In this document: positions 1 to 64,000 of the stretch, piece after piece
Layout of the letters: the number at the start of each line of letters is the position of its first letter
Numbering within the stretch: position 1 is the first letter of the stretch
DNA from: an uncultured Alphaproteobacteria bacterium
Lineage (GTDB): Bacteria > Pseudomonadota > Alphaproteobacteria > Rs-D84
Assembly (NCBI GenBank): GCA_947367055.1
Contig: CANBCI010000002.1
Location: forward strand, 78,005 to 142,004
DNA length: 64,000 bases
Reading direction: 5' to 3'
Made by a program: the position numbers and the translations under genes
Notes under the pieces: generated by a model
Told to the model about the DNA's origin: nothing
The model's input: the letters and a program-made list of their open reading frames with translations, nothing else
The model's database searches: none

Positions 1-6
1 CGAGGT

Positions 7-897
7 TTGGTTTTGAAGAAAATATCTTTATTGATGTTGGCGGTTGTTTTTGTGCCGGGTGTCGCGACGGCCGCGTCAACGGACAGTGAATTGTATTTAT
101 CTATCCGGCGAATTGGTTTGGAAATGTCGCGTACCCAGATTCAGAACGCGGCCGAATACGCCGATTCGCCCGTTCAGGCATTAAGCGCCGACAGCCAGGA
201 TTTCATCAAAGGCGTTTTTGACACCGTTTTGGAATATAAAAAAGACAAATTGCATTGGGACAACGGTTTGTTTATGGAGTATGGCAAAACAACCTTGAAA
301 CCGTATGACGAGCCGTCAACATCGAATGAAAACGCGGATAAGATATTATTTTCCAGTGATATGTCGTGGGCATGCTGGGAATTTGGCGGATTTAAGTTTG
401 GCCCAACGTTGCGTGGCGCGTATGATACGGAATTTGTCGCAAACGGTGATGTCCCGCGTCAAAATATAGTCCGTGCCAGCGGCGGTTTGTCATTGTTCGA
501 GCATCCGATTATCAAAAGTTTGTATTTGACCGGACTGTATGAATACGATTTCACATATTCCGGCGACAAGACAAATAAGACCGGTGCGGAATTGGGGTGG
601 CGTTTTGAATATGAACTGCGGCCCGGTATAAAATTTCATTCAAATGGATACTATCGCGAATATTTTTCTTATTCCGGTTATGTGCCGACTGACTTGCAAC
701 GCGATTTAAGTGCGGTTGCGCGCATGGACACAAAGTTATGGGGTGATTTTTATTTCGGACCGTATGTGCAATACCGCCTGGCCAAGGCGCGCGGTGTCGA
801 TGTGTACGGCAGCAATCTTATCTATGGTTTGTCGTTTAATTATGTTATGAAATTTGGCTTAATCACGCCGCACCCGGACGATTCCGACGACGTATAA
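7..897 (+). CDS. outer-membrane beta-barrel protein (hypothetical), signal peptide
   Basis: N-terminal signal peptide MVLKKISLLMLAVVFVPGVATAAS; alternating aromatic/Gly-rich beta-strand pattern; C-terminal aromatic-rich segment typical of OMP barrels. Confidence 0.5.
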   Translation: MVLKKISLLMLAVVFVPGVATAASTDSELYLSIRRIGLEMSRTQIQNAAEYADSPVQALSADSQDFIKGVFDTVLEYKKDKLHWDNGLFMEYGKTTLKPYDEPSTSNENADKILFSSDMSWACWEFGGFKFGPTLRGAYDTEFVANGDVPRQNIVRASGGLSLFEHPIIKSLYLTGLYEYDFTYSGDKTNKTGAELGWRFEYELRPGIKFHSNGYYREYFSYSGYVPTDLQRDLSAVARMDTKLWGDFYFGPYVQYRLAKARGVDVYGSNLIYGLSFNYVMKFGLITPHPDDSDDV

Positions 898-921
898 CCT
901 GTGCCGCGATTTTTGCGGCAT

Positions 922-3372
922 TTATTTTATAATTGTAAAATCCGAACTGCCGCCCATTCCCAATTCGTCGGCGACACGCACCGTATGTTCGCCCATTGGT
1001 ACATTGTGACGAAATACTTCGCCGGACTTTGTTGTTCCGATTAACTCGTCGCCCAGGAACCAGAATATTTTTGCCTGGGGATTATCCGACACCGCCTGGA
1101 ATGTGACCAGGGTAAAATCCGCGTTTGATGTTATGACGAATTTCATCCCGTCCGCGGGGGCGGTTATGACCGGCGCGTTGCGCGATTGAATAATATCGTT
1201 CAGGTCGCATCCCGGCACAAACGGCGGCGGTGTGTTTCGTCGTGCGCCGGCGCGACGGAACATGTCCAAATATTCCGCATCCCAAAATTCATATATTTCC
1301 ATATGGGTTGTTTGCGGGTCGTTGTTGCATGCGCGCCGCCCGGTTTTGTTGTCAATCGGCACCGCCCGATAAACGGACGCGGTGTCAATCGGCGATACGC
1401 CCGGAATAAAATATGCCGGCACCGCGTGCGGACAATATGGCCCCGCGATTCCGCCCACGCCTTCGCACATTTCGATTTGTGAAATGTTCATGTCTTCGCG
1501 CAGAAAATTGGGGTTCTTTATTGGTGTGTTATGCGCCTTCATGTATTGCGCGATGGCGTCGGCCATGGCAAAGTATATCGGTGCGGCGACGCGTGCACCG
1601 CTAAATGCGTTGTTGGGCGTGCCGTCAAAATTTCCGACCCACACAATTAAAACATAGTCCCCGAATATGCCGGCCGTCCAGGCGTCGCGAAACGAAGATG
1701 ATGTGCCTGTTTTCCAATAATGCCGTATCGGTGTCGTTCGGTTTTTGGCAAATGGAATGTTTTTTTGCGGTGGCGACGCCCGCCCCAGCATATCCAGGGT
1801 TAGAAAAAAAGCCTCTGGCGACAGCAGTTGGACGCCATTGTCATCCGGGCCGGCCATGCGCGTTTTTATTTCGCGCCGCACCCCCAGGTTTGCCATTGTC
1901 GCATATATTCCGGCCAATTCAAACATTGATACTTCTGCGCCACCCAGTGCAATGGATATTCCGTAATGTTCGGCCGGCAGCAGATTTGAAACCCCGCAGT
2001 CGGACAGCAGTTTGTAAAAATTTCTGAATCCGATTTTCTGTGTCAGATTTATTGCCGGGATGTTTCTGGAATGCGTCAGTGCGTCCCGCGCCAGTACCGG
2101 ACCGTAAAATTCCCCGTCTGCATTTTCCGGCGCATAAACACCGAAATTTATTTTTGCATCCTTTAACAGCGTCATGCCATGAATAAATCCGCGGTCAACG
2201 GCAGACGCATAAATCAACGGCTTTAAGGTGGATCCGGGGCTGCGCCGTGCGCGGACGCCGTCGTTTTCACCGTATATGGACTTGTCAAAATAATTTGCCG
2301 ACCCGATATAGGCAACGGTTTCCATTGTTTTATAATTGACCAAAATTGCCGCCGCGTTTTGTATCCCCAGATTTTTTCGGCGCGCAATTTGTGATGAAAG
2401 GGCGACCTCTAACGCTCGTTGCAGATTCAAGTCAATTGTCGTATTTATTTTTGTCCCACCCGCGTTGCCAGATTTGTTCCAATAATTGTCGCGGGCGATT
2501 TCGCGGTCAACAAAATGCGGCGCGAAAAACGGCAGGTCGCGCGTCCCGTGCGCCATTATCGGCATTTGCGCCAATGTTTCCAGATTCTGTTGCGTATTTT
2601 TGTCGCCACCCCATTTGCCGACCAAGCCGGTCCGTATATTTGTCATATTGGCGATGCCGGTGCGCGTATTCAATCCCCGTTTTACCGGATTTTGCGGTAT
2701 TGTCGCCAATGTTATCGATTCAATCGTGGACAGTTTTTCCGCGCCTTTTTGAAAATATATGTTTGATGCGGCGGCAATGCCTTCTATATTGCCGCCGTAT
2801 GGCGCCATGTTCAAATATGCTTCTAATATTTCGCGTTTTGAATGAAATGCGTCAATATAAATTGCCGCGGCAATTTGTATAAGTTTTCCGGTTGGTTTTT
2901 TTGTGTCCAAACCGTATTTCATGCGTGCCACCTGCATGGTTATGGTTGACGCGCCGGCGGGGTGGGGCGCGCCGCCAAAGTATGCGGCGGCGGATTTTAT
3001 CAGTGATACCGGGTTGACGCCGGGATGAATATAGAAATATTTGTCTTCGTATAATATTGTTGCGCGTCGTGCTGATTTTGCGATTTTGTCCAGGGGCACA
3101 AACATTCTGTACTTGTCATCCGCAGATAGTGTAAGGCGCAATAATTCACCATTTCGGTCATAGTATGCGTGTGAAAAATCAATGCCGCTTATCAGCGGTG
3201 GCGTAAAAAACACGCGTATAATGACATAACACGCAAAAATAAATGCCGCCGCCATGCAAAAAAACCGATGGCGACGATAAAACGCCACCACGGTTTTTTT
3301 TATGTTTTTGGCAATATTTCTAATTCGTTGCATTTGACACCGAAAGTGTTTCGCCCGTTTTTCCGGTTGCAT
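922..3372 (-). CDS. pbpC: penicillin-binding protein 1C (bifunctional transglycosylase/transpeptidase)
   Basis: Glycosyltransferase-51 motif region (RRATILYEDKYFYIHPGVNP), transpeptidase SxxK (STLKP), SRN and KTGT motifs, N-terminal membrane anchor. True start may be the internal Met near 3333. Overlaps the upstream alpha-2-macroglobulin gene, the classic yfhM-pbpC arrangement. Confidence 0.8.
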   Translation of the reverse strand: MQPEKRAKHFRCQMQRIRNIAKNIKKTVVAFYRRHRFFCMAAAFIFACYVIIRVFFTPPLISGIDFSHAYYDRNGELLRLTLSADDKYRMFVPLDKIAKSARRATILYEDKYFYIHPGVNPVSLIKSAAAYFGGAPHPAGASTITMQVARMKYGLDTKKPTGKLIQIAAAIYIDAFHSKREILEAYLNMAPYGGNIEGIAAASNIYFQKGAEKLSTIESITLATIPQNPVKRGLNTRTGIANMTNIRTGLVGKWGGDKNTQQNLETLAQMPIMAHGTRDLPFFAPHFVDREIARDNYWNKSGNAGGTKINTTIDLNLQRALEVALSSQIARRKNLGIQNAAAILVNYKTMETVAYIGSANYFDKSIYGENDGVRARRSPGSTLKPLIYASAVDRGFIHGMTLLKDAKINFGVYAPENADGEFYGPVLARDALTHSRNIPAINLTQKIGFRNFYKLLSDCGVSNLLPAEHYGISIALGGAEVSMFELAGIYATMANLGVRREIKTRMAGPDDNGVQLLSPEAFFLTLDMLGRASPPQKNIPFAKNRTTPIRHYWKTGTSSSFRDAWTAGIFGDYVLIVWVGNFDGTPNNAFSGARVAAPIYFAMADAIAQYMKAHNTPIKNPNFLREDMNISQIEMCEGVGGIAGPYCPHAVPAYFIPGVSPIDTASVYRAVPIDNKTGRRACNNDPQTTHMEIYEFWDAEYLDMFRRAGARRNTPPPFVPGCDLNDIIQSRNAPVITAPADGMKFVITSNADFTLVTFQAVSDNPQAKIFWFLGDELIGTTKSGEVFRHNVPMGEHTVRVADELGMGGSSDFTIIK

Positions 3373-6300
3373 TTATTGCCGGATTGTACATTGATGCGGC
3401 ATGAATTGGCGGAATTGCAAATTGCCCCGCCGCCGTCAATTGCGCGGTGTATGTTATTTCACGCGGTGCGCGTGTGGCCGTCATGAATATCAGAACGCGG
3501 TCTTCGCGGATTTCATAAAAGTCGACATCACCCGACATTTCCAGCGGCGTCAGTCCCCCGGGCAGCAAATCCGTTATAACAACATTTGGCACAATTTCCG
3601 CCCCGCCGCGTGCCCGAACGGATATTTTTACCGTTATCATGTCGCCGATTGCACCGTGTGTCACGCGGTTGCCCGCCGCGTCAAAGTATTCGCGCACTAT
3701 TTCCAGCCCGTTTTCCGCACTGCGCGCGGCGCGTGGGAATCCGCTTTGGATAATGGTGTAGAACAATTGCAAATCCCGTGCGCATTTGTCGCATTTGATT
3801 TCAATTTTTTCGGTGCCGTGCGGAATCTGTGCCGTCAGTGTGCCGGATGCCGTATTTGTGCCAATCGGGGCCCCATTTGCAAAGACCGTGATGCCGGTTA
3901 TGTCATTTTTGTCGTACCGGCCGCCCGACAACCCCATAATCGCCATTGCGGATGTGAACGGTGTAAATTCCCCGCTGTTGATATATTCGCGTATGGAATC
4001 AATATCAAATGCGTTTGCACCAAAATATTTGCGCGACAGGTATGAATATATCGCGTCATTTGCGGCACTGGTGCTGAACGGGCCGTAATATTCAAAGCGA
4101 CGATGTCCTGTTTGTTCATATTTTGCAAATAATTTGTCTGCATGGGCGTCTTGCTTTAACATTTTATAACTGGCGGCGATGTATGCGCCCATCAGTTTTG
4201 ATTCCCAGTTTTTAATGTTTTTATTTGCGTATTCTTCAAAAGAATCAATATACCCGGTCGTCACATATTCGTTTCGCGTAATAACATAAATCGCGAAGGC
4301 CTTGGTGGCGGCATCTGACTCATTGCGAATATTTTCGCCCGCATACCCGCGCAGGTAGTCAATCGCCCGCGACAACATGTTTTTTGGCACGTTGAAACCG
4401 TTTTCACGCGCCATTGTCAGGAACTGTGCCGCATATGCCGTGATGTATGCGCCCGTTTCGTCCGGCGCAAAATTTCCGCCCGGCCACATGTTAAACGAAC
4501 CGTTCGGGTTTTGACGATTTTGCAGTTCATTTATAAATTTTGAAATTTGTTCCGCAGATTGGGCGTGCGTTGTTCCCAATATCGCATCATCATCCGCCAG
4601 CGCATAAGGCATAGCACGCGACACCAATTGTTCGGAACAATTGTAATCATATGTTTTCAAATATTCAAACAATGGCCGCATCAGCACGGACGCATTCGCC
4701 GAAATAAGCAATTGAACACTTTCTTTGTCGGCGTACATATCGCGGGCAAACTTTTTTATCGTTTCCGATTTTGATTTCAGCATGCCTGTTTTTACATTTG
4801 TTTCAAATGTGGTAATCGGCCGTATTGAAAGGGTTGCGTCACTGGTGCGCGTGGCCAATTGTTTTCCGTTTTTCATGACGCGCGCGGTCACGGATATTGC
4901 ACTGCCACCAAGCGTATCGCCCACATTCGCGCCGAATGTCCACAGTTTTTCAGCGCCCTGGGGGACCGACAGTTCGGTGGATGCGGCACCGTTAATTGAT
5001 ATTGGGGCCGCCGCGTGCGCCGTGGCATTCACCATTGCGTCGGTGCCGCTGCGCTCTGTCATATTTGATATGACGGCGTTGACTTCGAATTTGTCGCCGG
5101 GTGCGGCCTTGGTCGGTGCGGCCAGTGATATTATCACCGGTGACTGAACAAGGGTTTCGGTTTCCGCAGCGCCCATGGACGAATCGTTTGCCGCCACGGC
5201 GAACACGGTTATTGCGCCGTTGAAATATTCCGGAATGTCAAATTCAACCGTGCCTGGCTTATTTGCGGTTGTGTCTATTATTCCCGAATAGAATGCAACG
5301 GGTGCATTTATGCGCCGCCCGAACGGATTTGTTAGTGGCGCACCCAATTCGCCGGCGTCCCCGTCGTAATCGCCGCCACCGGTCCGGGCAAATTCGCGCA
5401 GTACTTTGTATTCCGGCAACAACAGGGATAGAATTTGATATGTTTCAACCTGCAGGGCGGCCTTTTGGAAAAAGTGCGCGATTGGGTTCGGTGTTTTGTA
5501 TTTCGCAACCTGTAAAATACCGGTGTTAATTGCAAAAATCATCATGCGTGCGGACTTGTTCGTTTCATATTTTATTACAAGTTTGTTGTCGCGTACCACA
5601 TCCGGCGCCGACAGTTTGATTGAAATATTCCGCTTGGATACATTTGCGCGGAACGGCGCCACCGCGTACGCATAGGGGATTGTGAAAACATCCCGGCTGT
5701 TTATGTCGCGAACGAATGAAACATTGATGTATCCGGTGCCCTCAAAGTTGGCGGGAACTTTAATCTTTTGACTGGTATGTGTGCCATTGGCGCGGAACCA
5801 TTTATATGCGTACACACGGTCGCGTTCAATCGTTATCAGGCCTGCGCCCGCGTATGGCGCGGTTATATCAACCGTGATTTCATCGCCCGCGTTATAATCC
5901 GCCGCGTTTAATTTTAATTCCAGTTCTGCGGATTTGTCGGCCGTTAATGCGTTGTTTTCGGTGCCTGCAACGAAATATTCTATGTTGGCCAAAATATTTT
6001 CGTCCGCGTCCAGAATCTGCAGGAAATAAGTGCCGGAATTTTTCGTGTCCAAATCTATTTTCGCGCCGTCTTTTTTGATGTCAAATCCAGTCTGGGATAT
6101 GATGCGGTCACGGGTGACGGTTTGATATTTGTAATACCCGCTGTAATCCTTTACCAAACTGGTCAGATTTTCGCGTCGTATCAGTTTTTTTGTCAGACCA
6201 TTTGCCGCGACCGGTGTCGCGGTCGCGTCCAGCGCAACAAGATTGACCCGACGCGCGGCATTCTTGCTTATGTATGACAAGTCTGAATCCGCGTGGAATC

Positions 6301-9055
6301 CGACCAGATATTTTGCGGCCGAAACCCGTGTTGAAATCGTGGTGCGCACACTGTTGCCGTTTTCACCGTTGCCGCCACGCACCGTCAGATTTAATACATA
6401 TGTTCCATTGCCGATGTTGCCGTCAAAATTTACAGGTATATTGGCCATTCCATTTTCATCCGTGTACACGTCGGGTAAATCAAGTGTGATTTGCTGCGGG
6501 CGTGCCATGCTGTTTTCAGACAATCCCGTTCCGGATATAAAGTTTTCTGTAAAGCGGTATCCCTTGTATTTATCAAATGAAAATGTCACCGGGGTTAAAA
6601 CCGCGTGTGCGGATATTACGCGGTCGGCGGCCGGTGTCCCAAACATGTTGCGCAATGATACATTTGCGGTGATTTGGTCTGGGGAAATCCAGCCCTCATC
6701 GCGGGCGTCGGATATTTTTGCCGTTATTTTCAGATTGTCCGGAACAAATTCTTCGACCCGGAAATTGGTGGTTCCCAATATATCCTGGGGCTTGTTCTTG
6801 GTGTTTAGTGAATAAATGCGCACCGTGTAATCACCGATTGGCGCAGTGGCTGAAATGTCATATTTTACATCAAACATTCCGTCGGCGACGAGTGAAAACG
6901 TGCGTTCCAAAATCGTTCGGCCGCGCGCGTCGTCCATTTCCAGTTTTACCGGTACGCCGTCCAGTTCCGCAAACGATTTGTTTTTAACAATGCCGCCGAT
7001 AATCATGTTTTCACCGGGGCGGTATATGCCGCGGTCCGTGAATATATATGCGTTCATTGGAACCGCGCTGGATGAATATGCGCCGTCGGTTTCAAATTTT
7101 GAATATTCTACGCGCGTATCAAATGTGCCGTCATACGGAATGAATGAAACATCGTTCCCGCGACGCGCGACAAATGCGACGGGTTCGCGTGCGTTTTTAT
7201 ATTCAGACCATGCAAATCGTGGTATGGCGACGCGCCCGTCCGTGTCGGTTTTACCGGTCCAAATCGGATTGCCGTTTCGGCCCAAGACAGATATTTCAAC
7301 GGCGGATTCTGGTGTGCCGGCCGATAAACTGGATACAAACAGTACCGATGAACCGTCATTGTTTATTTTTCTTATTATACCCAAATCCGTCAGCAGGATC
7401 AGGCGCCGGTCGCTGTAATCTGCGTTTGAGCGGGTGCTGCCGGTTTGGACGATAAATATTCCGGTTTTATCGGCCCCGGTCTTGTCCAGATAGTCGCCCA
7501 AATCGATCGACGCATAGTTTGTCCGCTTTACGGATGCGTTTGCGAACGGCACGGTTTTTTGAAACACGACCGACATGTCATATGCGCCGAACGCCCACGA
7601 TTTGAAATCCATTGATTGCGAAAATACATTATATGTCTGCGATATAAGGTGGTTTATTTCCGACGCCTTGACTTTGTATAAATTTACATACGCGTTTTTT
7701 ACGCCCCCGCGCGCCATGATTCCAAGTTTTCTGTCCCCGCCCAGCGACAGCAATGCACCATCGCCCGCAATTTTTACGCTTTTTTCCGGATAGGGTACGC
7801 GCATCACGCGTGCGGCGGAATTTTTCAAATCAAATCCGCCCGCAGATTTTATCCCGTCGTGCACATTGACATAAATATAGCGTTCATCGCCGTCACCCGC
7901 ATCATATGCAAACGCATATTGGTATATTCCGTTTGGTGCGGCAAAGTTTATTGCATCCAATGTCAGTTTTTTTGATTTCGCGATGACGGCGTCCGTCACT
8001 TCGTCCATTTCCCATTTGTGTGTGCGCGTCTTGTCGTCGCCGTTATATTTGGGCAACAGGTATGCGTCAACATTTTTCGTCCATTGTGTGACGCGTGATG
8101 CGCCCGCCGTTGTCGTAATCAAAATCAATTGCTGGGCATTGCCGTCGTTGTCATCGGCCGCGATTGTTTGAATGTCTGAAACCCGAAAAAAATTATCAGC
8201 CGGTTCAATTGTGACCTTGGCATTGGCGGGTTTGGTTGTTGCCGTGCCGGCCGCGGCCGGTATGCGTCCGATTTTCATGCGTACGGTCTGTACGGAATCG
8301 GTAATATCAATCGGGCGGGTTGTTATGACGGCGGTGCGGTCAAATTTATCGAATTTTGCCGAAAAATCGATTTTCTTGCCATCCAGTTCCATTGAAAGCC
8401 GTGAATCAAAATTATCCGTATTGACCGAATAATTAAATGATATAACGGCGGCCGCAATTACTTTTTTGGGCGCCGCGCCGTCCGGGTAAATGTTAAAACT
8501 GTCAATCTTGGCGGTTATGTCGGGCGTTGTAAAAGAAATCCGCCGCATGTCCGGTTTGACATCGTCGTTGAATAAATTCTTGGCAATCTTTACCGTGAAC
8601 TTGGTATCCGCCGGCCAGTTTATATCCGGCGCAAATGATATTGCTCCGCCATAGACGGACCATTTCCCCTTTATAAACGGCGTGATTTTTATTCCGCGCG
8701 CAATATCCGCATCCGTCAGATTCATTTTGAACGCCGGAGTATAGGAACCGTCGGTCGCATAAGATATATATAGTTGTCGGATTGGGTTTAATTCGCGGTT
8801 GTTGTTGACGGCCGGGACATTTGCATCACCGGTCAGTATTGTTGCGTTGTCATCCCGGAATGTGGAAAAAGTTGGCGCGTCCACAGATGCGTGCAGGGAT
8901 GCCCGGGTTGCGTTTGTTTTATACCATGCAACGCCACCACCCAGGGCCAGCAGCGCCATAACCGCGGCGGCGACAAATATTGCCATGCGGCGACGCGTTT
9001 TGATTTGCCCGTTTTTATTTTTTTTGACTTTCTTTTTAACTGAATCGTGTTTCAT
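3320..9055 (-). CDS. bacterial alpha-2-macroglobulin family protein (YfhM-like), thioester-containing
   Basis: 1911 aa, N-terminal signal/anchor, CxEQ thioester motif (NCSEQ), many Ig-like/MG domain repeats; immediately upstream of pbpC. Confidence 0.8.
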   Translation of the reverse strand: MKHDSVKKKVKKNKNGQIKTRRRMAIFVAAAVMALLALGGGVAWYKTNATRASLHASVDAPTFSTFRDDNATILTGDANVPAVNNNRELNPIRQLYISYATDGSYTPAFKMNLTDADIARGIKITPFIKGKWSVYGGAISFAPDINWPADTKFTVKIAKNLFNDDVKPDMRRISFTTPDITAKIDSFNIYPDGAAPKKVIAAAVISFNYSVNTDNFDSRLSMELDGKKIDFSAKFDKFDRTAVITTRPIDITDSVQTVRMKIGRIPAAAGTATTKPANAKVTIEPADNFFRVSDIQTIAADDNDGNAQQLILITTTAGASRVTQWTKNVDAYLLPKYNGDDKTRTHKWEMDEVTDAVIAKSKKLTLDAINFAAPNGIYQYAFAYDAGDGDERYIYVNVHDGIKSAGGFDLKNSAARVMRVPYPEKSVKIAGDGALLSLGGDRKLGIMARGGVKNAYVNLYKVKASEINHLISQTYNVFSQSMDFKSWAFGAYDMSVVFQKTVPFANASVKRTNYASIDLGDYLDKTGADKTGIFIVQTGSTRSNADYSDRRLILLTDLGIIRKINNDGSSVLFVSSLSAGTPESAVEISVLGRNGNPIWTGKTDTDGRVAIPRFAWSEYKNAREPVAFVARRGNDVSFIPYDGTFDTRVEYSKFETDGAYSSSAVPMNAYIFTDRGIYRPGENMIIGGIVKNKSFAELDGVPVKLEMDDARGRTILERTFSLVADGMFDVKYDISATAPIGDYTVRIYSLNTKNKPQDILGTTNFRVEEFVPDNLKITAKISDARDEGWISPDQITANVSLRNMFGTPAADRVISAHAVLTPVTFSFDKYKGYRFTENFISGTGLSENSMARPQQITLDLPDVYTDENGMANIPVNFDGNIGNGTYVLNLTVRGGNGENGNSVRTTISTRVSAAKYLVGFHADSDLSYISKNAARRVNLVALDATATPVAANGLTKKLIRRENLTSLVKDYSGYYKYQTVTRDRIISQTGFDIKKDGAKIDLDTKNSGTYFLQILDADENILANIEYFVAGTENNALTADKSAELELKLNAADYNAGDEITVDITAPYAGAGLITIERDRVYAYKWFRANGTHTSQKIKVPANFEGTGYINVSFVRDINSRDVFTIPYAYAVAPFRANVSKRNISIKLSAPDVVRDNKLVIKYETNKSARMMIFAINTGILQVAKYKTPNPIAHFFQKAALQVETYQILSLLLPEYKVLREFARTGGGDYDGDAGELGAPLTNPFGRRINAPVAFYSGIIDTTANKPGTVEFDIPEYFNGAITVFAVAANDSSMGAAETETLVQSPVIISLAAPTKAAPGDKFEVNAVISNMTERSGTDAMVNATAHAAAPISINGAASTELSVPQGAEKLWTFGANVGDTLGGSAISVTARVMKNGKQLATRTSDATLSIRPITTFETNVKTGMLKSKSETIKKFARDMYADKESVQLLISANASVLMRPLFEYLKTYDYNCSEQLVSRAMPYALADDDAILGTTHAQSAEQISKFINELQNRQNPNGSFNMWPGGNFAPDETGAYITAYAAQFLTMARENGFNVPKNMLSRAIDYLRGYAGENIRNESDAATKAFAIYVITRNEYVTTGYIDSFEEYANKNIKNWESKLMGAYIAASYKMLKQDAHADKLFAKYEQTGHRRFEYYGPFSTSAANDAIYSYLSRKYFGANAFDIDSIREYINSGEFTPFTSAMAIMGLSGGRYDKNDITGITVFANGAPIGTNTASGTLTAQIPHGTEKIEIKCDKCARDLQLFYTIIQSGFPRAARSAENGLEIVREYFDAAGNRVTHGAIGDMITVKISVRARGGAEIVPNVVITDLLPGGLTPLEMSGDVDFYEIREDRVLIFMTATRAPREITYTAQLTAAGQFAIPPIHAASMYNPAINATGKTGETLSVSNATN

Positions 9056-9139
9056 AAATTCAAGCCTTCCTTTGTATCAAATACATATTAGAAAGCATAC
9101 AATTCAAAAACAAGCATTTATTTAGTTAAGGAGCAAAAA

Positions 9140-9757
9140 GTGGTTTATGGGTATATCCGGGTGTCGACCGACCACCAGACGACGGAAAACCAGCGGTTTG
9201 AAATTCAGAAATTTTGTGAAAAGCACGATTTGGTCATAGATTGCTGGATAGAGGAAACAATTTCTTCGACCAAGGATTTGAACAAGAGAAAACTGGGGCG
9301 ATTGCTGCGCCGTATAAAAAAGGATGATTTGATAATCGCGTCGGAGTTATCGCGCTTGGGGCGAAATCTGTTGCAGATTATGAGCATTTTGCATCATTGC
9401 ATGGATATTGGGGCCCGAATTTGGACGATAAAGGATAACTATCGCCTGGGGGCCGACATCACCAGCAAGGTTTTGGCGTTTGCCTTTGGCTTGTCCGCGG
9501 AAATCGAACGCAATTTAATTTCACAGCGAACAAAAGAGGCCTTGGCCCGTGTCAAGGCCGAAGGTGGCCGCATAGGTCGTCCGATTGGCAGCAGTAATAT
9601 TCGAAAACTGTACGGGCGCGAACAATATATCGCAAAAAAATTGCGTGCCGGCCGCAGTCGCCATGACATCGCCCGGGCTTTGCGTGTTCACCGCAATACT
9701 TTGGCCCGCTTTATTGAAGAAAACGGCATTGGTATTCAAGATGGCGAAGATTTTTGA
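9140..9757 (+). CDS. serine recombinase (resolvase/DNA invertase family) with C-terminal HTH
   Basis: GTG start with AAGGAG RBS; N-terminal catalytic motif YIRVSTDHQ (Ser nucleophile), C-terminal HTH (RSRHDIARALRVHRNTLARFI); 205 aa, typical of Hin/Gin/TnpR-size proteins. Confidence 0.7.
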   Translation: MVYGYIRVSTDHQTTENQRFEIQKFCEKHDLVIDCWIEETISSTKDLNKRKLGRLLRRIKKDDLIIASELSRLGRNLLQIMSILHHCMDIGARIWTIKDNYRLGADITSKVLAFAFGLSAEIERNLISQRTKEALARVKAEGGRIGRPIGSSNIRKLYGREQYIAKKLRAGRSRHDIARALRVHRNTLARFIEENGIGIQDGEDF

Positions 9758-9775
9758 CAAAACATTAAAAAACAC

Positions 9776-9804
9776 TTGCTTTTGGGCGCGGTTTGGTCTA
9801 TTAT
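9776..9804 (+). promoter_or_regulatory. sigma70-like promoter for rpsB-tsf (TTGCTT -17- TATTAT)
   Basis: -35 TTGCTT at 9776-9781, 17-nt spacer, -10 TATTAT at 9799-9804, about 110 nt upstream of the rpsB ATG. Confidence 0.5.
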
Positions 9805-9917
9805 CGGGCTACGCGCGCTGCGCGAAGAACACAACCGTTGGGACGATATTTCTGTCCGGAATGAAAAACCGGTCTTTCCCCCACGGCGAGGATAACAACA
9901 GAAAAAAGGATAAAATC

Positions 9918-10763
9918 ATGGCATTGCCAACATTTACAATGAAACAGTTAATGGAAGCCGGTGTACACTTTGGTCACCATACGCGTCGCTGGAATCCGTT
10001 GATGACACCTTATGTTTATGGGGTCAAAGATAAAATTCACATCATCAATTTGAACAAGACGGCGCCGCTGTTGCATCGTGCGCTGGTCGCGTTGGAGGCA
10101 ATTGCCGCCGCCGGTGGCAAGGTTTTGTTTGTTTCCACCAAGCACCAGGCCAAGGACATTGTTAAAGACGCGGCGGAACGTTGCGGCCAGTTTTATGTCA
10201 ACAATCGCTGGTTGGGCGGTATGCTGACAAACTGGACAACGGTTTCACAGTCCATTCGTCGTCTGAAAAAGATGGAATCCGACATTGAAAATGCCGAAAA
10301 ACTGGGCTTGACCAAGAAAGAAGTCGGCGTTATGACCAAGGAAGTTGAAAAACTGCGCGGTATTTTTGGCGGTATCCTGGAAATGCACGGCACGCCGCAG
10401 GCAATGATTATCATTGACATGCCGCGTGAAATGAATGCAGTCAAAGAAGCCAAGAATCTGGACATTCCGACAATCGCTATTTGTGATACGAATGCAAATC
10501 CGGAAATGGTTGACTATCCGGTGCCGGGTAATGACGACGCGGCATCTGCGGCCCAGTTGTACTGCGATTTGTTCGTTGATGCAATTTTGTCCGGTATTGA
10601 AAAGCGCCTGGGCGGTGCCGCCGGCAAAAAAGGCGAAGAGACCATAGCCGCCGCCGACAAATTCGAAGACGGTGTTAAGGAAAAAGAAGCGCGCATCAAA
10701 TCCAAAACATCCGAAGCGCGTGCAGAACGTCGCGGCAAACTGGCTGAAAAGGCGGATAAGTAA
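9918..10763 (+). CDS. rpsB: 30S ribosomal protein S2
   Basis: MALPTFTMKQLMEAGVHFGHHTRRWNP N-terminus; RBS AAAAGGA upstream; the longer ORF from 9585 is an artefactual extension. Confidence 0.9.
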   Translation: MALPTFTMKQLMEAGVHFGHHTRRWNPLMTPYVYGVKDKIHIINLNKTAPLLHRALVALEAIAAAGGKVLFVSTKHQAKDIVKDAAERCGQFYVNNRWLGGMLTNWTTVSQSIRRLKKMESDIENAEKLGLTKKEVGVMTKEVEKLRGIFGGILEMHGTPQAMIIIDMPREMNAVKEAKNLDIPTIAICDTNANPEMVDYPVPGNDDAASAAQLYCDLFVDAILSGIEKRLGGAAGKKGEETIAAADKFEDGVKEKEARIKSKTSEARAERRGKLAEKADK

Positions 10764-10838
10764 AAAAATCGCATTACGGGCGCAAAATTATGCGCCCGTG
10801 GCGCAAAAATAACTTTAATAATATCAAAGGAAGATACA

Positions 10839-11708
10839 ATGGCAGAAATTACAGCAAAAATGATTCAGGAACTGCGTGAAAAAACATCCGCGGGTATGAT
10901 GGATTGCAAAAAGGCGTTGACCGAAACAAACGGTGATGTCGAGGCTGCTGCCGATTGGTTGCGCCAGAAGGGGATTGTAAAGGCTGCGTCCAAGGCGGGC
11001 CGTGTTGCGGCATCCGGATTGGTGACGGTTGTAAAATGCGATGACATGGGTTGCGTTGTCGAATTGAACGCGGAAACGGATTTTGTTGCGAAAAACGACA
11101 AGTTCCAGAAATTGGTTGCAGATGTTGCCGCCAAGGCCGCGGAATTAAAGGGCGACTTTGATGCAACATTGGCCGCGGTCAAGGACGACATTGCCGCGAC
11201 AATCGCGACGATTGGCGAAAACATGAACCTGCGCCGCATTGCAAAGGTTAACGGTGACCACATCTACACATATATCCACAATGCCTTGGTTCCGAACATG
11301 GGCCAAATTGGCGTTGTTGTCGCCATCAATGGTGAATCTGACAAGATTGATGAAATCGGCGCGAAAATTGCGATGCACATCGCCGCGAACAAGCCGGAAT
11401 TCATGACGATTGCCGATGTTGACCCGGCGGCGGTTGAACGCGAAAAGAAAGTGTTCATTGAATCCGGCGTGACGGCGGGCAAACCGGAAATGGTTGTTGA
11501 AAAAATGGTTCAGGGCCGTATCAACAAATATTATGCGGAATCCGTTCTGGAAGAACAGCCGTTTGTCATGGACCCCAGCAAGACCGTAAAACAGGTTATT
11601 GACGAAGCGGGTGGCAAACTGGCCGGCTTTGCATATTTCGTCTTGGGCGAAGGTATTGAAAAGCAGGCGGACAATCTGGCGGACGAAGTCGCCAAAATGT
11701 TGGCCTGA
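10839..11708 (+). CDS. tsf: elongation factor Ts
   Basis: MAEITAKMIQELREKTSAGMMDCKKALTETNGDVEAAADWLRQKG UBA-like N-terminus and EF-Ts dimerisation domains; conserved rpsB-tsf synteny. Confidence 0.9.
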   Translation: MAEITAKMIQELREKTSAGMMDCKKALTETNGDVEAAADWLRQKGIVKAASKAGRVAASGLVTVVKCDDMGCVVELNAETDFVAKNDKFQKLVADVAAKAAELKGDFDATLAAVKDDIAATIATIGENMNLRRIAKVNGDHIYTYIHNALVPNMGQIGVVVAINGESDKIDEIGAKIAMHIAANKPEFMTIADVDPAAVEREKKVFIESGVTAGKPEMVVEKMVQGRINKYYAESVLEEQPFVMDPSKTVKQVIDEAGGKLAGFAYFVLGEGIEKQADNLADEVAKMLA

Positions 11709-11859
11709 AATCCGGTGTCGTGCGGTGCGTCGTGCTTTTCCCGCGCGGCGTCCGCATTGATGCATGCGGGATTGCATGTTGGCGTTGATTGCGCCAAGGA
11801 TAAATAACTCGGGCCCGATTTTATGTCGGGCCTTTTTGGTCTTGAAAAGCGGGGTTGAA

Positions 11860-12258
11860 ATGAAATCGTATGTTGTAAAATCTGTTTTCCATATGAAAGG
11901 TAAAATTTCGCATATTGAGTTAGCGGCGCGCAATGGCGGCCAATCGCGGCAAATTCAATTGCCCTGGATGAATGCAAGAAGCATAAACCAAGGGGATCGC
12001 TTTTATATCCATACATCGGGCGACGGGAAGTCCGAAATTGCATACGAATTTAACAATCGTTTATATATTTGTTCCAAAATCGCGGATAAAAATACCGCAA
12101 AATGTATTTTGCGCACCATTGCAGGTGTTAAAAGCGGCAGTTTGGATCGCATCCGTTTCAAGTATGCCATTTTAATGGCCGCGCAGATATACGGGGTTCC
12201 ATTGCGCAAATCATTGCCTAAAAAAATAATTTCCATTGCGCGTGTTTCTCAAAGATAG
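11860..12258 (+). CDS. hypothetical protein (AT-rich islet)
   Basis: ORF with plausible start MKSYVV; lower GC than flanking tsf and tyrS; no recognisable motif. Confidence 0.3.
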   Translation: MKSYVVKSVFHMKGKISHIELAARNGGQSRQIQLPWMNARSINQGDRFYIHTSGDGKSEIAYEFNNRLYICSKIADKNTAKCILRTIAGVKSGSLDRIRFKYAILMAAQIYGVPLRKSLPKKIISIARVSQR

Positions 12259-12289
12259 TATTATATAAGTGCGTAAAAGGGGGTTCTTT

Positions 12290-12724
12290 ATGGAAAAATA
12301 TAAAATAACAAATATAGAGAAATATGCTTTTCATATTGATTTGTCCTTGGCCGGATGCAATGGCGAGGCCATGCGTTTACGCCAGATATCCATTCACCGA
12401 AATGCTGATTTTAAAATCGGCGACAAGATTGGTATTTTTACCACAAAAAAGGAACCTAATTTAAATGGGATGTGTTCGGATGTTGCAATTGCATATCGTG
12501 TCAACGGAAAATATTTTGTTGATTTTATAATGGAACCGATAACACAGTTTGGCAAAGAACATTTTTACGATAACATATCATCAAAAGATGCCCGTAGAAT
12601 GAACCGGGCGATAAAGCGCGCATTACGTTCACGTGGTGATGCCACATCGTCGTCACCGGTGGTAAATTTGAAGATGTTCCTTGGGAATAATATGTATAAG
12701 GCGCTGTTATCTCATTCGCATTGA
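12290..12724 (+). CDS. hypothetical protein (AT-rich islet)
   Basis: Strong RBS AAGGGGGT before MEKYK; no recognisable domain. Confidence 0.4.
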   Translation: MEKYKITNIEKYAFHIDLSLAGCNGEAMRLRQISIHRNADFKIGDKIGIFTTKKEPNLNGMCSDVAIAYRVNGKYFVDFIMEPITQFGKEHFYDNISSKDARRMNRAIKRALRSRGDATSSSPVVNLKMFLGNNMYKALLSHSH

Positions 12725-12749
12725 TAAAGCTCGACATACGGATTAGAAA

Positions 12750-13634
12750 ATGCAGATTGAATGCGACAAGGGCGCTTTGTTCCGTTTTTTATCACGGCGA
12801 TTTAAAAATGCGCGCATAGATTTGTTTGGTGAAGGTTATACGTCAATTGCATTTTCTGTTGATGACAAAGTGCTGCGTTTCCCAAAACGGGAAGACATTA
12901 TAAAGCGATATGTTCGTGAAATAAGGATTCTGGATTTATTGCGTCCCATGACGGATACGCCAATCCCGGAACCAAAAATAGTTTTGGATGATTTATACCC
13001 GTATGTCGTTCACAAAATCATCCCCGGACGCCATTGGTCTTTTGCGGAATTTCAGGACATGGATGACGCGGCACAGCGTAATTTGGCACGTGATTGCGCC
13101 GCATTCCTGCACCAGGTGCACAGTGTTGATTTATCATTGGCAAAACCAATTATCACGGAAACGAAAATCGGCGTCACGCCCGCCGAACCCGTACCGCGTG
13201 AAACATTGTTGCGCCTAATCGGGGACAGATTGTCACGCGCGACGATTGACAATCTGTATGATAAATACCTGGATTTCAGTCAAATGCCGTCTACGAATGA
13301 TTATTGTGTTATGCATCTGGATTTTTCCGGCACGAATACAATCCTTGATGAGGCAGGGCGCTTGGCGGGCGTATTTGATTTTGTTAATGCAAATATTAAG
13401 GAACGCCCCATGGAATTCAGATTTTTTTATAACCCGAAATATCCGGCGTTTTTGACGCGCGTTCTGGACGCATATGAAGATGTTTGCGGTATTCGGGTTG
13501 ATACCATGCGCATTCGGGCGCTTTGCCTGTGCGGTACCATTGACGGAATGCGGAACATGTCGCCCCAGCGTCAGGGGGATATATTTCAAAGTGCGCTGGA
13601 CAGCCGCATAGAGCGATTGCTCCGCTTTGTTTGA
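12750..13634 (+). CDS. phosphotransferase enzyme family protein (APH/ChoK-like small-molecule kinase)
   Basis: Catalytic loop HLDFSGTN (H-x-D-x4-N) and DFV (DFG-like) motif VFDFVNAN typical of the aminoglycoside/choline kinase fold. Confidence 0.6.
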   Translation: MQIECDKGALFRFLSRRFKNARIDLFGEGYTSIAFSVDDKVLRFPKREDIIKRYVREIRILDLLRPMTDTPIPEPKIVLDDLYPYVVHKIIPGRHWSFAEFQDMDDAAQRNLARDCAAFLHQVHSVDLSLAKPIITETKIGVTPAEPVPRETLLRLIGDRLSRATIDNLYDKYLDFSQMPSTNDYCVMHLDFSGTNTILDEAGRLAGVFDFVNANIKERPMEFRFFYNPKYPAFLTRVLDAYEDVCGIRVDTMRIRALCLCGTIDGMRNMSPQRQGDIFQSALDSRIERLLRFV

Positions 13635-13690
13635 ATTTTTATTGCGAATTTATGCGCCGCGGTGTAAAATACGGCAAAAGGGAATTTATT

Positions 13691-14905
13691 ATGCAGAACG
13701 AGTTATTACGGGAATTGTCCGCGCGCGGATTTATAAACCAGGTTTCAAATATTGACGCGTTAAATGACGCACTGAACGCCGGGCCGATAACGGCGTATTT
13801 GGGGTCTGACCCGACGGCGGATTCATTGCATGTTGGACACTTGGTGCCGGTGATGATGATGCGTTGGCTGCAGAAATACGGGCATCGGCCGTTGACACTG
13901 GTCGGCGGGGCAACCGGCCGCATCGGTGATCCGTCGGGTCGTGATGCGGGCCGCCCCATGATGACCGAAGAAGTTTTGGCGAAAAATATCGCGGGGCTGA
14001 AAAAATCTTATTCCAAGTTTTTCAAGTTTGGCGACGGGCCGTCCGATGCCGTCATGGTTGATAATTATGATTGGATGAAGGGATATAGCCACCTGGATTT
14101 CCTGCGCGATTTCGGTACGGATTTCACCGTGCCGCGCATGCTGTCAATGGAAAGCGTAAAGCGCAGGTTGGATAACGGCATGACATTTCTGGAATTCAAT
14201 TACATGACATTCCAGGCGGTTGATTTCCTGACACTGTATAAGAAATACGGATGCGTTTTGCAAACATGTGGCGCGGACCAATGGGGAAACGCCATTATGG
14301 GGATTGAACTTATCCGCAAAAAACTGGGCAAAGAGGCGTTTGTGTTGTCCACATCGCTGATTACGGACGCGGCGGGCAACAAAATTGGAAAGTCCGCGGG
14401 TAATGCGATTTGGGTCAACGAAGACAAAACGTCGCCCTATGAATACTATCAGTATTTCCGCAATACGCCCGATGATTTGGTGGAAAAGTTCCTGAAAATA
14501 TTCACCGAAATTCCGTTGGATGAAATTGCGCGGCTTTCACGGTTGCAGGGCGCGGAACTGAACGAGGCAAAAAAGATTCTGGCATTTGCGGCAACGGAAA
14601 TCGCGCATGGGCGCGATGCGGCGCAAAATGCGGCGGACGCGGCGTCGGCGTTGTTTGGCGGCGGCGGCGCAATGACCAATGCCCCGACGGCAACGATTGA
14701 AATGCCGGGGGACATTGGAATTTTGGATTTCCTGTGCGCGGCCGGATTATTTGATTCAAAATCCGAAGCCCGCCGCATGGTCGAGCAGGGTGGTATTCAA
14801 ATCAACGGCGAAAAGATAACAGACCCGCGTCATATAATTGCGCCGGCCGATGAATTCATGGTGCAAAAGGGCAAGAAAACATTTCTGCGGGTGGTGCGCG
14901 GATAA
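13691..14905 (+). CDS. tyrS: tyrosine--tRNA ligase
   Basis: HIGH motif (HVGHLVP), KMSKS-like KIGKS, C-terminal S4 RNA-binding domain (ARRMVEQGGIQINGEKI). Confidence 0.9.
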   Translation: MQNELLRELSARGFINQVSNIDALNDALNAGPITAYLGSDPTADSLHVGHLVPVMMMRWLQKYGHRPLTLVGGATGRIGDPSGRDAGRPMMTEEVLAKNIAGLKKSYSKFFKFGDGPSDAVMVDNYDWMKGYSHLDFLRDFGTDFTVPRMLSMESVKRRLDNGMTFLEFNYMTFQAVDFLTLYKKYGCVLQTCGADQWGNAIMGIELIRKKLGKEAFVLSTSLITDAAGNKIGKSAGNAIWVNEDKTSPYEYYQYFRNTPDDLVEKFLKIFTEIPLDEIARLSRLQGAELNEAKKILAFAATEIAHGRDAAQNAADAASALFGGGGAMTNAPTATIEMPGDIGILDFLCAAGLFDSKSEARRMVEQGGIQINGEKITDPRHIIAPADEFMVQKGKKTFLRVVRG

Positions 14906-15978
14906 TGTTGCGTCGTCTGGCCATTTGTGCGGTGCTTTGCATTATGCCGCCGCAGTTGCACGCGGCAACGGATTTGGCACAGATAAACGCCCAGATAAAG
15001 CAGACCGAACAGCAAAACAAGAAACTGGAAGAAAAGGTTAAATCGTCCGACCGCGACATAGAGAAAACCAAAAAGAAATTGGTGCGTGCCGCGGATCAGG
15101 TGTCCAGTCTGGAAGAGCAGCGCGCCGCGGTCGCGAAAAAGATTGCCGAATTGGACGCGCGCCGCGATGAATTAACCAAATCTTTGGAACAAAACCGCGC
15201 GCGTATCAGCGATGCCGCCGCCAGTATTTTATTTGTCGCATCCCACCCCAGTTTTGATTCCGACGGCATGCACGAGTATGTTTTGACATCGGCGGTTTTG
15301 GCCGGTGCGGCGGATGCCTTTGATGCAGAGATTGCCCGTGCCGCCGCCACAATTCGTGAATTGGAACAGGTTCGCGCCGCACGCGCAATTGAAAAGGAAA
15401 AATTGGACCGTACGGCAAAAAAATACGCCGACGAGAAAAAGGAACTGGACAAGTTATTGCGCCGACGCGCCGCCCAAAATGAAAAATTAAAGAGCGAGCA
15501 ATCCGCCACACAAAAGAAATTGCGTGAACTGTCCGCCCGCGCCAAAAGCATTTCGGAATTATCGGCCGGCGTCGGCAGTTCCAAGATGTCAAAAGACGCG
15601 CGTTTTTCGCGTCGGAAACTAAATTTGCCGGTGCGTGGGCGCGTGGTTGTGCGGTTTGGTGAAAAAACGGCGCTGGGCCTGAATTCCGACGGTTGGCGCA
15701 TACGCACGCGCGGGTCGGCATTGGTGACGGCACCAGCGGACGGGGTTGTAAAGTTTGCGGACACTTTCCGTGGTTTTGGTCGCGTTGTGATTATGTCGCA
15801 TAAGAATGGATATAACACGGTTATGACGAATTTGGGCGCAATAGATGTCGTTCTGGAACAGGAAGTTCTGGCAGGCGAACCGATCGGCCGCATGGATACT
15901 GATAAAAACGAAATGTATCTAGAGGTGCGCCGCGGCAATGCCGCCGTCGACCCGTCAATGCTATTCCGCGAAGATTAA
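14905..15978 (+). CDS. M23/LytM-domain protein with N-terminal coiled coil (EnvC-like murein hydrolase activator)
   Basis: Signal peptide, long coiled-coil region (QIKQTEQQNKKLEEK...), C-terminal LytM domain apparently lacking a full HxH motif (degenerate LytM). Confidence 0.7.
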   Translation: MLRRLAICAVLCIMPPQLHAATDLAQINAQIKQTEQQNKKLEEKVKSSDRDIEKTKKKLVRAADQVSSLEEQRAAVAKKIAELDARRDELTKSLEQNRARISDAAASILFVASHPSFDSDGMHEYVLTSAVLAGAADAFDAEIARAAATIRELEQVRAARAIEKEKLDRTAKKYADEKKELDKLLRRRAAQNEKLKSEQSATQKKLRELSARAKSISELSAGVGSSKMSKDARFSRRKLNLPVRGRVVVRFGEKTALGLNSDGWRIRTRGSALVTAPADGVVKFADTFRGFGRVVIMSHKNGYNTVMTNLGAIDVVLEQEVLAGEPIGRMDTDKNEMYLEVRRGNAAVDPSMLFRED

Positions 15979-17033
15979 AGTTCTTTGATGTTAAAGTGGC
16001 GCAGAATTTTTGCGCCCTGGCGCTTTAATTGGTCGTATGTTGCATAACTTGTGCCGATTAAATCTTGAATTTCCGGCAAATTCTGCCCCCCCCCAGCCCC
16101 GCCGGACAGCATGTCCTTTACCCCGCGCAACAATGCGTTGCGTTCCGCCGCAAATAGAACCTTGCCATTGTGCGTAAGTTTGGCTTCTGTATCTTCAGAG
16201 CCACTCATTCCGACGTCGCTGTGTTCAAATGCCGGATCTTTTTTTAATTTGTTGGCAATCATTATGTTGCCGAATTTATAATCATAAAATGCGGGCGCAA
16301 ATTGTTCCGGCGTTGATTTCATATGATAATCAAGTTCATTGTAATAACTGACGCTGTAATCAGACGCGCTAACGAATGACAGGGCCGAAAACTTCCAATT
16401 GTTCAGCGGTGCGAACGGTGCATAATTGATTGCCATTAAATTTTTTTGCAATGATTGAATTTCGCTGGGTGAAAATCCGTCGCCCAGGTAATCGTCCTGC
16501 ATCATTTGTTCGCACATTCTTAAAACATATGTGCCGTGACAATGCGTATAGATTATTGTGTTTCTAAAATTTTCCAAGGCTTTTTTGTGTTTAAGCGGCC
16601 ATCCGTTTGGGGCGGTTAATTGGGGCGAAAATACAAAGTTAAATATATCGTTTATATAATTGGGATATTCTTCGTTCCCCATTGTTGCGTAATCAATCCA
16701 GTCCAATTCAGCGGATTTGTTATGGTGCAGATGTGAAATGACTTTGTCTTTGCCGGTAATGCGCGTAAACAGGTTCAGCCTGTCCATGCCGTTATTGCGC
16801 TCCTTTATCTTGTAGTATGCGGAATAAATATCTAGGCCCTCTGTAATACCGTTCAGATGAAGCGTTCTTGCAATGGATGTAGCGTAATAATATGCCTGGT
16901 TGCATATCTGTGTGTTTTCGCCACCCAAGATTATAATTCTGGGGCGGGACAAATCAATTGAGTATGGGTGCTGGCAATTTTGGGGTGTCTCCAGATTTAT
17001 TTTTATAAAATTTGCTTTGCTGATGTCTTTCAT
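15975..17033 (-). CDS. hypothetical protein, AT-rich, no signal peptide (possible horizontally acquired/effector-like)
   Basis: 352-aa ORF on the opposite strand inserted between the EnvC-like gene and ctpA; markedly lower GC than neighbours; no recognisable motif. Confidence 0.5.
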   Translation of the reverse strand: MKDISKANFIKINLETPQNCQHPYSIDLSRPRIIILGGENTQICNQAYYYATSIARTLHLNGITEGLDIYSAYYKIKERNNGMDRLNLFTRITGKDKVISHLHHNKSAELDWIDYATMGNEEYPNYINDIFNFVFSPQLTAPNGWPLKHKKALENFRNTIIYTHCHGTYVLRMCEQMMQDDYLGDGFSPSEIQSLQKNLMAINYAPFAPLNNWKFSALSFVSASDYSVSYYNELDYHMKSTPEQFAPAFYDYKFGNIMIANKLKKDPAFEHSDVGMSGSEDTEAKLTHNGKVLFAAERNALLRGVKDMLSGGAGGGQNLPEIQDLIGTSYATYDQLKRQGAKILRHFNIKEL

Positions 17034-17177
17034 AATGTCAACAAATATAATACTTGGTTATTATTTTGTCAAGTATTGGTTTTTTGTTTGTTTGGCATGC
17101 AAAACGCGCTTGCGACGCGTTGGGTTTTGTTCTATGGTGTTGTTGTTAATAGTCATACATGTATAAAAGGAAAGGGC

Positions 17178-18707
17178 ATGTTAAAGAAATTTCTGGTGTT
17201 AATGGCGTTGATTGTCCCGATGACGGCAAATGCGGCCGATAAAAAGAAAAAGGAAGAGCCGGTCGTTCATCTTACGGACGAGCAGATTTATGACGAATTG
17301 AAAAAATTTGCCATGGTGTTTGAAGCCGCCCGCGAAAATTTTGTAGAAGAAGCGGACGAGAAAAAAATGCTAGAGGCGGCAATGAACGGCATGCTGGGGG
17401 CGCTGGACCCGCATTCGTCTTATTTGGCGGCCGACGAGTTCAAGGAATTTAGCGAAAAATCACACGGTGAATTCGGGGGCCTGGGCATTCAGATTACCAG
17501 TGACCGCGGCGCGGTTCGTGTTATTTCGCCAATTGACGACACGCCGGCGGAAAAGGCCGGGATAAAGGCGGGCGATTACATCACCCATATTGATGACGAA
17601 CAGGTATTTGACCTGACGCTGAATCAGGCGGTTAAAAAGATGAAGGGCCGCCCGGGAACCAAGGTGAAACTGACCATTGTTTCCGACGACGGTGAACCGC
17701 GCACAATCACATTAAAGCGCGCGATTATCAAGGTAAAATCCGTAAAGTTTGAAGAAAAAAAACTGGCCGATGCGACCGACGATACGGATGAAAAAATCGG
17801 GTACATCCGCATTTCCGATTTTGGGGCGACCACCGCCAAGGAACTGCGTGAGGCGATTGCATCATTGGAAAAGGCAAAGGTTATCGGGTATGTTCTGGAT
17901 GTACGCAATAATCCGGGCGGATACCTGACGGCGGCGATTGATGTGTCCGACGCGTTTTTGGATGACGGTGAAATTGTTTCAACCCGCGGCAAGAAAAAGA
18001 CGGACATTGACCGCGTGTTTGCAAAGCCCGGCGATTTGACGAACGGCAAGCCGGTTGTGGTTTTGATTAACCATGGGTCGGCGTCGGCATCGGAAATTGT
18101 GGCGGGCGCGCTGCAGGATAATCACCGCGCGCTGGTTATGGGGTCGCAGTCGTTCGGCAAGGGCAGCGTTCAACAGCAAAAGCCCCTGGGGGACGGCACG
18201 GCGATACACATTACAATTGCGCGTTATTATACGCCGTCCGGCCGTTCAATTCAGAACGAGGGCATAACCCCCGATGTCGAGGTTCTGCACAGCAAGGTTG
18301 AGGTTCTGGAAAAACGCGAAAGCATGTATTCAGAGGCGTCTTTTAAAAATTCGCTAAAAAATGACAAGTCAAAGAAGAAAGATGCGAAAAAGTCCAAGAC
18401 CGATGATGAAGAAGACGCACCGGAATTGACAGACGCGGAAAAAGATGCGCTGGATTACCAGTTGCAGCGGGCCATGGATATGGTTCGCGCGATGAGCAAG
18501 TTGAACATGTTGCCACACGCAAAGGCAGACGTATCAAGCGATGACGCGGCCGAGTTGGGTGAAGAAGAAAACGCAGACGCGGAAAAAGCAAACGAGGCCA
18601 AGGCCCCGAAAAAAGCGCCCGCCAAACCCGCGGCCAAGTCGTCATCAAAACCAGCCGGCAAATCATCGGCCAAACCCGCCGCCAAGGCACCGGCCAAAAA
18701 GAAATAA
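17178..18707 (+). CDS. ctpA: carboxyl-terminal processing protease (S41) with PDZ domain and C-terminal Lys/Ala/Pro-rich tail
   Basis: Signal peptide MLKKFLVLMALIVPMTANA, PDZ region, S41 catalytic region (GSASASEIVAGAL, KGS), C-terminal KAPKKAPAKPAAKSSSKPAGKSSAKPAAKAPAKKK. Confidence 0.85.
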   Translation: MLKKFLVLMALIVPMTANAADKKKKEEPVVHLTDEQIYDELKKFAMVFEAARENFVEEADEKKMLEAAMNGMLGALDPHSSYLAADEFKEFSEKSHGEFGGLGIQITSDRGAVRVISPIDDTPAEKAGIKAGDYITHIDDEQVFDLTLNQAVKKMKGRPGTKVKLTIVSDDGEPRTITLKRAIIKVKSVKFEEKKLADATDDTDEKIGYIRISDFGATTAKELREAIASLEKAKVIGYVLDVRNNPGGYLTAAIDVSDAFLDDGEIVSTRGKKKTDIDRVFAKPGDLTNGKPVVVLINHGSASASEIVAGALQDNHRALVMGSQSFGKGSVQQQKPLGDGTAIHITIARYYTPSGRSIQNEGITPDVEVLHSKVEVLEKRESMYSEASFKNSLKNDKSKKKDAKKSKTDDEEDAPELTDAEKDALDYQLQRAMDMVRAMSKLNMLPHAKADVSSDDAAELGEEENADAEKANEAKAPKKAPAKPAAKSSSKPAGKSSAKPAAKAPAKKK

Positions 18708-18731
18708 AAACGGGGCAACGCCCCGTTTTTC
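18708..18731 (+). terminator. Rho-independent terminator after ctpA
   Basis: CGGGGCAACGCCCCG hairpin followed by TTTTT. Confidence 0.6.
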
Positions 18732-18735
18732 ATGA

Positions 18736-19392
18736 TTATTTATGAATAAATTTTCCGTCACGGGTCAGAATCCAATCACATAGTTTCTTTTGCAGACATT
18801 CATCGACAAATTTATGACCATATTCTGTTTTCTGCAGCTGGGTTAATTCCTGTTTTGTTAATCCGGTATATTTTAGATATGGTTCAATGAATTTACTTCT
18901 GTTTGTGGTTTCATATACCTGGGCATTGTCAATTTCGTTGATTTTATCAATTCGCAAGCTACTCCTTCCATAATGAATCATATTATAAGATTCTTCGTAC
19001 ATTATTCGAAAGTTTGGCGTACCCTGAATTGCAATCAGGCTGGCGCAACTGCAGGCGGCGCCCATGACTGTTGTACGGATAATTGCCCCCTTGGACCGCG
19101 CCAGGTTTAGTAATGTCATAATGCTTCTGTAGGTATCTAATTCTCCACCCGTCGAGTTAATATATACATCAACCACACTTGGGGCGTTATCGGGCAGAAT
19201 ATATGGGTTTTTTATACCCCCCCCCATGGCCGGTATTTGGACGCCCGGCGCCCAGGGCAGGTCGTCAACCATATTACTTAAATTCCCGATAAGTTCAGCG
19301 CATGTTTCTGTACTTATTTTATCTAATATAAATACTTTGTTGCCGGAAATGTAATTGCAGTTCCCGGATGCATTAATAATTTTATCAGCCAT
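18736..19392 (-). CDS. divergent ClpP/S14-family peptidase paralog
   Basis: Aligns with ClpP: YINSTGG (cf. INSPGG), VMGAACSCAS (cf. MGQAASMG, Ser aligned), IHYG (cf. IHQP His). Catalytic Asp position not confidently conserved; no adjacent clpX. Confidence 0.55.
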   Translation of the reverse strand: MADKIINASGNCNYISGNKVFILDKISTETCAELIGNLSNMVDDLPWAPGVQIPAMGGGIKNPYILPDNAPSVVDVYINSTGGELDTYRSIMTLLNLARSKGAIIRTTVMGAACSCASLIAIQGTPNFRIMYEESYNMIHYGRSSLRIDKINEIDNAQVYETTNRSKFIEPYLKYTGLTKQELTQLQKTEYGHKFVDECLQKKLCDWILTRDGKFIHK

Positions 19393-19530
19393 AACATTCC
19401 CTTAATTTATACAGAGTGTTTTTATTTATAATAACTATATTAATACTAATGATTTTATTTGTCAATATTATTTTGCGGGACGGGCGGCGGCATAAAGCGG
19501 CTTAAAAATGTCTGTGCACAAATTGTGTGT

Positions 19531-19559
19531 TTAAAAAATCCCGCGGCATGCGGGATTTT
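19531..19559 (-). terminator. palindromic terminator downstream of lptB
   Basis: ATCCCGCGGCATGCGGGAT hairpin with flanking A/T runs on both sides. Confidence 0.5.
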
Positions 19560-20288
19560 TTACATTGTGAAATCTTCGCCCAGGTAAACCTTTTTCACCA
19601 TTTCGTCTTTGACGATTTCGGCGGTGGTTCCGTGCTTTAATATTTTTCCGTCGTGCAGAACATAACTGCGGTCGGTAATACCCAGTGTTTCACGCACATT
19701 ATGGTCGGTAATTATAACGCCCAGTCCACGGTTCTTTAACTGGGATACCAGTGAACGGATTTCATTTACCGCAATCGGGTCAATCCCGGCAAACGGTTCG
19801 TCCAGCAATATGAATTTCGGGTCGTTTGCCAATGCGCGCGCAATTTCAACGCGTCGCCGTTCGCCCCCCGACAGGGCCGTCGCCGGACTGCGCCGCAGGC
19901 TGGATATTGAAAATTCCTCTAATAAAGAATCCAGCTTATATTTTCTTTTTTCCTTGTCCGGTTCTACGACCTCTAATATCGCCATGATGTTCTGTTCCAC
20001 CGTCAGACCGTGAAACACGCTGTTTTCCTGGGGCAGGTACCCTATGTGAAGGCGCGCGCGCTGATAAAACGGCAGGTGGGTTATATCCTGGGAATTAAGA
20101 AATATCTGGCCACCGGTTGCGCTTAACTGGCCGGTGATGCAATAAAACGCCGTTGTTTTCCCGGCCCCGTTCGGCCCCAGCAAACCCACCGATTCGCCTT
20201 GGCGGGCCTCCATCGATATGTCTTTGATAACCATGCGCTTGCCGTATGATTTAGACAGATGTTCAACGCGTAATATGGATTGCTTCAT
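19560..20288 (-). CDS. lptB: LPS export ABC transporter ATP-binding protein
   Basis: Walker A GPNGAGKTT, ABC signature LSGGERRR, Walker B ILLDEP; short ABC ATPase of LptB type adjacent to an OstA-like gene. Confidence 0.9.
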   Translation of the reverse strand: MKQSILRVEHLSKSYGKRMVIKDISMEARQGESVGLLGPNGAGKTTAFYCITGQLSATGGQIFLNSQDITHLPFYQRARLHIGYLPQENSVFHGLTVEQNIMAILEVVEPDKEKRKYKLDSLLEEFSISSLRRSPATALSGGERRRVEIARALANDPKFILLDEPFAGIDPIAVNEIRSLVSQLKNRGLGVIITDHNVRETLGITDRSYVLHDGKILKHGTTAEIVKDEMVKKVYLGEDFTM

Positions 20289-20767
20289 AGTTTTATCACC
20301 AATTCATCTGTGAAAATTTTATCGCCCGTGCTGGAATTAACGCGGACATTTCCAATTAAAGTTATTGTTTTCTTTATGTTGTTATAGCGCGCGGTGTTTG
20401 CGGAAATATCGCTGACCACGCGTCCCTGATCCGTGTTGCGGGTTATTGTCCCCGATATGCGTTCCATAAAGATTTCGTCAGGTTTGTCATATTCCTGGCG
20501 GGCGGATGCCGCGCGGATTTTGAACGGTTCACCATGCTTGTCCGTGCCGGCAAATGACGCGCCCGTCATTTTGAACTGATTGCTTACAATATCCGTCATG
20601 TTAATTGCAGATATCGGTGTCCACAATAATTGCTTGGTGAACAGGGCGCCCGCAACCAGCGCCGCCACCATTACCAGACCCCAACCGGTAAAGAAAAACT
20701 GCCACATGCGCTTTAAGCGCTTGTGTTTTGTAAATATGATAAAATTGCGACGACTTTGTTGTTGCAC
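20285..20767 (-). CDS. LptC/LptA (OstA-like) family LPS transport protein
   Basis: N-terminal TM anchor (WGLVMVAALVAGALF) followed by an OstA-like beta-jellyroll (ITLIGNVRVNSSTGDKIFTDELVI); translationally coupled to lptB (4-nt overlap). Confidence 0.45.
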   Translation of the reverse strand: MQQQSRRNFIIFTKHKRLKRMWQFFFTGWGLVMVAALVAGALFTKQLLWTPISAINMTDIVSNQFKMTGASFAGTDKHGEPFKIRAASARQEYDKPDEIFMERISGTITRNTDQGRVVSDISANTARYNNIKKTITLIGNVRVNSSTGDKIFTDELVIKL

Positions 20768-20854
20768 AGCCCCAGTGTAGCGCGTGAAAAATCAAAAAGC
20801 AATTTTTATATTTATTCCGACTGTTTTTTATGTTATAATAAACCTAGAAGAGAG

Positions 20855-21661
20855 ATGAAAAAAGTTCTGCGCATTATTATTGGGGTGTTGCCGTTGATGA
20901 CGGGAATGTCCGCATACGGTGCGGTCGCCGTGAAAAAGGCGGCGCCGGTCGCGACAACACAAAGTGCCGCGTCGTCCGGCGCGTCAACCGCGGCCAGTAT
21001 TGTTCCAGCCGTTTTGTCGCTGGTCAGTGGGGTGCAGCAATTAACCCAGCAGCAAAAGGAATTAACCGCGGAATGCATCCCGTCAAGCCAGGAAATCGCC
21101 TTTGTTGACAATACAATGAAAGAATGGGCGAAAACCGGCGTCAAAACCGCGGATGAAGTGCAAAAGGAATTAAAGCGGTCGCGGTGCAGTTCGGCCGACG
21201 GGTATGCACATTCGGTTTTAATGGCCGCCGGAACAGAGGCGGATACAATTTGCTACAACTATTTTTCGGGCGAAGGAAACAAGGGTATGGTCTGGGAAAA
21301 TTACCCAAAGGTCGGCAGTACGACATATTGTGCGGATGGTTCAATGTCATGCTCGGCCAAAAACAAGAAAAATGCGTCCGATATTTATGAAATATTCAAT
21401 GTCATTGATTTTACAGAGGCCGACTATACCGCGGCCGAAGCGACAATGGCCGCAAAATTGATTTCCAAAATTGAAAAATGTTCAACCGCAAGATTGAATG
21501 CCCGCAAAAAACAGGCCTGGGGTAATTTCTTGATAGAAACAATGGGCAATGTCGGGCAGAGTACGAATACAGGCGCCATTATGCAATCTGTCGGCAGTAT
21601 TTCCAGCGGCGGTGGCCTGTCGTCCCTGGGTGCAATTGCATCACAGTTTATGGACAAGTAA
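20855..21661 (+). CDS. secreted hypothetical protein (signal peptide, multiple Cys)
   Basis: MKKVLRIIIGVLPLMTGMSAYGAVA signal peptide; Ala/Ser-rich linker; terminator hairpin after stop. Confidence 0.5.
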   Translation: MKKVLRIIIGVLPLMTGMSAYGAVAVKKAAPVATTQSAASSGASTAASIVPAVLSLVSGVQQLTQQQKELTAECIPSSQEIAFVDNTMKEWAKTGVKTADEVQKELKRSRCSSADGYAHSVLMAAGTEADTICYNYFSGEGNKGMVWENYPKVGSTTYCADGSMSCSAKNKKNASDIYEIFNVIDFTEADYTAAEATMAAKLISKIEKCSTARLNARKKQAWGNFLIETMGNVGQSTNTGAIMQSVGSISSGGGLSSLGAIASQFMDK

Positions 21662-21784
21662 AAATTTGGCGCCGGGTGGCGCCTGTTTTTAAATAAAAAT
21701 TATCCTTGGGATATGTTTGCTTTTTCGCTTTACTCAATTGTTCAAAAATCGTATAATAACAAAGATTACAGAAAGGAATTATTT

Positions 21785-23284
21785 ATGAAAAATAAATCTG
21801 TCGTATCAAAGTGGGTGTTGTCACGCATGATTATTGGCGCCGCCGTGGTGACTTTGGCGGGTTGTGCGAAGTTTGGCAACAATGCGGAAAATGCGGGCGC
21901 ATACGGGCCGGTGTCGACGCCGACGGTTGACTATGTCGAACAATTGGATGTTTATTCCGCCCCGCACCAGGATTCCTTTTTAAACCAATTGGCGATGAAT
22001 TATCGTTCGTATGCAATTTACAATGCCCGCACCAGCGGATATTCTGAAATGGGCGAATTGTTCGCGCAAAAGGCCGTCGCCGCATTCAGCGGTGAATTGC
22101 CGTTTCCGGAAACCCTGTCAAACTGGCCGGTTGAGAGCGAACAGGAAGCCTTTGAATTAAACAATGCATATAATGACTTGCTGGATCAGTTGAAAAATGA
22201 TGCCAGTGAATTGAACCCTGAACTTGCCGCCGAGGCACAGGCAAAGTTTGATTGTTGGCTGTCGGCATCGGCCAGTGGCCAGACGGCCACCGCCGCACAA
22301 TGTCGTGACCGTTTTGAAAAGGCTTTGACCGCGCTGCGTGACTGCAAGGGGGGTAAAGTTGTTTCCAATGCCAAAAAATCTGAAAAAACACAGCCTGTGG
22401 CGAAACAAAATAACGGCGCCGCGCCGGAATATTATCCGGAAACACGCGATATGGCCGTTATGCGTACGGTTGCGCCGCGCGATGGGGTGATTATTGTTAA
22501 TAATGTAAATGTTCCCGAACATCTGATTAACCCGGTTCCGGTTCAGCCAATGGTATTCAACCAGAATATTTATAGTTCCGATAAGCAGCCGGTCGCGGTT
22601 GAAAACAGCATGGCGCCGGATGTGCAAGCACCGTCTTATACCGATGTTGACACTTTGGTTGAACCGACTCCGGTTGCCAATGAAATTCCGATGGTAGGCA
22701 ATGAATTGGTTTCGCGTGAAGAATTTATTAACATGATGATGGCAATGCGCGCGGAATTGGCGGCGATTAATGCCCGCCTGGACCAGATTCAGGCCGCCGG
22801 CAGCGAAAAAACGATGATAAAGGTTCAGCAGATTCCGCTGGAACCGACCCAGCATGTGATGGAGGAAATTTTTGAAATCCGCTTTGATTTCAACAAGGCG
22901 ACCATAAAGCCGGAATATCAGGCGTTGATTAAAAAATTGGCATCCGCAACCCAAGATAACAAAAATATCAAGGTTTCTGTTGTCGGCCACACCGACACCA
23001 TGGGCAGCAAGGATTATAACTACGCGTTGGGCGGCCGCCGTGCAGAGGCTGTACAGAACATGCTGATTAAATACGGTATTCCGGCCAGCCAAATTGTTGC
23101 GGTATCCGCCGGCGAAGAGGGGTTAAAAGTTCCGACACCCGACGGCGTTGCAAATGCGGAAAACCGCCGCGTCCGTGTCGTAAAGGAAGTTCATTATACT
23201 AAACCGGCCACGCCACAGCCCGTATCTGTTTCGGTCGAAGAATATTCACCGACGGAATGCGGAATGTATGGTTGCGACCAATAG
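21785..23284 (+). CDS. OmpA-family lipoprotein (peptidoglycan-associated)
   Basis: Lipobox LAGC; C-terminal OmpA-like domain (NKATIKPEY...VVGHTDTMGSKDYNYALGGRRAEAVQNML...NRRVRV). Confidence 0.8.
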   Translation: MKNKSVVSKWVLSRMIIGAAVVTLAGCAKFGNNAENAGAYGPVSTPTVDYVEQLDVYSAPHQDSFLNQLAMNYRSYAIYNARTSGYSEMGELFAQKAVAAFSGELPFPETLSNWPVESEQEAFELNNAYNDLLDQLKNDASELNPELAAEAQAKFDCWLSASASGQTATAAQCRDRFEKALTALRDCKGGKVVSNAKKSEKTQPVAKQNNGAAPEYYPETRDMAVMRTVAPRDGVIIVNNVNVPEHLINPVPVQPMVFNQNIYSSDKQPVAVENSMAPDVQAPSYTDVDTLVEPTPVANEIPMVGNELVSREEFINMMMAMRAELAAINARLDQIQAAGSEKTMIKVQQIPLEPTQHVMEEIFEIRFDFNKATIKPEYQALIKKLASATQDNKNIKVSVVGHTDTMGSKDYNYALGGRRAEAVQNMLIKYGIPASQIVAVSAGEEGLKVPTPDGVANAENRRVRVVKEVHYTKPATPQPVSVSVEEYSPTECGMYGCDQ

Positions 23285-23309
23285 GATAATGGTGCAGGGT
23301 ATTTAATGC

Positions 23310-23338
23310 TTGACAAAAATAATTTGTTGGTGTATATT
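23310..23338 (+). promoter_or_regulatory. near-consensus sigma70 promoter (TTGACA -17- TATATT)
   Basis: -35 TTGACA 23310-23315, 17-nt spacer, -10 TATATT 23333-23338; drives the small ORF at 23379. Confidence 0.5.
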
Positions 23339-23378
23339 TCCCTGCGTCAGAGAGATGTTTTGAAAAGAGGCATTGAAA

Positions 23379-23540
23379 ATGACTGATATGGTAAAGAAGT
23401 TCAATGCGGCGGGTGCTGCAATGGAACAAAAATCAAAAGTGGCCGGTTGGCGTCGTGGCCAGGGATTGGTCGCGGTTAACCTAAGGGCGGAATTGCAGCG
23501 TCGTGGCGTTGTGTATGGAAACGACGAACAGTCGATGTAA
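23379..23540 (+). CDS. small hypothetical protein (53 aa)
   Basis: ATG preceded by AAGAGG RBS and a consensus promoter; below the 60-aa cutoff of the ORF track; MTDMVKKFNAAGAAMEQKSKVAGWRRGQGLVAVNLRAELQRRGVVYGNDEQSM. Confidence 0.35.
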   Translation: MTDMVKKFNAAGAAMEQKSKVAGWRRGQGLVAVNLRAELQRRGVVYGNDEQSM

Positions 23541-23657
23541 ACACCTTTCTGGTTGTTATTATTCGGCGGGGATATTCGGTTATCCCTGCCGTTTGTCTTT
23601 TAAATAAATGTATTTTCAATGCGTTGGAATATGAAAAAATCCCCGAATCTGGGGAAT

Positions 23658-23867
23658 TTATTTTTTGGCCGCCAGAAATAATGCGTACAGCCAGCCGATT
23701 CCCGTCCACCAAAGGGTCAGTGACGCAACACGAACCGTGCATGAAATCGTTTTGTCTTTGCCGGTTTTTATGGCAATCAATGTCGGGGCCGATATTATCA
23801 GGATGAATATGGCAATTGCGAACATCCATTTCAGCGTCAACATAAAATAAAACAAAAACTGCATCAT
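23658..23867 (-). CDS. small integral membrane protein (69 aa)
   Basis: Two predicted TM helices; immediately downstream of eno on the same strand. Confidence 0.3.
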   Translation of the reverse strand: MMQFLFYFMLTLKWMFAIAIFILIISAPTLIAIKTGKDKTISCTVRVASLTLWWTGIGWLYALFLAAKK

Positions 23868-23933
23868 TTTATTTTTTTATTTTTTCACCGGGGCGGGGCG
23901 TTTATCCGCCGCCCCGGTATCTTTCTTTATGGA

Positions 23934-25226
<1,293 letters not shown>

Positions 25227-25309
25227 TCAAGAATAAAATTTCATCTTGTCCTAGACAACTAATTGCGCAATAATATAATATAAATATAAATCAGAGTAAA
25301 ACAAAAATT

Positions 25310-28300
25310 ATGATGAAAAAAATAATTTCTTTTATATGTTGTCTGTTTCCGATTGGCGCAAATGCGGCCGATGCGATTGTATATGATTCCACCCACCCGG
25401 GCAGCAGTCATGTCGTCACCGCGGACGGTTTGACGGTAAATAATGTATATGTGGGTGTGACCGATCCGGTGACGGGCGCGCTGGCTGATAATTTTTATGT
25501 CGGCGAAAACGCCAATGCCAGCAAGCGGTTTGATATTGTCGGCACTGCGGGTGGCGCAATTACGGTAAATTCCTTATTAAATATTGCCCAGGACTGGAAC
25601 CTTTCAATCGGCGGCCTGGCCCAGAATCCAATCAATGTGACATTGGGCGTGGACGCAAATGCCGCGGTCAATGCGATTGGCGGGTTGACGCTGCAAAATA
25701 TTGATACGCTCAAAATCGGTGGGCCATTGATTGGGGGTACGGCCGACGCCACAACCGGTGCGGTTGACATTGCGTCGGGCGGCGTGAATATTTCGGCAAA
25801 CACAATTGACGCGGGCGCAATAACAATAAACGGCGGTGGAACCAAACTGGCGCCGCATCAAATTCAGTCAACCGGTAATTTCAAAACCGCGCAATTAAAG
25901 AATAACGGCGGATACACATTTGTAAATGCGGGTTCCATGGATGTTGTGACCACGACCGGGGATGACGGGGCGATATCCGGCGGGTCTGTTGAAAATATGA
26001 ATACGGGCGGAACGCTGAATTTATATTTGGGGGGGGCGTTGAATATTGGCGCGGATTTGGAAAATTCCGGTTCTATGACGATACAGCGCAATGCCGCGGA
26101 CAGTGTTGTTGATGTTGTTGTCGGCGGTACGGTTAAAAATGATTCTGCGTCGGATGCGTCGACATTTGGTACAATGAATATAACGGTTGACTCGCTGCGT
26201 GTTAATGGCGGTACCGGTGGGGATGCGTCATTGGTTAACAAGGGGGATATGTATCTGACCATTAGTGGGGCAACATACCTTGCCAATGGAATTGATTTGT
26301 CGTCCATGGGCGCGGCGAATATATTCTCGTTGGAAACAGGGACGCTGACTATAAACAATATGACGGATTTATTGCACAAGGCCGGAACCGTCAGCATAAA
26401 GGTCACAAATGGCGGAATGACATTTAACGACATTGAAAATGATGCAGAAATGCTGTTGAGTGCAACCCAAGTCAATCTTGCAAAAATTACAAATAACAGC
26501 AATCTAAATATCAGTACAATAAATTCCGGTGATATTACAATTTCGCAGGATATAGAGGCATCCGCAACCGCGAATACAACCATTAACGCGACCGGTAATC
26601 TGCAGGCGGCCGGTGTCGGCAATGCCGGCGTTATGGAATTAACCGGTAAGACCATAAGCGTCTTGGGTGATGTGTCAAATACAGGGCAATCCTTGCAAAT
26701 TTTGGCGACAACGGACACGACCGGCGATATACATATCACCGGCAATGTCACCAATGCCGGCGGCGATAATGCGGGCGCGATGACAATAAATTCGCGCCAG
26801 GTTGAAATTGACGGGGTTTTAACTAGTAACTCGGGAACAACGAATATAATCGCGTCCGACAGCAATGCAAACGGGATAAAAATCGGCTCGGTTGTGACAA
26901 ACGGCGGCGTGTTGAATATGGATGCGCTGGTCGGGGTAAATGTCACGAACGGTGCGAATATATCAAATGGCGCCTTGAATTTTAGTGACAAGACGCATTC
27001 GTTTACGGCGGCCGAATCGATAAATGTCGGTGGTGCGGTTAACGTCGGGGGCGCCGCGGGTACGGCCGCGTCTGCTGGTGATGTCAATATCGCATCCAGC
27101 GGGGTGACAAATTTTGTTATGACATCAACCGGCGGCGTGATAAGCGTTGCGAACGGCATTTCCACGACGGATGACGGCAATTCACGCGGGGCGCAGTTTG
27201 TTGCATCAAACATAATTGTCGGCGAATTGGATGCAACGGATAATACACAGGTCACCAAAGTCAGTGATGTAACCGCAAACAGAAATGGGCGCCTGATATT
27301 CGGCAGCAGCGATTCGTACGCATCCGCCTTGCGGGTCACCGGCGATATGAATGTGAACCAGGGCGGCACGGTTGACCTTTATGTAAACGGGACGACGGTA
27401 TCGGCGCTGAATGTCAATGGATTGCTGCGGGCGCATGGTGCAAATATTACGGCAGACGGTGCAAATGGCATTAACATTGACGCGTCTGGCGCCGGCATAT
27501 GGTTTGGTGCGGCATCCCCCGCGACAAACCCGATTCCGGAACCCACATCCGGGCTGGTGGCCAAGGATACATCCACATTGACGCTTGCAACAACGGCGGA
27601 TGGCGCGGATATAATTGTAAAGGGCTATGTTCTGGCGGGTACGGGCAAGTCGCTGACATTGACATCGGCGGATGAAATAGATATTACGGGAACCGTTTAT
27701 TCAAACGGTGTAATGGTTGCAAATGCGGCCACCGTAGCAAAGTTTGAAAGCCAGATAAACAACACAGGAACGCTGAATGTAAATGCAAAGAGTGTTGACG
27801 CGTATTCCATGAACAACAACGGTTCAACGGCCAGTGCGATAATAACGGCCACCGGCGGTGACATTGTATTCGCTGATACGGTTTCTTCATCAGGTTCCAT
27901 GGCGCTGAATGCGGTGGGCAATAATGTCAAGACCGGTGCGTTTAATGTGAGTGGCGGTACATCCGTTGTCACGGCGTCGGCCTTGGATTCTTATTCAATA
28001 GATGTGACTAACGGTGGTGCGTTAAATCTGAATACGGCAAATGTGACTGTGGCCACAAACGGTCAGTTCTTGGCCAATAACAATATAACCGTTGTTGGCA
28101 ACATGGTCCAGGGCGGTGCGACCACTGGCGCATTGAACCTGACGCAGAACAATACGACGGTTGCCGCGACCAATTTGAATGTTACCGGGGAATTTTTGGC
28201 AAATTCCAATACGGCAACATACAATATCGGCGAAAATATTGGAATCACCGGCGGCATTTTGGTGTCGGGCACCGGGGCCAATGTAACGATGAATGCCAAA

Positions 28301-30577
28301 AATATTTCGACCGAGGCCACAAATGCGGCTGGGGATGTTATAAATGTCGGCAAATTGACGCTGAATGCGACCGAATCGACTGTTTTGGGCGATGTTATAA
28401 ACAATGGCGGCACAATTACATTGAATTCGCCGGTGGCGAATGTGGACAGCTTTTCGGTTAATGCCGGTAACGCGGTGTTGAACGGTGGTGAATTGATTAG
28501 TGCCGGGGCCATTGTCGGCGGTAATCTGCGCCAGTTTTCCAATACGGTCGACGGCAGTGCGGATATTGACATAATGACCGATGATTACAAAATTACATCG
28601 GCCTCGGCCAGTCTGAACAATATTTTACAGGGCAACGGACGGTTGCACCTAAAGACCGGAAAATTGGATGTTGCGGGCAATATTGATGCGACAAATTTGC
28701 GTATCGGGGCGGAATCTGCCGGCAATTGGCTGATTGCCGACATTGGGGGTAATGTTTCAAACAATACCGAATTTGTCGGATTAAAGCATATGAATATCGG
28801 CGGAAACTACTATTTCAATAACAACAGCATGCTGCACGCTGCGATTTTGCCGTACAAGAATGCGACAACCGAAAACAATGAAAGCCCGTATAATTACTGG
28901 TCGACGGTCAGCCTGAATGACGACAGCACATTGGGTAAAATCACAAACGGTGTTAATGGCGAAGCACTGATTGAGGTTAAAAACAAGTTTGTATCCAATA
29001 TCGACCCGTTGCCGGAATCGAATGGAATGCCGCTGCAGAACGGTCATGTTGGCATCGATTTGTTTAGTGTTGTTGACCAGGGCACGGCGATATGGTTGCT
29101 GCATGCGGAAAACGGGTTGGAAGAATTGGGGACAAAAATCCGAAATCTGAATGTTAATTTCTGTAATGCGGATGCAAGTTTGTGCTTTAATTATCTCGAT
29201 TCGTTAAGTGCGGGCGCACTGGGGTATGAAAATTCCCCGGATGAAAAATTGCCGGTGTACATTTCGGTGCGCGATTCGGATGACGACGGCATCGAAGACA
29301 GTTTGTACATCGTGTTTGACCCGCGTTTCGGCGGCCCGGTAGAGGTGTTCAAGATTCAACCAATCGTTGGACGCGACGAAACCCATACCGAGGGTGAATA
29401 TGTGTCCGCCGGCGCACTGGACAACCTGATAGAAGGCCAGCTGTATAACAAAGGTTTTTATAACACAACCCCGATTGAGGCAATACCGCTGATATTCCGC
29501 GACACCAATTTGGCGACAATGGGTGACGAATTGTACAAGCGCATGGAATATTACAACCTAAATCGTGACGGGGCGGGCTTATCGCGCTTTAGCCGCCTGT
29601 TCCAGGTTCATGAATTAGACCAGATTGCGGGCAGCGTCGCATTGAATGAACACACATCGTTCCGCGATTTCGAAGACCGCATGCTGGACGAATTTATATG
29701 GAACCGCAACCGCAATTTGAAAAAGACGTGGCTGGACTTTGATTTCGGCATATTCTCGCAAAAAGTTTCGGATGACAAAACGGTTGACGGCAATCGATTC
29801 AGCGTATTTGGCGGGTTTGATTGGCAATCGTCCCAGACGCTGATTTTGGGATTGGCGGCGCGTGCGTCATATATGTCCGGCAAAAATGACGATTCGTTTA
29901 ATGTCGGGTATCGCCCGGGTGAATTCATTGCCGGTGATGTTGATGTTGATGTCAGTGACACAAACATCGGCGTCGGCGGTTATTTGATGAAAACGCTGGG
30001 GGACAAGATGCGCCTGTATGGAAATGCGTTTTTAGATGTGCATTTGTTGGATGTTTCGCGTGAACAAACATATATTAACGACAAAATCGAGGGTGACGGC
30101 ACGGCATTCAGTTTGGTTTCCGAATGGGGATTGCTGCATGATTGGCTGAACCAGTATATTGTGGGCAATGCGTATGCGCGAATCGGATATAATACGGGCT
30201 TTTCTGTTAAGGAAAAGGTTGGCGGTGACGAGTACATGAAACTGGAATCCGATGGATATATGATATTGACGCCGGGTTATTCGTTGACATTCCAGAAACG
30301 CATTTATCCGTCCGCATGGTTCCAGATTCGTCCGTACGCGTCGGCGGGCATTGAATATGATGTTCTGGGGACCCCGGACAAGGTACAGTATAAATTTGCA
30401 TTGGCGCGCGATTTCACGGATTATGATATAAAGATTGATCCGCTGTGGGCCTATGCGGGGGGCGGCGTGGAAATGCTGTCGGTAAGCGGGTTCCAGGTCG
30501 GCCTGGATTACCGGTACCAGTATAATGCGGATATTCAAATGCATAATATAAAGGTTTCCGCATCGTACAGATTTTAA
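25310..30577 (+). CDS. autotransporter (type Va) adhesin-like protein with beta-helical repeat passenger and C-terminal beta-barrel
   Basis: Signal peptide MMKKIISFICCLFPIGANA; around 1400 aa of G/N/T/V-rich beta-helix repeats; C-terminal ~280 aa with alternating beta-strand pattern ending ...VSASYRF (terminal aromatic). Confidence 0.8.
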   Translation: MMKKIISFICCLFPIGANAADAIVYDSTHPGSSHVVTADGLTVNNVYVGVTDPVTGALADNFYVGENANASKRFDIVGTAGGAITVNSLLNIAQDWNLSIGGLAQNPINVTLGVDANAAVNAIGGLTLQNIDTLKIGGPLIGGTADATTGAVDIASGGVNISANTIDAGAITINGGGTKLAPHQIQSTGNFKTAQLKNNGGYTFVNAGSMDVVTTTGDDGAISGGSVENMNTGGTLNLYLGGALNIGADLENSGSMTIQRNAADSVVDVVVGGTVKNDSASDASTFGTMNITVDSLRVNGGTGGDASLVNKGDMYLTISGATYLANGIDLSSMGAANIFSLETGTLTINNMTDLLHKAGTVSIKVTNGGMTFNDIENDAEMLLSATQVNLAKITNNSNLNISTINSGDITISQDIEASATANTTINATGNLQAAGVGNAGVMELTGKTISVLGDVSNTGQSLQILATTDTTGDIHITGNVTNAGGDNAGAMTINSRQVEIDGVLTSNSGTTNIIASDSNANGIKIGSVVTNGGVLNMDALVGVNVTNGANISNGALNFSDKTHSFTAAESINVGGAVNVGGAAGTAASAGDVNIASSGVTNFVMTSTGGVISVANGISTTDDGNSRGAQFVASNIIVGELDATDNTQVTKVSDVTANRNGRLIFGSSDSYASALRVTGDMNVNQGGTVDLYVNGTTVSALNVNGLLRAHGANITADGANGINIDASGAGIWFGAASPATNPIPEPTSGLVAKDTSTLTLATTADGADIIVKGYVLAGTGKSLTLTSADEIDITGTVYSNGVMVANAATVAKFESQINNTGTLNVNAKSVDAYSMNNNGSTASAIITATGGDIVFADTVSSSGSMALNAVGNNVKTGAFNVSGGTSVVTASALDSYSIDVTNGGALNLNTANVTVATNGQFLANNNITVVGNMVQGGATTGALNLTQNNTTVAATNLNVTGEFLANSNTATYNIGENIGITGGILVSGTGANVTMNAKNISTEATNAAGDVINVGKLTLNATESTVLGDVINNGGTITLNSPVANVDSFSVNAGNAVLNGGELISAGAIVGGNLRQFSNTVDGSADIDIMTDDYKITSASASLNNILQGNGRLHLKTGKLDVAGNIDATNLRIGAESAGNWLIADIGGNVSNNTEFVGLKHMNIGGNYYFNNNSMLHAAILPYKNATTENNESPYNYWSTVSLNDDSTLGKITNGVNGEALIEVKNKFVSNIDPLPESNGMPLQNGHVGIDLFSVVDQGTAIWLLHAENGLEELGTKIRNLNVNFCNADASLCFNYLDSLSAGALGYENSPDEKLPVYISVRDSDDDGIEDSLYIVFDPRFGGPVEVFKIQPIVGRDETHTEGEYVSAGALDNLIEGQLYNKGFYNTTPIEAIPLIFRDTNLATMGDELYKRMEYYNLNRDGAGLSRFSRLFQVHELDQIAGSVALNEHTSFRDFEDRMLDEFIWNRNRNLKKTWLDFDFGIFSQKVSDDKTVDGNRFSVFGGFDWQSSQTLILGLAARASYMSGKNDDSFNVGYRPGEFIAGDVDVDVSDTNIGVGGYLMKTLGDKMRLYGNAFLDVHLLDVSREQTYINDKIEGDGTAFSLVSEWGLLHDWLNQYIVGNAYARIGYNTGFSVKEKVGGDEYMKLESDGYMILTPGYSLTFQKRIYPSAWFQIRPYASAGIEYDVLGTPDKVQYKFALARDFTDYDIKIDPLWAYAGGGVEMLSVSGFQVGLDYRYQYNADIQMHNIKVSASYRF

Positions 30578-30584
30578 CTATTAT

Positions 30585-30613
30585 CACCCCCGTTTTCGGG
30601 GGTAAAATTTTTT
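30585..30613 (+). terminator. Rho-independent terminator after autotransporter gene
   Basis: CCCCCGTTTTCGGGGG hairpin then T-run. Confidence 0.55.
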
Positions 30614-30685
30614 ATAAAAAAAGTTCTTTAAGAATATATTCACATTTGCTACTTTATTCTCTGGACCCCGCGTTTGGGAGAGGGG

Positions 30686-32233
30686 ATGATGAGAAACATA
30701 TTTTCTATTACTTCGCTGTTTTGCGTAGGTGTTATCTTTTCACCTGTGGATGCGCATGCCCTAAACCTGATAAGTCAGAATATTATCGGTGGTTCTGTCG
30801 ACCTCTATGAACATTCCGTTGTTGGTCACGGATCCAGAATTATCAACGCAACCATACGTGTTAACTCTTCCCTTATGCTGAATAATTCCGGCGTTATCAA
30901 TGCGCCGGTAAATATTTGTTCGGATTGCGTTCTGTATTTCCAAAATAACGGCAGATTTTCCGGTTCGTTTAATTTTGATGCCGGTGCCAAACTGGTTCAG
31001 GTAATTTCGCACCCGGATGAATATGGCAATCTTGCCACCGACCGGATAGACGGCATAATGATACACAACGCAGATAGAATATCCATGACGGATATTGAAA
31101 AGCTAGGCAAGGGTGATTTGGTATTCAGCAATTCATCCATAATAATGGATACATCTGATTTGTCGTTCATATCCAGTCTGGATTTGCAGGGTGATGTACT
31201 TGTTTATGTGGATAATGATTTCTCGGTGTCTGATTCTCCGCTTTTAGAAAATGTAAGTGGTGACGGAACCTTGCACATAGTGTCGAATATATCGGACGAC
31301 TTAATGGGGTTCAAAACCTATATAGTCAAAGATAAGTTGTACGTGAAATGGGAGCGCGAGACGGATTATGCGAAGGTATTCCGCGATAATACGGGTCGGT
31401 TCCTAAATACTTTGCGGTCATCGCATGCAGATGACAGGTTGTTGAGTGCATTGGATAACGCGCCGAACATGTCGGCGTTGCGTGATGTAATGGATAAATC
31501 CGTGCGTTTGAACCCGGTAAAGTTAATGACCGTTCCGCGCCTGCTTGACCGGGTGGAAACCGTATCGTCCACAAAGGACGGCATATCGTTCGGGCCATTT
31601 TCACTGATTGGTGACGGGTTCGGAACATATGGGATAAGCGCGGGCTTTAACACCAATGTTTCCGGTAGGTTAAATATTGGCGTTGCCGGGTACATGAATG
31701 TTGGTGATTATTCCGACGACATCAATGATTATGATTTTGTTTCATACGGTGCGAATATCCGTGCACGGTACGACGGCGGGAACGGTTATTTTATTCGCGG
31801 CATTTTCGGTGCGTCCCACAGCAGGTTCGGCATCGGCCCGGTGTTTGACGGCGCGGAAATTGTCAACGACCCGTCGGGCATTGGGATTTATGGCACGGCG
31901 GATGTTGGTGTTTCGATTACGACCGCCGATGCGTTCAAGGTTTCGCCATACATCGGATTGGGTGCAGACTACGCGTCTGTTGCGCATGACACCGATACGA
32001 ACATAATGCCGCGAATCGGTATCGATATGTATTACGAATATAAGGTTTTTGACATAATATATGAAATAGACATGCGCGCATACGCAATGCGTGATGATTA
32101 TTTCGGTGCAGGCGCCACATTCGGCATAAAGTTTCCGTGGGATTTTATGGGAATAAATGCAGGTGCAGATATTATGAACACCGAATTTGGCACCGCATAT
32201 AAAATCAGCGTCGGCACCCGTATGTGGTTTTAA
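30686..32233 (+). CDS. autotransporter-like outer-membrane protein (short passenger + beta-barrel)
   Basis: ATG after GGGAGAGGGG RBS; signal peptide MMRNIFSITSLFCVGVIFSPVDAHA; C-terminal beta-barrel pattern ending GTRMWF. Confidence 0.6.
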   Translation: MMRNIFSITSLFCVGVIFSPVDAHALNLISQNIIGGSVDLYEHSVVGHGSRIINATIRVNSSLMLNNSGVINAPVNICSDCVLYFQNNGRFSGSFNFDAGAKLVQVISHPDEYGNLATDRIDGIMIHNADRISMTDIEKLGKGDLVFSNSSIIMDTSDLSFISSLDLQGDVLVYVDNDFSVSDSPLLENVSGDGTLHIVSNISDDLMGFKTYIVKDKLYVKWERETDYAKVFRDNTGRFLNTLRSSHADDRLLSALDNAPNMSALRDVMDKSVRLNPVKLMTVPRLLDRVETVSSTKDGISFGPFSLIGDGFGTYGISAGFNTNVSGRLNIGVAGYMNVGDYSDDINDYDFVSYGANIRARYDGGNGYFIRGIFGASHSRFGIGPVFDGAEIVNDPSGIGIYGTADVGVSITTADAFKVSPYIGLGADYASVAHDTDTNIMPRIGIDMYYEYKVFDIIYEIDMRAYAMRDDYFGAGATFGIKFPWDFMGINAGADIMNTEFGTAYKISVGTRMWF

Positions 32234-32404
32234 TCGATTCGCACACTAGAATATATTCCAGCTCGATTGTGACGGCATGCCGGCGCCCATTTAGCGTTGT
32301 TGGCGCGTCCAACGCATCAAAGTCAAACCGCGCCCAGGTATTTATTTAATTCACCTTTAGTGACAATCCAATGACATAAAAGATTTTGGCGAATTTTTGT
32401 CTTG

Positions 32405-32433
32405 TTGACTTTTTCTCTTTTTTCTGATATACT
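32405..32433 (+). promoter_or_regulatory. near-consensus sigma70 promoter (TTGACT -17- TATACT) followed by two terminator-like hairpins in the methyltransferase leader
   Basis: -35 TTGACT 32405-32410, 17-nt spacer, -10 TATACT 32428-32433. Downstream are GCCGTCAtagTGACGGC + T6 (32448-32471) and a second GC hairpin + T6 before the RBS. Confidence 0.5.
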
Positions 32434-32527
32434 ATAACTAAAGTTTTGGCCGTCATAGTGACGGCTTTTTTATATAGTCCCGCGCTTGGTCGCTGGGCTT
32501 TTTTATTATAAAACCAAGGTGCCAGTC

Positions 32528-33415
32528 ATGAATAATAAAATCACTTTTGTAGATATGTTTTGCGGAATCGGTGGATTCCATTTTGCTTTTAATAATCTGG
32601 GGGCAAAGTGCGTTTTCGCCTGTGATAACAACAAATATGCCCGACAGACATACGAGTTCAATTTTAAAGACATTGAACCTGAATTATTTGAAAATGGATA
32701 TTTTGCCGAAGATATAGTTAAAGTCGACCCTGATGATATGCCAGACTTTGATATATTTTGTGCGGGGTTCCCATGTCAACCATTTTCAACCGCAGGATAC
32801 AGGAAGGGATTTAACGACCCAAATCGTGGTAATATGTTCTTTGAAGTTCTGCGCTTGATCAAAGCAAAACGCCCACGGGCGTTTTTTTTGGAAAATGTCA
32901 AGGGGTTAACCAATCATGACAATGGACGTACTTTTCATATTATTCAAGAAAAACTAACTGAATTAGGTTATTCTTTTCATTATAAACTTGTAAAAGGAAC
33001 CGACCATAATGTTCCACAGTTGCGTGCACGCACATATATGGTCGGCTTTAGAGATGAAACCACAGAAAAATCTACGTTTGTTTTTCCTGAATCAGAACCA
33101 TTGACATGCACTTTAAGTGATGTTTTAGGTGGAAAATGTGACCGTATTGCGGCACGTGCATTGATGACAATGGGGTGGGCAAAACGGATTGATTCCCCGT
33201 TCAACTGGTCTGTATATATGGTTGACGGCAAAGAACACTTAATCACCGTAGATGAATCTAGGCGGTTGATGGGGTTCCCGGATAGTTTCAAGTTCCCGGA
33301 AAACATGTCTATGTCAAATCGCCGTATTCAGTTAGGCAATGCTGTGATTGTTCCAGCAATTCAGGCAACTGCGCGTAAAATCATTGAGTATATTCAAACG
33401 GCTGACATCGCATAA
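32528..33415 (+). CDS. DNA (cytosine-5)-methyltransferase (Dcm-type)
   Basis: Motif I FCGIGG, motif IV PCQ (FPCQPFS), motif VI ENV, motif VIII QLRARTYMVGF; AT-rich relative to core genes. Confidence 0.85.
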   Translation: MNNKITFVDMFCGIGGFHFAFNNLGAKCVFACDNNKYARQTYEFNFKDIEPELFENGYFAEDIVKVDPDDMPDFDIFCAGFPCQPFSTAGYRKGFNDPNRGNMFFEVLRLIKAKRPRAFFLENVKGLTNHDNGRTFHIIQEKLTELGYSFHYKLVKGTDHNVPQLRARTYMVGFRDETTEKSTFVFPESEPLTCTLSDVLGGKCDRIAARALMTMGWAKRIDSPFNWSVYMVDGKEHLITVDESRRLMGFPDSFKFPENMSMSNRRIQLGNAVIVPAIQATARKIIEYIQTADIA

Positions 33416-33480
33416 CTACTTGCTATTGTTGGGAATATTTGCATATAATACTTCATCTATATTATTTAGAAGGGTATAAA

Positions 33481-34686
33481 ATGCAAACCATAAAAAAACT
33501 TTTATGTATCTTTGTGATATTTATATTGCCATGCTGTTGTTTTGGATTTGAGGTATCAGAACTTGCCAATTATAAAGGCATTGTCATAAAAACAATGGTT
33601 GAAAGCGATACCTTGCATAAGACAACCAGTAAAAAAACCGAAATTAGAAATGGTTCGGCTTTGCGTAAAATATTGGGAGATGAAAAAGTAAAATTTAAGA
33701 CACAGTATGTTTATATCGGCAAGAAGCAAATAGAGCATTTGGGAACGACAACTTGGTATCATTATACGCCCAAGTCAACCAATAAAAAGGTTTATCATTT
33801 ATATTATCAAAAAAATGATGTTATGCATGAAGGGCAGATTGGTGATACTCTTGTTGTTGCAAAAAAGAATGATGAAGAAATCACATTGCTTATTTTACAA
33901 AAAGGACACAAGGATATAGAAAAAATATATGATATAGCAGGCATCAATGAAATGATTGACCCAGAAATACAACCAAAGAAATCTTTGTGGGAACGAATGT
34001 TTGGTGGTGCCGATTCACGAACGGAAAAATTGGCAAAAGTTGAAATGGCGGTTGAAATGGACGCGCCCCAGGCTGCGGTGCAGAAAAAATCGCGTTCAAA
34101 AAAGCCAACCGAACCGGACATGGATTTAAATCCGGACTCGTATGAAAAAATAGGTTTTGAGGCAGAACGCCATAAAACGAACAAGCGGGTTGTGTTGATT
34201 GGCACTCCGCGTATTGTGGACGGTGACACTATAATCTTGGAAGATTTATTTAATATTCGGGTTATCGGAATTGATGCCCCAGAAAGCAAACAGAACTGCT
34301 GGGATGCCAATGGACGTGAATACGCATGCGGGAAAAAATCAACCGAACACCTACAAAAGTTGGTTGGCAACGGTCGCGTAAAATGTGAAATTCGCGGCAT
34401 TGGTCGTTTTGGTCGCCATACAGGGTTATGTTATAACATGAAAGACGTCAATCTGAATAAAACAATGGTGCGTGATGGTTATGCGGTAATATCAACTTAT
34501 CCGCCAATTTTGTTTCAAGAAGAAGAAAGATTGGCTATAAATGAAAAAGCCGGTATTTGGCAGGGTACATTACGTCACCCGCATTGTTTCCGGCATCAAA
34601 AAAAGCAGGACTGGAAAGCGATTGATTTGTGTGAAGATAACAAACTCTATAATGGGTGGGATGATAAATTCGTAACAAAAGAATAA
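33481..34686 (+). CDS. secreted protein with C-terminal staphylococcal nuclease (SNase/thermonuclease) domain
   Basis: Signal peptide MQTIKKLLCIFVIFILPCCCFG; C-terminal SNc signature (RIVDGDTIILEDLFNIRVIGIDAPE...GRFGRHTGLCY...RDGYA). Confidence 0.75.
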   Translation: MQTIKKLLCIFVIFILPCCCFGFEVSELANYKGIVIKTMVESDTLHKTTSKKTEIRNGSALRKILGDEKVKFKTQYVYIGKKQIEHLGTTTWYHYTPKSTNKKVYHLYYQKNDVMHEGQIGDTLVVAKKNDEEITLLILQKGHKDIEKIYDIAGINEMIDPEIQPKKSLWERMFGGADSRTEKLAKVEMAVEMDAPQAAVQKKSRSKKPTEPDMDLNPDSYEKIGFEAERHKTNKRVVLIGTPRIVDGDTIILEDLFNIRVIGIDAPESKQNCWDANGREYACGKKSTEHLQKLVGNGRVKCEIRGIGRFGRHTGLCYNMKDVNLNKTMVRDGYAVISTYPPILFQEEERLAINEKAGIWQGTLRHPHCFRHQKKQDWKAIDLCEDNKLYNGWDDKFVTKE

Positions 34687-34740
34687 TATTGTGCAATCTG
34701 CGGCTAGTTATGTCCTGATTGTGTTGAATTTGTAATAAAT

Positions 34741-34768
34741 AAAAACCCCGCCGTTGGGCGGGTTTTTA
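34741..34768 (+). terminator. bidirectional Rho-independent terminator between nuclease gene and ssb
   Basis: CCCGCCgttgGGCGGG hairpin flanked by A-run and T-run. Confidence 0.6.
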
Positions 34769-34797
34769 ATTTATCACCAAGCGATGATACCCATTTA

Positions 34798-35259
34798 GAA
34801 CGGAATGTCGTCGCCAATGTCTGCAACGGATATTTCTTCGCGCGGGGCAGGGGCCGCCGCCGGTGCCGATGCGCCATATTCACCGGACATGCCGCCGTCC
34901 ATGGCCTTTGCGCCACCCAAAATTACCATTTGACCCATAAACGGATTTAAGACAACTTCGGTTGTGTAAACATCCACGCCCTGTTGATTCTGCCATTTGC
35001 GGGTTTTCAATGCACCTTCCAGGTACAGTTTTGTACCCTTTTGCAGCATGCGTTCCGCAACATCAACCAAATTCGGATTAAATATCACAACGCGGTGCCA
35101 TTCGGTTTGTTCCTTTTGCTCGCCACTTTGACGGTCGCGCCACCGTTCCGATGTCGCCAATGAAAAACTTACAACCTTTTGTCCGCTCTGCATTGTGCGA
35201 ACCTGTGGGTCCTGGCCCACATTGCCGACCAATATAACTTTGTTTATGCTGCCTGCCAT
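34798..35259 (-). CDS. ssb: single-stranded DNA-binding protein
   Basis: [23 protein letters not shown]-fold N-terminus; Gly/Ala-rich linker; C-terminal acidic tip DIGDDIPF. Confidence 0.9.
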
Positions 35260-35429
35260 ATGCGTTTCCTTTGTTTTTATTTCATATATTGTATTTGAGC
35301 AATATTTCCCACCCATTGCAAGAGAAAAGAAACAGTCCCGCAAATTCTTGACTTTTGGGCGAAAATATACTATAATAATACTATCTATGGGCATGGTTCC
35401 GTTCGCCCGATTTTCCAAAAGGATTTTTT

Positions 35430-36698
35430 ATGCACATAAATGAATTAAAGGCAAAATCGCCACAGCAACTGCTGAAAATGGCCGAAGACATGGGGATTGA
35501 AAACCCGGCGCAATTAAATGTTCAACAATTGCGCTTTGCGGTTATGCGCGCGTTCGCCGCAGATAAAAAGGTGACGCTTATCGGCGACGGCGTCTTGGAA
35601 CGCATGCAGGACGGGTTCGGTTTCCTGCGCGCCCCTGAAAGCAATTATTTGGCCGGCCCCGACGATTTGTATGTGTCGCCAAATCTGATTAAAAAATATG
35701 GTCTTAAGACCGGCGATTATATCGAGGGGCTGATTCAGGCACCACAGAACGAATCGGAGCGCTACTTTGCGTTGGAAACGATTGAACGCGTCAACGGTGA
35801 CAAGCCGGAAAAGTTGCGTCACCGTGTGTCTTTTGACGATATGACGCCGCTGTACCCGGACGAACAACTGAAAATGGAAGTACCCGACGACAAGGACAAG
35901 GGACGCAATCTGTCGGCGCGCGTTATTGATTTGATTTCGCCCACCGGCAAGGGGCAGCGTTCCCTTATCGTTGCGCCACCGCGCACCGGTAAAACGGTTA
36001 TGCTGCAAAACATTGCGCATTCAATCGCGACGAATTATCCGGATGTGAAATTGATTGTTCTGCTGATTGATGAACGCCCCGAAGAGGTCACCGATATGCA
36101 GCGCAGCGTCAAGGGCGAGGTTATTTCCAGTACATTTGACGAACCCGCCGCACGCCATATCCAGGTCGCCGAAATGGTTATTGAAAAGGCCAAAAGACTG
36201 GTCGAGGCCGGACAGGATGTCGTAATCTTGCTGGATTCCATAACGCGTTTGGGGCGTGCGTACAACACCTGTGTTCCGTCCAGCGGCAAGGTTTTGACCG
36301 GCGGTGTCGACGCCTATGCGTTGCAGCGGCCAAAGCGCTTTTTCGGTGCGGCCCGTAATATCGAGGGCGGCGGTTCCCTGACGATTATCGCAACGGCATT
36401 GGTCGATACCGGTTCCAAAATGGACGAAGTTATTTTTGAAGAGTTCAAGGGAACTGGAAACAGCGAAATCATTCTGGACCGCAAGTTGTCCGACAAACGT
36501 GTTTATCCGGCGATTGACATTACAAAGTCCGGCACGCGCAAGGAAGACCTGCTGGTGGGCAAGGATAATCTGGCCAAAATGTACGTGCTGCGCCGCATTA
36601 TAAATCCGATGGGCACGTTAGAGGCAATGGAATTCCTGCTGGATAAATTGCGCCTGACAAAGACCAACGAAGATTTCTTTGGGTCAATGAATCAGTAA
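35430..36698 (+). CDS. rho: transcription termination factor Rho
   Basis: N-terminal Rho-N/cold-shock domain, Walker A PPRTGKT, RecA-like core, 422 aa. Confidence 0.95.
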
Positions 36699-36725
36699 AA
36701 AGTCCCCCGAACGGGGGATTTTTAA
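36699..36725 (+). terminator. bidirectional Rho-independent terminator after rho
   Basis: TCCCCCGaacGGGGGA hairpin + T-run. Confidence 0.6.
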
Positions 36726-37168
36726 TTCGTATAAAAACAATTATTGGTGAAATTATATTGGCCGCTGGTGTCATTGGCGACGGTGCCGCTGACGACATAG
36801 CAGGATGTTTTTGCCGTTGCGCCGTTGGCGGATGTTCCGGGGGCGGGGCACGGGGTGCAACCGGTGGTGCCGTTTGTTGATTGACCGTAATATCCCGCGG
36901 CGCATCGGTATGATGTTTTTCGTGTGCAGTTTAATATTGTGCCCGTTGCGGTCACTTTTTCTTGGTAGCCCGGGGTGATGCTGTTCATCCAGTCCGTGCT
37001 GACGCATTCGTCAAGTGTTGCCCCACTGCCGCATGGTTTTAGTTCGCCGGGGCATGTTTCGCCGGCCGCAACGCTTGTTCCATTGCTGCACCTGCATTGA
37101 AGGGTTGCGACACTGTGGGCCGTTGCGGGAATAAAAAGCAGTGACAGCGTCCATATATATTTTTTCAT
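36722..37168 (-). CDS. small secreted cysteine-rich protein (paralog family member A)
   Basis: Signal peptide MKKYIWTLSLLFIPATAHS; 16 Cys; C-terminal block YRCAAGYYGQSTNGTTGCTPCPAPGTSANGATAKTSCY shared with the 59248..59799 product. Confidence 0.5.
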   Translation of the reverse strand: MKKYIWTLSLLFIPATAHSVATLQCRCSNGTSVAAGETCPGELKPCGSGATLDECVSTDWMNSITPGYQEKVTATGTILNCTRKTSYRCAAGYYGQSTNGTTGCTPCPAPGTSANGATAKTSCYVVSGTVANDTSGQYNFTNNCFYTN

Positions 37169-37330
37169 CTGACTTCCTTTTTTTGTGTTCAGAAAAACAT
37201 CAAACCACCAAGTCATTGGTGGTCGGGAAGTTAGAAAAATCATAAAGAAGAATGATCCCGTCGGCCTTTGGGTGCATGTCGCGCCTTGTTGTATAACCAA
37301 CAGCTTCCCGACCGATTAAGTCGGGCAAGT
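37169..37330 (-). promoter_or_regulatory. conserved structured 5' leader, copy A (long-range stem + CACC-N-GGUGG hairpin + U-run)
   Basis: Hairpin ACCACCAagtcatTGGTGGT 37204-37223; long-range stem GTCGGGAAG 37222-37230 with CTTCCCGAC 37304-37312; immediately 5' of the minus-strand Cys-rich gene. Confidence 0.5.
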
Positions 37331-37480
37331 GCGACAAGAAATGCCGCATGTATCGGATTTCGACGCCCTTTTGCAAAGCGCCGCTTCTTTACGGGATTTT
37401 CTAAGTCCCAAACCCACAATCCCTTGCGGATTCAAGTACAGTATAAAATATGCACCCTTTAAACACAACAGGATTTTGAT

Positions 37481-37708
37481 ATGAAATACATTTACGTTGT
37501 AATTGCGTGCGTCGCATTTGTCGCGTTCGCTTATCTTGCCGGGCGCGCCAATGGCGTCCAGCGGTGCAGGGCGGATTGCATCGGTGATGTCGCGCGCATG
37601 CAATCGCAACTAATCAAGCAAGAGGAGAAAATAAATGCGGAAACTCTTAATACCGGTGTCGCTGATATTCGTCGCGTCCTGCGCGCGAAATACACAATCG
37701 CCGAATAA
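37481..37708 (+). CDS. small membrane-anchored protein (i-spanin-like architecture)
   Basis: N-terminal TM helix YIYVVIACVAFVAFAYLAG then charged helical segment; 3' end overlapped in another frame by a lipoprotein ORF. Confidence 0.3.
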   Translation: MKYIYVVIACVAFVAFAYLAGRANGVQRCRADCIGDVARMQSQLIKQEEKINAETLNTGVADIRRVLRAKYTIAE

Positions 37709-37832
37709 TGTCTGTGCGCCGGTTGTTTGCCGGCCAATATATGGACGTGCCGCCGACTGGGATGTAATCAGTGACGATTTGGCGCGAAATATCTATCGGC
37801 ACAATCGGACCTGCGCAGAATATAATAAATAA
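37635..37832 (+). CDS. small Cys/Pro-containing lipoprotein (o-spanin-like), overlapping previous ORF
   Basis: Lipobox-like signal MRKLLIPVSLIFVASC; short mature peptide with Pro and Cys residues; out-of-frame overlap with 37481..37708. Confidence 0.3.
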   Translation: MRKLLIPVSLIFVASCARNTQSPNNVCAPVVCRPIYGRAADWDVISDDLARNIYRHNRTCAEYNK

Positions 37833-37856
37833 TATTGATGCAATGATGCGCCCCGC

Positions 37857-38708
37857 CTAGGCGTTTTGTGCGTCAATCACAATGCCGATAAGTTCGCGCG
37901 CGATATTCGCACTTTGCGCGTCACCCGTCGGGGCGTATTCCACAAATTCAAAACTGTGCGCGTCTGTGGCGAATTCCCGAACCAGTCGGCGTGCGGCCTC
38001 AACGCTGATTCCGCCCGATTCCGGAACCAAAACATCTTTGAAATATTTGGGGTCGATCGCATCAAAGTCAAAGGACACCACAAACGGGCGCCCGTTTATT
38101 TGGCGGCGGATTTCTGAAATTGCGGCATCCACGTCTGATTCGTTTTGCAGTGCGTCTGCGCCGAACATCATTATGTCATTATTGCGCACGAAATCTATTT
38201 CCGCCGGTTCAAACGACCGCGTCCCCAGGTAAAACAGATTTTCGGGCCGCAATGCCGGTACGCGTTTCTGTAATGATAACCAACGCGCATCACCTTCGCC
38301 CAGGTTGGCCCGGACATTTGTTCCGTGCGGTGCGCCGGACGCCTGGGTGCGTGAACTTTCGGGTGAATGTATGTCCAGGTGGGCGTCAATGTACACCAGG
38401 CATAGTTCCTCGCCTGCGGGCATTGCGTCGGCCATTGCCGCAAAGTGGCCAAAGTTCACCGAATGATCGCCGCCGATTAAAATATGCCCCCCCCGGCGGG
38501 TTGCATCGTATATCTTTTTCTGAATTTTATAGCAATCGCCAAATCTGTCGGCCATACATTCGGCCGGTGTCGCCTTGTCGGCGGTGATAATCGTCCAATC
38601 GGCGTTTGGAAACATCTCTTTTACCGCCGCCGGGGCCAGGGCGGGTCCATCGTCAACAATACGTGCGGTCGCGCCGCGTGCATATTCAATACCCAGAATG
38701 TACGTCAT
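37857..38708 (-). CDS. arginase/agmatinase/formiminoglutamase family hydrolase
   Basis: Conserved Mn-binding motifs GGDHS, DAHLD, SFDFDAIDP. Confidence 0.8.
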   Translation of the reverse strand: MTYILGIEYARGATARIVDDGPALAPAAVKEMFPNADWTIITADKATPAECMADRFGDCYKIQKKIYDATRRGGHILIGGDHSVNFGHFAAMADAMPAGEELCLVYIDAHLDIHSPESSRTQASGAPHGTNVRANLGEGDARWLSLQKRVPALRPENLFYLGTRSFEPAEIDFVRNNDIMMFGADALQNESDVDAAISEIRRQINGRPFVVSFDFDAIDPKYFKDVLVPESGGISVEAARRLVREFATDAHSFEFVEYAPTGDAQSANIARELIGIVIDAQNA

Positions 38709-39700
38709 TTGTTGTTCTCCACAATACTTTCGGCAACAAGTTTTATTTTTTGTAATGATTGTTCATATGTGGCGCAATCGCGTGCGATTTCAGACCGGTA
38801 TGCGTCGCGCAAATTGGTCGCCATGTAAAAGCATCCGCGCAAATGCTGGGCGCAGTAGTCATGCCCGGTCAGAAATGCCTGCTGACCGCGCACGCGGCTT
38901 TCCAGACTTGCCCAGTCTATGTTCAGGTTGTTTTCCAAATTTGCCCATGAATTTTCGCCGGTATATTGTCCGACCATGCTCATCCAATATTGGTTGAAAT
39001 CGGCCTGGGACAAATTTCCCGTGTTTTTCATGGTCAGCATTTGTTTGATAAGGCTGTCGATTGCGGGTTGATATTCGGCATCAATCTGGGACAACTTTGA
39101 ACTGCAGTAGCAGCGGTTGTATTCTGTGTTTTCACGTGCGCAGTATCCGTCCATGCACTTTGTGTAATCGGCCAGGCATTGCGCCGATGAAACATTGACG
39201 GCATCGGGTGCCGCGGCGGCGGCGCTTTGCGCCGTGCGGTTGGTGTATGTCGCATCTGCGCGCGTGCCGCTACGAACCATGGCGGTTTGCGCCATGTTCC
39301 GTGAAACCACACGTCGTGCATTTGTATTGGATGCGGTTGCGGCTTTTGCCGCACTGCGCGCAGCTGTTGTTGTGCTGCCGGATGTTGTGGCGGCGCCCCG
39401 TGTTGCCGACCGGGCGGCGGATGTGCCGCCGCGCGATACAACGCGCCGTGTGTTGTTTATGGAATTTGTTGTGTCCGTTCGAACAACCGCGTTAATCGGG
39501 TTTGCGGTGGTCGGGGTTACGCCGCCCGGATTTAGCGCCGTACGCATTTGATTGTTCAGATAGGGATACATGTAATTGTAATTATATGCCGCGGTTTGCG
39601 ACGCCGTATTGCCGGTTGTGCTGCGCGCCGTCACGGCATGCGCAAATTGTGCTTGCGTAAGGGCAAATATTGCGGCAAAGACGGTAATAATCCTTCTCAT
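38705..39700 (-). CDS. secreted hypothetical protein with S/T/A/R-rich low-complexity region and Cys-containing C-terminal domain
   Basis: Signal peptide MRRIITVFAAIFALTQAQFAHA; no recognisable catalytic motif. Confidence 0.45.
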   Translation of the reverse strand: MRRIITVFAAIFALTQAQFAHAVTARSTTGNTASQTAAYNYNYMYPYLNNQMRTALNPGGVTPTTANPINAVVRTDTTNSINNTRRVVSRGGTSAARSATRGAATTSGSTTTAARSAAKAATASNTNARRVVSRNMAQTAMVRSGTRADATYTNRTAQSAAAAAPDAVNVSSAQCLADYTKCMDGYCARENTEYNRCYCSSKLSQIDAEYQPAIDSLIKQMLTMKNTGNLSQADFNQYWMSMVGQYTGENSWANLENNLNIDWASLESRVRGQQAFLTGHDYCAQHLRGCFYMATNLRDAYRSEIARDCATYEQSLQKIKLVAESIVENNK

Positions 39701-39797
39701 TATGAGATGATTGTAGAAACTTTGGCATAAATAGACAAGCACAAAATATGGATAAAAAGTTGCAATTACTAAAAATGTTGATATAATTCCGGTGTTT

Positions 39798-39874
39798 CGG
39801 GGCGTAGCTCAGTCTGGTAGAGTGCTTGCTTTGGGAGCAAGATGTCGCATGTTCGAATCATGTCGCCCCGACCA
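39798..39874 (+). tRNA. tRNA-Pro (anticodon UGG)
   Basis: Cloverleaf: acceptor CGGGGCG/CGCCCCG, D-arm GCTCAGTCTGGTAGAGT, anticodon stem CTTGC/GCAAG with loop TTTGGGA, T-arm GCATGTTCGAATCATGT, encoded CCA. Confidence 0.85.
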
Positions 39875-40062
39875 TAAAATTCAAACCGACCGCATGGTCG
39901 GTTTTAATTTTATGTTATGAATACGGCATCGTTGGGAACAAATCCGTCGGTGTTGCCCAGAAATAATTAAGTTTATGGCAGAGCGTAAGAAAATACACCT
40001 GCTGTGTATTGATTGCGTTTTAATGGTATTTGATGTATAATTGACGCAAAGGGGAAAATAAA

Positions 40063-40692
40063 ATGGCAACAAAGAAAACAAAAAAACAAACCACAAAACA
40101 AACCGCGCCCGTGGAAAACATGCGCCCGGCGGCGGGTCTTGCAAACGCAATTTATAATCGTGGGGCGCCGATCCTGCTGGGCGAGGGGATTTTATTCGCC
40201 GTTGCGGCGGTATTGTTACTGCTGAAGCCGATTGCGATTTTAACCGCGATAACATTTGTGCTCGGGGTGGCGTTGATGCTGCTGGGGTTGTATAGAACGA
40301 TTGCCGGTTTTGTCGCATCGCATCAGGTCGGCGGCGGCGGACTGGACGTCGTGTTCGGCATTGTAAACATTATTTTGGGACTTTTGTTCTGCATTTATCC
40401 GGCCGGGTCAATGATAAGTTTGATGTACATATTCCTGGTTATGTTCGCGTTCAAAGCGCTTGGGGCCCTGGTGTTTGCAATAAGGATGGCGCGCGCACGT
40501 TTTGGGCATTATGTTCTGGACTTGATAATGGCGCTGATTTTGGTTGGGTTGACCGTGGCATTGCTGTTCTGGCCTGTGGCGGGTATTGTCGCAATGGTTT
40601 ATTATCTGGCGGTAACATTGCTGATGTATGCCATTGCAGATTTATACATGTTTGTAAAGTTGCGCCGTTTTAGAAACCGCATGGTTGCATAA
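40063..40692 (+). CDS. HdeD/DUF308-like multi-pass membrane protein
   Basis: Six hydrophobic helices with repeated short G-rich motifs; Lys-rich N-terminus. Confidence 0.45.
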   Translation: MATKKTKKQTTKQTAPVENMRPAAGLANAIYNRGAPILLGEGILFAVAAVLLLLKPIAILTAITFVLGVALMLLGLYRTIAGFVASHQVGGGGLDVVFGIVNIILGLLFCIYPAGSMISLMYIFLVMFAFKALGALVFAIRMARARFGHYVLDLIMALILVGLTVALLFWPVAGIVAMVYYLAVTLLMYAIADLYMFVKLRRFRNRMVA

Positions 40693-40696
40693 ATAA

Positions 40697-40725
40697 AAAA
40701 TCCCCCGGTTGGGGGATTTGTTTTG
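40697..40725 (+). terminator. Rho-independent terminator
   Basis: TCCCCCggttGGGGGA hairpin + TTTGTTTT. Confidence 0.6.
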
Positions 40726-40737
40726 TTGGGGTGGTTT

Positions 40738-41136
40738 GGTTTCTCATCCTGGGGTTTGCAGAAAAATTAAACCACCCACAAGGGGGGTGGTTGAATTTTT
40801 GGCGCGCCCTGCAGATTCCCTCGGCATATAAATGCCTGCGGGGAAACCGTGACGGCTCGATTACACTGCGTTAATCTCGCCTACTTGTTTTCGAACCAAG
40901 GTTCTCATCCTGGGGTTTGCAGAAAAATTAAACCACCCACAAGGGGGGTGGTTGAATTTTTGGCGCGCCCTGCAGATTCCCTCGGCATATAAATGCCTGC
41001 GGGGAAACCGTGACGGCTCGATTACACTGCGTTAATCTCGCCTACTTGTTTTCGAACCAAGGTTCTCATCCTGGGGTTTGCAGAAAAATTAAACCACCCA
41101 CAAGGGGGGTGGTTGAATTTTTGGCGCGCCCTGCAG
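40738..41136. repeat. tandem direct repeat, 161-bp unit x ~2.5 copies, each containing the 3'-terminal 15 nt of tRNA-Arg plus its terminator (att-like)
   Basis: Units begin at 40738, 40900 and 41061, are near-identical, and each carries TGGCGCGCCCTGCAG (reverse complement of the tRNA acceptor/T-stem 3' end). The last unit runs into the genuine tRNA-Arg. Confidence 0.85.
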
Positions 41137-41198
41137 GATTCGAACCTGCGACCTGCGGATTAGAAATCCGATGCTCTATCCAGCTGGGCTAAGGGCGC
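41122..41198 (-). tRNA. tRNA-Arg (anticodon UCU)
   Basis: Reverse complement gives GCGCCCT-TA-GCCCAGCTGGATAGAGC-A-TCGGA-TTTCTAA-TCCGC-AGGTC-GCAGGTTCGAATCCTGC-AGGGCGC-G-CCA; anticodon loop UUUCUAA. Confidence 0.8.
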
Positions 41199-41340
41199 GG
41201 CGCAACATATATTATAACATAAAACCGGGAATTTCAAGTAGGCATTCTTTCCTATAGTTTTTTTATCAAAAATAGTTGACAAGTAATGATTTTTGTCTTA
41301 TATTATCTGTGTGATTAAAGCATAACCAAAAGGTGAGACA

Positions 41341-42003
41341 ATGGCTTTTAAAAATATTTTATCGTATAAATTAAAGCGCGTGTTGCCTATATTGGGCTTA
41401 ATGGGCGCAACTTTGACCGGCTGCGAGAAAGATGAATACTATTTCGTCCTGCCGCCATGCCAATGCCCGCAACAGCCGGGTGATAAAGATGATTCCGATG
41501 ATGACAAAAAACCGGGCGACAATGAAGATCCGGGCACGGAAGATCCCAAGCCGGAAATCAAAACCCACGAAACAACGTATGTTTGGGGCAGAATTCGCAT
41601 GAATAGCGCGTTGATAAAAAATATCTGTGCATCTGCAGATTCTGTAGAGGTCAGCCGTGTTATCTTGGCAAATGACGGCGACACTTTCGGCAATGTTATG
41701 AGTGATAAGTATATCAAGGAAAACTATATTGATTATGTTATCAATAAAGTAACACCGGAAAATCGTCACAAGGTATGTGGTGCGAACACCCTGATTGATG
41801 TTGTACATGAAAGCAAGAAACACGAAGAAGGCCTAAAGGCTTTGGGTTTTGATATTCGTTACGGGGATTCGGCGACCACGACGGCGGCCGCCGCGAAAAA
41901 GAATAACGCGAAAGACAACGTTATTGTTTATGCGGATACCGTGGTTCATTCTAGTACAACGCCGCCGTTGCGATATGCAATGCAAAATTACAAACACAGA
42001 TAA
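41341..42003 (+). CDS. hypothetical lipoprotein with acidic Pro/Asp-rich N-terminal region
   Basis: Lipobox LTGC; DKDDSDDDKKPGDNEDPGTEDPKPE low-complexity segment; terminator after stop. Confidence 0.5.
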   Translation: MAFKNILSYKLKRVLPILGLMGATLTGCEKDEYYFVLPPCQCPQQPGDKDDSDDDKKPGDNEDPGTEDPKPEIKTHETTYVWGRIRMNSALIKNICASADSVEVSRVILANDGDTFGNVMSDKYIKENYIDYVINKVTPENRHKVCGANTLIDVVHESKKHEEGLKALGFDIRYGDSATTTAAAAKKNNAKDNVIVYADTVVHSSTTPPLRYAMQNYKHR

Positions 42004-42123
42004 TAAAAAATCCGGAATTTCCGGATTTTTTTATTGCCCGAACCCATTGCGTGCCGCTGTGTGAAATCATACCTGTATTAGATATTGGGTTTGCATGCTA
42101 TAGTATGCGCAAAGAGGTTTTTT

Positions 42124-42597
42124 ATGAAAAAGATTTTTTATTTTATTGTCGCGATTGTTTTGGCGTTTATCCCTGGTTTTATCGGTGTCACATTTACGCC
42201 GTCCGGGGCGTCCGACGTCTGGTATAACGCATTGAACAAGTCTGTTTTAACGCCGGACGGGTGGGTTTTTGGTGCGGCATGGACAATTTTGTACGGCCTG
42301 CTGGGGGTTGCGTTGTTCCTGATTATGAACAATGACCGCACCCGCGCGCACAAGACCAAGGCGTATTTGCTGTTCTTTGCACAGATGGTGCTAAACGCAT
42401 TGTGGACATATTTGTTCTTTGGGGCGCATATGGTTGGTGCCGCAATGATTGTACTGGTGGTGCTGATATTTATCGCGATATGGATGGCGCGCGCATTCAA
42501 ACCAATCAGCCGGGCGGCGTCGTACCTGGTTTGGCCGTATATAATATGGATGCTGTTTGCGGCATATTTGAACGGCGTCATTTTGTATATGAATTAA
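42124..42597 (+). CDS. tspO: TspO/MBR family tryptophan-rich sensory protein
   Basis: Five TM helices with conserved Trp/Tyr pattern (WYNALNKSVLTPDGWVFGAAWTILYGLLGVALF, LNALWTYLFFG). Confidence 0.75.
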   Translation: MKKIFYFIVAIVLAFIPGFIGVTFTPSGASDVWYNALNKSVLTPDGWVFGAAWTILYGLLGVALFLIMNNDRTRAHKTKAYLLFFAQMVLNALWTYLFFGAHMVGAAMIVLVVLIFIAIWMARAFKPISRAASYLVWPYIIWMLFAAYLNGVILYMN

Positions 42598-42750
42598 AGA
42601 TTGAAATTTTGGTTTATAGAGTGCATTATATACCAGAACCCTAATGGGAATTGGGTTCGGGGCTATTGCAGGCCCGGTTTAGTCGGCGCAAACGCGTCGT
42701 TAGATGATATGGCAATACATAGCCTGTATTGTCATGTCCCCGTCATGCAG

Positions 42751-42857
42751 GTCGGGGAGCTGTTGGTTATATAACACGGGAAACCGAAAGGCCGACGGAA
42801 TCACTACTAAACTGATTATGCAATCTCCCCGACCACCCTTAAATGGTGGTCTTTTTT
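42751..42857 (+). promoter_or_regulatory. conserved structured 5' leader, copy B
   Basis: GTCGGGGAG 42751-59 pairs with CTCCCCGAC 42825-33; hairpin ACCACCcttaaatGGTGGT 42832-50; T6 42852-57; 25 nt upstream of the OMP gene start. Confidence 0.5.
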
Positions 42858-42881
42858 CCCGCAATTCAAAAGGGGGATTCT

Positions 42882-43517
42882 GTGCGAATTTTTATCTGCA
42901 TGACGGTGATATTTTGCATGATGTCGCACGCGTATGCCGCCGATGGAATGTTTCTTGCATTGCGGTCTGCGCATACTAATGTCGGGGTTAAATATTCCGG
43001 GTACGGCAATCGGGACGATACCGTTTCGTCTTATAAGATTGCAATGGGGGCCGGAATTGATGCAATGGGCTTTGAATTTGAATTTTCCGATATTTCCGGT
43101 GCAAAAATGATTGCCGATTTGCAGGACGGGATTCCTTTGCGCGGCATGGAAAAAAACAATATCAACATCTATTTTTTTAACATAACCCAGGAAACGGAAA
43201 TTTTTACAGATTTTTTTATATTACTGGGGCTGGGGGCGGGCATGGCGAAAAATACCGCGGATGTCGACATAAAACTAGATTTATCCGAATTTGGCGAAAG
43301 TGATGCGTACACTGTTTATGAAAACTCGCATCATGCGCGGACGTTTGCATGGAATGTTTCAGCCGGAATTGGGTATATGATATTTGACGGATTGTCGCTG
43401 GATTTACTTTATAGATATACGGGTATTGGAAAAACAAAATATAAAATTCATTCCGACAGCATAAAAAAAAATTTAAGCATGCATGAAATAATAATCGGTG
43501 CTAGGTTTATGTTTTAA
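42882..43517 (+). CDS. small outer-membrane beta-barrel protein (OmpA-like/8-strand class)
   Basis: GTG start after AAAGGGGGA RBS; signal peptide ending AYAADG; alternating aromatic pattern; C-terminus IIGARFMF. Confidence 0.5.
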   Translation: MRIFICMTVIFCMMSHAYAADGMFLALRSAHTNVGVKYSGYGNRDDTVSSYKIAMGAGIDAMGFEFEFSDISGAKMIADLQDGIPLRGMEKNNINIYFFNITQETEIFTDFFILLGLGAGMAKNTADVDIKLDLSEFGESDAYTVYENSHHARTFAWNVSAGIGYMIFDGLSLDLLYRYTGIGKTKYKIHSDSIKKNLSMHEIIIGARFMF

Positions 43518-43538
43518 TACGCGCATCGATATGATTTT

Positions 43539-43874
43539 TTACATTTTCAGGATTTTTACGGCCGGGTCGCCAATATTTAGGTATTTCAACCCCAATTCTT
43601 CAACATAATCAGAACTATATCCCTGTAATAATTCAATGTGGCTTTTCAGGTAATCCAGTTTTTGTGTTTCCGCGGCCAGTTGTTCCTGTTCCGCGTTAAG
43701 GCGCCATATGTTCATGACGAATTTCTGGACATTAACCTCGCCCCAGAAGATGCGCACAAACATAAACAGTGCAAATATGGCAAAGAGTATGCCGAATTTG
43801 CCGCGTATTCCACCCGTCCACGCGCGCCCGATAAATCCAAAGAAATTTTTGATTTTTTCTTTCATCGGTGGCAT
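43539..43874 (-). CDS. ftsB: septum formation initiator family protein (FtsB-like)
   Basis: Single TM helix (FGILFAIFALFMFVRIFW) followed by a coiled coil (LNAEQEQLAAETQKLDYLKSHIELL). Confidence 0.65.
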   Translation of the reverse strand: MPPMKEKIKNFFGFIGRAWTGGIRGKFGILFAIFALFMFVRIFWGEVNVQKFVMNIWRLNAEQEQLAAETQKLDYLKSHIELLQGYSSDYVEELGLKYLNIGDPAVKILKM

Positions 43875-43884
43875 TATATCACAA

Positions 43885-44805
43885 ATGTTTGGTGATAATC
43901 AAATTTTTGCTGCACCCCTGGCGGGGATTACGGATTTGCCGTTTCGCCGAATTGTTCGGGAATTTTCGCCGGCGGCCCCGTTGGTGACGGAAATGATTTC
44001 GTGTCATTCGCTGGTTGGCGGGCATAAAAACTGCCTGCGTAATTTTGACCGTTATGATGACGAAGGCAATGTCGGCGCCCAGATTTTTGGTGCGGATGTC
44101 GATTTGATGCGTGACGCCGCCAAAATATTGGCGGACGCGGGGGCTAAATGGATTGACATAAACATGGGATGCCCCGTGCCCAAGGTTGCCACGCGCGCCG
44201 GGGCGGGGGCGTTCCTTATGCGGGACCATAAACTGGCGGAAAAAATAATGCGCGCCGTCGTGCGTGCCGTGGATGTGCCGGTATCAATAAAAACGCGCCT
44301 GGGGTGGGATGATGAACATCGTGATTGGCGTGACTTGGTTGATATTGCCGCCGATTGCGGGGTGCGATTCGCAGCGTTGCATGGGCGGACGCGTTCGCAG
44401 TTGTATGTCGGCCCCGCCAATTTGCCGGATGTGCATGACGCGCCGATTCCAATTATTGCGAACGGCGACATAAAAACGGCCGACGACATATTGCGGGCGG
44501 AAAAACTGGGGTATTCTGGGGCGATGATTGGGCGCGCCATGTTGGGGCGGCCGTGGGCGTTGCGGGCAATAACACGGGGCGTGGCGCCGGAAAATATTGG
44601 TGATGTTGTATTGCGGCATTTGATGTATTCAATTGAATATTACGGTGAACGCACGGCCGTTCCCATGTTTCGCAAGCATGCGGCATGGTACTGTGTGGGC
44701 ATGCCCCATTCGTCTGAATTTCGTATCCGGGTGAATACAATTTCGGACGCCGACGAATTAAAAAACGAAATATGCAAATTTTGGGGTTGCGTTGAATGTG
44801 CATAG
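43885..44805 (+). CDS. dus: tRNA-dihydrouridine synthase
   Basis: FAAPLAGITDLPFRRIV, catalytic Cys region INMGCPVPKV, TIM-barrel Dus signature; ORF-track start at 43708 is an artefactual extension overlapping ftsB. Confidence 0.8.
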   Translation: MFGDNQIFAAPLAGITDLPFRRIVREFSPAAPLVTEMISCHSLVGGHKNCLRNFDRYDDEGNVGAQIFGADVDLMRDAAKILADAGAKWIDINMGCPVPKVATRAGAGAFLMRDHKLAEKIMRAVVRAVDVPVSIKTRLGWDDEHRDWRDLVDIAADCGVRFAALHGRTRSQLYVGPANLPDVHDAPIPIIANGDIKTADDILRAEKLGYSGAMIGRAMLGRPWALRAITRGVAPENIGDVVLRHLMYSIEYYGERTAVPMFRKHAAWYCVGMPHSSEFRIRVNTISDADELKNEICKFWGCVECA

Positions 44806-44848
44806 ATTCTATGATTATAAAGATTAAAAACAAGCAGGGGAAAAAGTT

Positions 44849-45697
44849 ATGAATGAAAACGAAAACATTGAACAGCAGACTGCGGAAATGACCGTTGGCG
44901 AAATATTGCGCAATGCGCGTACAACCGGCCGGCGCAAGCGTGAAATTCAAACAATTGCAAAGCAGTTGTGCATAAGGGAGGATTTCCTGCAGGCGTTAGA
45001 GGATGGAAATTACACCGCAATACCGGAAATGGTTTATATTCTGGGGTTTGCGCGTAATTATGCAATGGAACTGGGGCTGGACCCGGACGAAATTGTTGCA
45101 AAGATAAAGGCGGAAATGGGCCTGAATACTGACGGGGCATGCGTCGTCCCGTGCGAGGTGCCCGTTGATGACACAACCGAAGATGCGCCGACTGCGATTA
45201 CATCTGTGGCCGCGGCATCACGGGTTGCACAATTCATGCGCCGGAATTGGAAATGGATTCTGGGGATTGTGATTTTGATTGTGGCGGCGATTGTGGCCGT
45301 GGTCGCGTTTGTGCCGAAAGGCCAGGAAGAAGTTGTACCGGCTGCAAATAATGTTGTCACGGTGGCCGCGCCGACGGAAACCAAGTACAATGTTGAAATC
45401 CGCGAGCGTTTCGGCACAGAAAACCGTGAAACGGCCGAGGTTGTACTGCAGGCGACCGAAGAATCCTGGGTCAAGGTTGAAGATGCCCGCGGAAATACCG
45501 TGTTTAGTCGTGTTCTGGTGCCGGGTGACATATACTATGTACCGTCCGGTAACAAGTACAAGGCGACATTTGGCAATGTCGGTGGCATAGATGCGTGGGT
45601 TGGCGGCAAATTGGCGCCCAAGGTCGGGGTTGGCCATGTGCGCAAGGCCGGAATTTCTTTGACGCCGTCCGCATTAATGGCGGGGCCGACGGAATAA
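44849..45697 (+). CDS. RodZ-like cytoskeleton-associated protein (HTH + TM + C-terminal domain)
   Basis: N-terminal XRE-type HTH (VGEILRNARTTGRRKREIQTIAKQLCIREDFLQALEDG), central TM helix (ILGIVILIVAAIVAVVAFV), C-terminal beta-rich domain. Confidence 0.6.
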   Translation: MNENENIEQQTAEMTVGEILRNARTTGRRKREIQTIAKQLCIREDFLQALEDGNYTAIPEMVYILGFARNYAMELGLDPDEIVAKIKAEMGLNTDGACVVPCEVPVDDTTEDAPTAITSVAAASRVAQFMRRNWKWILGIVILIVAAIVAVVAFVPKGQEEVVPAANNVVTVAAPTETKYNVEIRERFGTENRETAEVVLQATEESWVKVEDARGNTVFSRVLVPGDIYYVPSGNKYKATFGNVGGIDAWVGGKLAPKVGVGHVRKAGISLTPSALMAGPTE

Positions 45698-46088
45698 TCG
45701 GCACTAAATAATTCGGGGGCGGCGGCCCCCGTTTTTTATGGAAATGACCGGGTAAAAAATCTTTTGCGCAAATGTTGAAATTTTTAATAATTCGTATATA
45801 TTATATGGGCTAAACGAGTGGAATTATAAAAATTCGCGGTGCGCGCGACAAGGAGTCCAAGAATCATGGTGCTGCGCGAAGCAGCAGCGTGATGATTGGG
45901 AGTGAACGAAAGTGAACGATATGACTGCCGCAAGCATAGGGGAACAAAGTTTATGAATAAGATAAAAATTCGCGGTGCGCGCGACAAGGAGTCCAAGAAT
46001 CATGGTGCTGCGCGAAGCAGCAGCGTGATGATTGGGAGTGAACGAAAGTGAACGATATGACTGCCGCAAGCATAGGGGAACAAAGTTT

Positions 46089-48944
<2,856 letters not shown>

Positions 48945-48969
48945 GATTTTTATAAAAAGGAGAAGCAAT

Positions 48970-49497
48970 ATGTTTGGTTTTGGAAAAAAGAAAGCGGACG
49001 TGGCGCCGGAAAATAATGCGCCTGAAAACATGTCGGAAAAAGATTTGAAAAAAATTGAGGAAAAAATCCCGTCCGGCATGAAGGAAACGGCCCAGCGCAT
49101 GATGTCGGGGCAATTTGACATGAACGACATGCTGGCCCAGTTAAAGCAGATTAAGAAAATGAGCACCTTTAGCGGGCTGCTGAAAATGGTGCCTGGAATG
49201 TCCGGTGCGATTAACGCCATGAAGGAAAAAATAAAAGACGGCAGCATTGACGCCCAGATTAAGATACTGGAGGCAATGACACCCGCCGAACGGGCAGAGC
49301 CGGAAAAAATCTTTGCCAATGCCAAGGCGCGTATTGCCGAAACCGCGGGATGCACCGTGCGTGATGTCGAGCACATCATAAAGCAATATTTGAATATGAA
49401 AAAACAAATGGCAATGATTCAGAAAATGGGAGGAATGGAGGCCGTAATGGCCAAAATGCAGCAGGGGGGCGGTACAACAACAAGTGGGAATAAGTAA
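48970..49497 (+). CDS. standalone SRP54/Ffh M-domain-like protein (no NG domain)
   Basis: QFDMNDMLAQLKQIKKMSTFSGLLKMVPGMSG ... ILEAMTPAERAEPEKIF ... ARIAETAGCTVRDVEHIIKQYLNMKKQMAMIQKMGG aligns along the Ffh M domain (Met-rich signal-peptide-binding/SRP-RNA-binding region). N and GTPase domains absent. Confidence 0.6.
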   Translation: MFGFGKKKADVAPENNAPENMSEKDLKKIEEKIPSGMKETAQRMMSGQFDMNDMLAQLKQIKKMSTFSGLLKMVPGMSGAINAMKEKIKDGSIDAQIKILEAMTPAERAEPEKIFANAKARIAETAGCTVRDVEHIIKQYLNMKKQMAMIQKMGGMEAVMAKMQQGGGTTTSGNK

Positions 49498-49499
49498 AA

Positions 49500-50060
49500 A
49501 TGACAATAAATATTGGGGCCATATCCGGCAAAGTCAAAAACTGGTTTGATTGGACGCCAATCGCGGTAAGCGGCCCTGTGGAATATTTCTATACACATGA
49601 TAAAAATTCGCCTATGGAACTTTTGGGCTATAATTTGTTTGTGTCATATCGGTATCATGCGCCACGCAGTATGCTCTTTCAGGTGTACTCTAAAACAGAC
49701 AATGGACGTGACCGGGCGTATTTTCGTGCATTGCGCTACAAGATGAAAATGTTGCGTCAAATAGATGCCGCCCAGCCGGCCGCGCCGGTGCCCGAGTTAA
49801 CCGCCGCCCGTGCCCAGATTGAGGCAATGGAATTATTCGGATACAGATTTTATAATGTCTCTGCGGCATATAGCACTGTAAAAGATGTCAGTTATTCCGT
49901 ACCTGTTTTGTGCGCATATTATGGCGAAAAGCCACGCATAAAAATATTTCATTTTGCCAAGAGTGAAAAGTATCCGGAACCATTGACGGCCGCAAATGAG
50001 TTTTATGCGGAAATGTTGAAAATGGTTGAAAAGCATAAGGCGCCGTCAATTGCACGGTAA
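49500..50060 (+). CDS. hypothetical protein
   Basis: 186-aa ORF starting immediately after the previous gene (coupled); no recognisable motif. Confidence 0.4.
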   Translation: MTINIGAISGKVKNWFDWTPIAVSGPVEYFYTHDKNSPMELLGYNLFVSYRYHAPRSMLFQVYSKTDNGRDRAYFRALRYKMKMLRQIDAAQPAAPVPELTAARAQIEAMELFGYRFYNVSAAYSTVKDVSYSVPVLCAYYGEKPRIKIFHFAKSEKYPEPLTAANEFYAEMLKMVEKHKAPSIAR

Positions 50061-50085
50061 TTGGAAATACGAAGGGGGAAATAAT

Positions 50086-50382
50086 ATGAGTTTAAAAACT
50101 ATTCTTAACAATGTTCTTAAAAAAGAAATTGTAGGGGTTCAGGGCCCGGTCAAGCGTCATGCGCTGGTTGGTGGCGAATTAAAATATGTAGGATATGAGG
50201 TCTTTGTGTGTATGCGCGACAAAAATGGGCGTGACAGCACCAAAGTTCTGCGTTTTTCCGATGATAACGAGGCGTTGTTTTCGCAATATGCGGGGCCAAA
50301 GGATGCCGCACAGAAATATGCCGAACATGTTCGCGCGCAAATGCAACGCAAGGCGGATAACGCACGGTGCAATACGAAATAA
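50086..50382 (+). CDS. hypothetical protein (98 aa)
   Basis: Strong RBS GAAGGGGGA before ATG at 50086; stop overlaps rlmE start region. Confidence 0.4.
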   Translation: MSLKTILNNVLKKEIVGVQGPVKRHALVGGELKYVGYEVFVCMRDKNGRDSTKVLRFSDDNEALFSQYAGPKDAAQKYAEHVRAQMQRKADNARCNTK

Positions 50383-51042
50383 ATGAAGATACTGAACAAG
50401 AAAATCGCCGCAAAAAAATCATCCGTCGCGTGGCTGCAGCGCCAGGCGGCGGATCCGTATGTCGCGCGTGCGCAGCGTGACGGGTATCGCGCGCGCGCCG
50501 CATATAAACTGATTGAAATAAACGAAAAGTACAAGTTCCTTAAAAACGGCCAGGTCGTCGTTGATTTGGGGGCGGCGCCGGGTTCATGGACGCAGTATGT
50601 GGTGCGTGAATTTCCAAAATCCCGTGTTTTTGCAATGGATTTGCTGGAAATAAAGCCGATACCGGGCGTCGAATTTTATCAGGGCGATTTCACCAGTGAC
50701 GCGGCCCTGCAATGGTTGGTCGAAAAACTGGGGTTGCCGGATGACGCCGCAGAAAACGGCACGGTTGATGTTGTTTTATCGGATATGGCGCCAAATACAG
50801 TTGGACACAAGAAAACCGACCATATCCGTCAAATGGTATTGTTGGAATATGCGTTTGATTTTGCGGTTCGGGCATTAAAACCAGGCGGGGTTTTGGTGGC
50901 AAAATCCTTTACGGGCGGTACGACAAATGAACTGTTGAAACAAATCAAGGAAAAATTTGATGCGGTGCATCATATAAAACCGCCCGCATCACGCAAGGAT
51001 TCGGTTGAAATGTTTATTGTTGCAACTGGATTTCATGGATAA
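50383..51042 (+). CDS. rlmE: 23S rRNA (uridine2552-2'-O)-methyltransferase
   Basis: SRAAYKLIEI, SAM-binding VVDLGAAPGSWTQY, DVVLSDMAPN; FtsJ/RlmE family. Confidence 0.9.
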   Translation: MKILNKKIAAKKSSVAWLQRQAADPYVARAQRDGYRARAAYKLIEINEKYKFLKNGQVVVDLGAAPGSWTQYVVREFPKSRVFAMDLLEIKPIPGVEFYQGDFTSDAALQWLVEKLGLPDDAAENGTVDVVLSDMAPNTVGHKKTDHIRQMVLLEYAFDFAVRALKPGGVLVAKSFTGGTTNELLKQIKEKFDAVHHIKPPASRKDSVEMFIVATGFHG

Positions 51043-51082
51043 GATGTGATAAGATTCCTTTGTAATTTAGTGGGGATTTTTT

Positions 51083-51601
51083 ATGGCAACAAAAAATAAA
51101 TCTGTTCAAAAAAAGCAAACAAAACCAAAAATGGTCGGATTTGTGCAGGCGTTGCGCAATTTTTTTAACGGTTATTTTAATTTTAGCGGCACCGCCACGC
51201 GCGCAGAATTATGGTGGGTTGTTTTATTTTTTATTTGCTATGCGATTTCCATGGCGGCGATTTTAATGACCTTGTATTATCATGTTTCAATTGGGGCGTT
51301 TTTTATTGGCATGATATTCCTGTACGGTTTTGTAATCGGGACTATAATTCCGAATGTTGCGTTGTTTTCGCGCAGGATTCATGATTGCGGATTTAGTGCA
51401 GGTATATATTATTGGCCGGTGGCGGCGGAAATAATCGTCAAAGTAATTACAATTATGTGCGGTCTCTGGCTGGGCGAGGGGGCGGTATTTTCCGTGTTTG
51501 CGGTGTTATATGTTTTGCTGTACTGGACCACATTTATAATGTGGTGGGTCTTTGCATTGATGCCAAGCAGGGAAAAGGGCAATAAATATCGCATAAAATA
51601 G
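51083..51601 (+). CDS. DUF805 (YhaH-like) inner-membrane protein
   Basis: GTATRAELWWVV and RRIHDCG motifs typical of DUF805; 4 TM helices. Confidence 0.55.
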   Translation: MATKNKSVQKKQTKPKMVGFVQALRNFFNGYFNFSGTATRAELWWVVLFFICYAISMAAILMTLYYHVSIGAFFIGMIFLYGFVIGTIIPNVALFSRRIHDCGFSAGIYYWPVAAEIIVKVITIMCGLWLGEGAVFSVFAVLYVLLYWTTFIMWWVFALMPSREKGNKYRIK

Positions 51602-51696
51602 TTTTCATGCATGGCGAATATTTATAACAATATTATACTTGACAATATTTTTGTTTGTGTATATATTTATACAAAATTGAATCAGTGAGGTTTATA

Positions 51697-52344
51697 ATGG
51701 CAAATTATGAAATAACCGTATATGAAATCAGCAAGCAGGCTTATGATAAATTGATGAGTAATCCTGCAAACCACAAAATTTTGGAAAACGCGCGTCCGGT
51801 TAAGCATGTGTGTGTAAAAAAGTCCGTAAAATCGGCGGATGGCGTTGTGATAAATCCTGTATCAATGGATGATGTAAAAAATCTGTTGGGGGCGGGTGTT
51901 TACGCAAACAGCATATGTTACAATCTGGATACCAAAGAATATAACCGTAAAGCGTATAATGGGATGCCTATATATAATAATGCTGCAGAGGCGCGTTTGG
52001 CGGACAAGGTCAAAGTATCTTTGAAGCAATCACCGGAATTTAAGATTATTGAACCGTTGGTTGTTACCGCAATGACGACTGATTCGGCATATTATGCAAA
52101 TAGCAAGACATGGGCGCCGGTTGGCGAATATTTCCCCGACGGGAATTGTGTGATCGTCAATATGATTGTGCGCAACACTCAGAACGGTCAGCTTGGGCTA
52201 TTAAGCAAAAAATGGTTTAACGCATGGGCGTATTCCGGTCACAAGAATGCGTCACAGTTGGGGATAAATGACTTTCTGCACCGCGTGGCGCATGATGGTA
52301 ATTTCCGGCGTGCGTTTGCCGCAATTGCGCGTCAGTATGAATAA
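51697..52344 (+). CDS. hypothetical protein
   Basis: 215-aa ORF with GTGAGG RBS; followed by bidirectional terminator; no recognisable motif. Confidence 0.4.
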   Translation: MANYEITVYEISKQAYDKLMSNPANHKILENARPVKHVCVKKSVKSADGVVINPVSMDDVKNLLGAGVYANSICYNLDTKEYNRKAYNGMPIYNNAAEARLADKVKVSLKQSPEFKIIEPLVVTAMTTDSAYYANSKTWAPVGEYFPDGNCVIVNMIVRNTQNGQLGLLSKKWFNAWAYSGHKNASQLGINDFLHRVAHDGNFRRAFAAIARQYE

Positions 52345-52345
52345 T

Positions 52346-52374
52346 AAAAATCCCCCGAAACGGGGGATTTTTAT
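52346..52374 (+). terminator. bidirectional Rho-independent terminator (shared with rnhA)
   Basis: TCCCCCGaaaCGGGGGA hairpin flanked by A- and T-runs. Confidence 0.6.
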
Positions 52375-52805
52375 TCGTGTAAAATCTTGGCCGCCGCATC
52401 GCGCGCCAGCGCATCGCAACGTTCGTTAAATTCTTCGCCGTTGTGTCCGCGAACCCAGACCCAGTGAATTTTGGTGTTTTCCGCCGCGGCATCCAGTTGT
52501 TGCCACAAGTCCTGGTTTTTAACGGGCTTTTTATCCGCCGTGCGCCAATTGTTTCGTTTCCAATTTTTCATCCATGACTGCATGCCGTTTTTTACATACT
52601 GGCTGTCAGTGTGGATTTCGATTTCACAATGTCGGCGCGCCGCGTTCAGGGCCCGTATAACCGCCATCAATTCCATGCGGTTGTTTGTCGTGTCTTTTTC
52701 CGCGCCGCATCGTTCGGCCGTATTTGTGCCGTCTGTGGCAACAAATGCCCAGCCGCCAGGGCCCGGGTTTCCCAAACAACTGCCGTCAGTCCAAATTTTT
52801 AACAT
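52371..52805 (-). CDS. rnhA: ribonuclease HI
   Basis: IWTDGSCLGNPGPGGWA, catalytic DEDD residues, ELMAVIRAL, HWVWVRGHNG. Confidence 0.9.
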   Translation of the reverse strand: MLKIWTDGSCLGNPGPGGWAFVATDGTNTAERCGAEKDTTNNRMELMAVIRALNAARRHCEIEIHTDSQYVKNGMQSWMKNWKRNNWRTADKKPVKNQDLWQQLDAAAENTKIHWVWVRGHNGEEFNERCDALARDAAAKILHE

Positions 52806-52843
52806 TTTAATATGCCTTTTTATGTGATATAATATATCACATT

Positions 52844-54625
52844 ATGAAGTTTAATGCCAAACAATTACTAGAAATGTCAAATATGGCGCGATCCGGCGCG
52901 CTGGGGGCGCTGCTATGCGCGAAAAGCGGGCATGTCGGAATCGTTATGGATGCGGCGGATGTCGTCACAACGATTTATGCAAACTTTTTGCGACGCGGCC
53001 GCGACAGATTTGTTTTGTCTGCCGGGCATGGCAGTGCGCTGCTGTATTCCGTATTAAAACTGGCGGGGTATGATGTCGGGAATTTGACCGAATTTCGCAA
53101 GCTTGGGGGATTGCCCGGGCATCCGGAATTCGGCATTTCGGGCGTTGATGCAACGACGGGCCCCCTGGGCCAGGGCGTCGGGAACGCCGTGGGTTACGCC
53201 CTGGCGGAAAGGGTAAAAAAATCCGATGCACGCATATACTGCGTATGCGGCGACGGCGATTTGATGGAGGGCGTGGCCCAGGAATCAATCGCGTTTGCGG
53301 GACGTTACAAGCTGGGCAATCTGGTCCTAATCTGGATTGACAACGGAATTAGTATTGACGGTGCGGCTCAAACGGATGTTGATGTTCCGGCACGCATGCG
53401 TGCGGCTGGTTGGCGCGTTGCAACGGCGCCGTCAAACGATTTTGACAAGATAAATAAAATTTTGGCTGATTCGCAAAATCAAGATGCGCCGACATTTGTT
53501 CAATTGCAAACGCGAATCGGCACCGGGACCAGCGTTGTCGGAACGCCGCGTGCGCACGGATACGCGGTGCCGGGCGATGAATTGGAAAAGCTTGCGGCGG
53601 ATTATGCGTCCGCGCCCGGTTTGGAGTTATGGAATACGGTTGCCGCGGGCGCGGATGATGTTGTTGCGCCGGACATGCGCACACGGTTGCCGAAACTGCC
53701 GCTGCCGACGGCGGGTGAAAATGCCTCGACGCGCGAATTGTCAGGCATTTATCTGGCCGAATTGTTGGGGGCGGGGGTGCCGCTTCTGGTGGGCAGCGCG
53801 GACCTGGGGGGCAGTACAAACGTCAAAACCGACGCGCATCGTGATATTACGCCGGCCGATTTTACCGGCAATTATATAAACTATGGTGTGCGCGAACATG
53901 CAATGGGGGCGATAATGAACGGAATCGCCGCCGACGGATTACGGCCGGTGGGTTCAACATTCCTGGTGTTCAGTGATTATATGCGCCCCAGCATAAGAAT
54001 TGCCGCATTGTCCGGTTTGCCCGTGATTTATGTATTTACGCACGACAGCATTTGCGTCGGCGAAGACGGCCCGACGCATCAGCCGATCGAGCAATTGCCG
54101 TCACTGCGATTGATACCGAATTTGAATGTTTTTCGTCCCTGCAACGGGGCTGAGGTTGCATATGCCTGGCGTGCGGCGGTTGTGGATGCGTCGCGTCCGA
54201 CGGCAATAATTTTATCGCGTCAAAAATTTGCGCAAATCGAAACGCCCGCGGGTTCGGATATTGCGCGTGGTGCGTATGTAATTCGCCCCGCCAAGTCGGC
54301 ACGCGTGCGCATGACAATCATCGCCACCGGGGCCGAGGTCGCGCTTGCCGTTGATGTGGCGTCGCGCCTGGGGGCGGCGGTTCAGGTTGTGTCAATGCCG
54401 TCGGTTTCGACTTTTCGCGCCCAGGATGCGGAATACAAGCGCAAGATTCTGCAGGGGCGCATTGTCGCGATAGAGGCGGCCGCATCCGCACCATGGTTTG
54501 AATTTGCGGATGTTGTTGTCGGAATTGATAAATTTGGGGCGTCCGGCCCGGCGGATGCGGTATACCGCAGTTTTGGGTTTGATGCGGATACAATCGCACA
54601 TGATTTGAAACGTGAACTGAAATAA
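52844..54625 (+). CDS. tkt: transketolase
   Basis: KSGHVG, DRFVLSAGHGSALLY, TTGPLGQGVGNAVG, C-terminal FTHDSICVGEDGPTHQPIEQL; 593 aa. Confidence 0.85.
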   Translation: MKFNAKQLLEMSNMARSGALGALLCAKSGHVGIVMDAADVVTTIYANFLRRGRDRFVLSAGHGSALLYSVLKLAGYDVGNLTEFRKLGGLPGHPEFGISGVDATTGPLGQGVGNAVGYALAERVKKSDARIYCVCGDGDLMEGVAQESIAFAGRYKLGNLVLIWIDNGISIDGAAQTDVDVPARMRAAGWRVATAPSNDFDKINKILADSQNQDAPTFVQLQTRIGTGTSVVGTPRAHGYAVPGDELEKLAADYASAPGLELWNTVAAGADDVVAPDMRTRLPKLPLPTAGENASTRELSGIYLAELLGAGVPLLVGSADLGGSTNVKTDAHRDITPADFTGNYINYGVREHAMGAIMNGIAADGLRPVGSTFLVFSDYMRPSIRIAALSGLPVIYVFTHDSICVGEDGPTHQPIEQLPSLRLIPNLNVFRPCNGAEVAYAWRAAVVDASRPTAIILSRQKFAQIETPAGSDIARGAYVIRPAKSARVRMTIIATGAEVALAVDVASRLGAAVQVVSMPSVSTFRAQDAEYKRKILQGRIVAIEAAASAPWFEFADVVVGIDKFGASGPADAVYRSFGFDADTIAHDLKRELK

Positions 54626-54629
54626 CGTC

Positions 54630-55337
54630 ATGCCCGAATATGTCTTTACATTGTCGAACGGCGAAGATTTGCCGGTAATAATTCAAACGCGCCGCGGCGC
54701 GCGCAATATCACATTGCGTCCAAAGACGCGTCCCGTGCGCGAAATTCATATTTCAAAGCCGTTTTTAACATCCGCCGCCGCGGCATTGCGCTTTTTGGAA
54801 TCAAAACGTCGGTGGGTTGAACGTATTTTTGCCGCCGCGCCGACAAAGACGACACTGCGGCCCGGCGATGTGATTGAATTTTTGGGCCGTCGGGTTGATG
54901 TAATGCATAACCCCGCGCAGCGCACAAATACGTTTGTTTGCAAAGACGACGGCACGGCAACCCTGGTAGTCGGGGGTGTGGCTGATATGTTCGAACATCG
55001 CGCCCGTGATTTTATCAAGGCTGAATTTTTGTCTGCGGTACGCGAAATTATTCGAACTGCGCCGCGTGAATTTTGGCCGCGGCGCATTGCGGTGCGCGAT
55101 ACGTCCACACGCTGGGGCAGTTGTTCCACGACCGGCACAATGTCTTTTTCGTGGCGCCTGGCCTTTGCGCCGCCGAGTGTTATGCGTTATGTCGTGATGC
55201 ATGAATTGGCGCATGTTCGTCATATGGATCATTCGCCGGCATTTTGGGCGACGGTTGGGGAACTGTACGGTTTCGGGGTTGAACGCGCAAAGCAGTGGTT
55301 GAACCGCCATGGCGGCGAATTGCACCGGTATTTTTAG
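54630..55337 (+). CDS. YgjP/DUF45 family metal-dependent hydrolase (M48-like)
   Basis: RWGSCSTTG ... YVVMHELAHVRHMDHSPAFW (HExxH). Confidence 0.7.
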   Translation: MPEYVFTLSNGEDLPVIIQTRRGARNITLRPKTRPVREIHISKPFLTSAAAALRFLESKRRWVERIFAAAPTKTTLRPGDVIEFLGRRVDVMHNPAQRTNTFVCKDDGTATLVVGGVADMFEHRARDFIKAEFLSAVREIIRTAPREFWPRRIAVRDTSTRWGSCSTTGTMSFSWRLAFAPPSVMRYVVMHELAHVRHMDHSPAFWATVGELYGFGVERAKQWLNRHGGELHRYF

Positions 55338-55527
55338 AAAAAAGCCTTAAAAATGTTGAATTTTGAAAAAAAATCGCTAAAATCAAAATGTGATGACAGC
55401 AAACAATATTACTTTTAATCATCCGCACCACGCCCATGCGGGCGAATTATAGCATTTTTACTTTTTTGTATTTAATGCCGCGGAAAACACGCGATTAAAA
55501 TCCCGAATTATAACATAGGAATAAAAA

Positions 55528-56829
55528 ATGGATCTTAAACCGACAAAACCTTTATCCGGATTTATAGAATTATTGCCCGCCCAGCAGCGGTGCTTTGATG
55601 AATGTGCGGGGCGCATGCTGCGCGTGCTGCGCACGGCGGGATTTTCGAATCTGGATTTGCCCGCCATTGAACGGGCCGAGGTTTTAACCGACAAAGACAA
55701 TTGGGATGAAATCGAAACCCAGATGTTTCTGTTCCAAAAAGGCGACACAAAAATGGGCCTGCGTTATGACGGTACGGTCGGGTTGTCGCGGTATGTTGCG
55801 GGGCATTTGAACGATTTGGTGTTTCCGTTTCGCGCGTCGCAGTTTTCCAAACGTTATCGCGGTGAGCGCGCGCAACGCGGCCGTTACCGTGAATTTTACC
55901 AGATGGATTTGGATATTTTGGGGATTGGGGCGCTGTCCACAAATTATGACGCGGAAATTATCGCAGTGATTCAGCGTGCCTTGGATTCCGTACACGAATT
56001 TATCGGCGACAATGTCGTTCATGTCGGCAGCCGTCCTTTTTGGGATGCATTGTTTGATTATTTGGGGCTGGATTGCGAACAAAAGAAAAATGCGTTCATC
56101 CTGATTGATAAAAAAGACAAAATGGGCGATGAAGATTTTTCCGAAGGGTTGCGCGACACGCTTGGTGACGAGAAAAAGGAAAATGAAATAAAGTCTGTAT
56201 TTACAGACGGTTATTTGCGTTTTGTTGGAAAGTCTGACAAGTTGGATTCCGCTATAAATGAACTGACGGATTTCATGAAAACACTGGATGCGTTCGGTGT
56301 AAAAAATGCGGAAATAGATTTATCCATTGCGCGCGGATTGGCGTATTACACCGGACTTGTTTTTGAATTCAAATTACCTGCGCATCCGGAATTGGGCACT
56401 GCGGCGGGCGGTGGCCGTTATGCCGATTTGGCGGAAAAGTTCAGCAAAACCAAGATAATTGGGGTTGGGGCGGCAATCGGATTTTCGCGCATATTTGTCG
56501 CATTGATGGAAATGGGGCGCATTGATTTGGCACCATTTTCGCATCCGGTTGATGCAGCGGTGCTGATTATGGGGGCTGATAATGTTTGGTATGCAATGCG
56601 CGTTGTTGATGCGTTGCAAAATGCCGGCATTGCCGCGGTGCCATATCTGGATGCGGATAAAAAGTTCAAGAACCAGATAGAATACGCTGATAAAATAAAC
56701 GCTAAATACAGTGTGATAATCGGTGAAGATGAAGTAAAAAATCAATGCTTGGCCGTAAAGAATATGGAAAGCGGTGATCAGCAAAATCTGTCCCTTGAAT
56801 CTGCAATTGAACTGTTAAAGAGTGCCTAA
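55528..56829 (+). CDS. hisS: histidine--tRNA ligase
   Basis: Class II motif 2 FSKRYRGERAQRGRYREFYQMDLDILG, motif 3 region GGGRYADL, C-terminal HisRS-type anticodon-binding domain. Confidence 0.8.
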   Translation: MDLKPTKPLSGFIELLPAQQRCFDECAGRMLRVLRTAGFSNLDLPAIERAEVLTDKDNWDEIETQMFLFQKGDTKMGLRYDGTVGLSRYVAGHLNDLVFPFRASQFSKRYRGERAQRGRYREFYQMDLDILGIGALSTNYDAEIIAVIQRALDSVHEFIGDNVVHVGSRPFWDALFDYLGLDCEQKKNAFILIDKKDKMGDEDFSEGLRDTLGDEKKENEIKSVFTDGYLRFVGKSDKLDSAINELTDFMKTLDAFGVKNAEIDLSIARGLAYYTGLVFEFKLPAHPELGTAAGGGRYADLAEKFSKTKIIGVGAAIGFSRIFVALMEMGRIDLAPFSHPVDAAVLIMGADNVWYAMRVVDALQNAGIAAVPYLDADKKFKNQIEYADKINAKYSVIIGEDEVKNQCLAVKNMESGDQQNLSLESAIELLKSA

Positions 56830-56831
56830 AA

Positions 56832-57896
56832 ATGATAATTGAACAGAAGTTAAAAGACATTCAGGTTCGCGCCGCGGATATAGAGGCGCAAATGAATTCC
56901 GGGGTGGCGACCGGCGACGAGCTGACGCGCCTGTCCAAGGAATATTCGCGCCTTTCGGAAATATTGCCGCTGATAAACGAATATTTTCAAACGGTGCAGG
57001 GGATTTCTGATGCCACGGAAATGCAGCATGATCCGGAATTGAAATCAATTGCGGCGGAACAGTTGGCGGAACTAAATCATGCGTTGCCTGAAATAGAAAA
57101 GAAATTGCAGATTGCGTTGCTGCCGCGTGACGATGCGGACGACAACAGTGTTATTATGGAAATTCGTGCGGGCGTTGGCGGCGAAGAATCGGCGCTGTTT
57201 GCGGGCGATTTGTTCAATCAGTATAAGTCTTATGCGCTGCGCCAGGGCTGGAAAATAGAAATCATTGAAGAAAATGCGACATCTTTGCGCGGGTACAAGG
57301 AAATTGTATTCAAAATTGACGGCGCGGGTGCGTACGGGCGCATGAAATTTGAATCTGGTATTCATCGTGTTCAGCGCGTCCCGGAAACAGAGGCGGGCGG
57401 CCGCATTCATACCAGTGCGGCGTCAGTCGCCGTCATGCCCGAGGCCAAGGAAATCGACGTCGTAATCGAAGACAAGGATATTCGGATTGATATTTTCCGC
57501 GCATCCGGCGCCGGCGGCCAGCATGTTAATAAAACCGACAGTGCGATCCGAATAACGCATTTCCCGTCGGGGATTGTCGTCACATGCCAGAATGAACGGT
57601 CGCAATTGCAGAACAAGATGTCGGCAATGGCGGTTTTGCGATCAAAATTGTATGAAAAGCAGCGCGCCGAACAAATGGATGCCAGCAACGCGTCGCGTAA
57701 AACCATGGTCGGTTCCGGTGACCGCAGTGAAAAAATCCGTACATATAATTTCCCGGAACAGCGCGTGACGGATCATCGCATAAAACTGACGCTTTACAAG
57801 TTGGATGATATTCTGGCCGGCGGGGCGGGGCTGGATGAAATGATTGACGCGCTGATTGCCGCCGACCAATTGGAACAATTGGCTAATATGGAATAA
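56832..57896 (+). CDS. prfA: peptide chain release factor 1
   Basis: GGQ motif (SGAGGQHVNKTDSAIRITH), PxT-type tripeptide (PET); 354 aa. Confidence 0.9.
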   Translation: MIIEQKLKDIQVRAADIEAQMNSGVATGDELTRLSKEYSRLSEILPLINEYFQTVQGISDATEMQHDPELKSIAAEQLAELNHALPEIEKKLQIALLPRDDADDNSVIMEIRAGVGGEESALFAGDLFNQYKSYALRQGWKIEIIEENATSLRGYKEIVFKIDGAGAYGRMKFESGIHRVQRVPETEAGGRIHTSAASVAVMPEAKEIDVVIEDKDIRIDIFRASGAGGQHVNKTDSAIRITHFPSGIVVTCQNERSQLQNKMSAMAVLRSKLYEKQRAEQMDASNASRKTMVGSGDRSEKIRTYNFPEQRVTDHRIKLTLYKLDDILAGGAGLDEMIDALIAADQLEQLANME

Positions 57897-57923
57897 AAAA
57901 ACCGCCGTTCGGCGGTTTTTTCA
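57895..57923 (+). terminator. bidirectional Rho-independent terminator after prfA
   Basis: ACCGCCGttCGGCGGT hairpin + T6. Confidence 0.6.
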
Positions 57924-58670
57924 GAAGGATATTTTTACGCCGGCCATTACCTCGTGCTTTTTTAGTTCGACATTTGAATCAAAGTGCCGTTCTATGCCGT
58001 TGTTGTTTTTGGCGGCGTTTTCATGATACATTCGGTTTGTGTATTTTACGTTGCCCAGGTCTGTGTATCGATACTCCATTGTCAGGGCGATTGCGTGCGT
58101 AACCGGAATTTCTGCGCCCGCACCAATGTTCCATGACATGTTTCTCTCCTCGTCACGGGTTTCCCACCAGTAGGTGCCGCTGCGGAAATTGTTTTCAGAA
58201 TTTATTATTGTGTATCCGACGCCGATTGTTACAAATGGCATAAAGCGGTTCAATTTGTACCCGTATTTTGCGTTAAGTGCCAATGTTTGCTCGCTGTATT
58301 TGAAATCACGCGTATCACTGTCGTTTGGCATGTTGCCGTCAAAATCAAGTGTGCTGTCGGTCGGGTCAAAGTGGTTTGTTGCCTGGCCATATTGCGCCTC
58401 TATCCCGAATGTTCCATATTTTTGCGTGTCGAAATCATATCCGACCGCGAATATCGGTGACAATTTGTTCCCGTGCGCACTCCAGGATTCGTGCTTGTTG
58501 CCGTCAAATTCGGTCCATGTGCCCTTGATTGATTTTAGTTCTGTGCGACTTTCGTCGACGCGTGTTTGCGACCATGCGATTTTTGGATTGATATAAAACG
58601 CGCTCGCGTGCGCGCCGCCCGCGGCCATAAAGACCGCCAGAGACACGATCATTGTGTTTTTCTTTTTCAT
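57921..58670 (-). CDS. small outer-membrane beta-barrel protein (OmpW/OmpA-like)
   Basis: Start MKKKNTMIVSLAVFMAAGGAHA (signal peptide) after AAGGAG RBS; alternating beta-strand pattern; ends MAGVKISF. Confidence 0.55.
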   Translation of the reverse strand: MKKKNTMIVSLAVFMAAGGAHASAFYINPKIAWSQTRVDESRTELKSIKGTWTEFDGNKHESWSAHGNKLSPIFAVGYDFDTQKYGTFGIEAQYGQATNHFDPTDSTLDFDGNMPNDSDTRDFKYSEQTLALNAKYGYKLNRFMPFVTIGVGYTIINSENNFRSGTYWWETRDEERNMSWNIGAGAEIPVTHAIALTMEYRYTDLGNVKYTNRMYHENAAKNNNGIERHFDSNVELKKHEVMAGVKISF

Positions 58671-58810
58671 TGTTTTTACTCCTTTTTTCGTCAATGAAAA
58701 ACCACCGAAAAAATTCAGGTGGCTGGAGTTTAGTAACAATTCATCAGAAAATTGCGCGGCTTATTTGGCGCAAACAGCGTGTGCTTTATTCGCCGCACTC
58801 CAGCCACTTT
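58671..58810 (-). promoter_or_regulatory. conserved structured 5' leader, copy C
   Basis: Hairpin CCACCgaaaaaattcaGGTGG 58702-22; CTGGAG 58723-28 pairs with CTCCAGCC 58799-58806 (covarying version of the long-range stem); 5' of the minus-strand OMP gene. Confidence 0.5.
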
Positions 58811-59138
58811 CGTGCTCTGGAGGGTATTATGCGCCATCTCTGGCGTCTGATGATATGGGTTACTAAGCCCAACGACAAGAATCCTGCCCCTGTCGTCGCG
58901 ATATATTAAATCATTGCGTTGTGCAAAAGTCAATTTTTATATTTGTTTTTTGTGTGCCGGGTTGTGGCGGCTGCGGATTGCGGTTGCATTGATTGGTTTT
59001 ATATGGTAAACTAAAAAGCGTTGACGGGTGTTCCGTCGACGGGGTGTGGAAACCCTTCGTAAGCGTCGAATTTGTTCCTGTGGCGCGCAATTTGCGCCAA
59101 TTTTAACATATTCGATGAAAATTACTCCTGGCCATTGG

Positions 59139-59227
59139 GTCGGGAGGGTCGCCGAATATAATAATACGCGACACGATTCTTACGATTGTTTCCAACCTCC
59201 CGACCACCAATAGAATTGGTGGTTTTT
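59139..59227 (+). promoter_or_regulatory. conserved structured 5' leader, copy D
   Basis: GTCGGGAGG 59139-47 pairs with CCTCCCGAC 59196-204; hairpin CCACCAAtagaaTTGGTGG 59204-22; T5 59223-27; 20 nt upstream of ATG 59248. Confidence 0.5.
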
Positions 59228-59247
59228 GCAAAACAAGGGTGGGAAGC

Positions 59248-59799
59248 ATGAGAAAAATATTTGTCCTGGGTATTTTTATAATCGGCGTGAATGCGGCGTT
59301 TGCAGCGGAGGAATGTCCAAACTGCCTGAATTTTAAGCCGGCGCATTGCGCCAATTACAATGTAAAGGTGGCGCCAAATTACGTTGATCATTTTTATGAC
59401 TGCACAACTTGTGATTCCGGTTATAAGATTGCGTTTGATTATGTGGAAACCGGTGACGATATTATGCCCACGATGAGTTATGGTTATTGCGTAGAGGACT
59501 GCAAGGGGTGTACGAACTGTAATGATATTGGGTGGACTGTGGCAAATGCCGGCTATCACGTCTATAAAACCGCTAGTTGCAAATGCAATACGTGCGTGTA
59601 CACCAGCAAATACAGGTGTGCCGGAAACTATTTCGGCAGTTCTACAAATGGTACCAGCGGATGTTCGCCATGTCCGGAGGGTGGATTGTCGGCGCCGGGC
59701 TCAACCGCAAAAACGGCCTGTTACAAACCGGCCGGGTCAACGGGCGCGGATTCCTCCGGGTCTTATACATATACCGGCACATGTGTTTGGCAAAATTAA
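59248..59799 (+). CDS. small secreted cysteine-rich protein (paralog family member D)
   Basis: Signal peptide MRKIFVLGIFIIGVNAAFA; 20 Cys; C-terminal block YRCAGNYFGSSTNGTSGCSPCPEGGLSAPGSTAKTACY paralogous to the 36722..37168 product. Confidence 0.5.
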   Translation: MRKIFVLGIFIIGVNAAFAAEECPNCLNFKPAHCANYNVKVAPNYVDHFYDCTTCDSGYKIAFDYVETGDDIMPTMSYGYCVEDCKGCTNCNDIGWTVANAGYHVYKTASCKCNTCVYTSKYRCAGNYFGSSTNGTSGCSPCPEGGLSAPGSTAKTACYKPAGSTGADSSGSYTYTGTCVWQN

Positions 59800-59925
59800 A
59801 ATTTATTAGATTATACAAATAGTTGTTTATTATTTATAATAATTTACATCGCTGTATTTCGATGTGGTTTGTGGTATGTGCTTTTTTATTGTTTGATTGG
59901 ATAAATTTTATTACAATCTATAATT

Positions 59926-60501
59926 ATGAAAGAAGAAAATTTAGAAATTAAATTAGATAAACCAATAGTAATGGTCGGTCTTATGGGGGCGGGTAAGACC
60001 AGTGTAGGGCGCGCATTGGCGCGTCGGCTGGGGGTTCCGTTTGTTGATTCTGACAAAGAGATTGAAAATGCTGCCGGGTGCAGCGTTGTTGATATATTTT
60101 CCATGTATGGCGAGGCCGAATTTCGTCGTGTGGAACAGCGTGTGATTTCACGTTTGCTGGATTCTGCGCCGTCGGTCAAGGTTATTTCAACCGGAGAAGG
60201 GGCGTTTATAACGCCGGCGGTTCGCGAAATGACGATGAAAAAAGCGCTGACAATTTGGTTGAAGGCAGACCTGGATTTGCTTGTTAAAAGGACGAATTTT
60301 CGTGATACGCGCCCGCAGCTGCTGCATGCGGACAGTCGTAAAATATTGGCGCAGTTAATCGCGGAACGGTATGATATTTACGCTATGGCGGATATTACTG
60401 TAAAGACGTGTGATGAAAGTCTGCGAAAAACTTTGGACAAGGTTGTGGGGGCGGTTGAAAAGTATATAAACAAAGGAGAAAAAAATAATGGCCAAGGGTA
60501 A
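59926..60501 (+). CDS. aroK: shikimate kinase
   Basis: Walker A GLMGAGKTSVGR, DSD motif, LID region; 191 aa. Confidence 0.85.
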   Translation: MKEENLEIKLDKPIVMVGLMGAGKTSVGRALARRLGVPFVDSDKEIENAAGCSVVDIFSMYGEAEFRRVEQRVISRLLDSAPSVKVISTGEGAFITPAVREMTMKKALTIWLKADLDLLVKRTNFRDTRPQLLHADSRKILAQLIAERYDIYAMADITVKTCDESLRKTLDKVVGAVEKYINKGEKNNGQG

Positions 60502-61051
60502 CATATTAAAAGAATTTGCCGCATTTATTAATCGTGGAAATGCGATTGATATGGCGGTCGGTATAATTGTCGGCAGTGTTATGACAAGTGTTGTAAATTC
60601 TCTGGTAAAGGATATTATTATGCCGCCGATAGGGCTGTTGCTGGGCGGAATTGATTTTTCACAGTTTTTTGTGGTTTTATCAGGCGGGGAACCCGGGGTT
60701 CGTTATACTACAGTCGCATCCGCCCAGGCGGCCGGTGCGGCGACGATGAATATTGGCTTTTTCCTTAATTCTGTGGTTAGTTTCGTAATAACCATGTTTG
60801 CGATATTTTTGTTTGTTCGGGTTGTAAACAAATTCAGATCCGGCCAGGCGGTCACAACGCGTTCGTGTCCGTATTGTAAAACAAACATAAATGTTGCGGC
60901 GACAAAATGTCCTAATTGTTGTTCGGCTGTGAATCCGGTAGAGCCTGTTGTAGCCGCCGAAAGTGATGTAAAAAAGGGGCTGCGAACCCTTGGGAATGTG
61001 GCAACAAAACAAATTAAAAAAATCAAGAAATTACAGAAAAATAATCGATGA
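60488..61051 (+). CDS. mscL: large-conductance mechanosensitive channel with C-terminal zinc-ribbon extension
   Basis: MscL core (FAAFINRGNAIDMAVGIIVGSVMTSVVNSLVKDIIMPPIG ... FLNSVVSFVITMFAIFLFV) plus ~55 extra C-terminal residues containing CPYC...CPNCC. Confidence 0.8.
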   Translation: MAKGNILKEFAAFINRGNAIDMAVGIIVGSVMTSVVNSLVKDIIMPPIGLLLGGIDFSQFFVVLSGGEPGVRYTTVASAQAAGAATMNIGFFLNSVVSFVITMFAIFLFVRVVNKFRSGQAVTTRSCPYCKTNINVAATKCPNCCSAVNPVEPVVAAESDVKKGLRTLGNVATKQIKKIKKLQKNNR

Positions 61052-61077
61052 TATTAAAAGTTAATTTTAATTTTTAG

Positions 61078-61104
61078 TGGCCCCATTTTTAATGGGGCTT
61101 TTTG
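61078..61104 (+). terminator. Rho-independent terminator after mscL
   Basis: GGCCCCAtttttaaTGGGGCT hairpin + T-run. Confidence 0.55.
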
Positions 61105-61712
61105 TTGCGTATGGCTGATGTAAAATGTTGAAATTTAACCGGGACAGGGCGGATTTAGGGCATTTTGTCGTTGTGTGCCATGTGTAGTTTAATGATATTT
61201 ATGATTTTTGATTGCAAATTTTCGCTTTGTATAAATTGTTTGCAGATTTTATATAATTTTAATTGAATTTCATTTTTCGTGTTGTGCAGTGTGTCATTGT
61301 TTGTTCTTGGCAGTGGTTTGTTTGCATGTGTGTTTGGCGACATTTTTTATTACTCTGTTATGCGTTGTTTTTTGAGTTTTTTATTATAGGACATTTGGCT
61401 TTTTGATGCAATATAAAAGGCGCATAATGTATATTATGTATAGTTTTATGTTTTGTGGGGGCGATATGGTGCAGAAATGGGCGAGATCGTAAATATCGCA
61501 AATAATGTGTTGGTGGCTTGTTTTGTGGTATGTTTAAGGTTTTTAATTTGGCGAATATTGTGTGACGTTGGGGAAATTTGTGGATGATATTATTTATAAA
61601 TATCTTAACCATAATCAAATTGTTAATTTGTATTATTAAATTTATTTATTGTGTTTGTCGCGGTAAAAAATATACGCTTTAAAGAAAGATTAAAGCGTAT
61701 ATAAAGCTTTTC

Positions 61713-62006
61713 TTAATTTAATGGACATATGCTTATATATTCATATGTTCCTGTATTGTCCGAATAAGGTGTGTTTTGTGGTGCGAACATGGCGCATTTT
61801 ACCGCCGAAGATGTTGTTGCCAGGCATGATGTGGCGGCGCCCTGCCCAATGGCTGTATATCCTGTGGGGCATGTGTCGGCCGCGATGGTTAAAAGGTTGT
61901 TTTCTGTTTTTATCATACCGTTTGGGCAATTTTCTGATGGTGGTGCCGCAAAAGAAGCGTTTATACAAATAATAAAAAAAGTAAGATAACTTATTGTTTT
62001 ATTCAT
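61713..62006 (-). CDS. small secreted Cys-containing protein (family member)
   Basis: Signal peptide MNKTISYLTFFIICINASFA; motif CPTGYTAIGQGAATSC resembling CAAGYYGQSTNGTTGC of paralogs; terminator hairpin at 61660-61705 in gene orientation. Confidence 0.4.
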   Translation of the reverse strand: MNKTISYLTFFIICINASFAAPPSENCPNGMIKTENNLLTIAADTCPTGYTAIGQGAATSCLATTSSAVKCAMFAPQNTPYSDNTGTYEYISICPLN

Positions 62007-62019
62007 GTTTTTTCCTTTT

Positions 62020-62499
62020 TTAAAAATATTGTATGCTGTTAGCGCTATCAATGGTTTCCTTGTATTTGTTAACCATTGTTGAATACCTTGAATTGTCGGC
62101 ACATCTGTTTGCGCAGTCTTTTAAGCAGGCATCAGTTGTTGCATAGTTTGTGCTCCAACTAGAACTGTATCCGACAGAAACCCAGTTTGAAAGTGCCGGC
62201 CATGTCATTTTGCACCAGCAGTATATGTTTGATGTGGCCGGGTACATGGTTAGGCTTGTTGCGGTTGAGCCGGCTGCTGCGGTGCTGCCCTTGGTGGCGC
62301 TGCATGCCGCGATTCCCTGTATTCTTCGTTGGGTTTGGCTGCCTACGGGAATTTGTATAATCCAGTCGGAACCAGATTTAAGTATTATTTGTTGTGAGTT
62401 CACATTGTCTGGCGGGGTTAAATCTATGCATTCAATGGCGGCAATTGCGGGTTGGGTCGATAAGAATGCTATTGGTAGCATTGTTAATAGGTGTTTCAT
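62020..62499 (-). CDS. small secreted Cys-containing protein
   Basis: Signal peptide MKHLLTMLPIAFLSTQPAIA; 8 Cys; preceded by leader copy E and GGAGGA RBS. Confidence 0.45.
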   Translation of the reverse strand: MKHLLTMLPIAFLSTQPAIAAIECIDLTPPDNVNSQQIILKSGSDWIIQIPVGSQTQRRIQGIAACSATKGSTAAAGSTATSLTMYPATSNIYCWCKMTWPALSNWVSVGYSSSWSTNYATTDACLKDCANRCADNSRYSTMVNKYKETIDSANSIQYF

Positions 62500-62620
62500 G
62501 ATAAAATCCTCCGTTATGCTTGTTAATAAAAACCACCGTAAAATCAGGTGGTTGGAGGTTCGAAACTATAATCTGGTATAGCGGGTTTATTCGTTTGATA
62601 TTACACCCCCTCCAACCTAT
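62500..62620 (-). promoter_or_regulatory. conserved structured 5' leader, copy E
   Basis: Hairpin CCACCgtaaaatcaGGTGG 62533-51; GTTGGAGGTT 62551-60 pairs with CCTCCAACC 62609-17 (covarying stem); A-run 62526-32 gives U-run in gene orientation. Confidence 0.5.
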
Positions 62621-62854
62621 TTTCAGATTGGAGTTTTGTTTTTATATCCGCTTTGTCGGATATCCAGATTCAGAGGTTTCGACGCCCCAATGCAAAAACA
62701 CTTCGCATCAGTCAAAGTATAGCGCATTTCTTGATTGTTAATCAAGGATATAATGCAAATCCAATGGGATTTGTTATATAAAACGCTTGAATTTATGCGC
62801 GATTATGTCTAAAGTCATCATTGATTTAATTTTTTTAACCCATAGGAATAAAAA

Positions 62855-64000
62855 ATGGCGGACGATATACAGAAAATTCATGAACGCGAGGCGAAATGGC
62901 AAAAGCGCTGGGCCGAGGCGCGTGTCTTTACGCCAAAAAACGACGGCGCGAAAACACCGTTTTATATGCTGGCCGAATTCCCCTTCCCGTCTGGTTCCGG
63001 GCTGCATGGGGGGCATATGCTGAATTATACGGGGTGCGATGTCATGGCGCGTTTCCGCCGTATGCAGGGCTATGATGTTCTGTTCCCGCTGGGGTTTGAT
63101 TCTTTGGGGATTTCTGCGGAAAACTATGCGACAAAAATCGGGCGGCATCCGTCTGTTGTCGTTCGCGAATTGATTGAACGCTTTACTAAAAACATGATGG
63201 ATATGGGTTGGTCGATTGATTTGGAATCCCAGGTTGCGACATCGGATCCGGAATTTATCAAGTGGACCCAGTGGATGTTTATACGTTTCTTTAATGCGGG
63301 GCTGGCGTATAAATCAATGTTGCCGATGAATTGGTGTCCGAATTGTCGCACGACCTTGACCAATGAGGAATTGGAGGACGGCAAGTGCAACCGTTGCCAT
63401 GGCGAGGTTGAGGTTCGTGAAAAAATGCAGTGGAATCTGGCGATTACAAAGTATGCTGATAAATTGCTTGAAGATTTGAAATTGGTTGATTACCCGGAAA
63501 AAGTAAAGCGCGATCAGATAAACTGGATCGGCAAATCACAAGGTGCGGATGTTGATTTCAGGGTCGGCGAAGACATTATGACCGTATACACCACGCGTCC
63601 GGATACTATTTTTGGCGTTACGTTTTGCGCCATTGCGCCGGAACATAAATTATTGGCAAAATGGCTGAATGAGGGGCGCATTTCAAACGCCGATGAAGTT
63701 CGTGAATATATTCGTCGTTCGGCGGCAAAATCTGAAATTGACCGCACGGATGTGACCAAGGAAAAAACGGGCGTAAAATTGGAAGGCATAATGGCCGTAA
63801 ACCCGTTTACCGGTGACGAGATACCGGTCTTTGTGGCGGATTATGTTTTGGCGGGTTATGCGCACGGGACGATTATGGCGGTGCCGGCGCATGATAGTCG
63901 CGACTATGATTTCGCGAAAAAATTCAATTTGCCGATAATTCAAGTCTTGGCCGGCGGTGATGTTTCCGAGCATGCCTGGGAGGAAGACGGCCCGCATATA
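62855..64000 (+). CDS. leuS: leucine--tRNA ligase (N-terminal part; truncated by window end)
   Basis: HIGH region FPFPSGSGLHGGHMLNY, zinc-binding NWCPNCRTTLTNEELEDGKCNRCHGEV, TRPDT motif; no stop before position 64000. Confidence 0.85.
   Translation, partial: MADDIQKIHEREAKWQKRWAEARVFTPKNDGAKTPFYMLAEFPFPSGSGLHGGHMLNYTGCDVMARFRRMQGYDVLFPLGFDSLGISAENYATKIGRHPSVVVRELIERFTKNMMDMGWSIDLESQVATSDPEFIKWTQWMFIRFFNAGLAYKSMLPMNWCPNCRTTLTNEELEDGKCNRCHGEVEVREKMQWNLAITKYADKLLEDLKLVDYPEKVKRDQINWIGKSQGADVDFRVGEDIMTVYTTRPDTIFGVTFCAIAPEHKLLAKWLNEGRISNADEVREYIRRSAAKSEIDRTDVTKEKTGVKLEGIMAVNPFTGDEIPVFVADYVLAGYAHGTIMAVPAHDSRDYDFAKKFNLPIIQVLAGGDVSEHAWEEDGPHI

Follow-up and report, generated by a model that had tools for sequence, protein, structure and literature searches.

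A large family of cysteine-rich, putatively exported proteins and a candidate RNA-switch leader in uncultured gut Alphaproteobacteria

Two short genes in a 64,000-nucleotide stretch of DNA from an uncultured alphaproteobacterium (the window), gene A (36722..37168, minus strand) and gene B (59248..59799, plus strand), are paralogs in a large undescribed family that, judged from sequence, is restricted to uncultured Alphaproteobacteria of animal guts. We favor, at a probability of roughly 0.6, a scenario in which the proteins of this family are exported envelope proteins, outer-membrane-associated or at the surface, that carry a diversifying N-terminal half and are co-regulated by a predicted RNA switch. 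Neither the family nor the leader RNA that precedes its genes appears to be described in the searchable literature or in Pfam, NCBIfam, or Rfam. These gut Alphaproteobacteria, among them the Candidatus Enterousia group, occur widely in humans, mice, poultry, ruminants, and termites, but in the records and literature that we examined they are known from metagenome-assembled genomes (MAGs) alone, and their biology is nearly blank. The family would be their largest unannotated exported protein family and would bear a Cys-rich module of eukaryotic type. The leader, a candidate new RNA switch, could allow the surface proteome of uncultured organisms to be predicted from sequence alone, and it suggests that the sRNA-Xcc1 family, which is poorly understood, could be read as cis-regulatory.

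Gene B encodes a 183-aa family member with 17 Cys. Gene A encodes an unusually short, cysteine-rich member of 148 aa with 11 Cys; much of its N-terminal module is missing (~45 residues), and its start is an ATG after the Shine-Dalgarno (SD) sequence AAGGAAG. Read from the sequence, both N termini pass from basic to hydrophobic residues, close in an AxA-like site, and resemble Sec signal peptides (MKKYIWTLSLLFIPATAHS, with V as the next residue, in A, and MRKIFVLGIFIIGVNAAFA, followed by AE, in B). The original prediction had credited these proteins with signal peptides and 16 to 20 Cys; the signal-peptide-like N termini stand, but the Cys range is wrong for A. Its central observation, a C-terminal block that is near-identical in A and B, proved sound: the peptide strings that it quoted are exact, the C-terminal domains share 39 of 82 residues (48% identity; E of 2e-22 by composition-adjusted BLASTP), and the spacing of the Cys residues is conserved. 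Run against all six-frame ORFs of the window, the family HMM found only A (1.4e-44) and B (1.8e-60).

An exhaustive profile search over 1.84 billion cluster representatives (clusters at 50% identity) recovered 1,195 representatives at E <= 1e-3, 603 at E <= 1e-10, and 82 at E <= 1e-30, so that the suggestion of a multigene family is amply borne out; a word-indexed homology search, which returned just 12 relatives, greatly understates the family. Among the best 150 of the 1,195 matches, lengths span 149 to 322 aa (mostly ~180 to 225 aa), every named protein is called "hypothetical protein," and a precomputed Pfam domain is present in none. The genome-wide search for further paralogs that the original prediction called for, carried out here on one genome per GTDB species, yielded 143 encoded relatives. 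We retained 80 loci from 33 assemblies, with up to at least 7 family loci in a single assembly, a count that is a lower bound. The assemblies that bear these loci are nearly all MAGs labelled Alphaproteobacteria, Rickettsiales, or Candidatus Enterousia, and their samples are of gut type (human gut, chicken, roe-deer cecum, and rabbit, among others), with termite represented too. Two family contigs are labelled Bacteroides and Muribaculaceae. These are probably mis-binned; on one of them (L025), Rho is 96% identical to that of the window.

A typical member has 170 to 225 aa. A putative Sec-type signal peptide leads into a rapidly evolving, Cys-rich N-terminal region, in which C..C..GY motifs are frequent, and then comes a conserved C-terminal domain of ~95 aa with the pattern W...GYE.K....C.C..C.....YRCAxGYYG..xNG..GC..CP..G.S.AG.....C...G....D..G...Y...CYY.N. 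In an alignment of 44 family sequences, the mean frequency of the top residue is 0.38 to 0.44 across the signal peptide and N-terminal part and 0.60 to 0.74 across the C-terminal part. The number of Cys after the signal peptide is odd in 40 of the 44 members, and typically 19. Beyond the putative Sec signal peptide, we found no lipobox, beta-barrel, or known sorting signal in the family proteins. Lipoprotein status was considered and rejected, given that the Cys after the signal peptide lies outside a lipobox in most members.

Neither A nor B matches any profile in Pfam, NCBIfam, or PHROGs, and against PF07699 (Ephrin_rec_like) in particular neither gives a match at E <= 1 or reaches the gathering cutoff of 23.1 bits. 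Scanned singly, however, 3 of the 44 members match PF07699. In one relative (P0023) the match scores 24.4 bits, above the cutoff, and its residues 132 to 168 are exactly the conserved CAxGYYG...GC..CP..G...AG....C block; in another (P0033) it scores 20.2 bits, below the cutoff. The C-x2-G-x-Y ... C-x2-C-P-x-G ... C spacing of PF07699 recurs in both window proteins, as C89AAGYYG...GC104TPC107PAPG...C123 in A and as CAGNYFG...GCSPCPEGG...C in B. By these similarities, the core of the shared block is best read as a divergent Ephrin_rec_like (GCC2/GCC3, TNFR-type) Cys-rich module. For the structure prediction that had been proposed, AlphaFold2, supplied with the 44-sequence alignment, modelled A with an overall pLDDT of 82 as a protein with a beta-rich domain. 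The C-terminal domain is confident: all 10-residue blocks within 51 to 148 reach a pLDDT of at least 85, and most of 81 to 148 lies above 95. Foldseek searches of the model against PDB (twice) and BFVD returned nothing at E <= 0.001. The TNF receptor 1tnr_R appeared as a weak match (E of 2.1). With no significant fold match, the TNFR-type assignment rests on the sequence matches of the relatives. The family profile has no real match among PDB sequences; the single candidate, an antibody CDR with the sequence YYCARGYYGSS, was rejected.

Genes A and B stand alone among housekeeping genes (rho, leuS, prfA, and aroK). A terminator-like hairpin 3' of gene A (36703..36718, minus strand; TCCCCCGTTCGGGGGA followed by a T run) marks it as a single-gene unit, and gene B is syntenic with family genes upstream of shikimate kinase (SKI) and mscL in other genomes. 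The family genes keep their chromosomal slots while diverging far faster than their neighbors: genes in the same slot are 32 to 39% identical, compared with 96% for the flanking Rho, 86% for SKI, and 72% for MscL. Gene A is 32 to 38% identical to same-position genes where Rho is 96% identical, and gene B shares 39% identity with the gene that precedes aroK-mscL in genomes with SKI at 86% and MscL at 72%. In the closest genome, the counterpart of the rho-adjoining gene A is 94% identical. For this one close ortholog pair, dN/dS is 0.33 in gene A versus 0.012 in rho, a value that we read as relaxed rather than positive or diversifying selection.

Two further observations concern this pair. The dS of gene A (0.096) is sixfold below that of the adjoining rho (0.57), and the gene A leader is identical at 262 of 272 positions. 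Recent exchange, or a constraint acting on synonymous sites, could account for this.

The antigenic variation that had been suggested finds no support, as neither invertible nor phase-variable elements were seen. The broader proposal of a diversifying, disulfide-rich family under common control survives in its fast divergence and its common leader; the one close ortholog pair gives no sign of positive selection.

Two genes near gene B had also been proposed as relatives, and neither holds up. Gene D (62020..62499, minus strand) encodes a protein of 159 aa that has a putative signal peptide and 7 Cys, and gene C (61713..62006, minus strand), which starts 13 nt past gene D and probably belongs to the same operon, encodes a 97-aa protein with a putative signal peptide. 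Gene D lies under the common leader but is a nonmember: profile comparison with the family aligns the signal peptide alone. Family membership of gene C is undetectable, as its hmmsearch E value against the family profile is a nonsignificant 0.66 and hhalign aligns just the last 22 residues at a probability of 28%. Gene C was rejected as a divergent member because the HMM and hhalign run on it alone were both nonsignificant. A 7-sequence alignment with leader-associated proteins of ~120 aa gave a nonsignificant hhalign to the family as well, and BLASTP stayed at a nonsignificant E of 0.03. We regard gene C as an orphan whose only resemblance to the family is a weak one in the C-terminal tail.

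Each family gene forms a unit of its own, composed of a sigma-70-like promoter, a structured leader of ~230 nt, an SD sequence, the ORF, and a terminator; in alignments, a TTG.../TATAAT promoter-like pair precedes the leader. The original prediction had given three of these genes a shared leader. Leaders before A, B, and the gene that starts at 62499 were confirmed, and a regex search followed by a covariance model (R1) raised the number of copies in the window to five. The leader of gene B (59019..59247, plus strand) scores 109 bits with R1 and follows promoter-like -35 (58984-58989) and -10 (59007-59012) elements on the same strand. Its parts, all on the plus strand, are the 5' hairpin H1 (59020-59040), hairpin H2 (59041-59056), GCGTCG (59063-59068), a hairpin H3 with a T run (59082-59104), segments X (59125-59133) and X' (59137-59148), helices P2 and P3 (59148-59189), segment X2 (59196-59205), a hairpin T with a U run (59204-59227), and the SD region (59235-59246). 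The leader of gene A (37169..37433, minus strand; R1 34.8 bits) is a divergent variant with X at 37320-37329, X' at 37304-37313, X2 at 37221-37230, hairpin T with its U run at 37203-37224 (from a scan for terminator-type hairpins), and the SD sequence GGAAG at 37173-37177; its promoter-like elements, TTGTGT (-35, 37463-37468) and TATACT (-10, 37440-37445), lie just upstream, and all are on the minus strand. The leader of the 62499-61713 operon (62500..62709, minus strand) matches R1 over 62526-62659 at 77.9 bits, with promoter-like elements at 62740-62745 (-35) and 62716-62721 (-10) on the same strand. The remaining two copies are 3' modules ahead of genes of another kind. One (58695..58848, minus strand; R1 65 bits) precedes an OMP beta-barrel gene (57921..58670, minus strand; 249 aa) with OMP_b-brl and OmpA_membrane matches. 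The other (42723..42856, plus strand; R1 25.8 bits, E of 1.7e-4) is of the gene A variant type and lies upstream of an OMP-like gene (42882..43517, plus strand; GTG start, 211 aa, ending in ...ARFMF) whose product weakly matches the Rickettsia Adr adhesin subfamily.

The leader opens with a 9-bp hairpin (H1) that has accumulated many compensatory changes. A second small hairpin, the conserved GCGUCGGAAUA, and a GGCGCGC/GCGCC hairpin with a U run follow, and then an A-rich stretch and segment X (CUCCUGA). Segments X, X' (GGUCAGGAGG, an SD mimic), and X2 (CCUCCUGACC, an anti-SD) are mutually complementary, and X2 is also complementary to the true SD region. In the 3' module, P1 (formed by X' and X2) encloses P2 and P3 in a three-way junction, after which comes a CCACC...GGUGG hairpin with a U run. 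This last hairpin is invariant and lies 20 to 35 nt before the start codon, and GGUGGUUUU is invariant in 48 to 50 leaders. Invariance of the CCACC/GGUGG stem suggests sequence-specific recognition by a factor that would lie outside the switch model.

Covariation supports two sets of helices. Across the 3' module, 97.1% of cells are paired, and 10 pairs and 64 cells have changed on both sides, compared with 25 to 50% pairing in a control in which the partners were slid. Helices P1, P2, and P3 are each 96 to 99% paired, with compensatory changes in every helix (RNAalifold and pair counts, 48 leaders). For X:X', the alternative helix, pairing is 91% and 5 of the 8 pairs carry compensatory changes; X2:SD is 72% paired, against at most 44% when slid. 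X2 and the SD region typically read CAACCUCCUG against CAGGAGAUUG, and a variant in one is matched by a variant in the other: CUUCC/GGAAG in A, CCUCC/GGAGG before 62499, and ACUCC/GGAGU before the OMP gene at 57921..58670. The minimum free energy (MFE) folds of leaders A and B (z of -3.9 and -5.8) contain X:X' and place X2 against the SD region around the hairpin. From these folds and the covarying alternative helices, we infer a two-state cis-regulator; mutually exclusive covarying helices, together with a U-run hairpin that precedes the ORF, are the structural signature of an attenuator or switch. Across 52 leaders, MFE folds contain X2:SD in 23 and P1 in 3. When X was blocked in constraint folding, P1 formed in 27 of the 52, and the SD was not consistently freed, so we describe the two-state model as modestly supported by the predicted thermodynamics.

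The leader is tightly tied to the family, and it also extends beyond it. An R1 match lies directly upstream on the same strand in 66 of 80 family loci of other genomes, and 54 of 62 leaders found by regex have a family gene next downstream. When metagenome contigs were scanned for the exact X2-hairpin pattern, without regard to the protein, 91 leaders emerged, with family members downstream of 43, other ORFs downstream of 40, and no callable ORF downstream of the remaining 8. A strict signal-peptide heuristic flags 54 of the 78 distinct leader-associated products. Among the nonfamily products it flags 25 of 37 distinct ones; most of the others look signal-peptide-like by eye, and by eye most nonfamily ORFs are Cys-rich. 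These other ORFs include obviously divergent family-like proteins, a recurring Cys-rich family of ~120 aa, a protein from a related contig whose Ephrin_rec_like repeats are genuine (38.9 bits), and a protein that matches YadA_anchor at 35.8 bits. Given its position ahead of OMP, YadA-anchor, and Cys-rich genes, the leader thus seems to mark genes for envelope or secreted proteins.

These data suggest a mechanism in two parts. A family protein would be exported to the periplasm, would fold oxidatively into a compact, beta-rich disulfide knot, and would act as an abundant envelope protein, outer-membrane-associated or surface-exposed, in which the conserved C-terminal domain serves for scaffolding or attachment while the diversifying face lies in the variable N-terminal half. 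The leader would serve as a cis switch or attenuator: pairing of X with X' and of X2 with the SD would mask the ribosome-binding site, the X':X2 (P1) state would free it, and attenuation at the leader hairpin would leave 3' ends at the GGUGGUUUUU run. The leader may thereby bring a whole regulon for secreted and surface proteins under common control. Surface exposure and host interaction are proposed from the types of genes that are co-regulated (OMPs and a YadA-anchor protein).

The strongest competitor, though an unlikely one, is that the proteins remain periplasmic or line the outer membrane on its inner face in a structural, chaperone-like, or metal/redox role, neither exposed nor of antigenic relevance, with the N-terminal variability reflecting relaxed constraint. 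The putative Sec signal peptide is the sole targeting signal seen, the dN/dS of 0.33 would suit such proteins, and no surface-sorting motif or secretion genes adjoin the A and B loci. Co-regulation with OMP beta-barrels, a YadA-anchor adhesin, and large Ephrin_rec_like repeat proteins argues for the envelope surface instead, as do the many fast-diverging paralogs per genome, which are more typical of exposed proteins.

A second set of alternatives, which we rate as doubtful, concerns the leader, which might be a passive mRNA-stabilizing 5' untranslated region (UTR) that does not switch, or an independent, trans-acting RNA gene of the sRNA-Xcc1 type. The first would accommodate the weak thermodynamic support for switching, and a 5'-terminal hairpin like that of the leader resembles stabilizers of the ompA type. 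The second draws on full-length matches of RF02221 (sRNA-Xcc1) to leaders B, A, and D and to that of one further locus (L013) in short scans, with scores of 37.4, 35.4, 42.0, and 42.5 bits (E of 1e-4 to 2.6e-6) that fall below the gathering threshold of 53, and on the terminator-like hairpin that closes the element; sRNA-Xcc1 itself was found as an 88-nt RNA in Xanthomonas (PMC2996969). In a 65-kb scan, most leaders had no sRNA-Xcc1 match, and at the gathering threshold Rfam returned nothing but tRNAs in the window and 20 related loci. Several lines of evidence favor a cis-acting leader over an independent gene. The element always has the orientation of its gene, and the 20 to 35 nt that separate it from the start codon are too few for a further promoter; X2 is complementary to the SD region of each gene and changes with it; and X:X' and X':X2 both covary. 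The sRNA-Xcc1 element has also been reported upstream of symE in integron cassettes and in Xanthomonas (bioRxiv 10.1101/2025.06.18.660453), a position compatible with a leader-like role. We therefore treat the resemblance to sRNA-Xcc1 as a lead rather than as membership.

More improbable again is the idea that the family comprises secreted antagonistic peptides or toxins, bacteriocin- or defensin-like, aimed at competitors or host cells. The proteins are indeed small, signal-peptide-bearing, Cys-rich, multicopy, and rapidly diverging. However, no immunity, processing, or transporter genes adjoin the A and B loci, searches of PHROGs, Pfam, and NCBIfam give no toxin match, and the same leader stands ahead of structural OMPs. 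The last alternative, that the similarity of A and B is a compositional artefact confined to low-complexity G/S/T sequence or that the ORFs are pseudogenes, is effectively refuted: the mature proteins are 45 to 54% G/S/T/A/N, but the BLASTP score is composition-adjusted, the Cys columns of the conserved block are invariant or nearly so across the 44-sequence alignment and show that the similarity is not one of G/S/T composition, and hundreds of intact homologs keep promoter, leader, and terminator, among them the 94% identical ortholog with its dN/dS of 0.33.

Returning to envelope proteins under a predicted RNA switch, we raise a bolder extension only tentatively. The leader could be a new class of cis-regulatory RNA switch, distantly related to sRNA-Xcc1, that senses some signal or factor and toggles a whole "surfaceome" in uncultured gut Alphaproteobacteria. 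The Cys-rich family, built on a TNFR/Ephrin-type module, could be a bacterial counterpart of the variable, Cys-rich coats with which gut protists resist proteases. If this were true, the regulon would bring together OMPs, YadA-type adhesins, proteins with Ephrin_rec_like repeats, and dozens of rapidly diverging Cys-rich paralogs, and sRNA-Xcc1 might likewise be a terminated leader and not a trans-acting sRNA.

Comparison with known systems places both components. Leaders that sequester the SD with an anti-SD include translational riboswitches, RNA thermometers, and the stabilizing 5' UTR of ompA type. With these the present leader shares a CCUCC anti-SD, alternative helices, a 5'-terminal hairpin, and a U-run hairpin ahead of the ribosome-binding site. 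It differs from them in that the secreted-protein genes it serves are unrelated and make up a regulon instead of a single pathway, and none of the ligand or aptamer families in Rfam matched it. With sRNA-Xcc1 it shares a three-way junction in which a G-rich P1 closes around two hairpins whose loops are rich in AAUA; ACC and a U run come next. The matching module, however, is just the 3' third of the ~230-nt leader, which has additional conserved hairpins and the X/X'/X2/SD complementarity, and the host clade and downstream genes differ. The leaders lie between chromosomal housekeeping genes, with no integron gene-cassette, transposon, or plasmid context and with no integrase or attC seen near them.

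PF07699, formerly GCC2_GCC3, describes a TNFR-type cysteine-rich repeat, and the conserved block CAxGYYG...G..GC..CP..G.S.AG.....C aligns to its profile positions 13 to 48. Unlike the tandem repeats of that family, the module occurs singly here, in small, stand-alone bacterial proteins, and sits within a larger domain whose W..GYE.K beta-hairpin and D..G..Y..CYY.N tail have no known counterpart. The chlamydial OmcA and OmcB proteins, which have no sequence similarity to the family, offer a parallel as exported Cys-rich envelope proteins expressed with OMPs. By analogy, an odd number of Cys would leave the family proteins open to disulfide bonds between molecules; such bonds to the co-regulated OMPs were considered and rejected, as the mature parts of both window OMPs contain no Cys. 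To the Cys-rich surface proteins that gut protists encode in multigene families, such as the variant-specific surface proteins (VSPs) of Giardia and ciliate surface antigens, no homology was shown. The bacterial proteins are ~10 times smaller and without a membrane anchor, and we found no sign in the bacterial family of mutually exclusive expression or switching. The likeness to these protist families lies in the many paralogs, in Cys-rich modules of CXXC or GCC type, in a variable N-terminal and a conserved C-terminal part, and in the gut habitat, where disulfide-rich coats resist proteases.

Across window positions 35430..37440, we compared the region with the closest genome (L007). Synonymous divergence was 0.096 for gene A, which encodes a member of the main Cys-rich exported family, whereas it reached 0.57 for the adjacent rho gene, and the structured RNA leader upstream of gene A matched its counterpart at 262 of 272 positions. 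The low synonymous divergence of gene A and its near-identical leader, set against the far greater divergence of rho, suggest either a recent exchange of the leader and gene A as a cassette or an unusual constraint on the synonymous sites of the gene. Main-family genes are also present in two contigs with discordant taxon labels, one binned as Bacteroides fragilis (L025) and the other as a Muribaculaceae metagenome-assembled genome (L033). Both are probably mis-binned alphaproteobacterial contigs; the Rho protein of L025 is 96% identical to that of the window.

Between the gene A leader and an arginase-like gene lie two mutually overlapping small ORFs (37481..37832, plus strand). One encodes a 75-aa product with an N-terminal transmembrane segment and is retained at the equivalent position in L007, L016, and L025 with 47 to 89% identity; the product of the other is a lipoprotein of 65 aa with a match to PHROG 1275, "Rz-like spanin" (E value, 8.8e-8). 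No further phage genes were noticed near these ORFs. Farther along, 2.5 copies of a 161-bp repeat unit, 99% identical to one another and each containing a CCACCCCCCTTGTGGGTGG hairpin, occupy positions 40741..41141 and overlap the 3' end of a tRNA-Arg(TCT) gene (41122..41198, minus strand). These units may be leftovers of repeated integration at this tRNA. Two ORFs elsewhere in the window are very long, at 1911 aa (3320..9055, minus strand) and 1755 aa (25310..30577, plus strand).

In our alignment of 44 main-family proteins (A3), which includes the products of genes A and B, 40 members have an odd number of cysteines after the signal peptide, typically 19; gene A encodes 11 and gene B encodes 17. 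One cysteine of these proteins may be free or used in intermolecular bonds. The final cysteine is displaced by three residues in several members (NCYYxN versus NSYYCx), and others carry an additional cysteine immediately adjoining both the C7 and C8 positions (CC...CC).

The same leader recurs upstream of a second family of Cys-rich proteins of ~120 aa, with signal peptides and the pattern CCCPTG.TG...CPDGW...TD.KGTYTQEYGTC (L090, L100, L106, L111, L126, L147, L149, L152, and L169). This family has no detectable relationship to the main family, and its similarity to gene C of the window, which encodes a 97-aa protein with a signal peptide (61713..62006, minus strand), is nonsignificant. In leader alignments A4 and A5, an A-rich stretch, GACGAAAAACAAA, is conserved upstream of segment X, a part of the leader. 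Across 48 to 50 leaders in these alignments, the CCACC/GGUGG stem of the last hairpin and the UUUU that follows it never vary, while the loop varies freely. This pattern suggests sequence-specific recognition and is unusual for a plain terminator.

Follow-up and report, generated by a model that had tools for sequence, protein, structure and literature searches.

The window analysed here, a stretch of 64,000 nucleotides in all, contains five copies of a structured leader element (c1 to c5, numbered by position), each lying directly 5' of a co-oriented gene. Reading of the sequence confirmed all five copies where the initial annotation had placed them, together with the architecture it described: in gene orientation, a G-rich strand, its exact complement 48-73 nt further on, a hairpin of the form CCACC-N-GGUGG and a run of U residues. 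A Shine-Dalgarno sequence (SD) and a start codon follow 20-35 nt past the motif in every case. The copies sit among chromosomal housekeeping genes, namely hisS, prfA and leuS. The coordinates of the copies, their component parts and the genes that they precede are collected in Table 1. The initial annotation took all five of these genes to encode envelope proteins. Two are outer-membrane proteins, as supported by Pfam; the three Cys-rich proteins belong to no Pfam family and carry signal-peptide-like sequences at the N terminus, recognised by eye. A large protein database contains only four homologues of the Cys-rich protein encoded behind c4, and no leader lies 5' of the gene for P0004, which is distantly homologous to the Cys-rich protein.

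A covariance scan of the 64-kb window with the filters switched off returned exactly five copies, with the runner-up scoring only 17 bits. A covariance model trained on nothing but the c4 lineage was sufficient to recover the other four copies, with E-values from 4e-4 to 1e-6. The pattern CCACC-N5-12-GGTGGT gave 15 strand-matches in the window, compared with 0.16 expected. These matches correspond to eight sites, the five leaders and three others, the latter being tandem repeats of a single terminator next to tRNA-Arg. When the folds were compared with 200 shuffles, four of the five copies beat every shuffle, with z values of -3.3 to -4.1; the fold of c5 was weaker by this measure (z -1.6).

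Table 1. Features of the five leader copies and their downstream genes (positions in the window; R1, R2 and R3 are covariance models, R3 being that of the upstream module)
Feature	Position	Strand	Sequence or remarks
c1 segment A	37325-37320	-	CCCGAC
c1 core	37313..37200	-	P1 stem GGUCGGGAAG/CUUCCCGACC; R2 60.9 bits; fold z -3.4
c1 P1 3' strand	37230-37221	-	
c1 T2	37222-37205	-	
c1 SD	37177-37173	-	GGAAG
c1 gene	37168-36722	-	ATG 37168; 148-aa Cys-rich protein
c2 segment A	42737-42742	+	UCCCCG
c2 core	42750..42854	+	P1 stem GGUCGGGGAG/CUCCCCGACC; R2 57.9-58 bits; fold z -3.3
c2 P1 3' strand	42825-42834	+	
c2 T2	42833-42849	+	
c2 SD	42872-42877	+	GGGGGA
c2 gene	42882-43517	+	start GTG 42882; OMP beta-barrel; Pfam OMP_b-brl
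c3 segment A	58822-58817	-	CUCCAG
c3 core	58806..58697	-	three-way junction, T2 and U-run; P1 stem (GU)GGCUGGAG/CUCCAGCC(AC); R2 61.7 bits; fold z -3.7
c3 SD	58682-58679	-	GGAG
c3 gene	58670-57921	-	ATG 58670; OmpA-like beta-barrel; Pfam OMP_b-brl, OmpA_membrane
c4 promoter (probable)	58984..59012	+	TTGCAT-17 nt-TAAACT, as read from the sequence
c4 upstream module	59013..59137	+	R3 99.4 bits; helices covary
c4 H-a (5'-terminal hairpin)	within 59013..59137	+	GACGG-GUGUU-CCGUC
c4 H-b	within 59013..59137	+	GGGG-UGUGGAAA-CCC
c4 box and H-c	within 59013..59137	+	box GCGUCGAAU pairs AUUCGAUG around H-c GGCGCGC..GCGCC
c4 segment A	59125-59133	+	CUCCUGGCC; complementary to P1 5' strand
c4 core	59138..59227	+	P1 stem GGUCGGGAGG/CCUCCCGACC; R1 115 bits, R2 97 bits; MFE three-way junction z -4.1
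c4 P1 5' strand	59138-59147	+	
c4 P2 and P3 hairpins	59148-59189	+	
c4 J3/1	59190-59195	+	UUCCAA
c4 P1 3' strand	59196-59205	+	
c4 T2 hairpin	59204-59222	+	CCACCAAUAGAAUUGGUGG
c4 U-run	59223-59227	+	
c4 SD region (segment D)	59235..59250 block	+	AAGGGUGGGAAG
c4 gene	59248-59799	+	ATG 59248; 183-aa Cys-rich signal-peptide protein
c5 promoter-like sequence	62745-62716	-	TTGATT-18-TATACT, from promoter scan
c5 upstream module	62621..62745	-	R3 match 62716-62621, 39.6 bits
c5 segment A	62633-62626	-	CUCCAAUC
c5 core	62617..62528	-	P1 stem GGUUGGAGG/CCUCCAACC; R2 64.9 bits
c5 P1 3' strand	62558-62550	-	
c5 T2	62551-62533	-	
c5 SD	62512-62508	-	GGAGG
c5 gene	62499-62020	-	ATG 62499; 159-aa secreted protein

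The segment of 48-73 nt enclosed by the outer stem (P1) had been described as a loop. The length is correct, but in all five folds the segment forms two hairpins, P2 and P3, so that the core of the element is a three-way junction, P1-P2-P3, behind which stands a weak hairpin with its U-run (T2). All five copies, folded independently, adopt this same junction as the minimum free energy (MFE) structure. P1 passes directly into P2 and P2 directly into P3, after which a linker of 6-7 nt ending in AAC (J3/1) leads to the 3' strand of P1. The loop of P2 (L2) is A/U-rich with a conserved AUA...AAUA.

The motif forms the 3' part of a more extensive conserved leader, which in c4 extends for ~230 nt from the predicted start to the ATG. 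The sequence at the head of the c4 leader is a probable sigma-70-type promoter. Across 60 aligned leaders of the main P1 class a near-consensus promoter, cTTG-N17-TATAAT, is conserved at the corresponding position and stands ~8 nt 5' of a covarying 5'-terminal hairpin. From 5' to 3', these leaders consist of the promoter, the 9-bp 5'-terminal hairpin (H-a), a small hairpin (H-b) with the loop UGUGAGAA, and a composite hairpin whose GC-rich stem (H-c) is enclosed by pairing between the box GCGUCGGAAUA and UAUUACGACG. Pairing in these upstream helices reaches 96%, and compensatory changes affect 19 of the 24 pairs, in a plain MAFFT alignment which was not fitted to structure and is free of the lean that affects the core alignment described below. 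The model of the upstream module, R3, gave 81 matches, 79 of which abut a core match. The matches are distributed unevenly over the P1 classes, with 55 of 55 leaders in the main class, 16 of 29 in the UGGAG class and none of 33 in the CGGGnnG classes. Within the window R3 matches c4 and c5, and analogous hairpins can be seen by eye in c1 and c3. H-c is itself terminator-like, with a stability of -7.6 kcal/mol and a U-rich tail in 88% of copies, so the long leaders may hold two attenuators in series.

Several other candidate signals were rejected. The promoter scan proposed an internal promoter in c4, TTTCCA-16-TAGAAT, whose -10 element falls within the variable loop of T2 and lacks conservation; no promoter between P3 and the SD is conserved across the aligned copies. 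A 32-codon open reading frame in c4, running from an ATG at 59115 to a TAG at 59213 in the T2 loop, was ruled out as a leader peptide, the ATG being ACG in most relatives and the frame closing early in the relative L023. An ECF or sigma-54 promoter was considered for the 'GCGTCGAAA' box. The spacing is wrong, and the box belongs to the H-b or H-cd stem.

To follow the element beyond the window, 78 loci were pulled from genome collections with an alignment of the c4-type Cys-rich protein family. All 78 derive from uncultured gut Alphaproteobacteria, that is, Candidatus Enterousia and 'Rickettsiales' MAGs from chicken, deer, termite and mouse. Ca. Enterousia belongs to the order Rs-D84 and has genomes of under 1 Mb (PMC12306168). 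Model R2 gave 135 matches in 1.3 Mb of these related loci, which, after removal of duplicates and of weak and reverse-strand matches, amount to ~124 further distinct copies. The density in the sampled loci is about one copy per 10 kb. Fitted to the model, and thus leaning towards structure, a core alignment of 130 distinct sequences has 94.8% of its 3265 cells paired, with compensatory changes on both sides in 23 of the 26 core pairs. Compensatory cells in the core number 564, compared with 144 in shuffles, and pairing falls to 30-55% in controls in which the strands were slid. RNAalifold, applied to a plain MAFFT alignment of 42 copies of all classes, recovered just four P1 pairs, because the P1 classes are misaligned in register; the whole-core statistics consequently rest on model-fitted alignments. 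The persistence of covariation over 130 distinct sequences bears out the original view that the element is a selected RNA structure with covarying stems rather than a random DNA repeat.

The location of the copies points the same way. An ORF of at least 60 aa begins 15-40 nt downstream in 98 of the 130 matches, as opposed to 19% of random positions, and almost every copy has a recognisable SD. The copies thus keep a fixed position and orientation with respect to genes, which argues against a MITE-like repeat scattered at random. Some six to eight copies lack a following ORF or occur in tandem, and there are four tandem leader pairs. Most downstream products in the related loci are Cys-rich, with a signal peptide and no Pfam family, an excess that is biased since the loci were chosen by way of such a protein. 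The other flanking products include outer-membrane barrels and a YadA-anchor adhesin, and also three that the leader precedes in related genomes, namely a UvrD-like helicase, a PAP2 protein and, repeatedly, a small XRE-type HTH protein of ~75 aa. These last three products are at odds with the purely envelope regulon proposed at the outset; the downstream gene set consists mostly, and not exclusively, of envelope proteins.

The large number of copies, and the fact that P1 is an inverted repeat, might nevertheless suggest an element that works at the level of DNA, either a mobile repeat of the MITE kind or, like an integron attC, a site of recombination. In the literature, sRNA-Xcc1, the RNA family to which the element is compared below, was first found in an integron cassette, and MITEs of the Correia/ERIC type are likewise multi-copy intergenic inverted repeats which are co-transcribed with adjacent genes, occur in 5' UTRs and can carry promoters. 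Unlike these, the leaders keep a fixed orientation, register and distance to the downstream start codon; their copies are co-oriented, with no target-site or other flanking duplication seen, and the direct copy of the P1 3' strand (segment A, see below) lies some way off and does not adjoin the repeat. In addition, the stems show compensatory changes between copies of one genome, which fits base pairing and not a DNA site recognised by a protein, and G-U pairs are tolerated on one strand only (e.g. GGUCGGGUUG/CUUCCCGACC), which indicates RNA and not duplex DNA. As for attC, its core sites, RYYYAAC...GTTRRRY, are absent from the main class (GGUCAGGAGG/CCUCCUGACC), and the element is located 5' of its gene. 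The DNA-level reading is already largely refuted, and we regard it as highly improbable.

The leaders contain four short segments with overlapping pairing partners. Segment A lies 10-16 nt 5' of P1 and has the same sequence as the 3' strand of P1 (segment C); it is therefore complementary to the 5' strand of P1 (segment B). A and C are C-rich and resemble anti-Shine-Dalgarno sequences, and their G-rich counterparts are B and segment D, the latter being the actual SD. D is similar to B, and its complementarity to A and C is specific to the class, the SD pairings being CAGGAG/CUCCUG, (U)GGAG(G)/CCUCCA, GGAAG/CUUCC and GGGG(A)/CUCCCC. The best A:B Watson-Crick helix has a mean of 6.2 within a copy, compared with 4.0 across P1 classes. 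For the best C:D helix the corresponding means are 4.9 and 3.9, although the variation in C:D lies mainly between some five classes and shared descent could explain part of this signal. The class-by-class matrices for A:B and for C:D are both strongest on the diagonal. A:D, considered as a separately selected helix, shows no excess over within-class permutations.

For 98 copies we folded the sequence that starts 30 nt 5' of P1 and ends at the start codon. The fold with A:B and C:D has a mean energy of -47.9 kcal/mol and that with P1 and A:D a mean of -46.3 kcal/mol; when the folding is unconstrained, the MFE structure contains A:B in 59 copies and P1 in 37. In either fold about 8 of the 12 bases of the SD window are paired, to C in the one and to A in the other, so that a clear translational ON state is missing.

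T2 has the form of an intrinsic (Rho-independent) terminator, a G+C-containing hairpin with a U-run directly after it, and all 111 scorable copies have at least five U residues in the 8 nt following the stem. The stem is weak, with a mean of 6.8 bp and a free energy of -8.4 kcal/mol, which drops to -2.7 kcal/mol without the outer CC:GG pairs. It also covaries, as seen in CCACC/GGUGG, CCGCC/GGCGG, CCGUC/GACGG and CCAUC/GAUGG. The outer CC of T2 is formed by the last two bases of P1, the overlap between the two stems being only these 2 nt, and when the core is folded alone the CC remains in P1. An attenuator-type platform, as first suggested, is thus plausible, given that T2 always has its U-run and needs two G-C pairs in common with P1. 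In silico, the leader has the makings of an expression platform: A:B is set against B:C, the CC is common to P1 and T2, and C can pair with D on the SD.

On the model that we favour, to which we assign a probability of roughly 0.5, each copy would be the 3' half of a transcribed 5' leader, acting in cis as a bistable attenuator and as a mask for the ribosome-binding site. In fold I, A would pair with B once both had been made, and C would be left free. T2 could then build its full stem against the U-run and bring about intrinsic termination, and in those transcripts that escape termination C:D pairing would conceal the ribosome-binding site. In fold II, C would oust A from B to give P1 of the three-way junction. 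P1 would then take the two C residues of T2, whose stability would change from about -8.4 to -2.7 kcal/mol and whose stem would be set back from the U-run, so that RNA polymerase would be expected to read through. If an effector governs this switch, whether a small molecule, an ion or an RNA-binding protein, the junction together with L2 (AAUA..AAUA, with J3/1 ..AAC) would be its likely docking site. The conserved L2 and J3/1 nucleotides are common to the window leaders and to the phage relatives described below. Several observations count against the model. Among them are the masking of the SD in both folds, the 2-nt overlap of P1 and T2, the lack of extra A:D covariation within a class and the few copies that are in tandem or have no ORF after them. 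In addition, conservation is much stronger in the sequences of the P1 and P3 stems than in the downstream proteins, unlike in most riboswitch aptamers; and the phage relatives keep CCACC..GGUGG without a U-run, which means that the hairpin must serve, or also serve, another purpose.

Masking of the SD in both predicted folds would also be expected of a constitutive structural 5' UTR that does not switch. Such a leader would set mRNA stability and a fixed low level of translation for abundant envelope proteins, with T2 as a leaky insulator, and its 5'-terminal hairpin would stabilise the mRNA in the manner of the E. coli ompA 5' UTR. The presence of H-a at the predicted 5' end, the near-consensus and constitutive-looking promoter, and a reduced host genome with few regulators (PMC12306168) are all consistent with this. 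We nonetheless consider it unlikely, as it leaves unexplained the duplication of C by A, the near-isoenergetic folds, the overlap of P1 with exactly those T2 pairs that lie beside the U-run, and the conservation of unpaired nucleotides in L2 and J3/1, which extends even to the phage relatives.

The element was then compared with known RNA families. At the Rfam gathering threshold the window yields two tRNAs only, and seven related loci yield tRNAs only. The relation to sRNA-Xcc1 (RF02221), which has a gathering score of 53 bits, emerges solely in E-value mode. In the window c5 scores 42.0 bits (E 3.6e-5), c4 37.4 bits (model positions 1-87) and c1 35.4 bits, with c2 and c3 not reported in this mode. 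In three related loci 3 of 11 copies are reported, with 42.5, 37.6 and 34.3 bits, and RF02221 is the only non-tRNA family to recur in these three loci. The scores of 34-42.5 bits thus fall short of the gathering score of 53, although the cmscan alignments span model positions 1-87 and all three helices. Since the match is full-length but sub-threshold, we treat the window element as a divergent sister group and not as a member of the family; it appears to be a divergent, greatly multiplied relative of sRNA-Xcc1. The initial annotation, which recognised no known riboswitch class, was correct in that no Rfam riboswitch family matches the leaders, but the element does have a recognisable, if sub-threshold, relative in sRNA-Xcc1.

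The two have in common a P1 of 9-10 bp with G-rich and C-rich strands, a P2 with an AAUA..AAUA loop, a P3, a J3/1 of 6-7 nt and an ACC (CaCC tail) after the P1 3' strand, and sRNA-Xcc1 is also multi-copy in some genomes. The window leaders differ from sRNA-Xcc1 in being AT-rich, in having a T2 that always carries a U-run, and in forming part of a ~230-nt leader with extra hairpins. They also differ in context, which is chromosomal and housekeeping rather than integron or prophage, in preceding genes for secreted or outer-membrane proteins, and in their frequency of about one copy per 10 kb.

Relatives in phages and Aeromonas were reached by a combination of a main-class pattern scan, R2 and BLAST. 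R2, which derives solely from the lineage studied here, scored 36.8 bits in the Stx2a phage TL-2011c, 45.8 in Aeromonas caviae, 42.8 in the IMG/VR contig L104 and 26.7 in a Bordetella phage. These four relatives are GC-rich and, by eye, closely resemble the Rfam RF02221 consensus. Three of them lie 25-50 nt 5' of an antirepressor gene; the Aeromonas record is unannotated at this point. A BLAST search of the RF02221 consensus against plasmids gave nothing useful, SymE-encoding plasmid loci contained SymR/isrA-type RNAs and no RF02221, and scanning viral contigs for the exact P1 pattern turned up five inverted repeats due to chance, none of which matched Rfam.

sRNA-Xcc1 was first described in Xanthomonas campestris, is annotated as a trans-acting sRNA, and is found in plant, fish and human pathogens and in their phages. 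To our knowledge it is an orphan family without a known mechanism. It is present in 15 copies in Aeromonas salmonicida (PMC8780938), and some STEC strains carry RF02221 (PMC12370729). Copies are found 5' of symE in integron cassettes (bioRxiv 10.1101/2025.06.18.660453) and 5' of an ORF6N gene in an APSE phage (bioRxiv 10.1101/2020.03.17.996009). Xylella has seven homologues, which are expressed, and one of the copies there adjoins C4 and isrK (PMC12189769). In Xanthomonas, sRNA-Xcc1 gives a single band of ~100 nt, and its mapped ends are separated by 88 nt (PMC2996969).

The short Xanthomonas transcript and the expression of the Xylella homologues are what one would expect of a discrete small RNA, ended or processed at T2, that acts in trans. 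Such an RNA would resemble the c4 RNA of phages P1 and P7. Its free anti-SD segment (A or C) would pair with its own SD and with those of siblings of the same class, giving class-specific cross-repression. Bacterial sRNAs usually end in a hairpin with a U-run, as at T2, the complementarity of A and C to D is class-specific, a short transcript always leaves one anti-SD-like segment free, in fold I or in fold II, and some copies stand in tandem or have no ORF behind them. However, the constant close spacing to the SD and start codon, seen in ~75-90% of copies, would be needless for a gene whose product acts in trans. Moreover, since the downstream gene lacks its own promoter, read-through must occur, and no target is evident beyond the element's own family. 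We therefore hold a trans-acting sRNA to be possible but doubtful. Cis and trans roles are not mutually exclusive, and an sRNA role of the terminated leader fits most of the data and may coexist with the cis role.

The element has partial parallels among characterised systems. The c4 antisense RNA of phages P1 and P7 (immI; RF01695) is processed by RNase P and acts via Rho-dependent polarity. It, too, is a structured RNA in the leader of the transcript that it regulates, with short exposed segments complementary to the downstream ribosome-binding region; its complementary pairs differ by variant, giving specificity classes, and it is likewise associated with an antirepressor gene. In contrast to the phage RNA, the masking segments of the window leaders belong to P1 or duplicate it, and an intrinsic terminator is present. 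The Rfam C4 family has no match in the window, and there is no similarity in sequence or structure to the window leaders.

Riboswitches offer a second comparison. As in the purine class, P1 closes a three-way junction and its 3' strand is common to a downstream terminator hairpin, and as in three-way-junction riboswitches generally, junction and loop nucleotides are conserved. Like c-di-GMP-I riboswitches, the leaders are present in many copies per genome and lie ahead of surface-protein genes. Unlike such riboswitches, they have strongly conserved stems, an extra upstream anti-P1 segment and a terminator overlap of 2 nt, and their downstream genes (envelope, HTH) offer no clue to a metabolic ligand.

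The element is a real, selected, multi-domain leader RNA, an expanded variant of the sRNA-Xcc1 kind. Its copies score below the Rfam threshold and are therefore missed by standard annotation pipelines. The ~124 divergent copies provide far more covariation for RNAs of the sRNA-Xcc1 type than there was before. The proposed cis mechanism, with its anti-P1 segment, P1/terminator overlap and SD masking, is testable and may extend to the leaders of phage antirepressor genes and of symE.

The pairing classes number at least four or five (CAGGAG, UGGAG, CGGGAGG, CGGGGAG and CGGGAAG). It is conceivable, though in our judgement quite unlikely, that the leaders form a new class of riboregulator gating a large share of the secretome of gut symbionts with reduced genomes, in which terminated leaders act as class-specific anti-SD RNAs on sibling mRNAs. 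If this were true, the share of genes with a leader could, by extrapolation, reach 5-10% of all genes. The leaders would then constitute a network resembling the 'immunity groups' of phage c4 RNA, with mutually exclusive or variable expression of Cys-rich surface proteins, and so an RNA-based system of antigenic variation in bacteria. A weaker corollary would be that the members of the sRNA-Xcc1 family as a whole are chiefly cis-acting leaders and not free-standing sRNAs.

Relatives of Ca. Enterousia have no standard transporters and are probably reliant on contact with other cells (PMC12306168). This probable dependence on contact would make surface proteins central to their biology. The leader appears ahead of a large fraction of surface-protein genes, and this one RNA device may be the chief means by which the organism controls its surface.

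The long leaders carry, in their upstream half, a GC-rich hairpin (H-c) which recurs at the equivalent position in 51 relatives in the alignment of upstream leader halves (A9). Over the window copy and these relatives, H-c is terminator-like, with a mean dG of −7.6 kcal/mol, and at least five U residues lie within the following 10 nt in 88% of copies. Since H-c itself resembles a terminator, a long leader may comprise two attenuators in series. Whole leaders are also found in tandem: in four pairs the copies lie 170–330 nt apart, with no ORF behind the first, an arrangement that recalls the five clustered sRNA-Xcc1 homologues of Xylella (PMC12189769).

Leaders of the UGGAG class, one of the P1 sequence classes, are repeatedly found upstream of a gene for an XRE-type HTH protein of ∼75 aa, with the conserved sequence MAKLLIDANYYGN.MR.ARQHL.IS..DAA.LLKM.KKDY..CER. 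Possibly this protein acts as a regulator within the leader system. The secreted Cys-rich proteins encoded behind leader copies c1 and c4 belong to a large family, with more than 100 relatives in the gut alphaproteobacterial MAGs that supplied the related loci, several per genome. The family matches no Pfam family; its members have in common the C-terminal module YRCAAGYYG..NG.SGC..CP..G.S.AG.T..T.CY..G...D..G.Y.Y...C.Y. and a Cys spacing that recalls eukaryotic furin/ephrin-receptor-like Cys repeats.

Two tandem repeats were also noted in the window. Each unit of the array beside tRNA-Arg contains, on the minus strand, a segment of ∼115 nt whose last 15 nt are identical to those of the tRNA 3′ end (CUGCAGGGCGCGCCA), followed by a terminator, CCACCCCCCUUGUGGGUGG-UUU. 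A search of Rfam with the array gave no matching family, and a relative of the sequence lies behind a different tRNA on an unrelated metagenome contig. Possible readings of the array are a small RNA linked to the tRNA and a remnant of repeated integration. The other repeat covers the first ∼90 nt of a 970-aa ORF (start 46032), each unit having a terminator-like hairpin, UCGCGCGCACCGCGA, and a U-run on the minus strand.

Coordinates of the features (L, retrieved loci)
Feature	Location	Strand	Remarks
H-c	window 59087-59104		A9 columns 87-135
Tandem leader pair	L051:13402-13753	-
Tandem leader pair	L035:10616-10966	-
Tandem leader pair	L048:13517-13949	+
Tandem leader pair	L056:11674-11980	-
XRE-type HTH gene	L033:16670-16894	+	adjoins clpP
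XRE-type HTH gene	L025:16306-16530	-
XRE-type HTH gene	L024:15120-15344	-
XRE-type HTH gene	L027:12721-12945	-
XRE-type HTH gene	L071:12540-12761	+
Cys-rich gene	window 36722-37168	-	relatives across L012-L089
Cys-rich gene	window 59248-59799	+	relatives across L012-L089
tRNA-Arg(tct)	window 41122-41198	-
Array directly after tRNA-Arg	window 40741-41141	-	161-nt unit, 2.5 copies, 99% identity
Array relative	L010:118-290
Tandem repeat	window 45826-46120		136-nt unit, 2.2 copies, 100% identity
HTH-regulator/SymE-toxin gene pairs	L090:1147-1914; L091:4500-5336; L091:8586-9326		small enterobacterial plasmids
sRNA-Xcc1-type element	L113:1498-1598		Stx2a-converting phage
sRNA-Xcc1-type element	L114:1504-1603		Bordetella phage
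sRNA-Xcc1-type element	L104:5494-5590		IMG/VR (pro)phage contig; antirepressor gene is P22_AR_N

The sRNA-Xcc1 family (RF02221), a distant relative of the leader core, was not found at the SymE-encoding plasmid loci (L090, L091), where SymR-like antisense RNAs span the symE start, scoring 52–54 bits, below the cut-off of 61. Elements of sRNA-Xcc1 type lie directly upstream of antirepressor genes in three phage contigs, which suggests that RNAs of this family act generally as leaders of antirepressor genes in phages.
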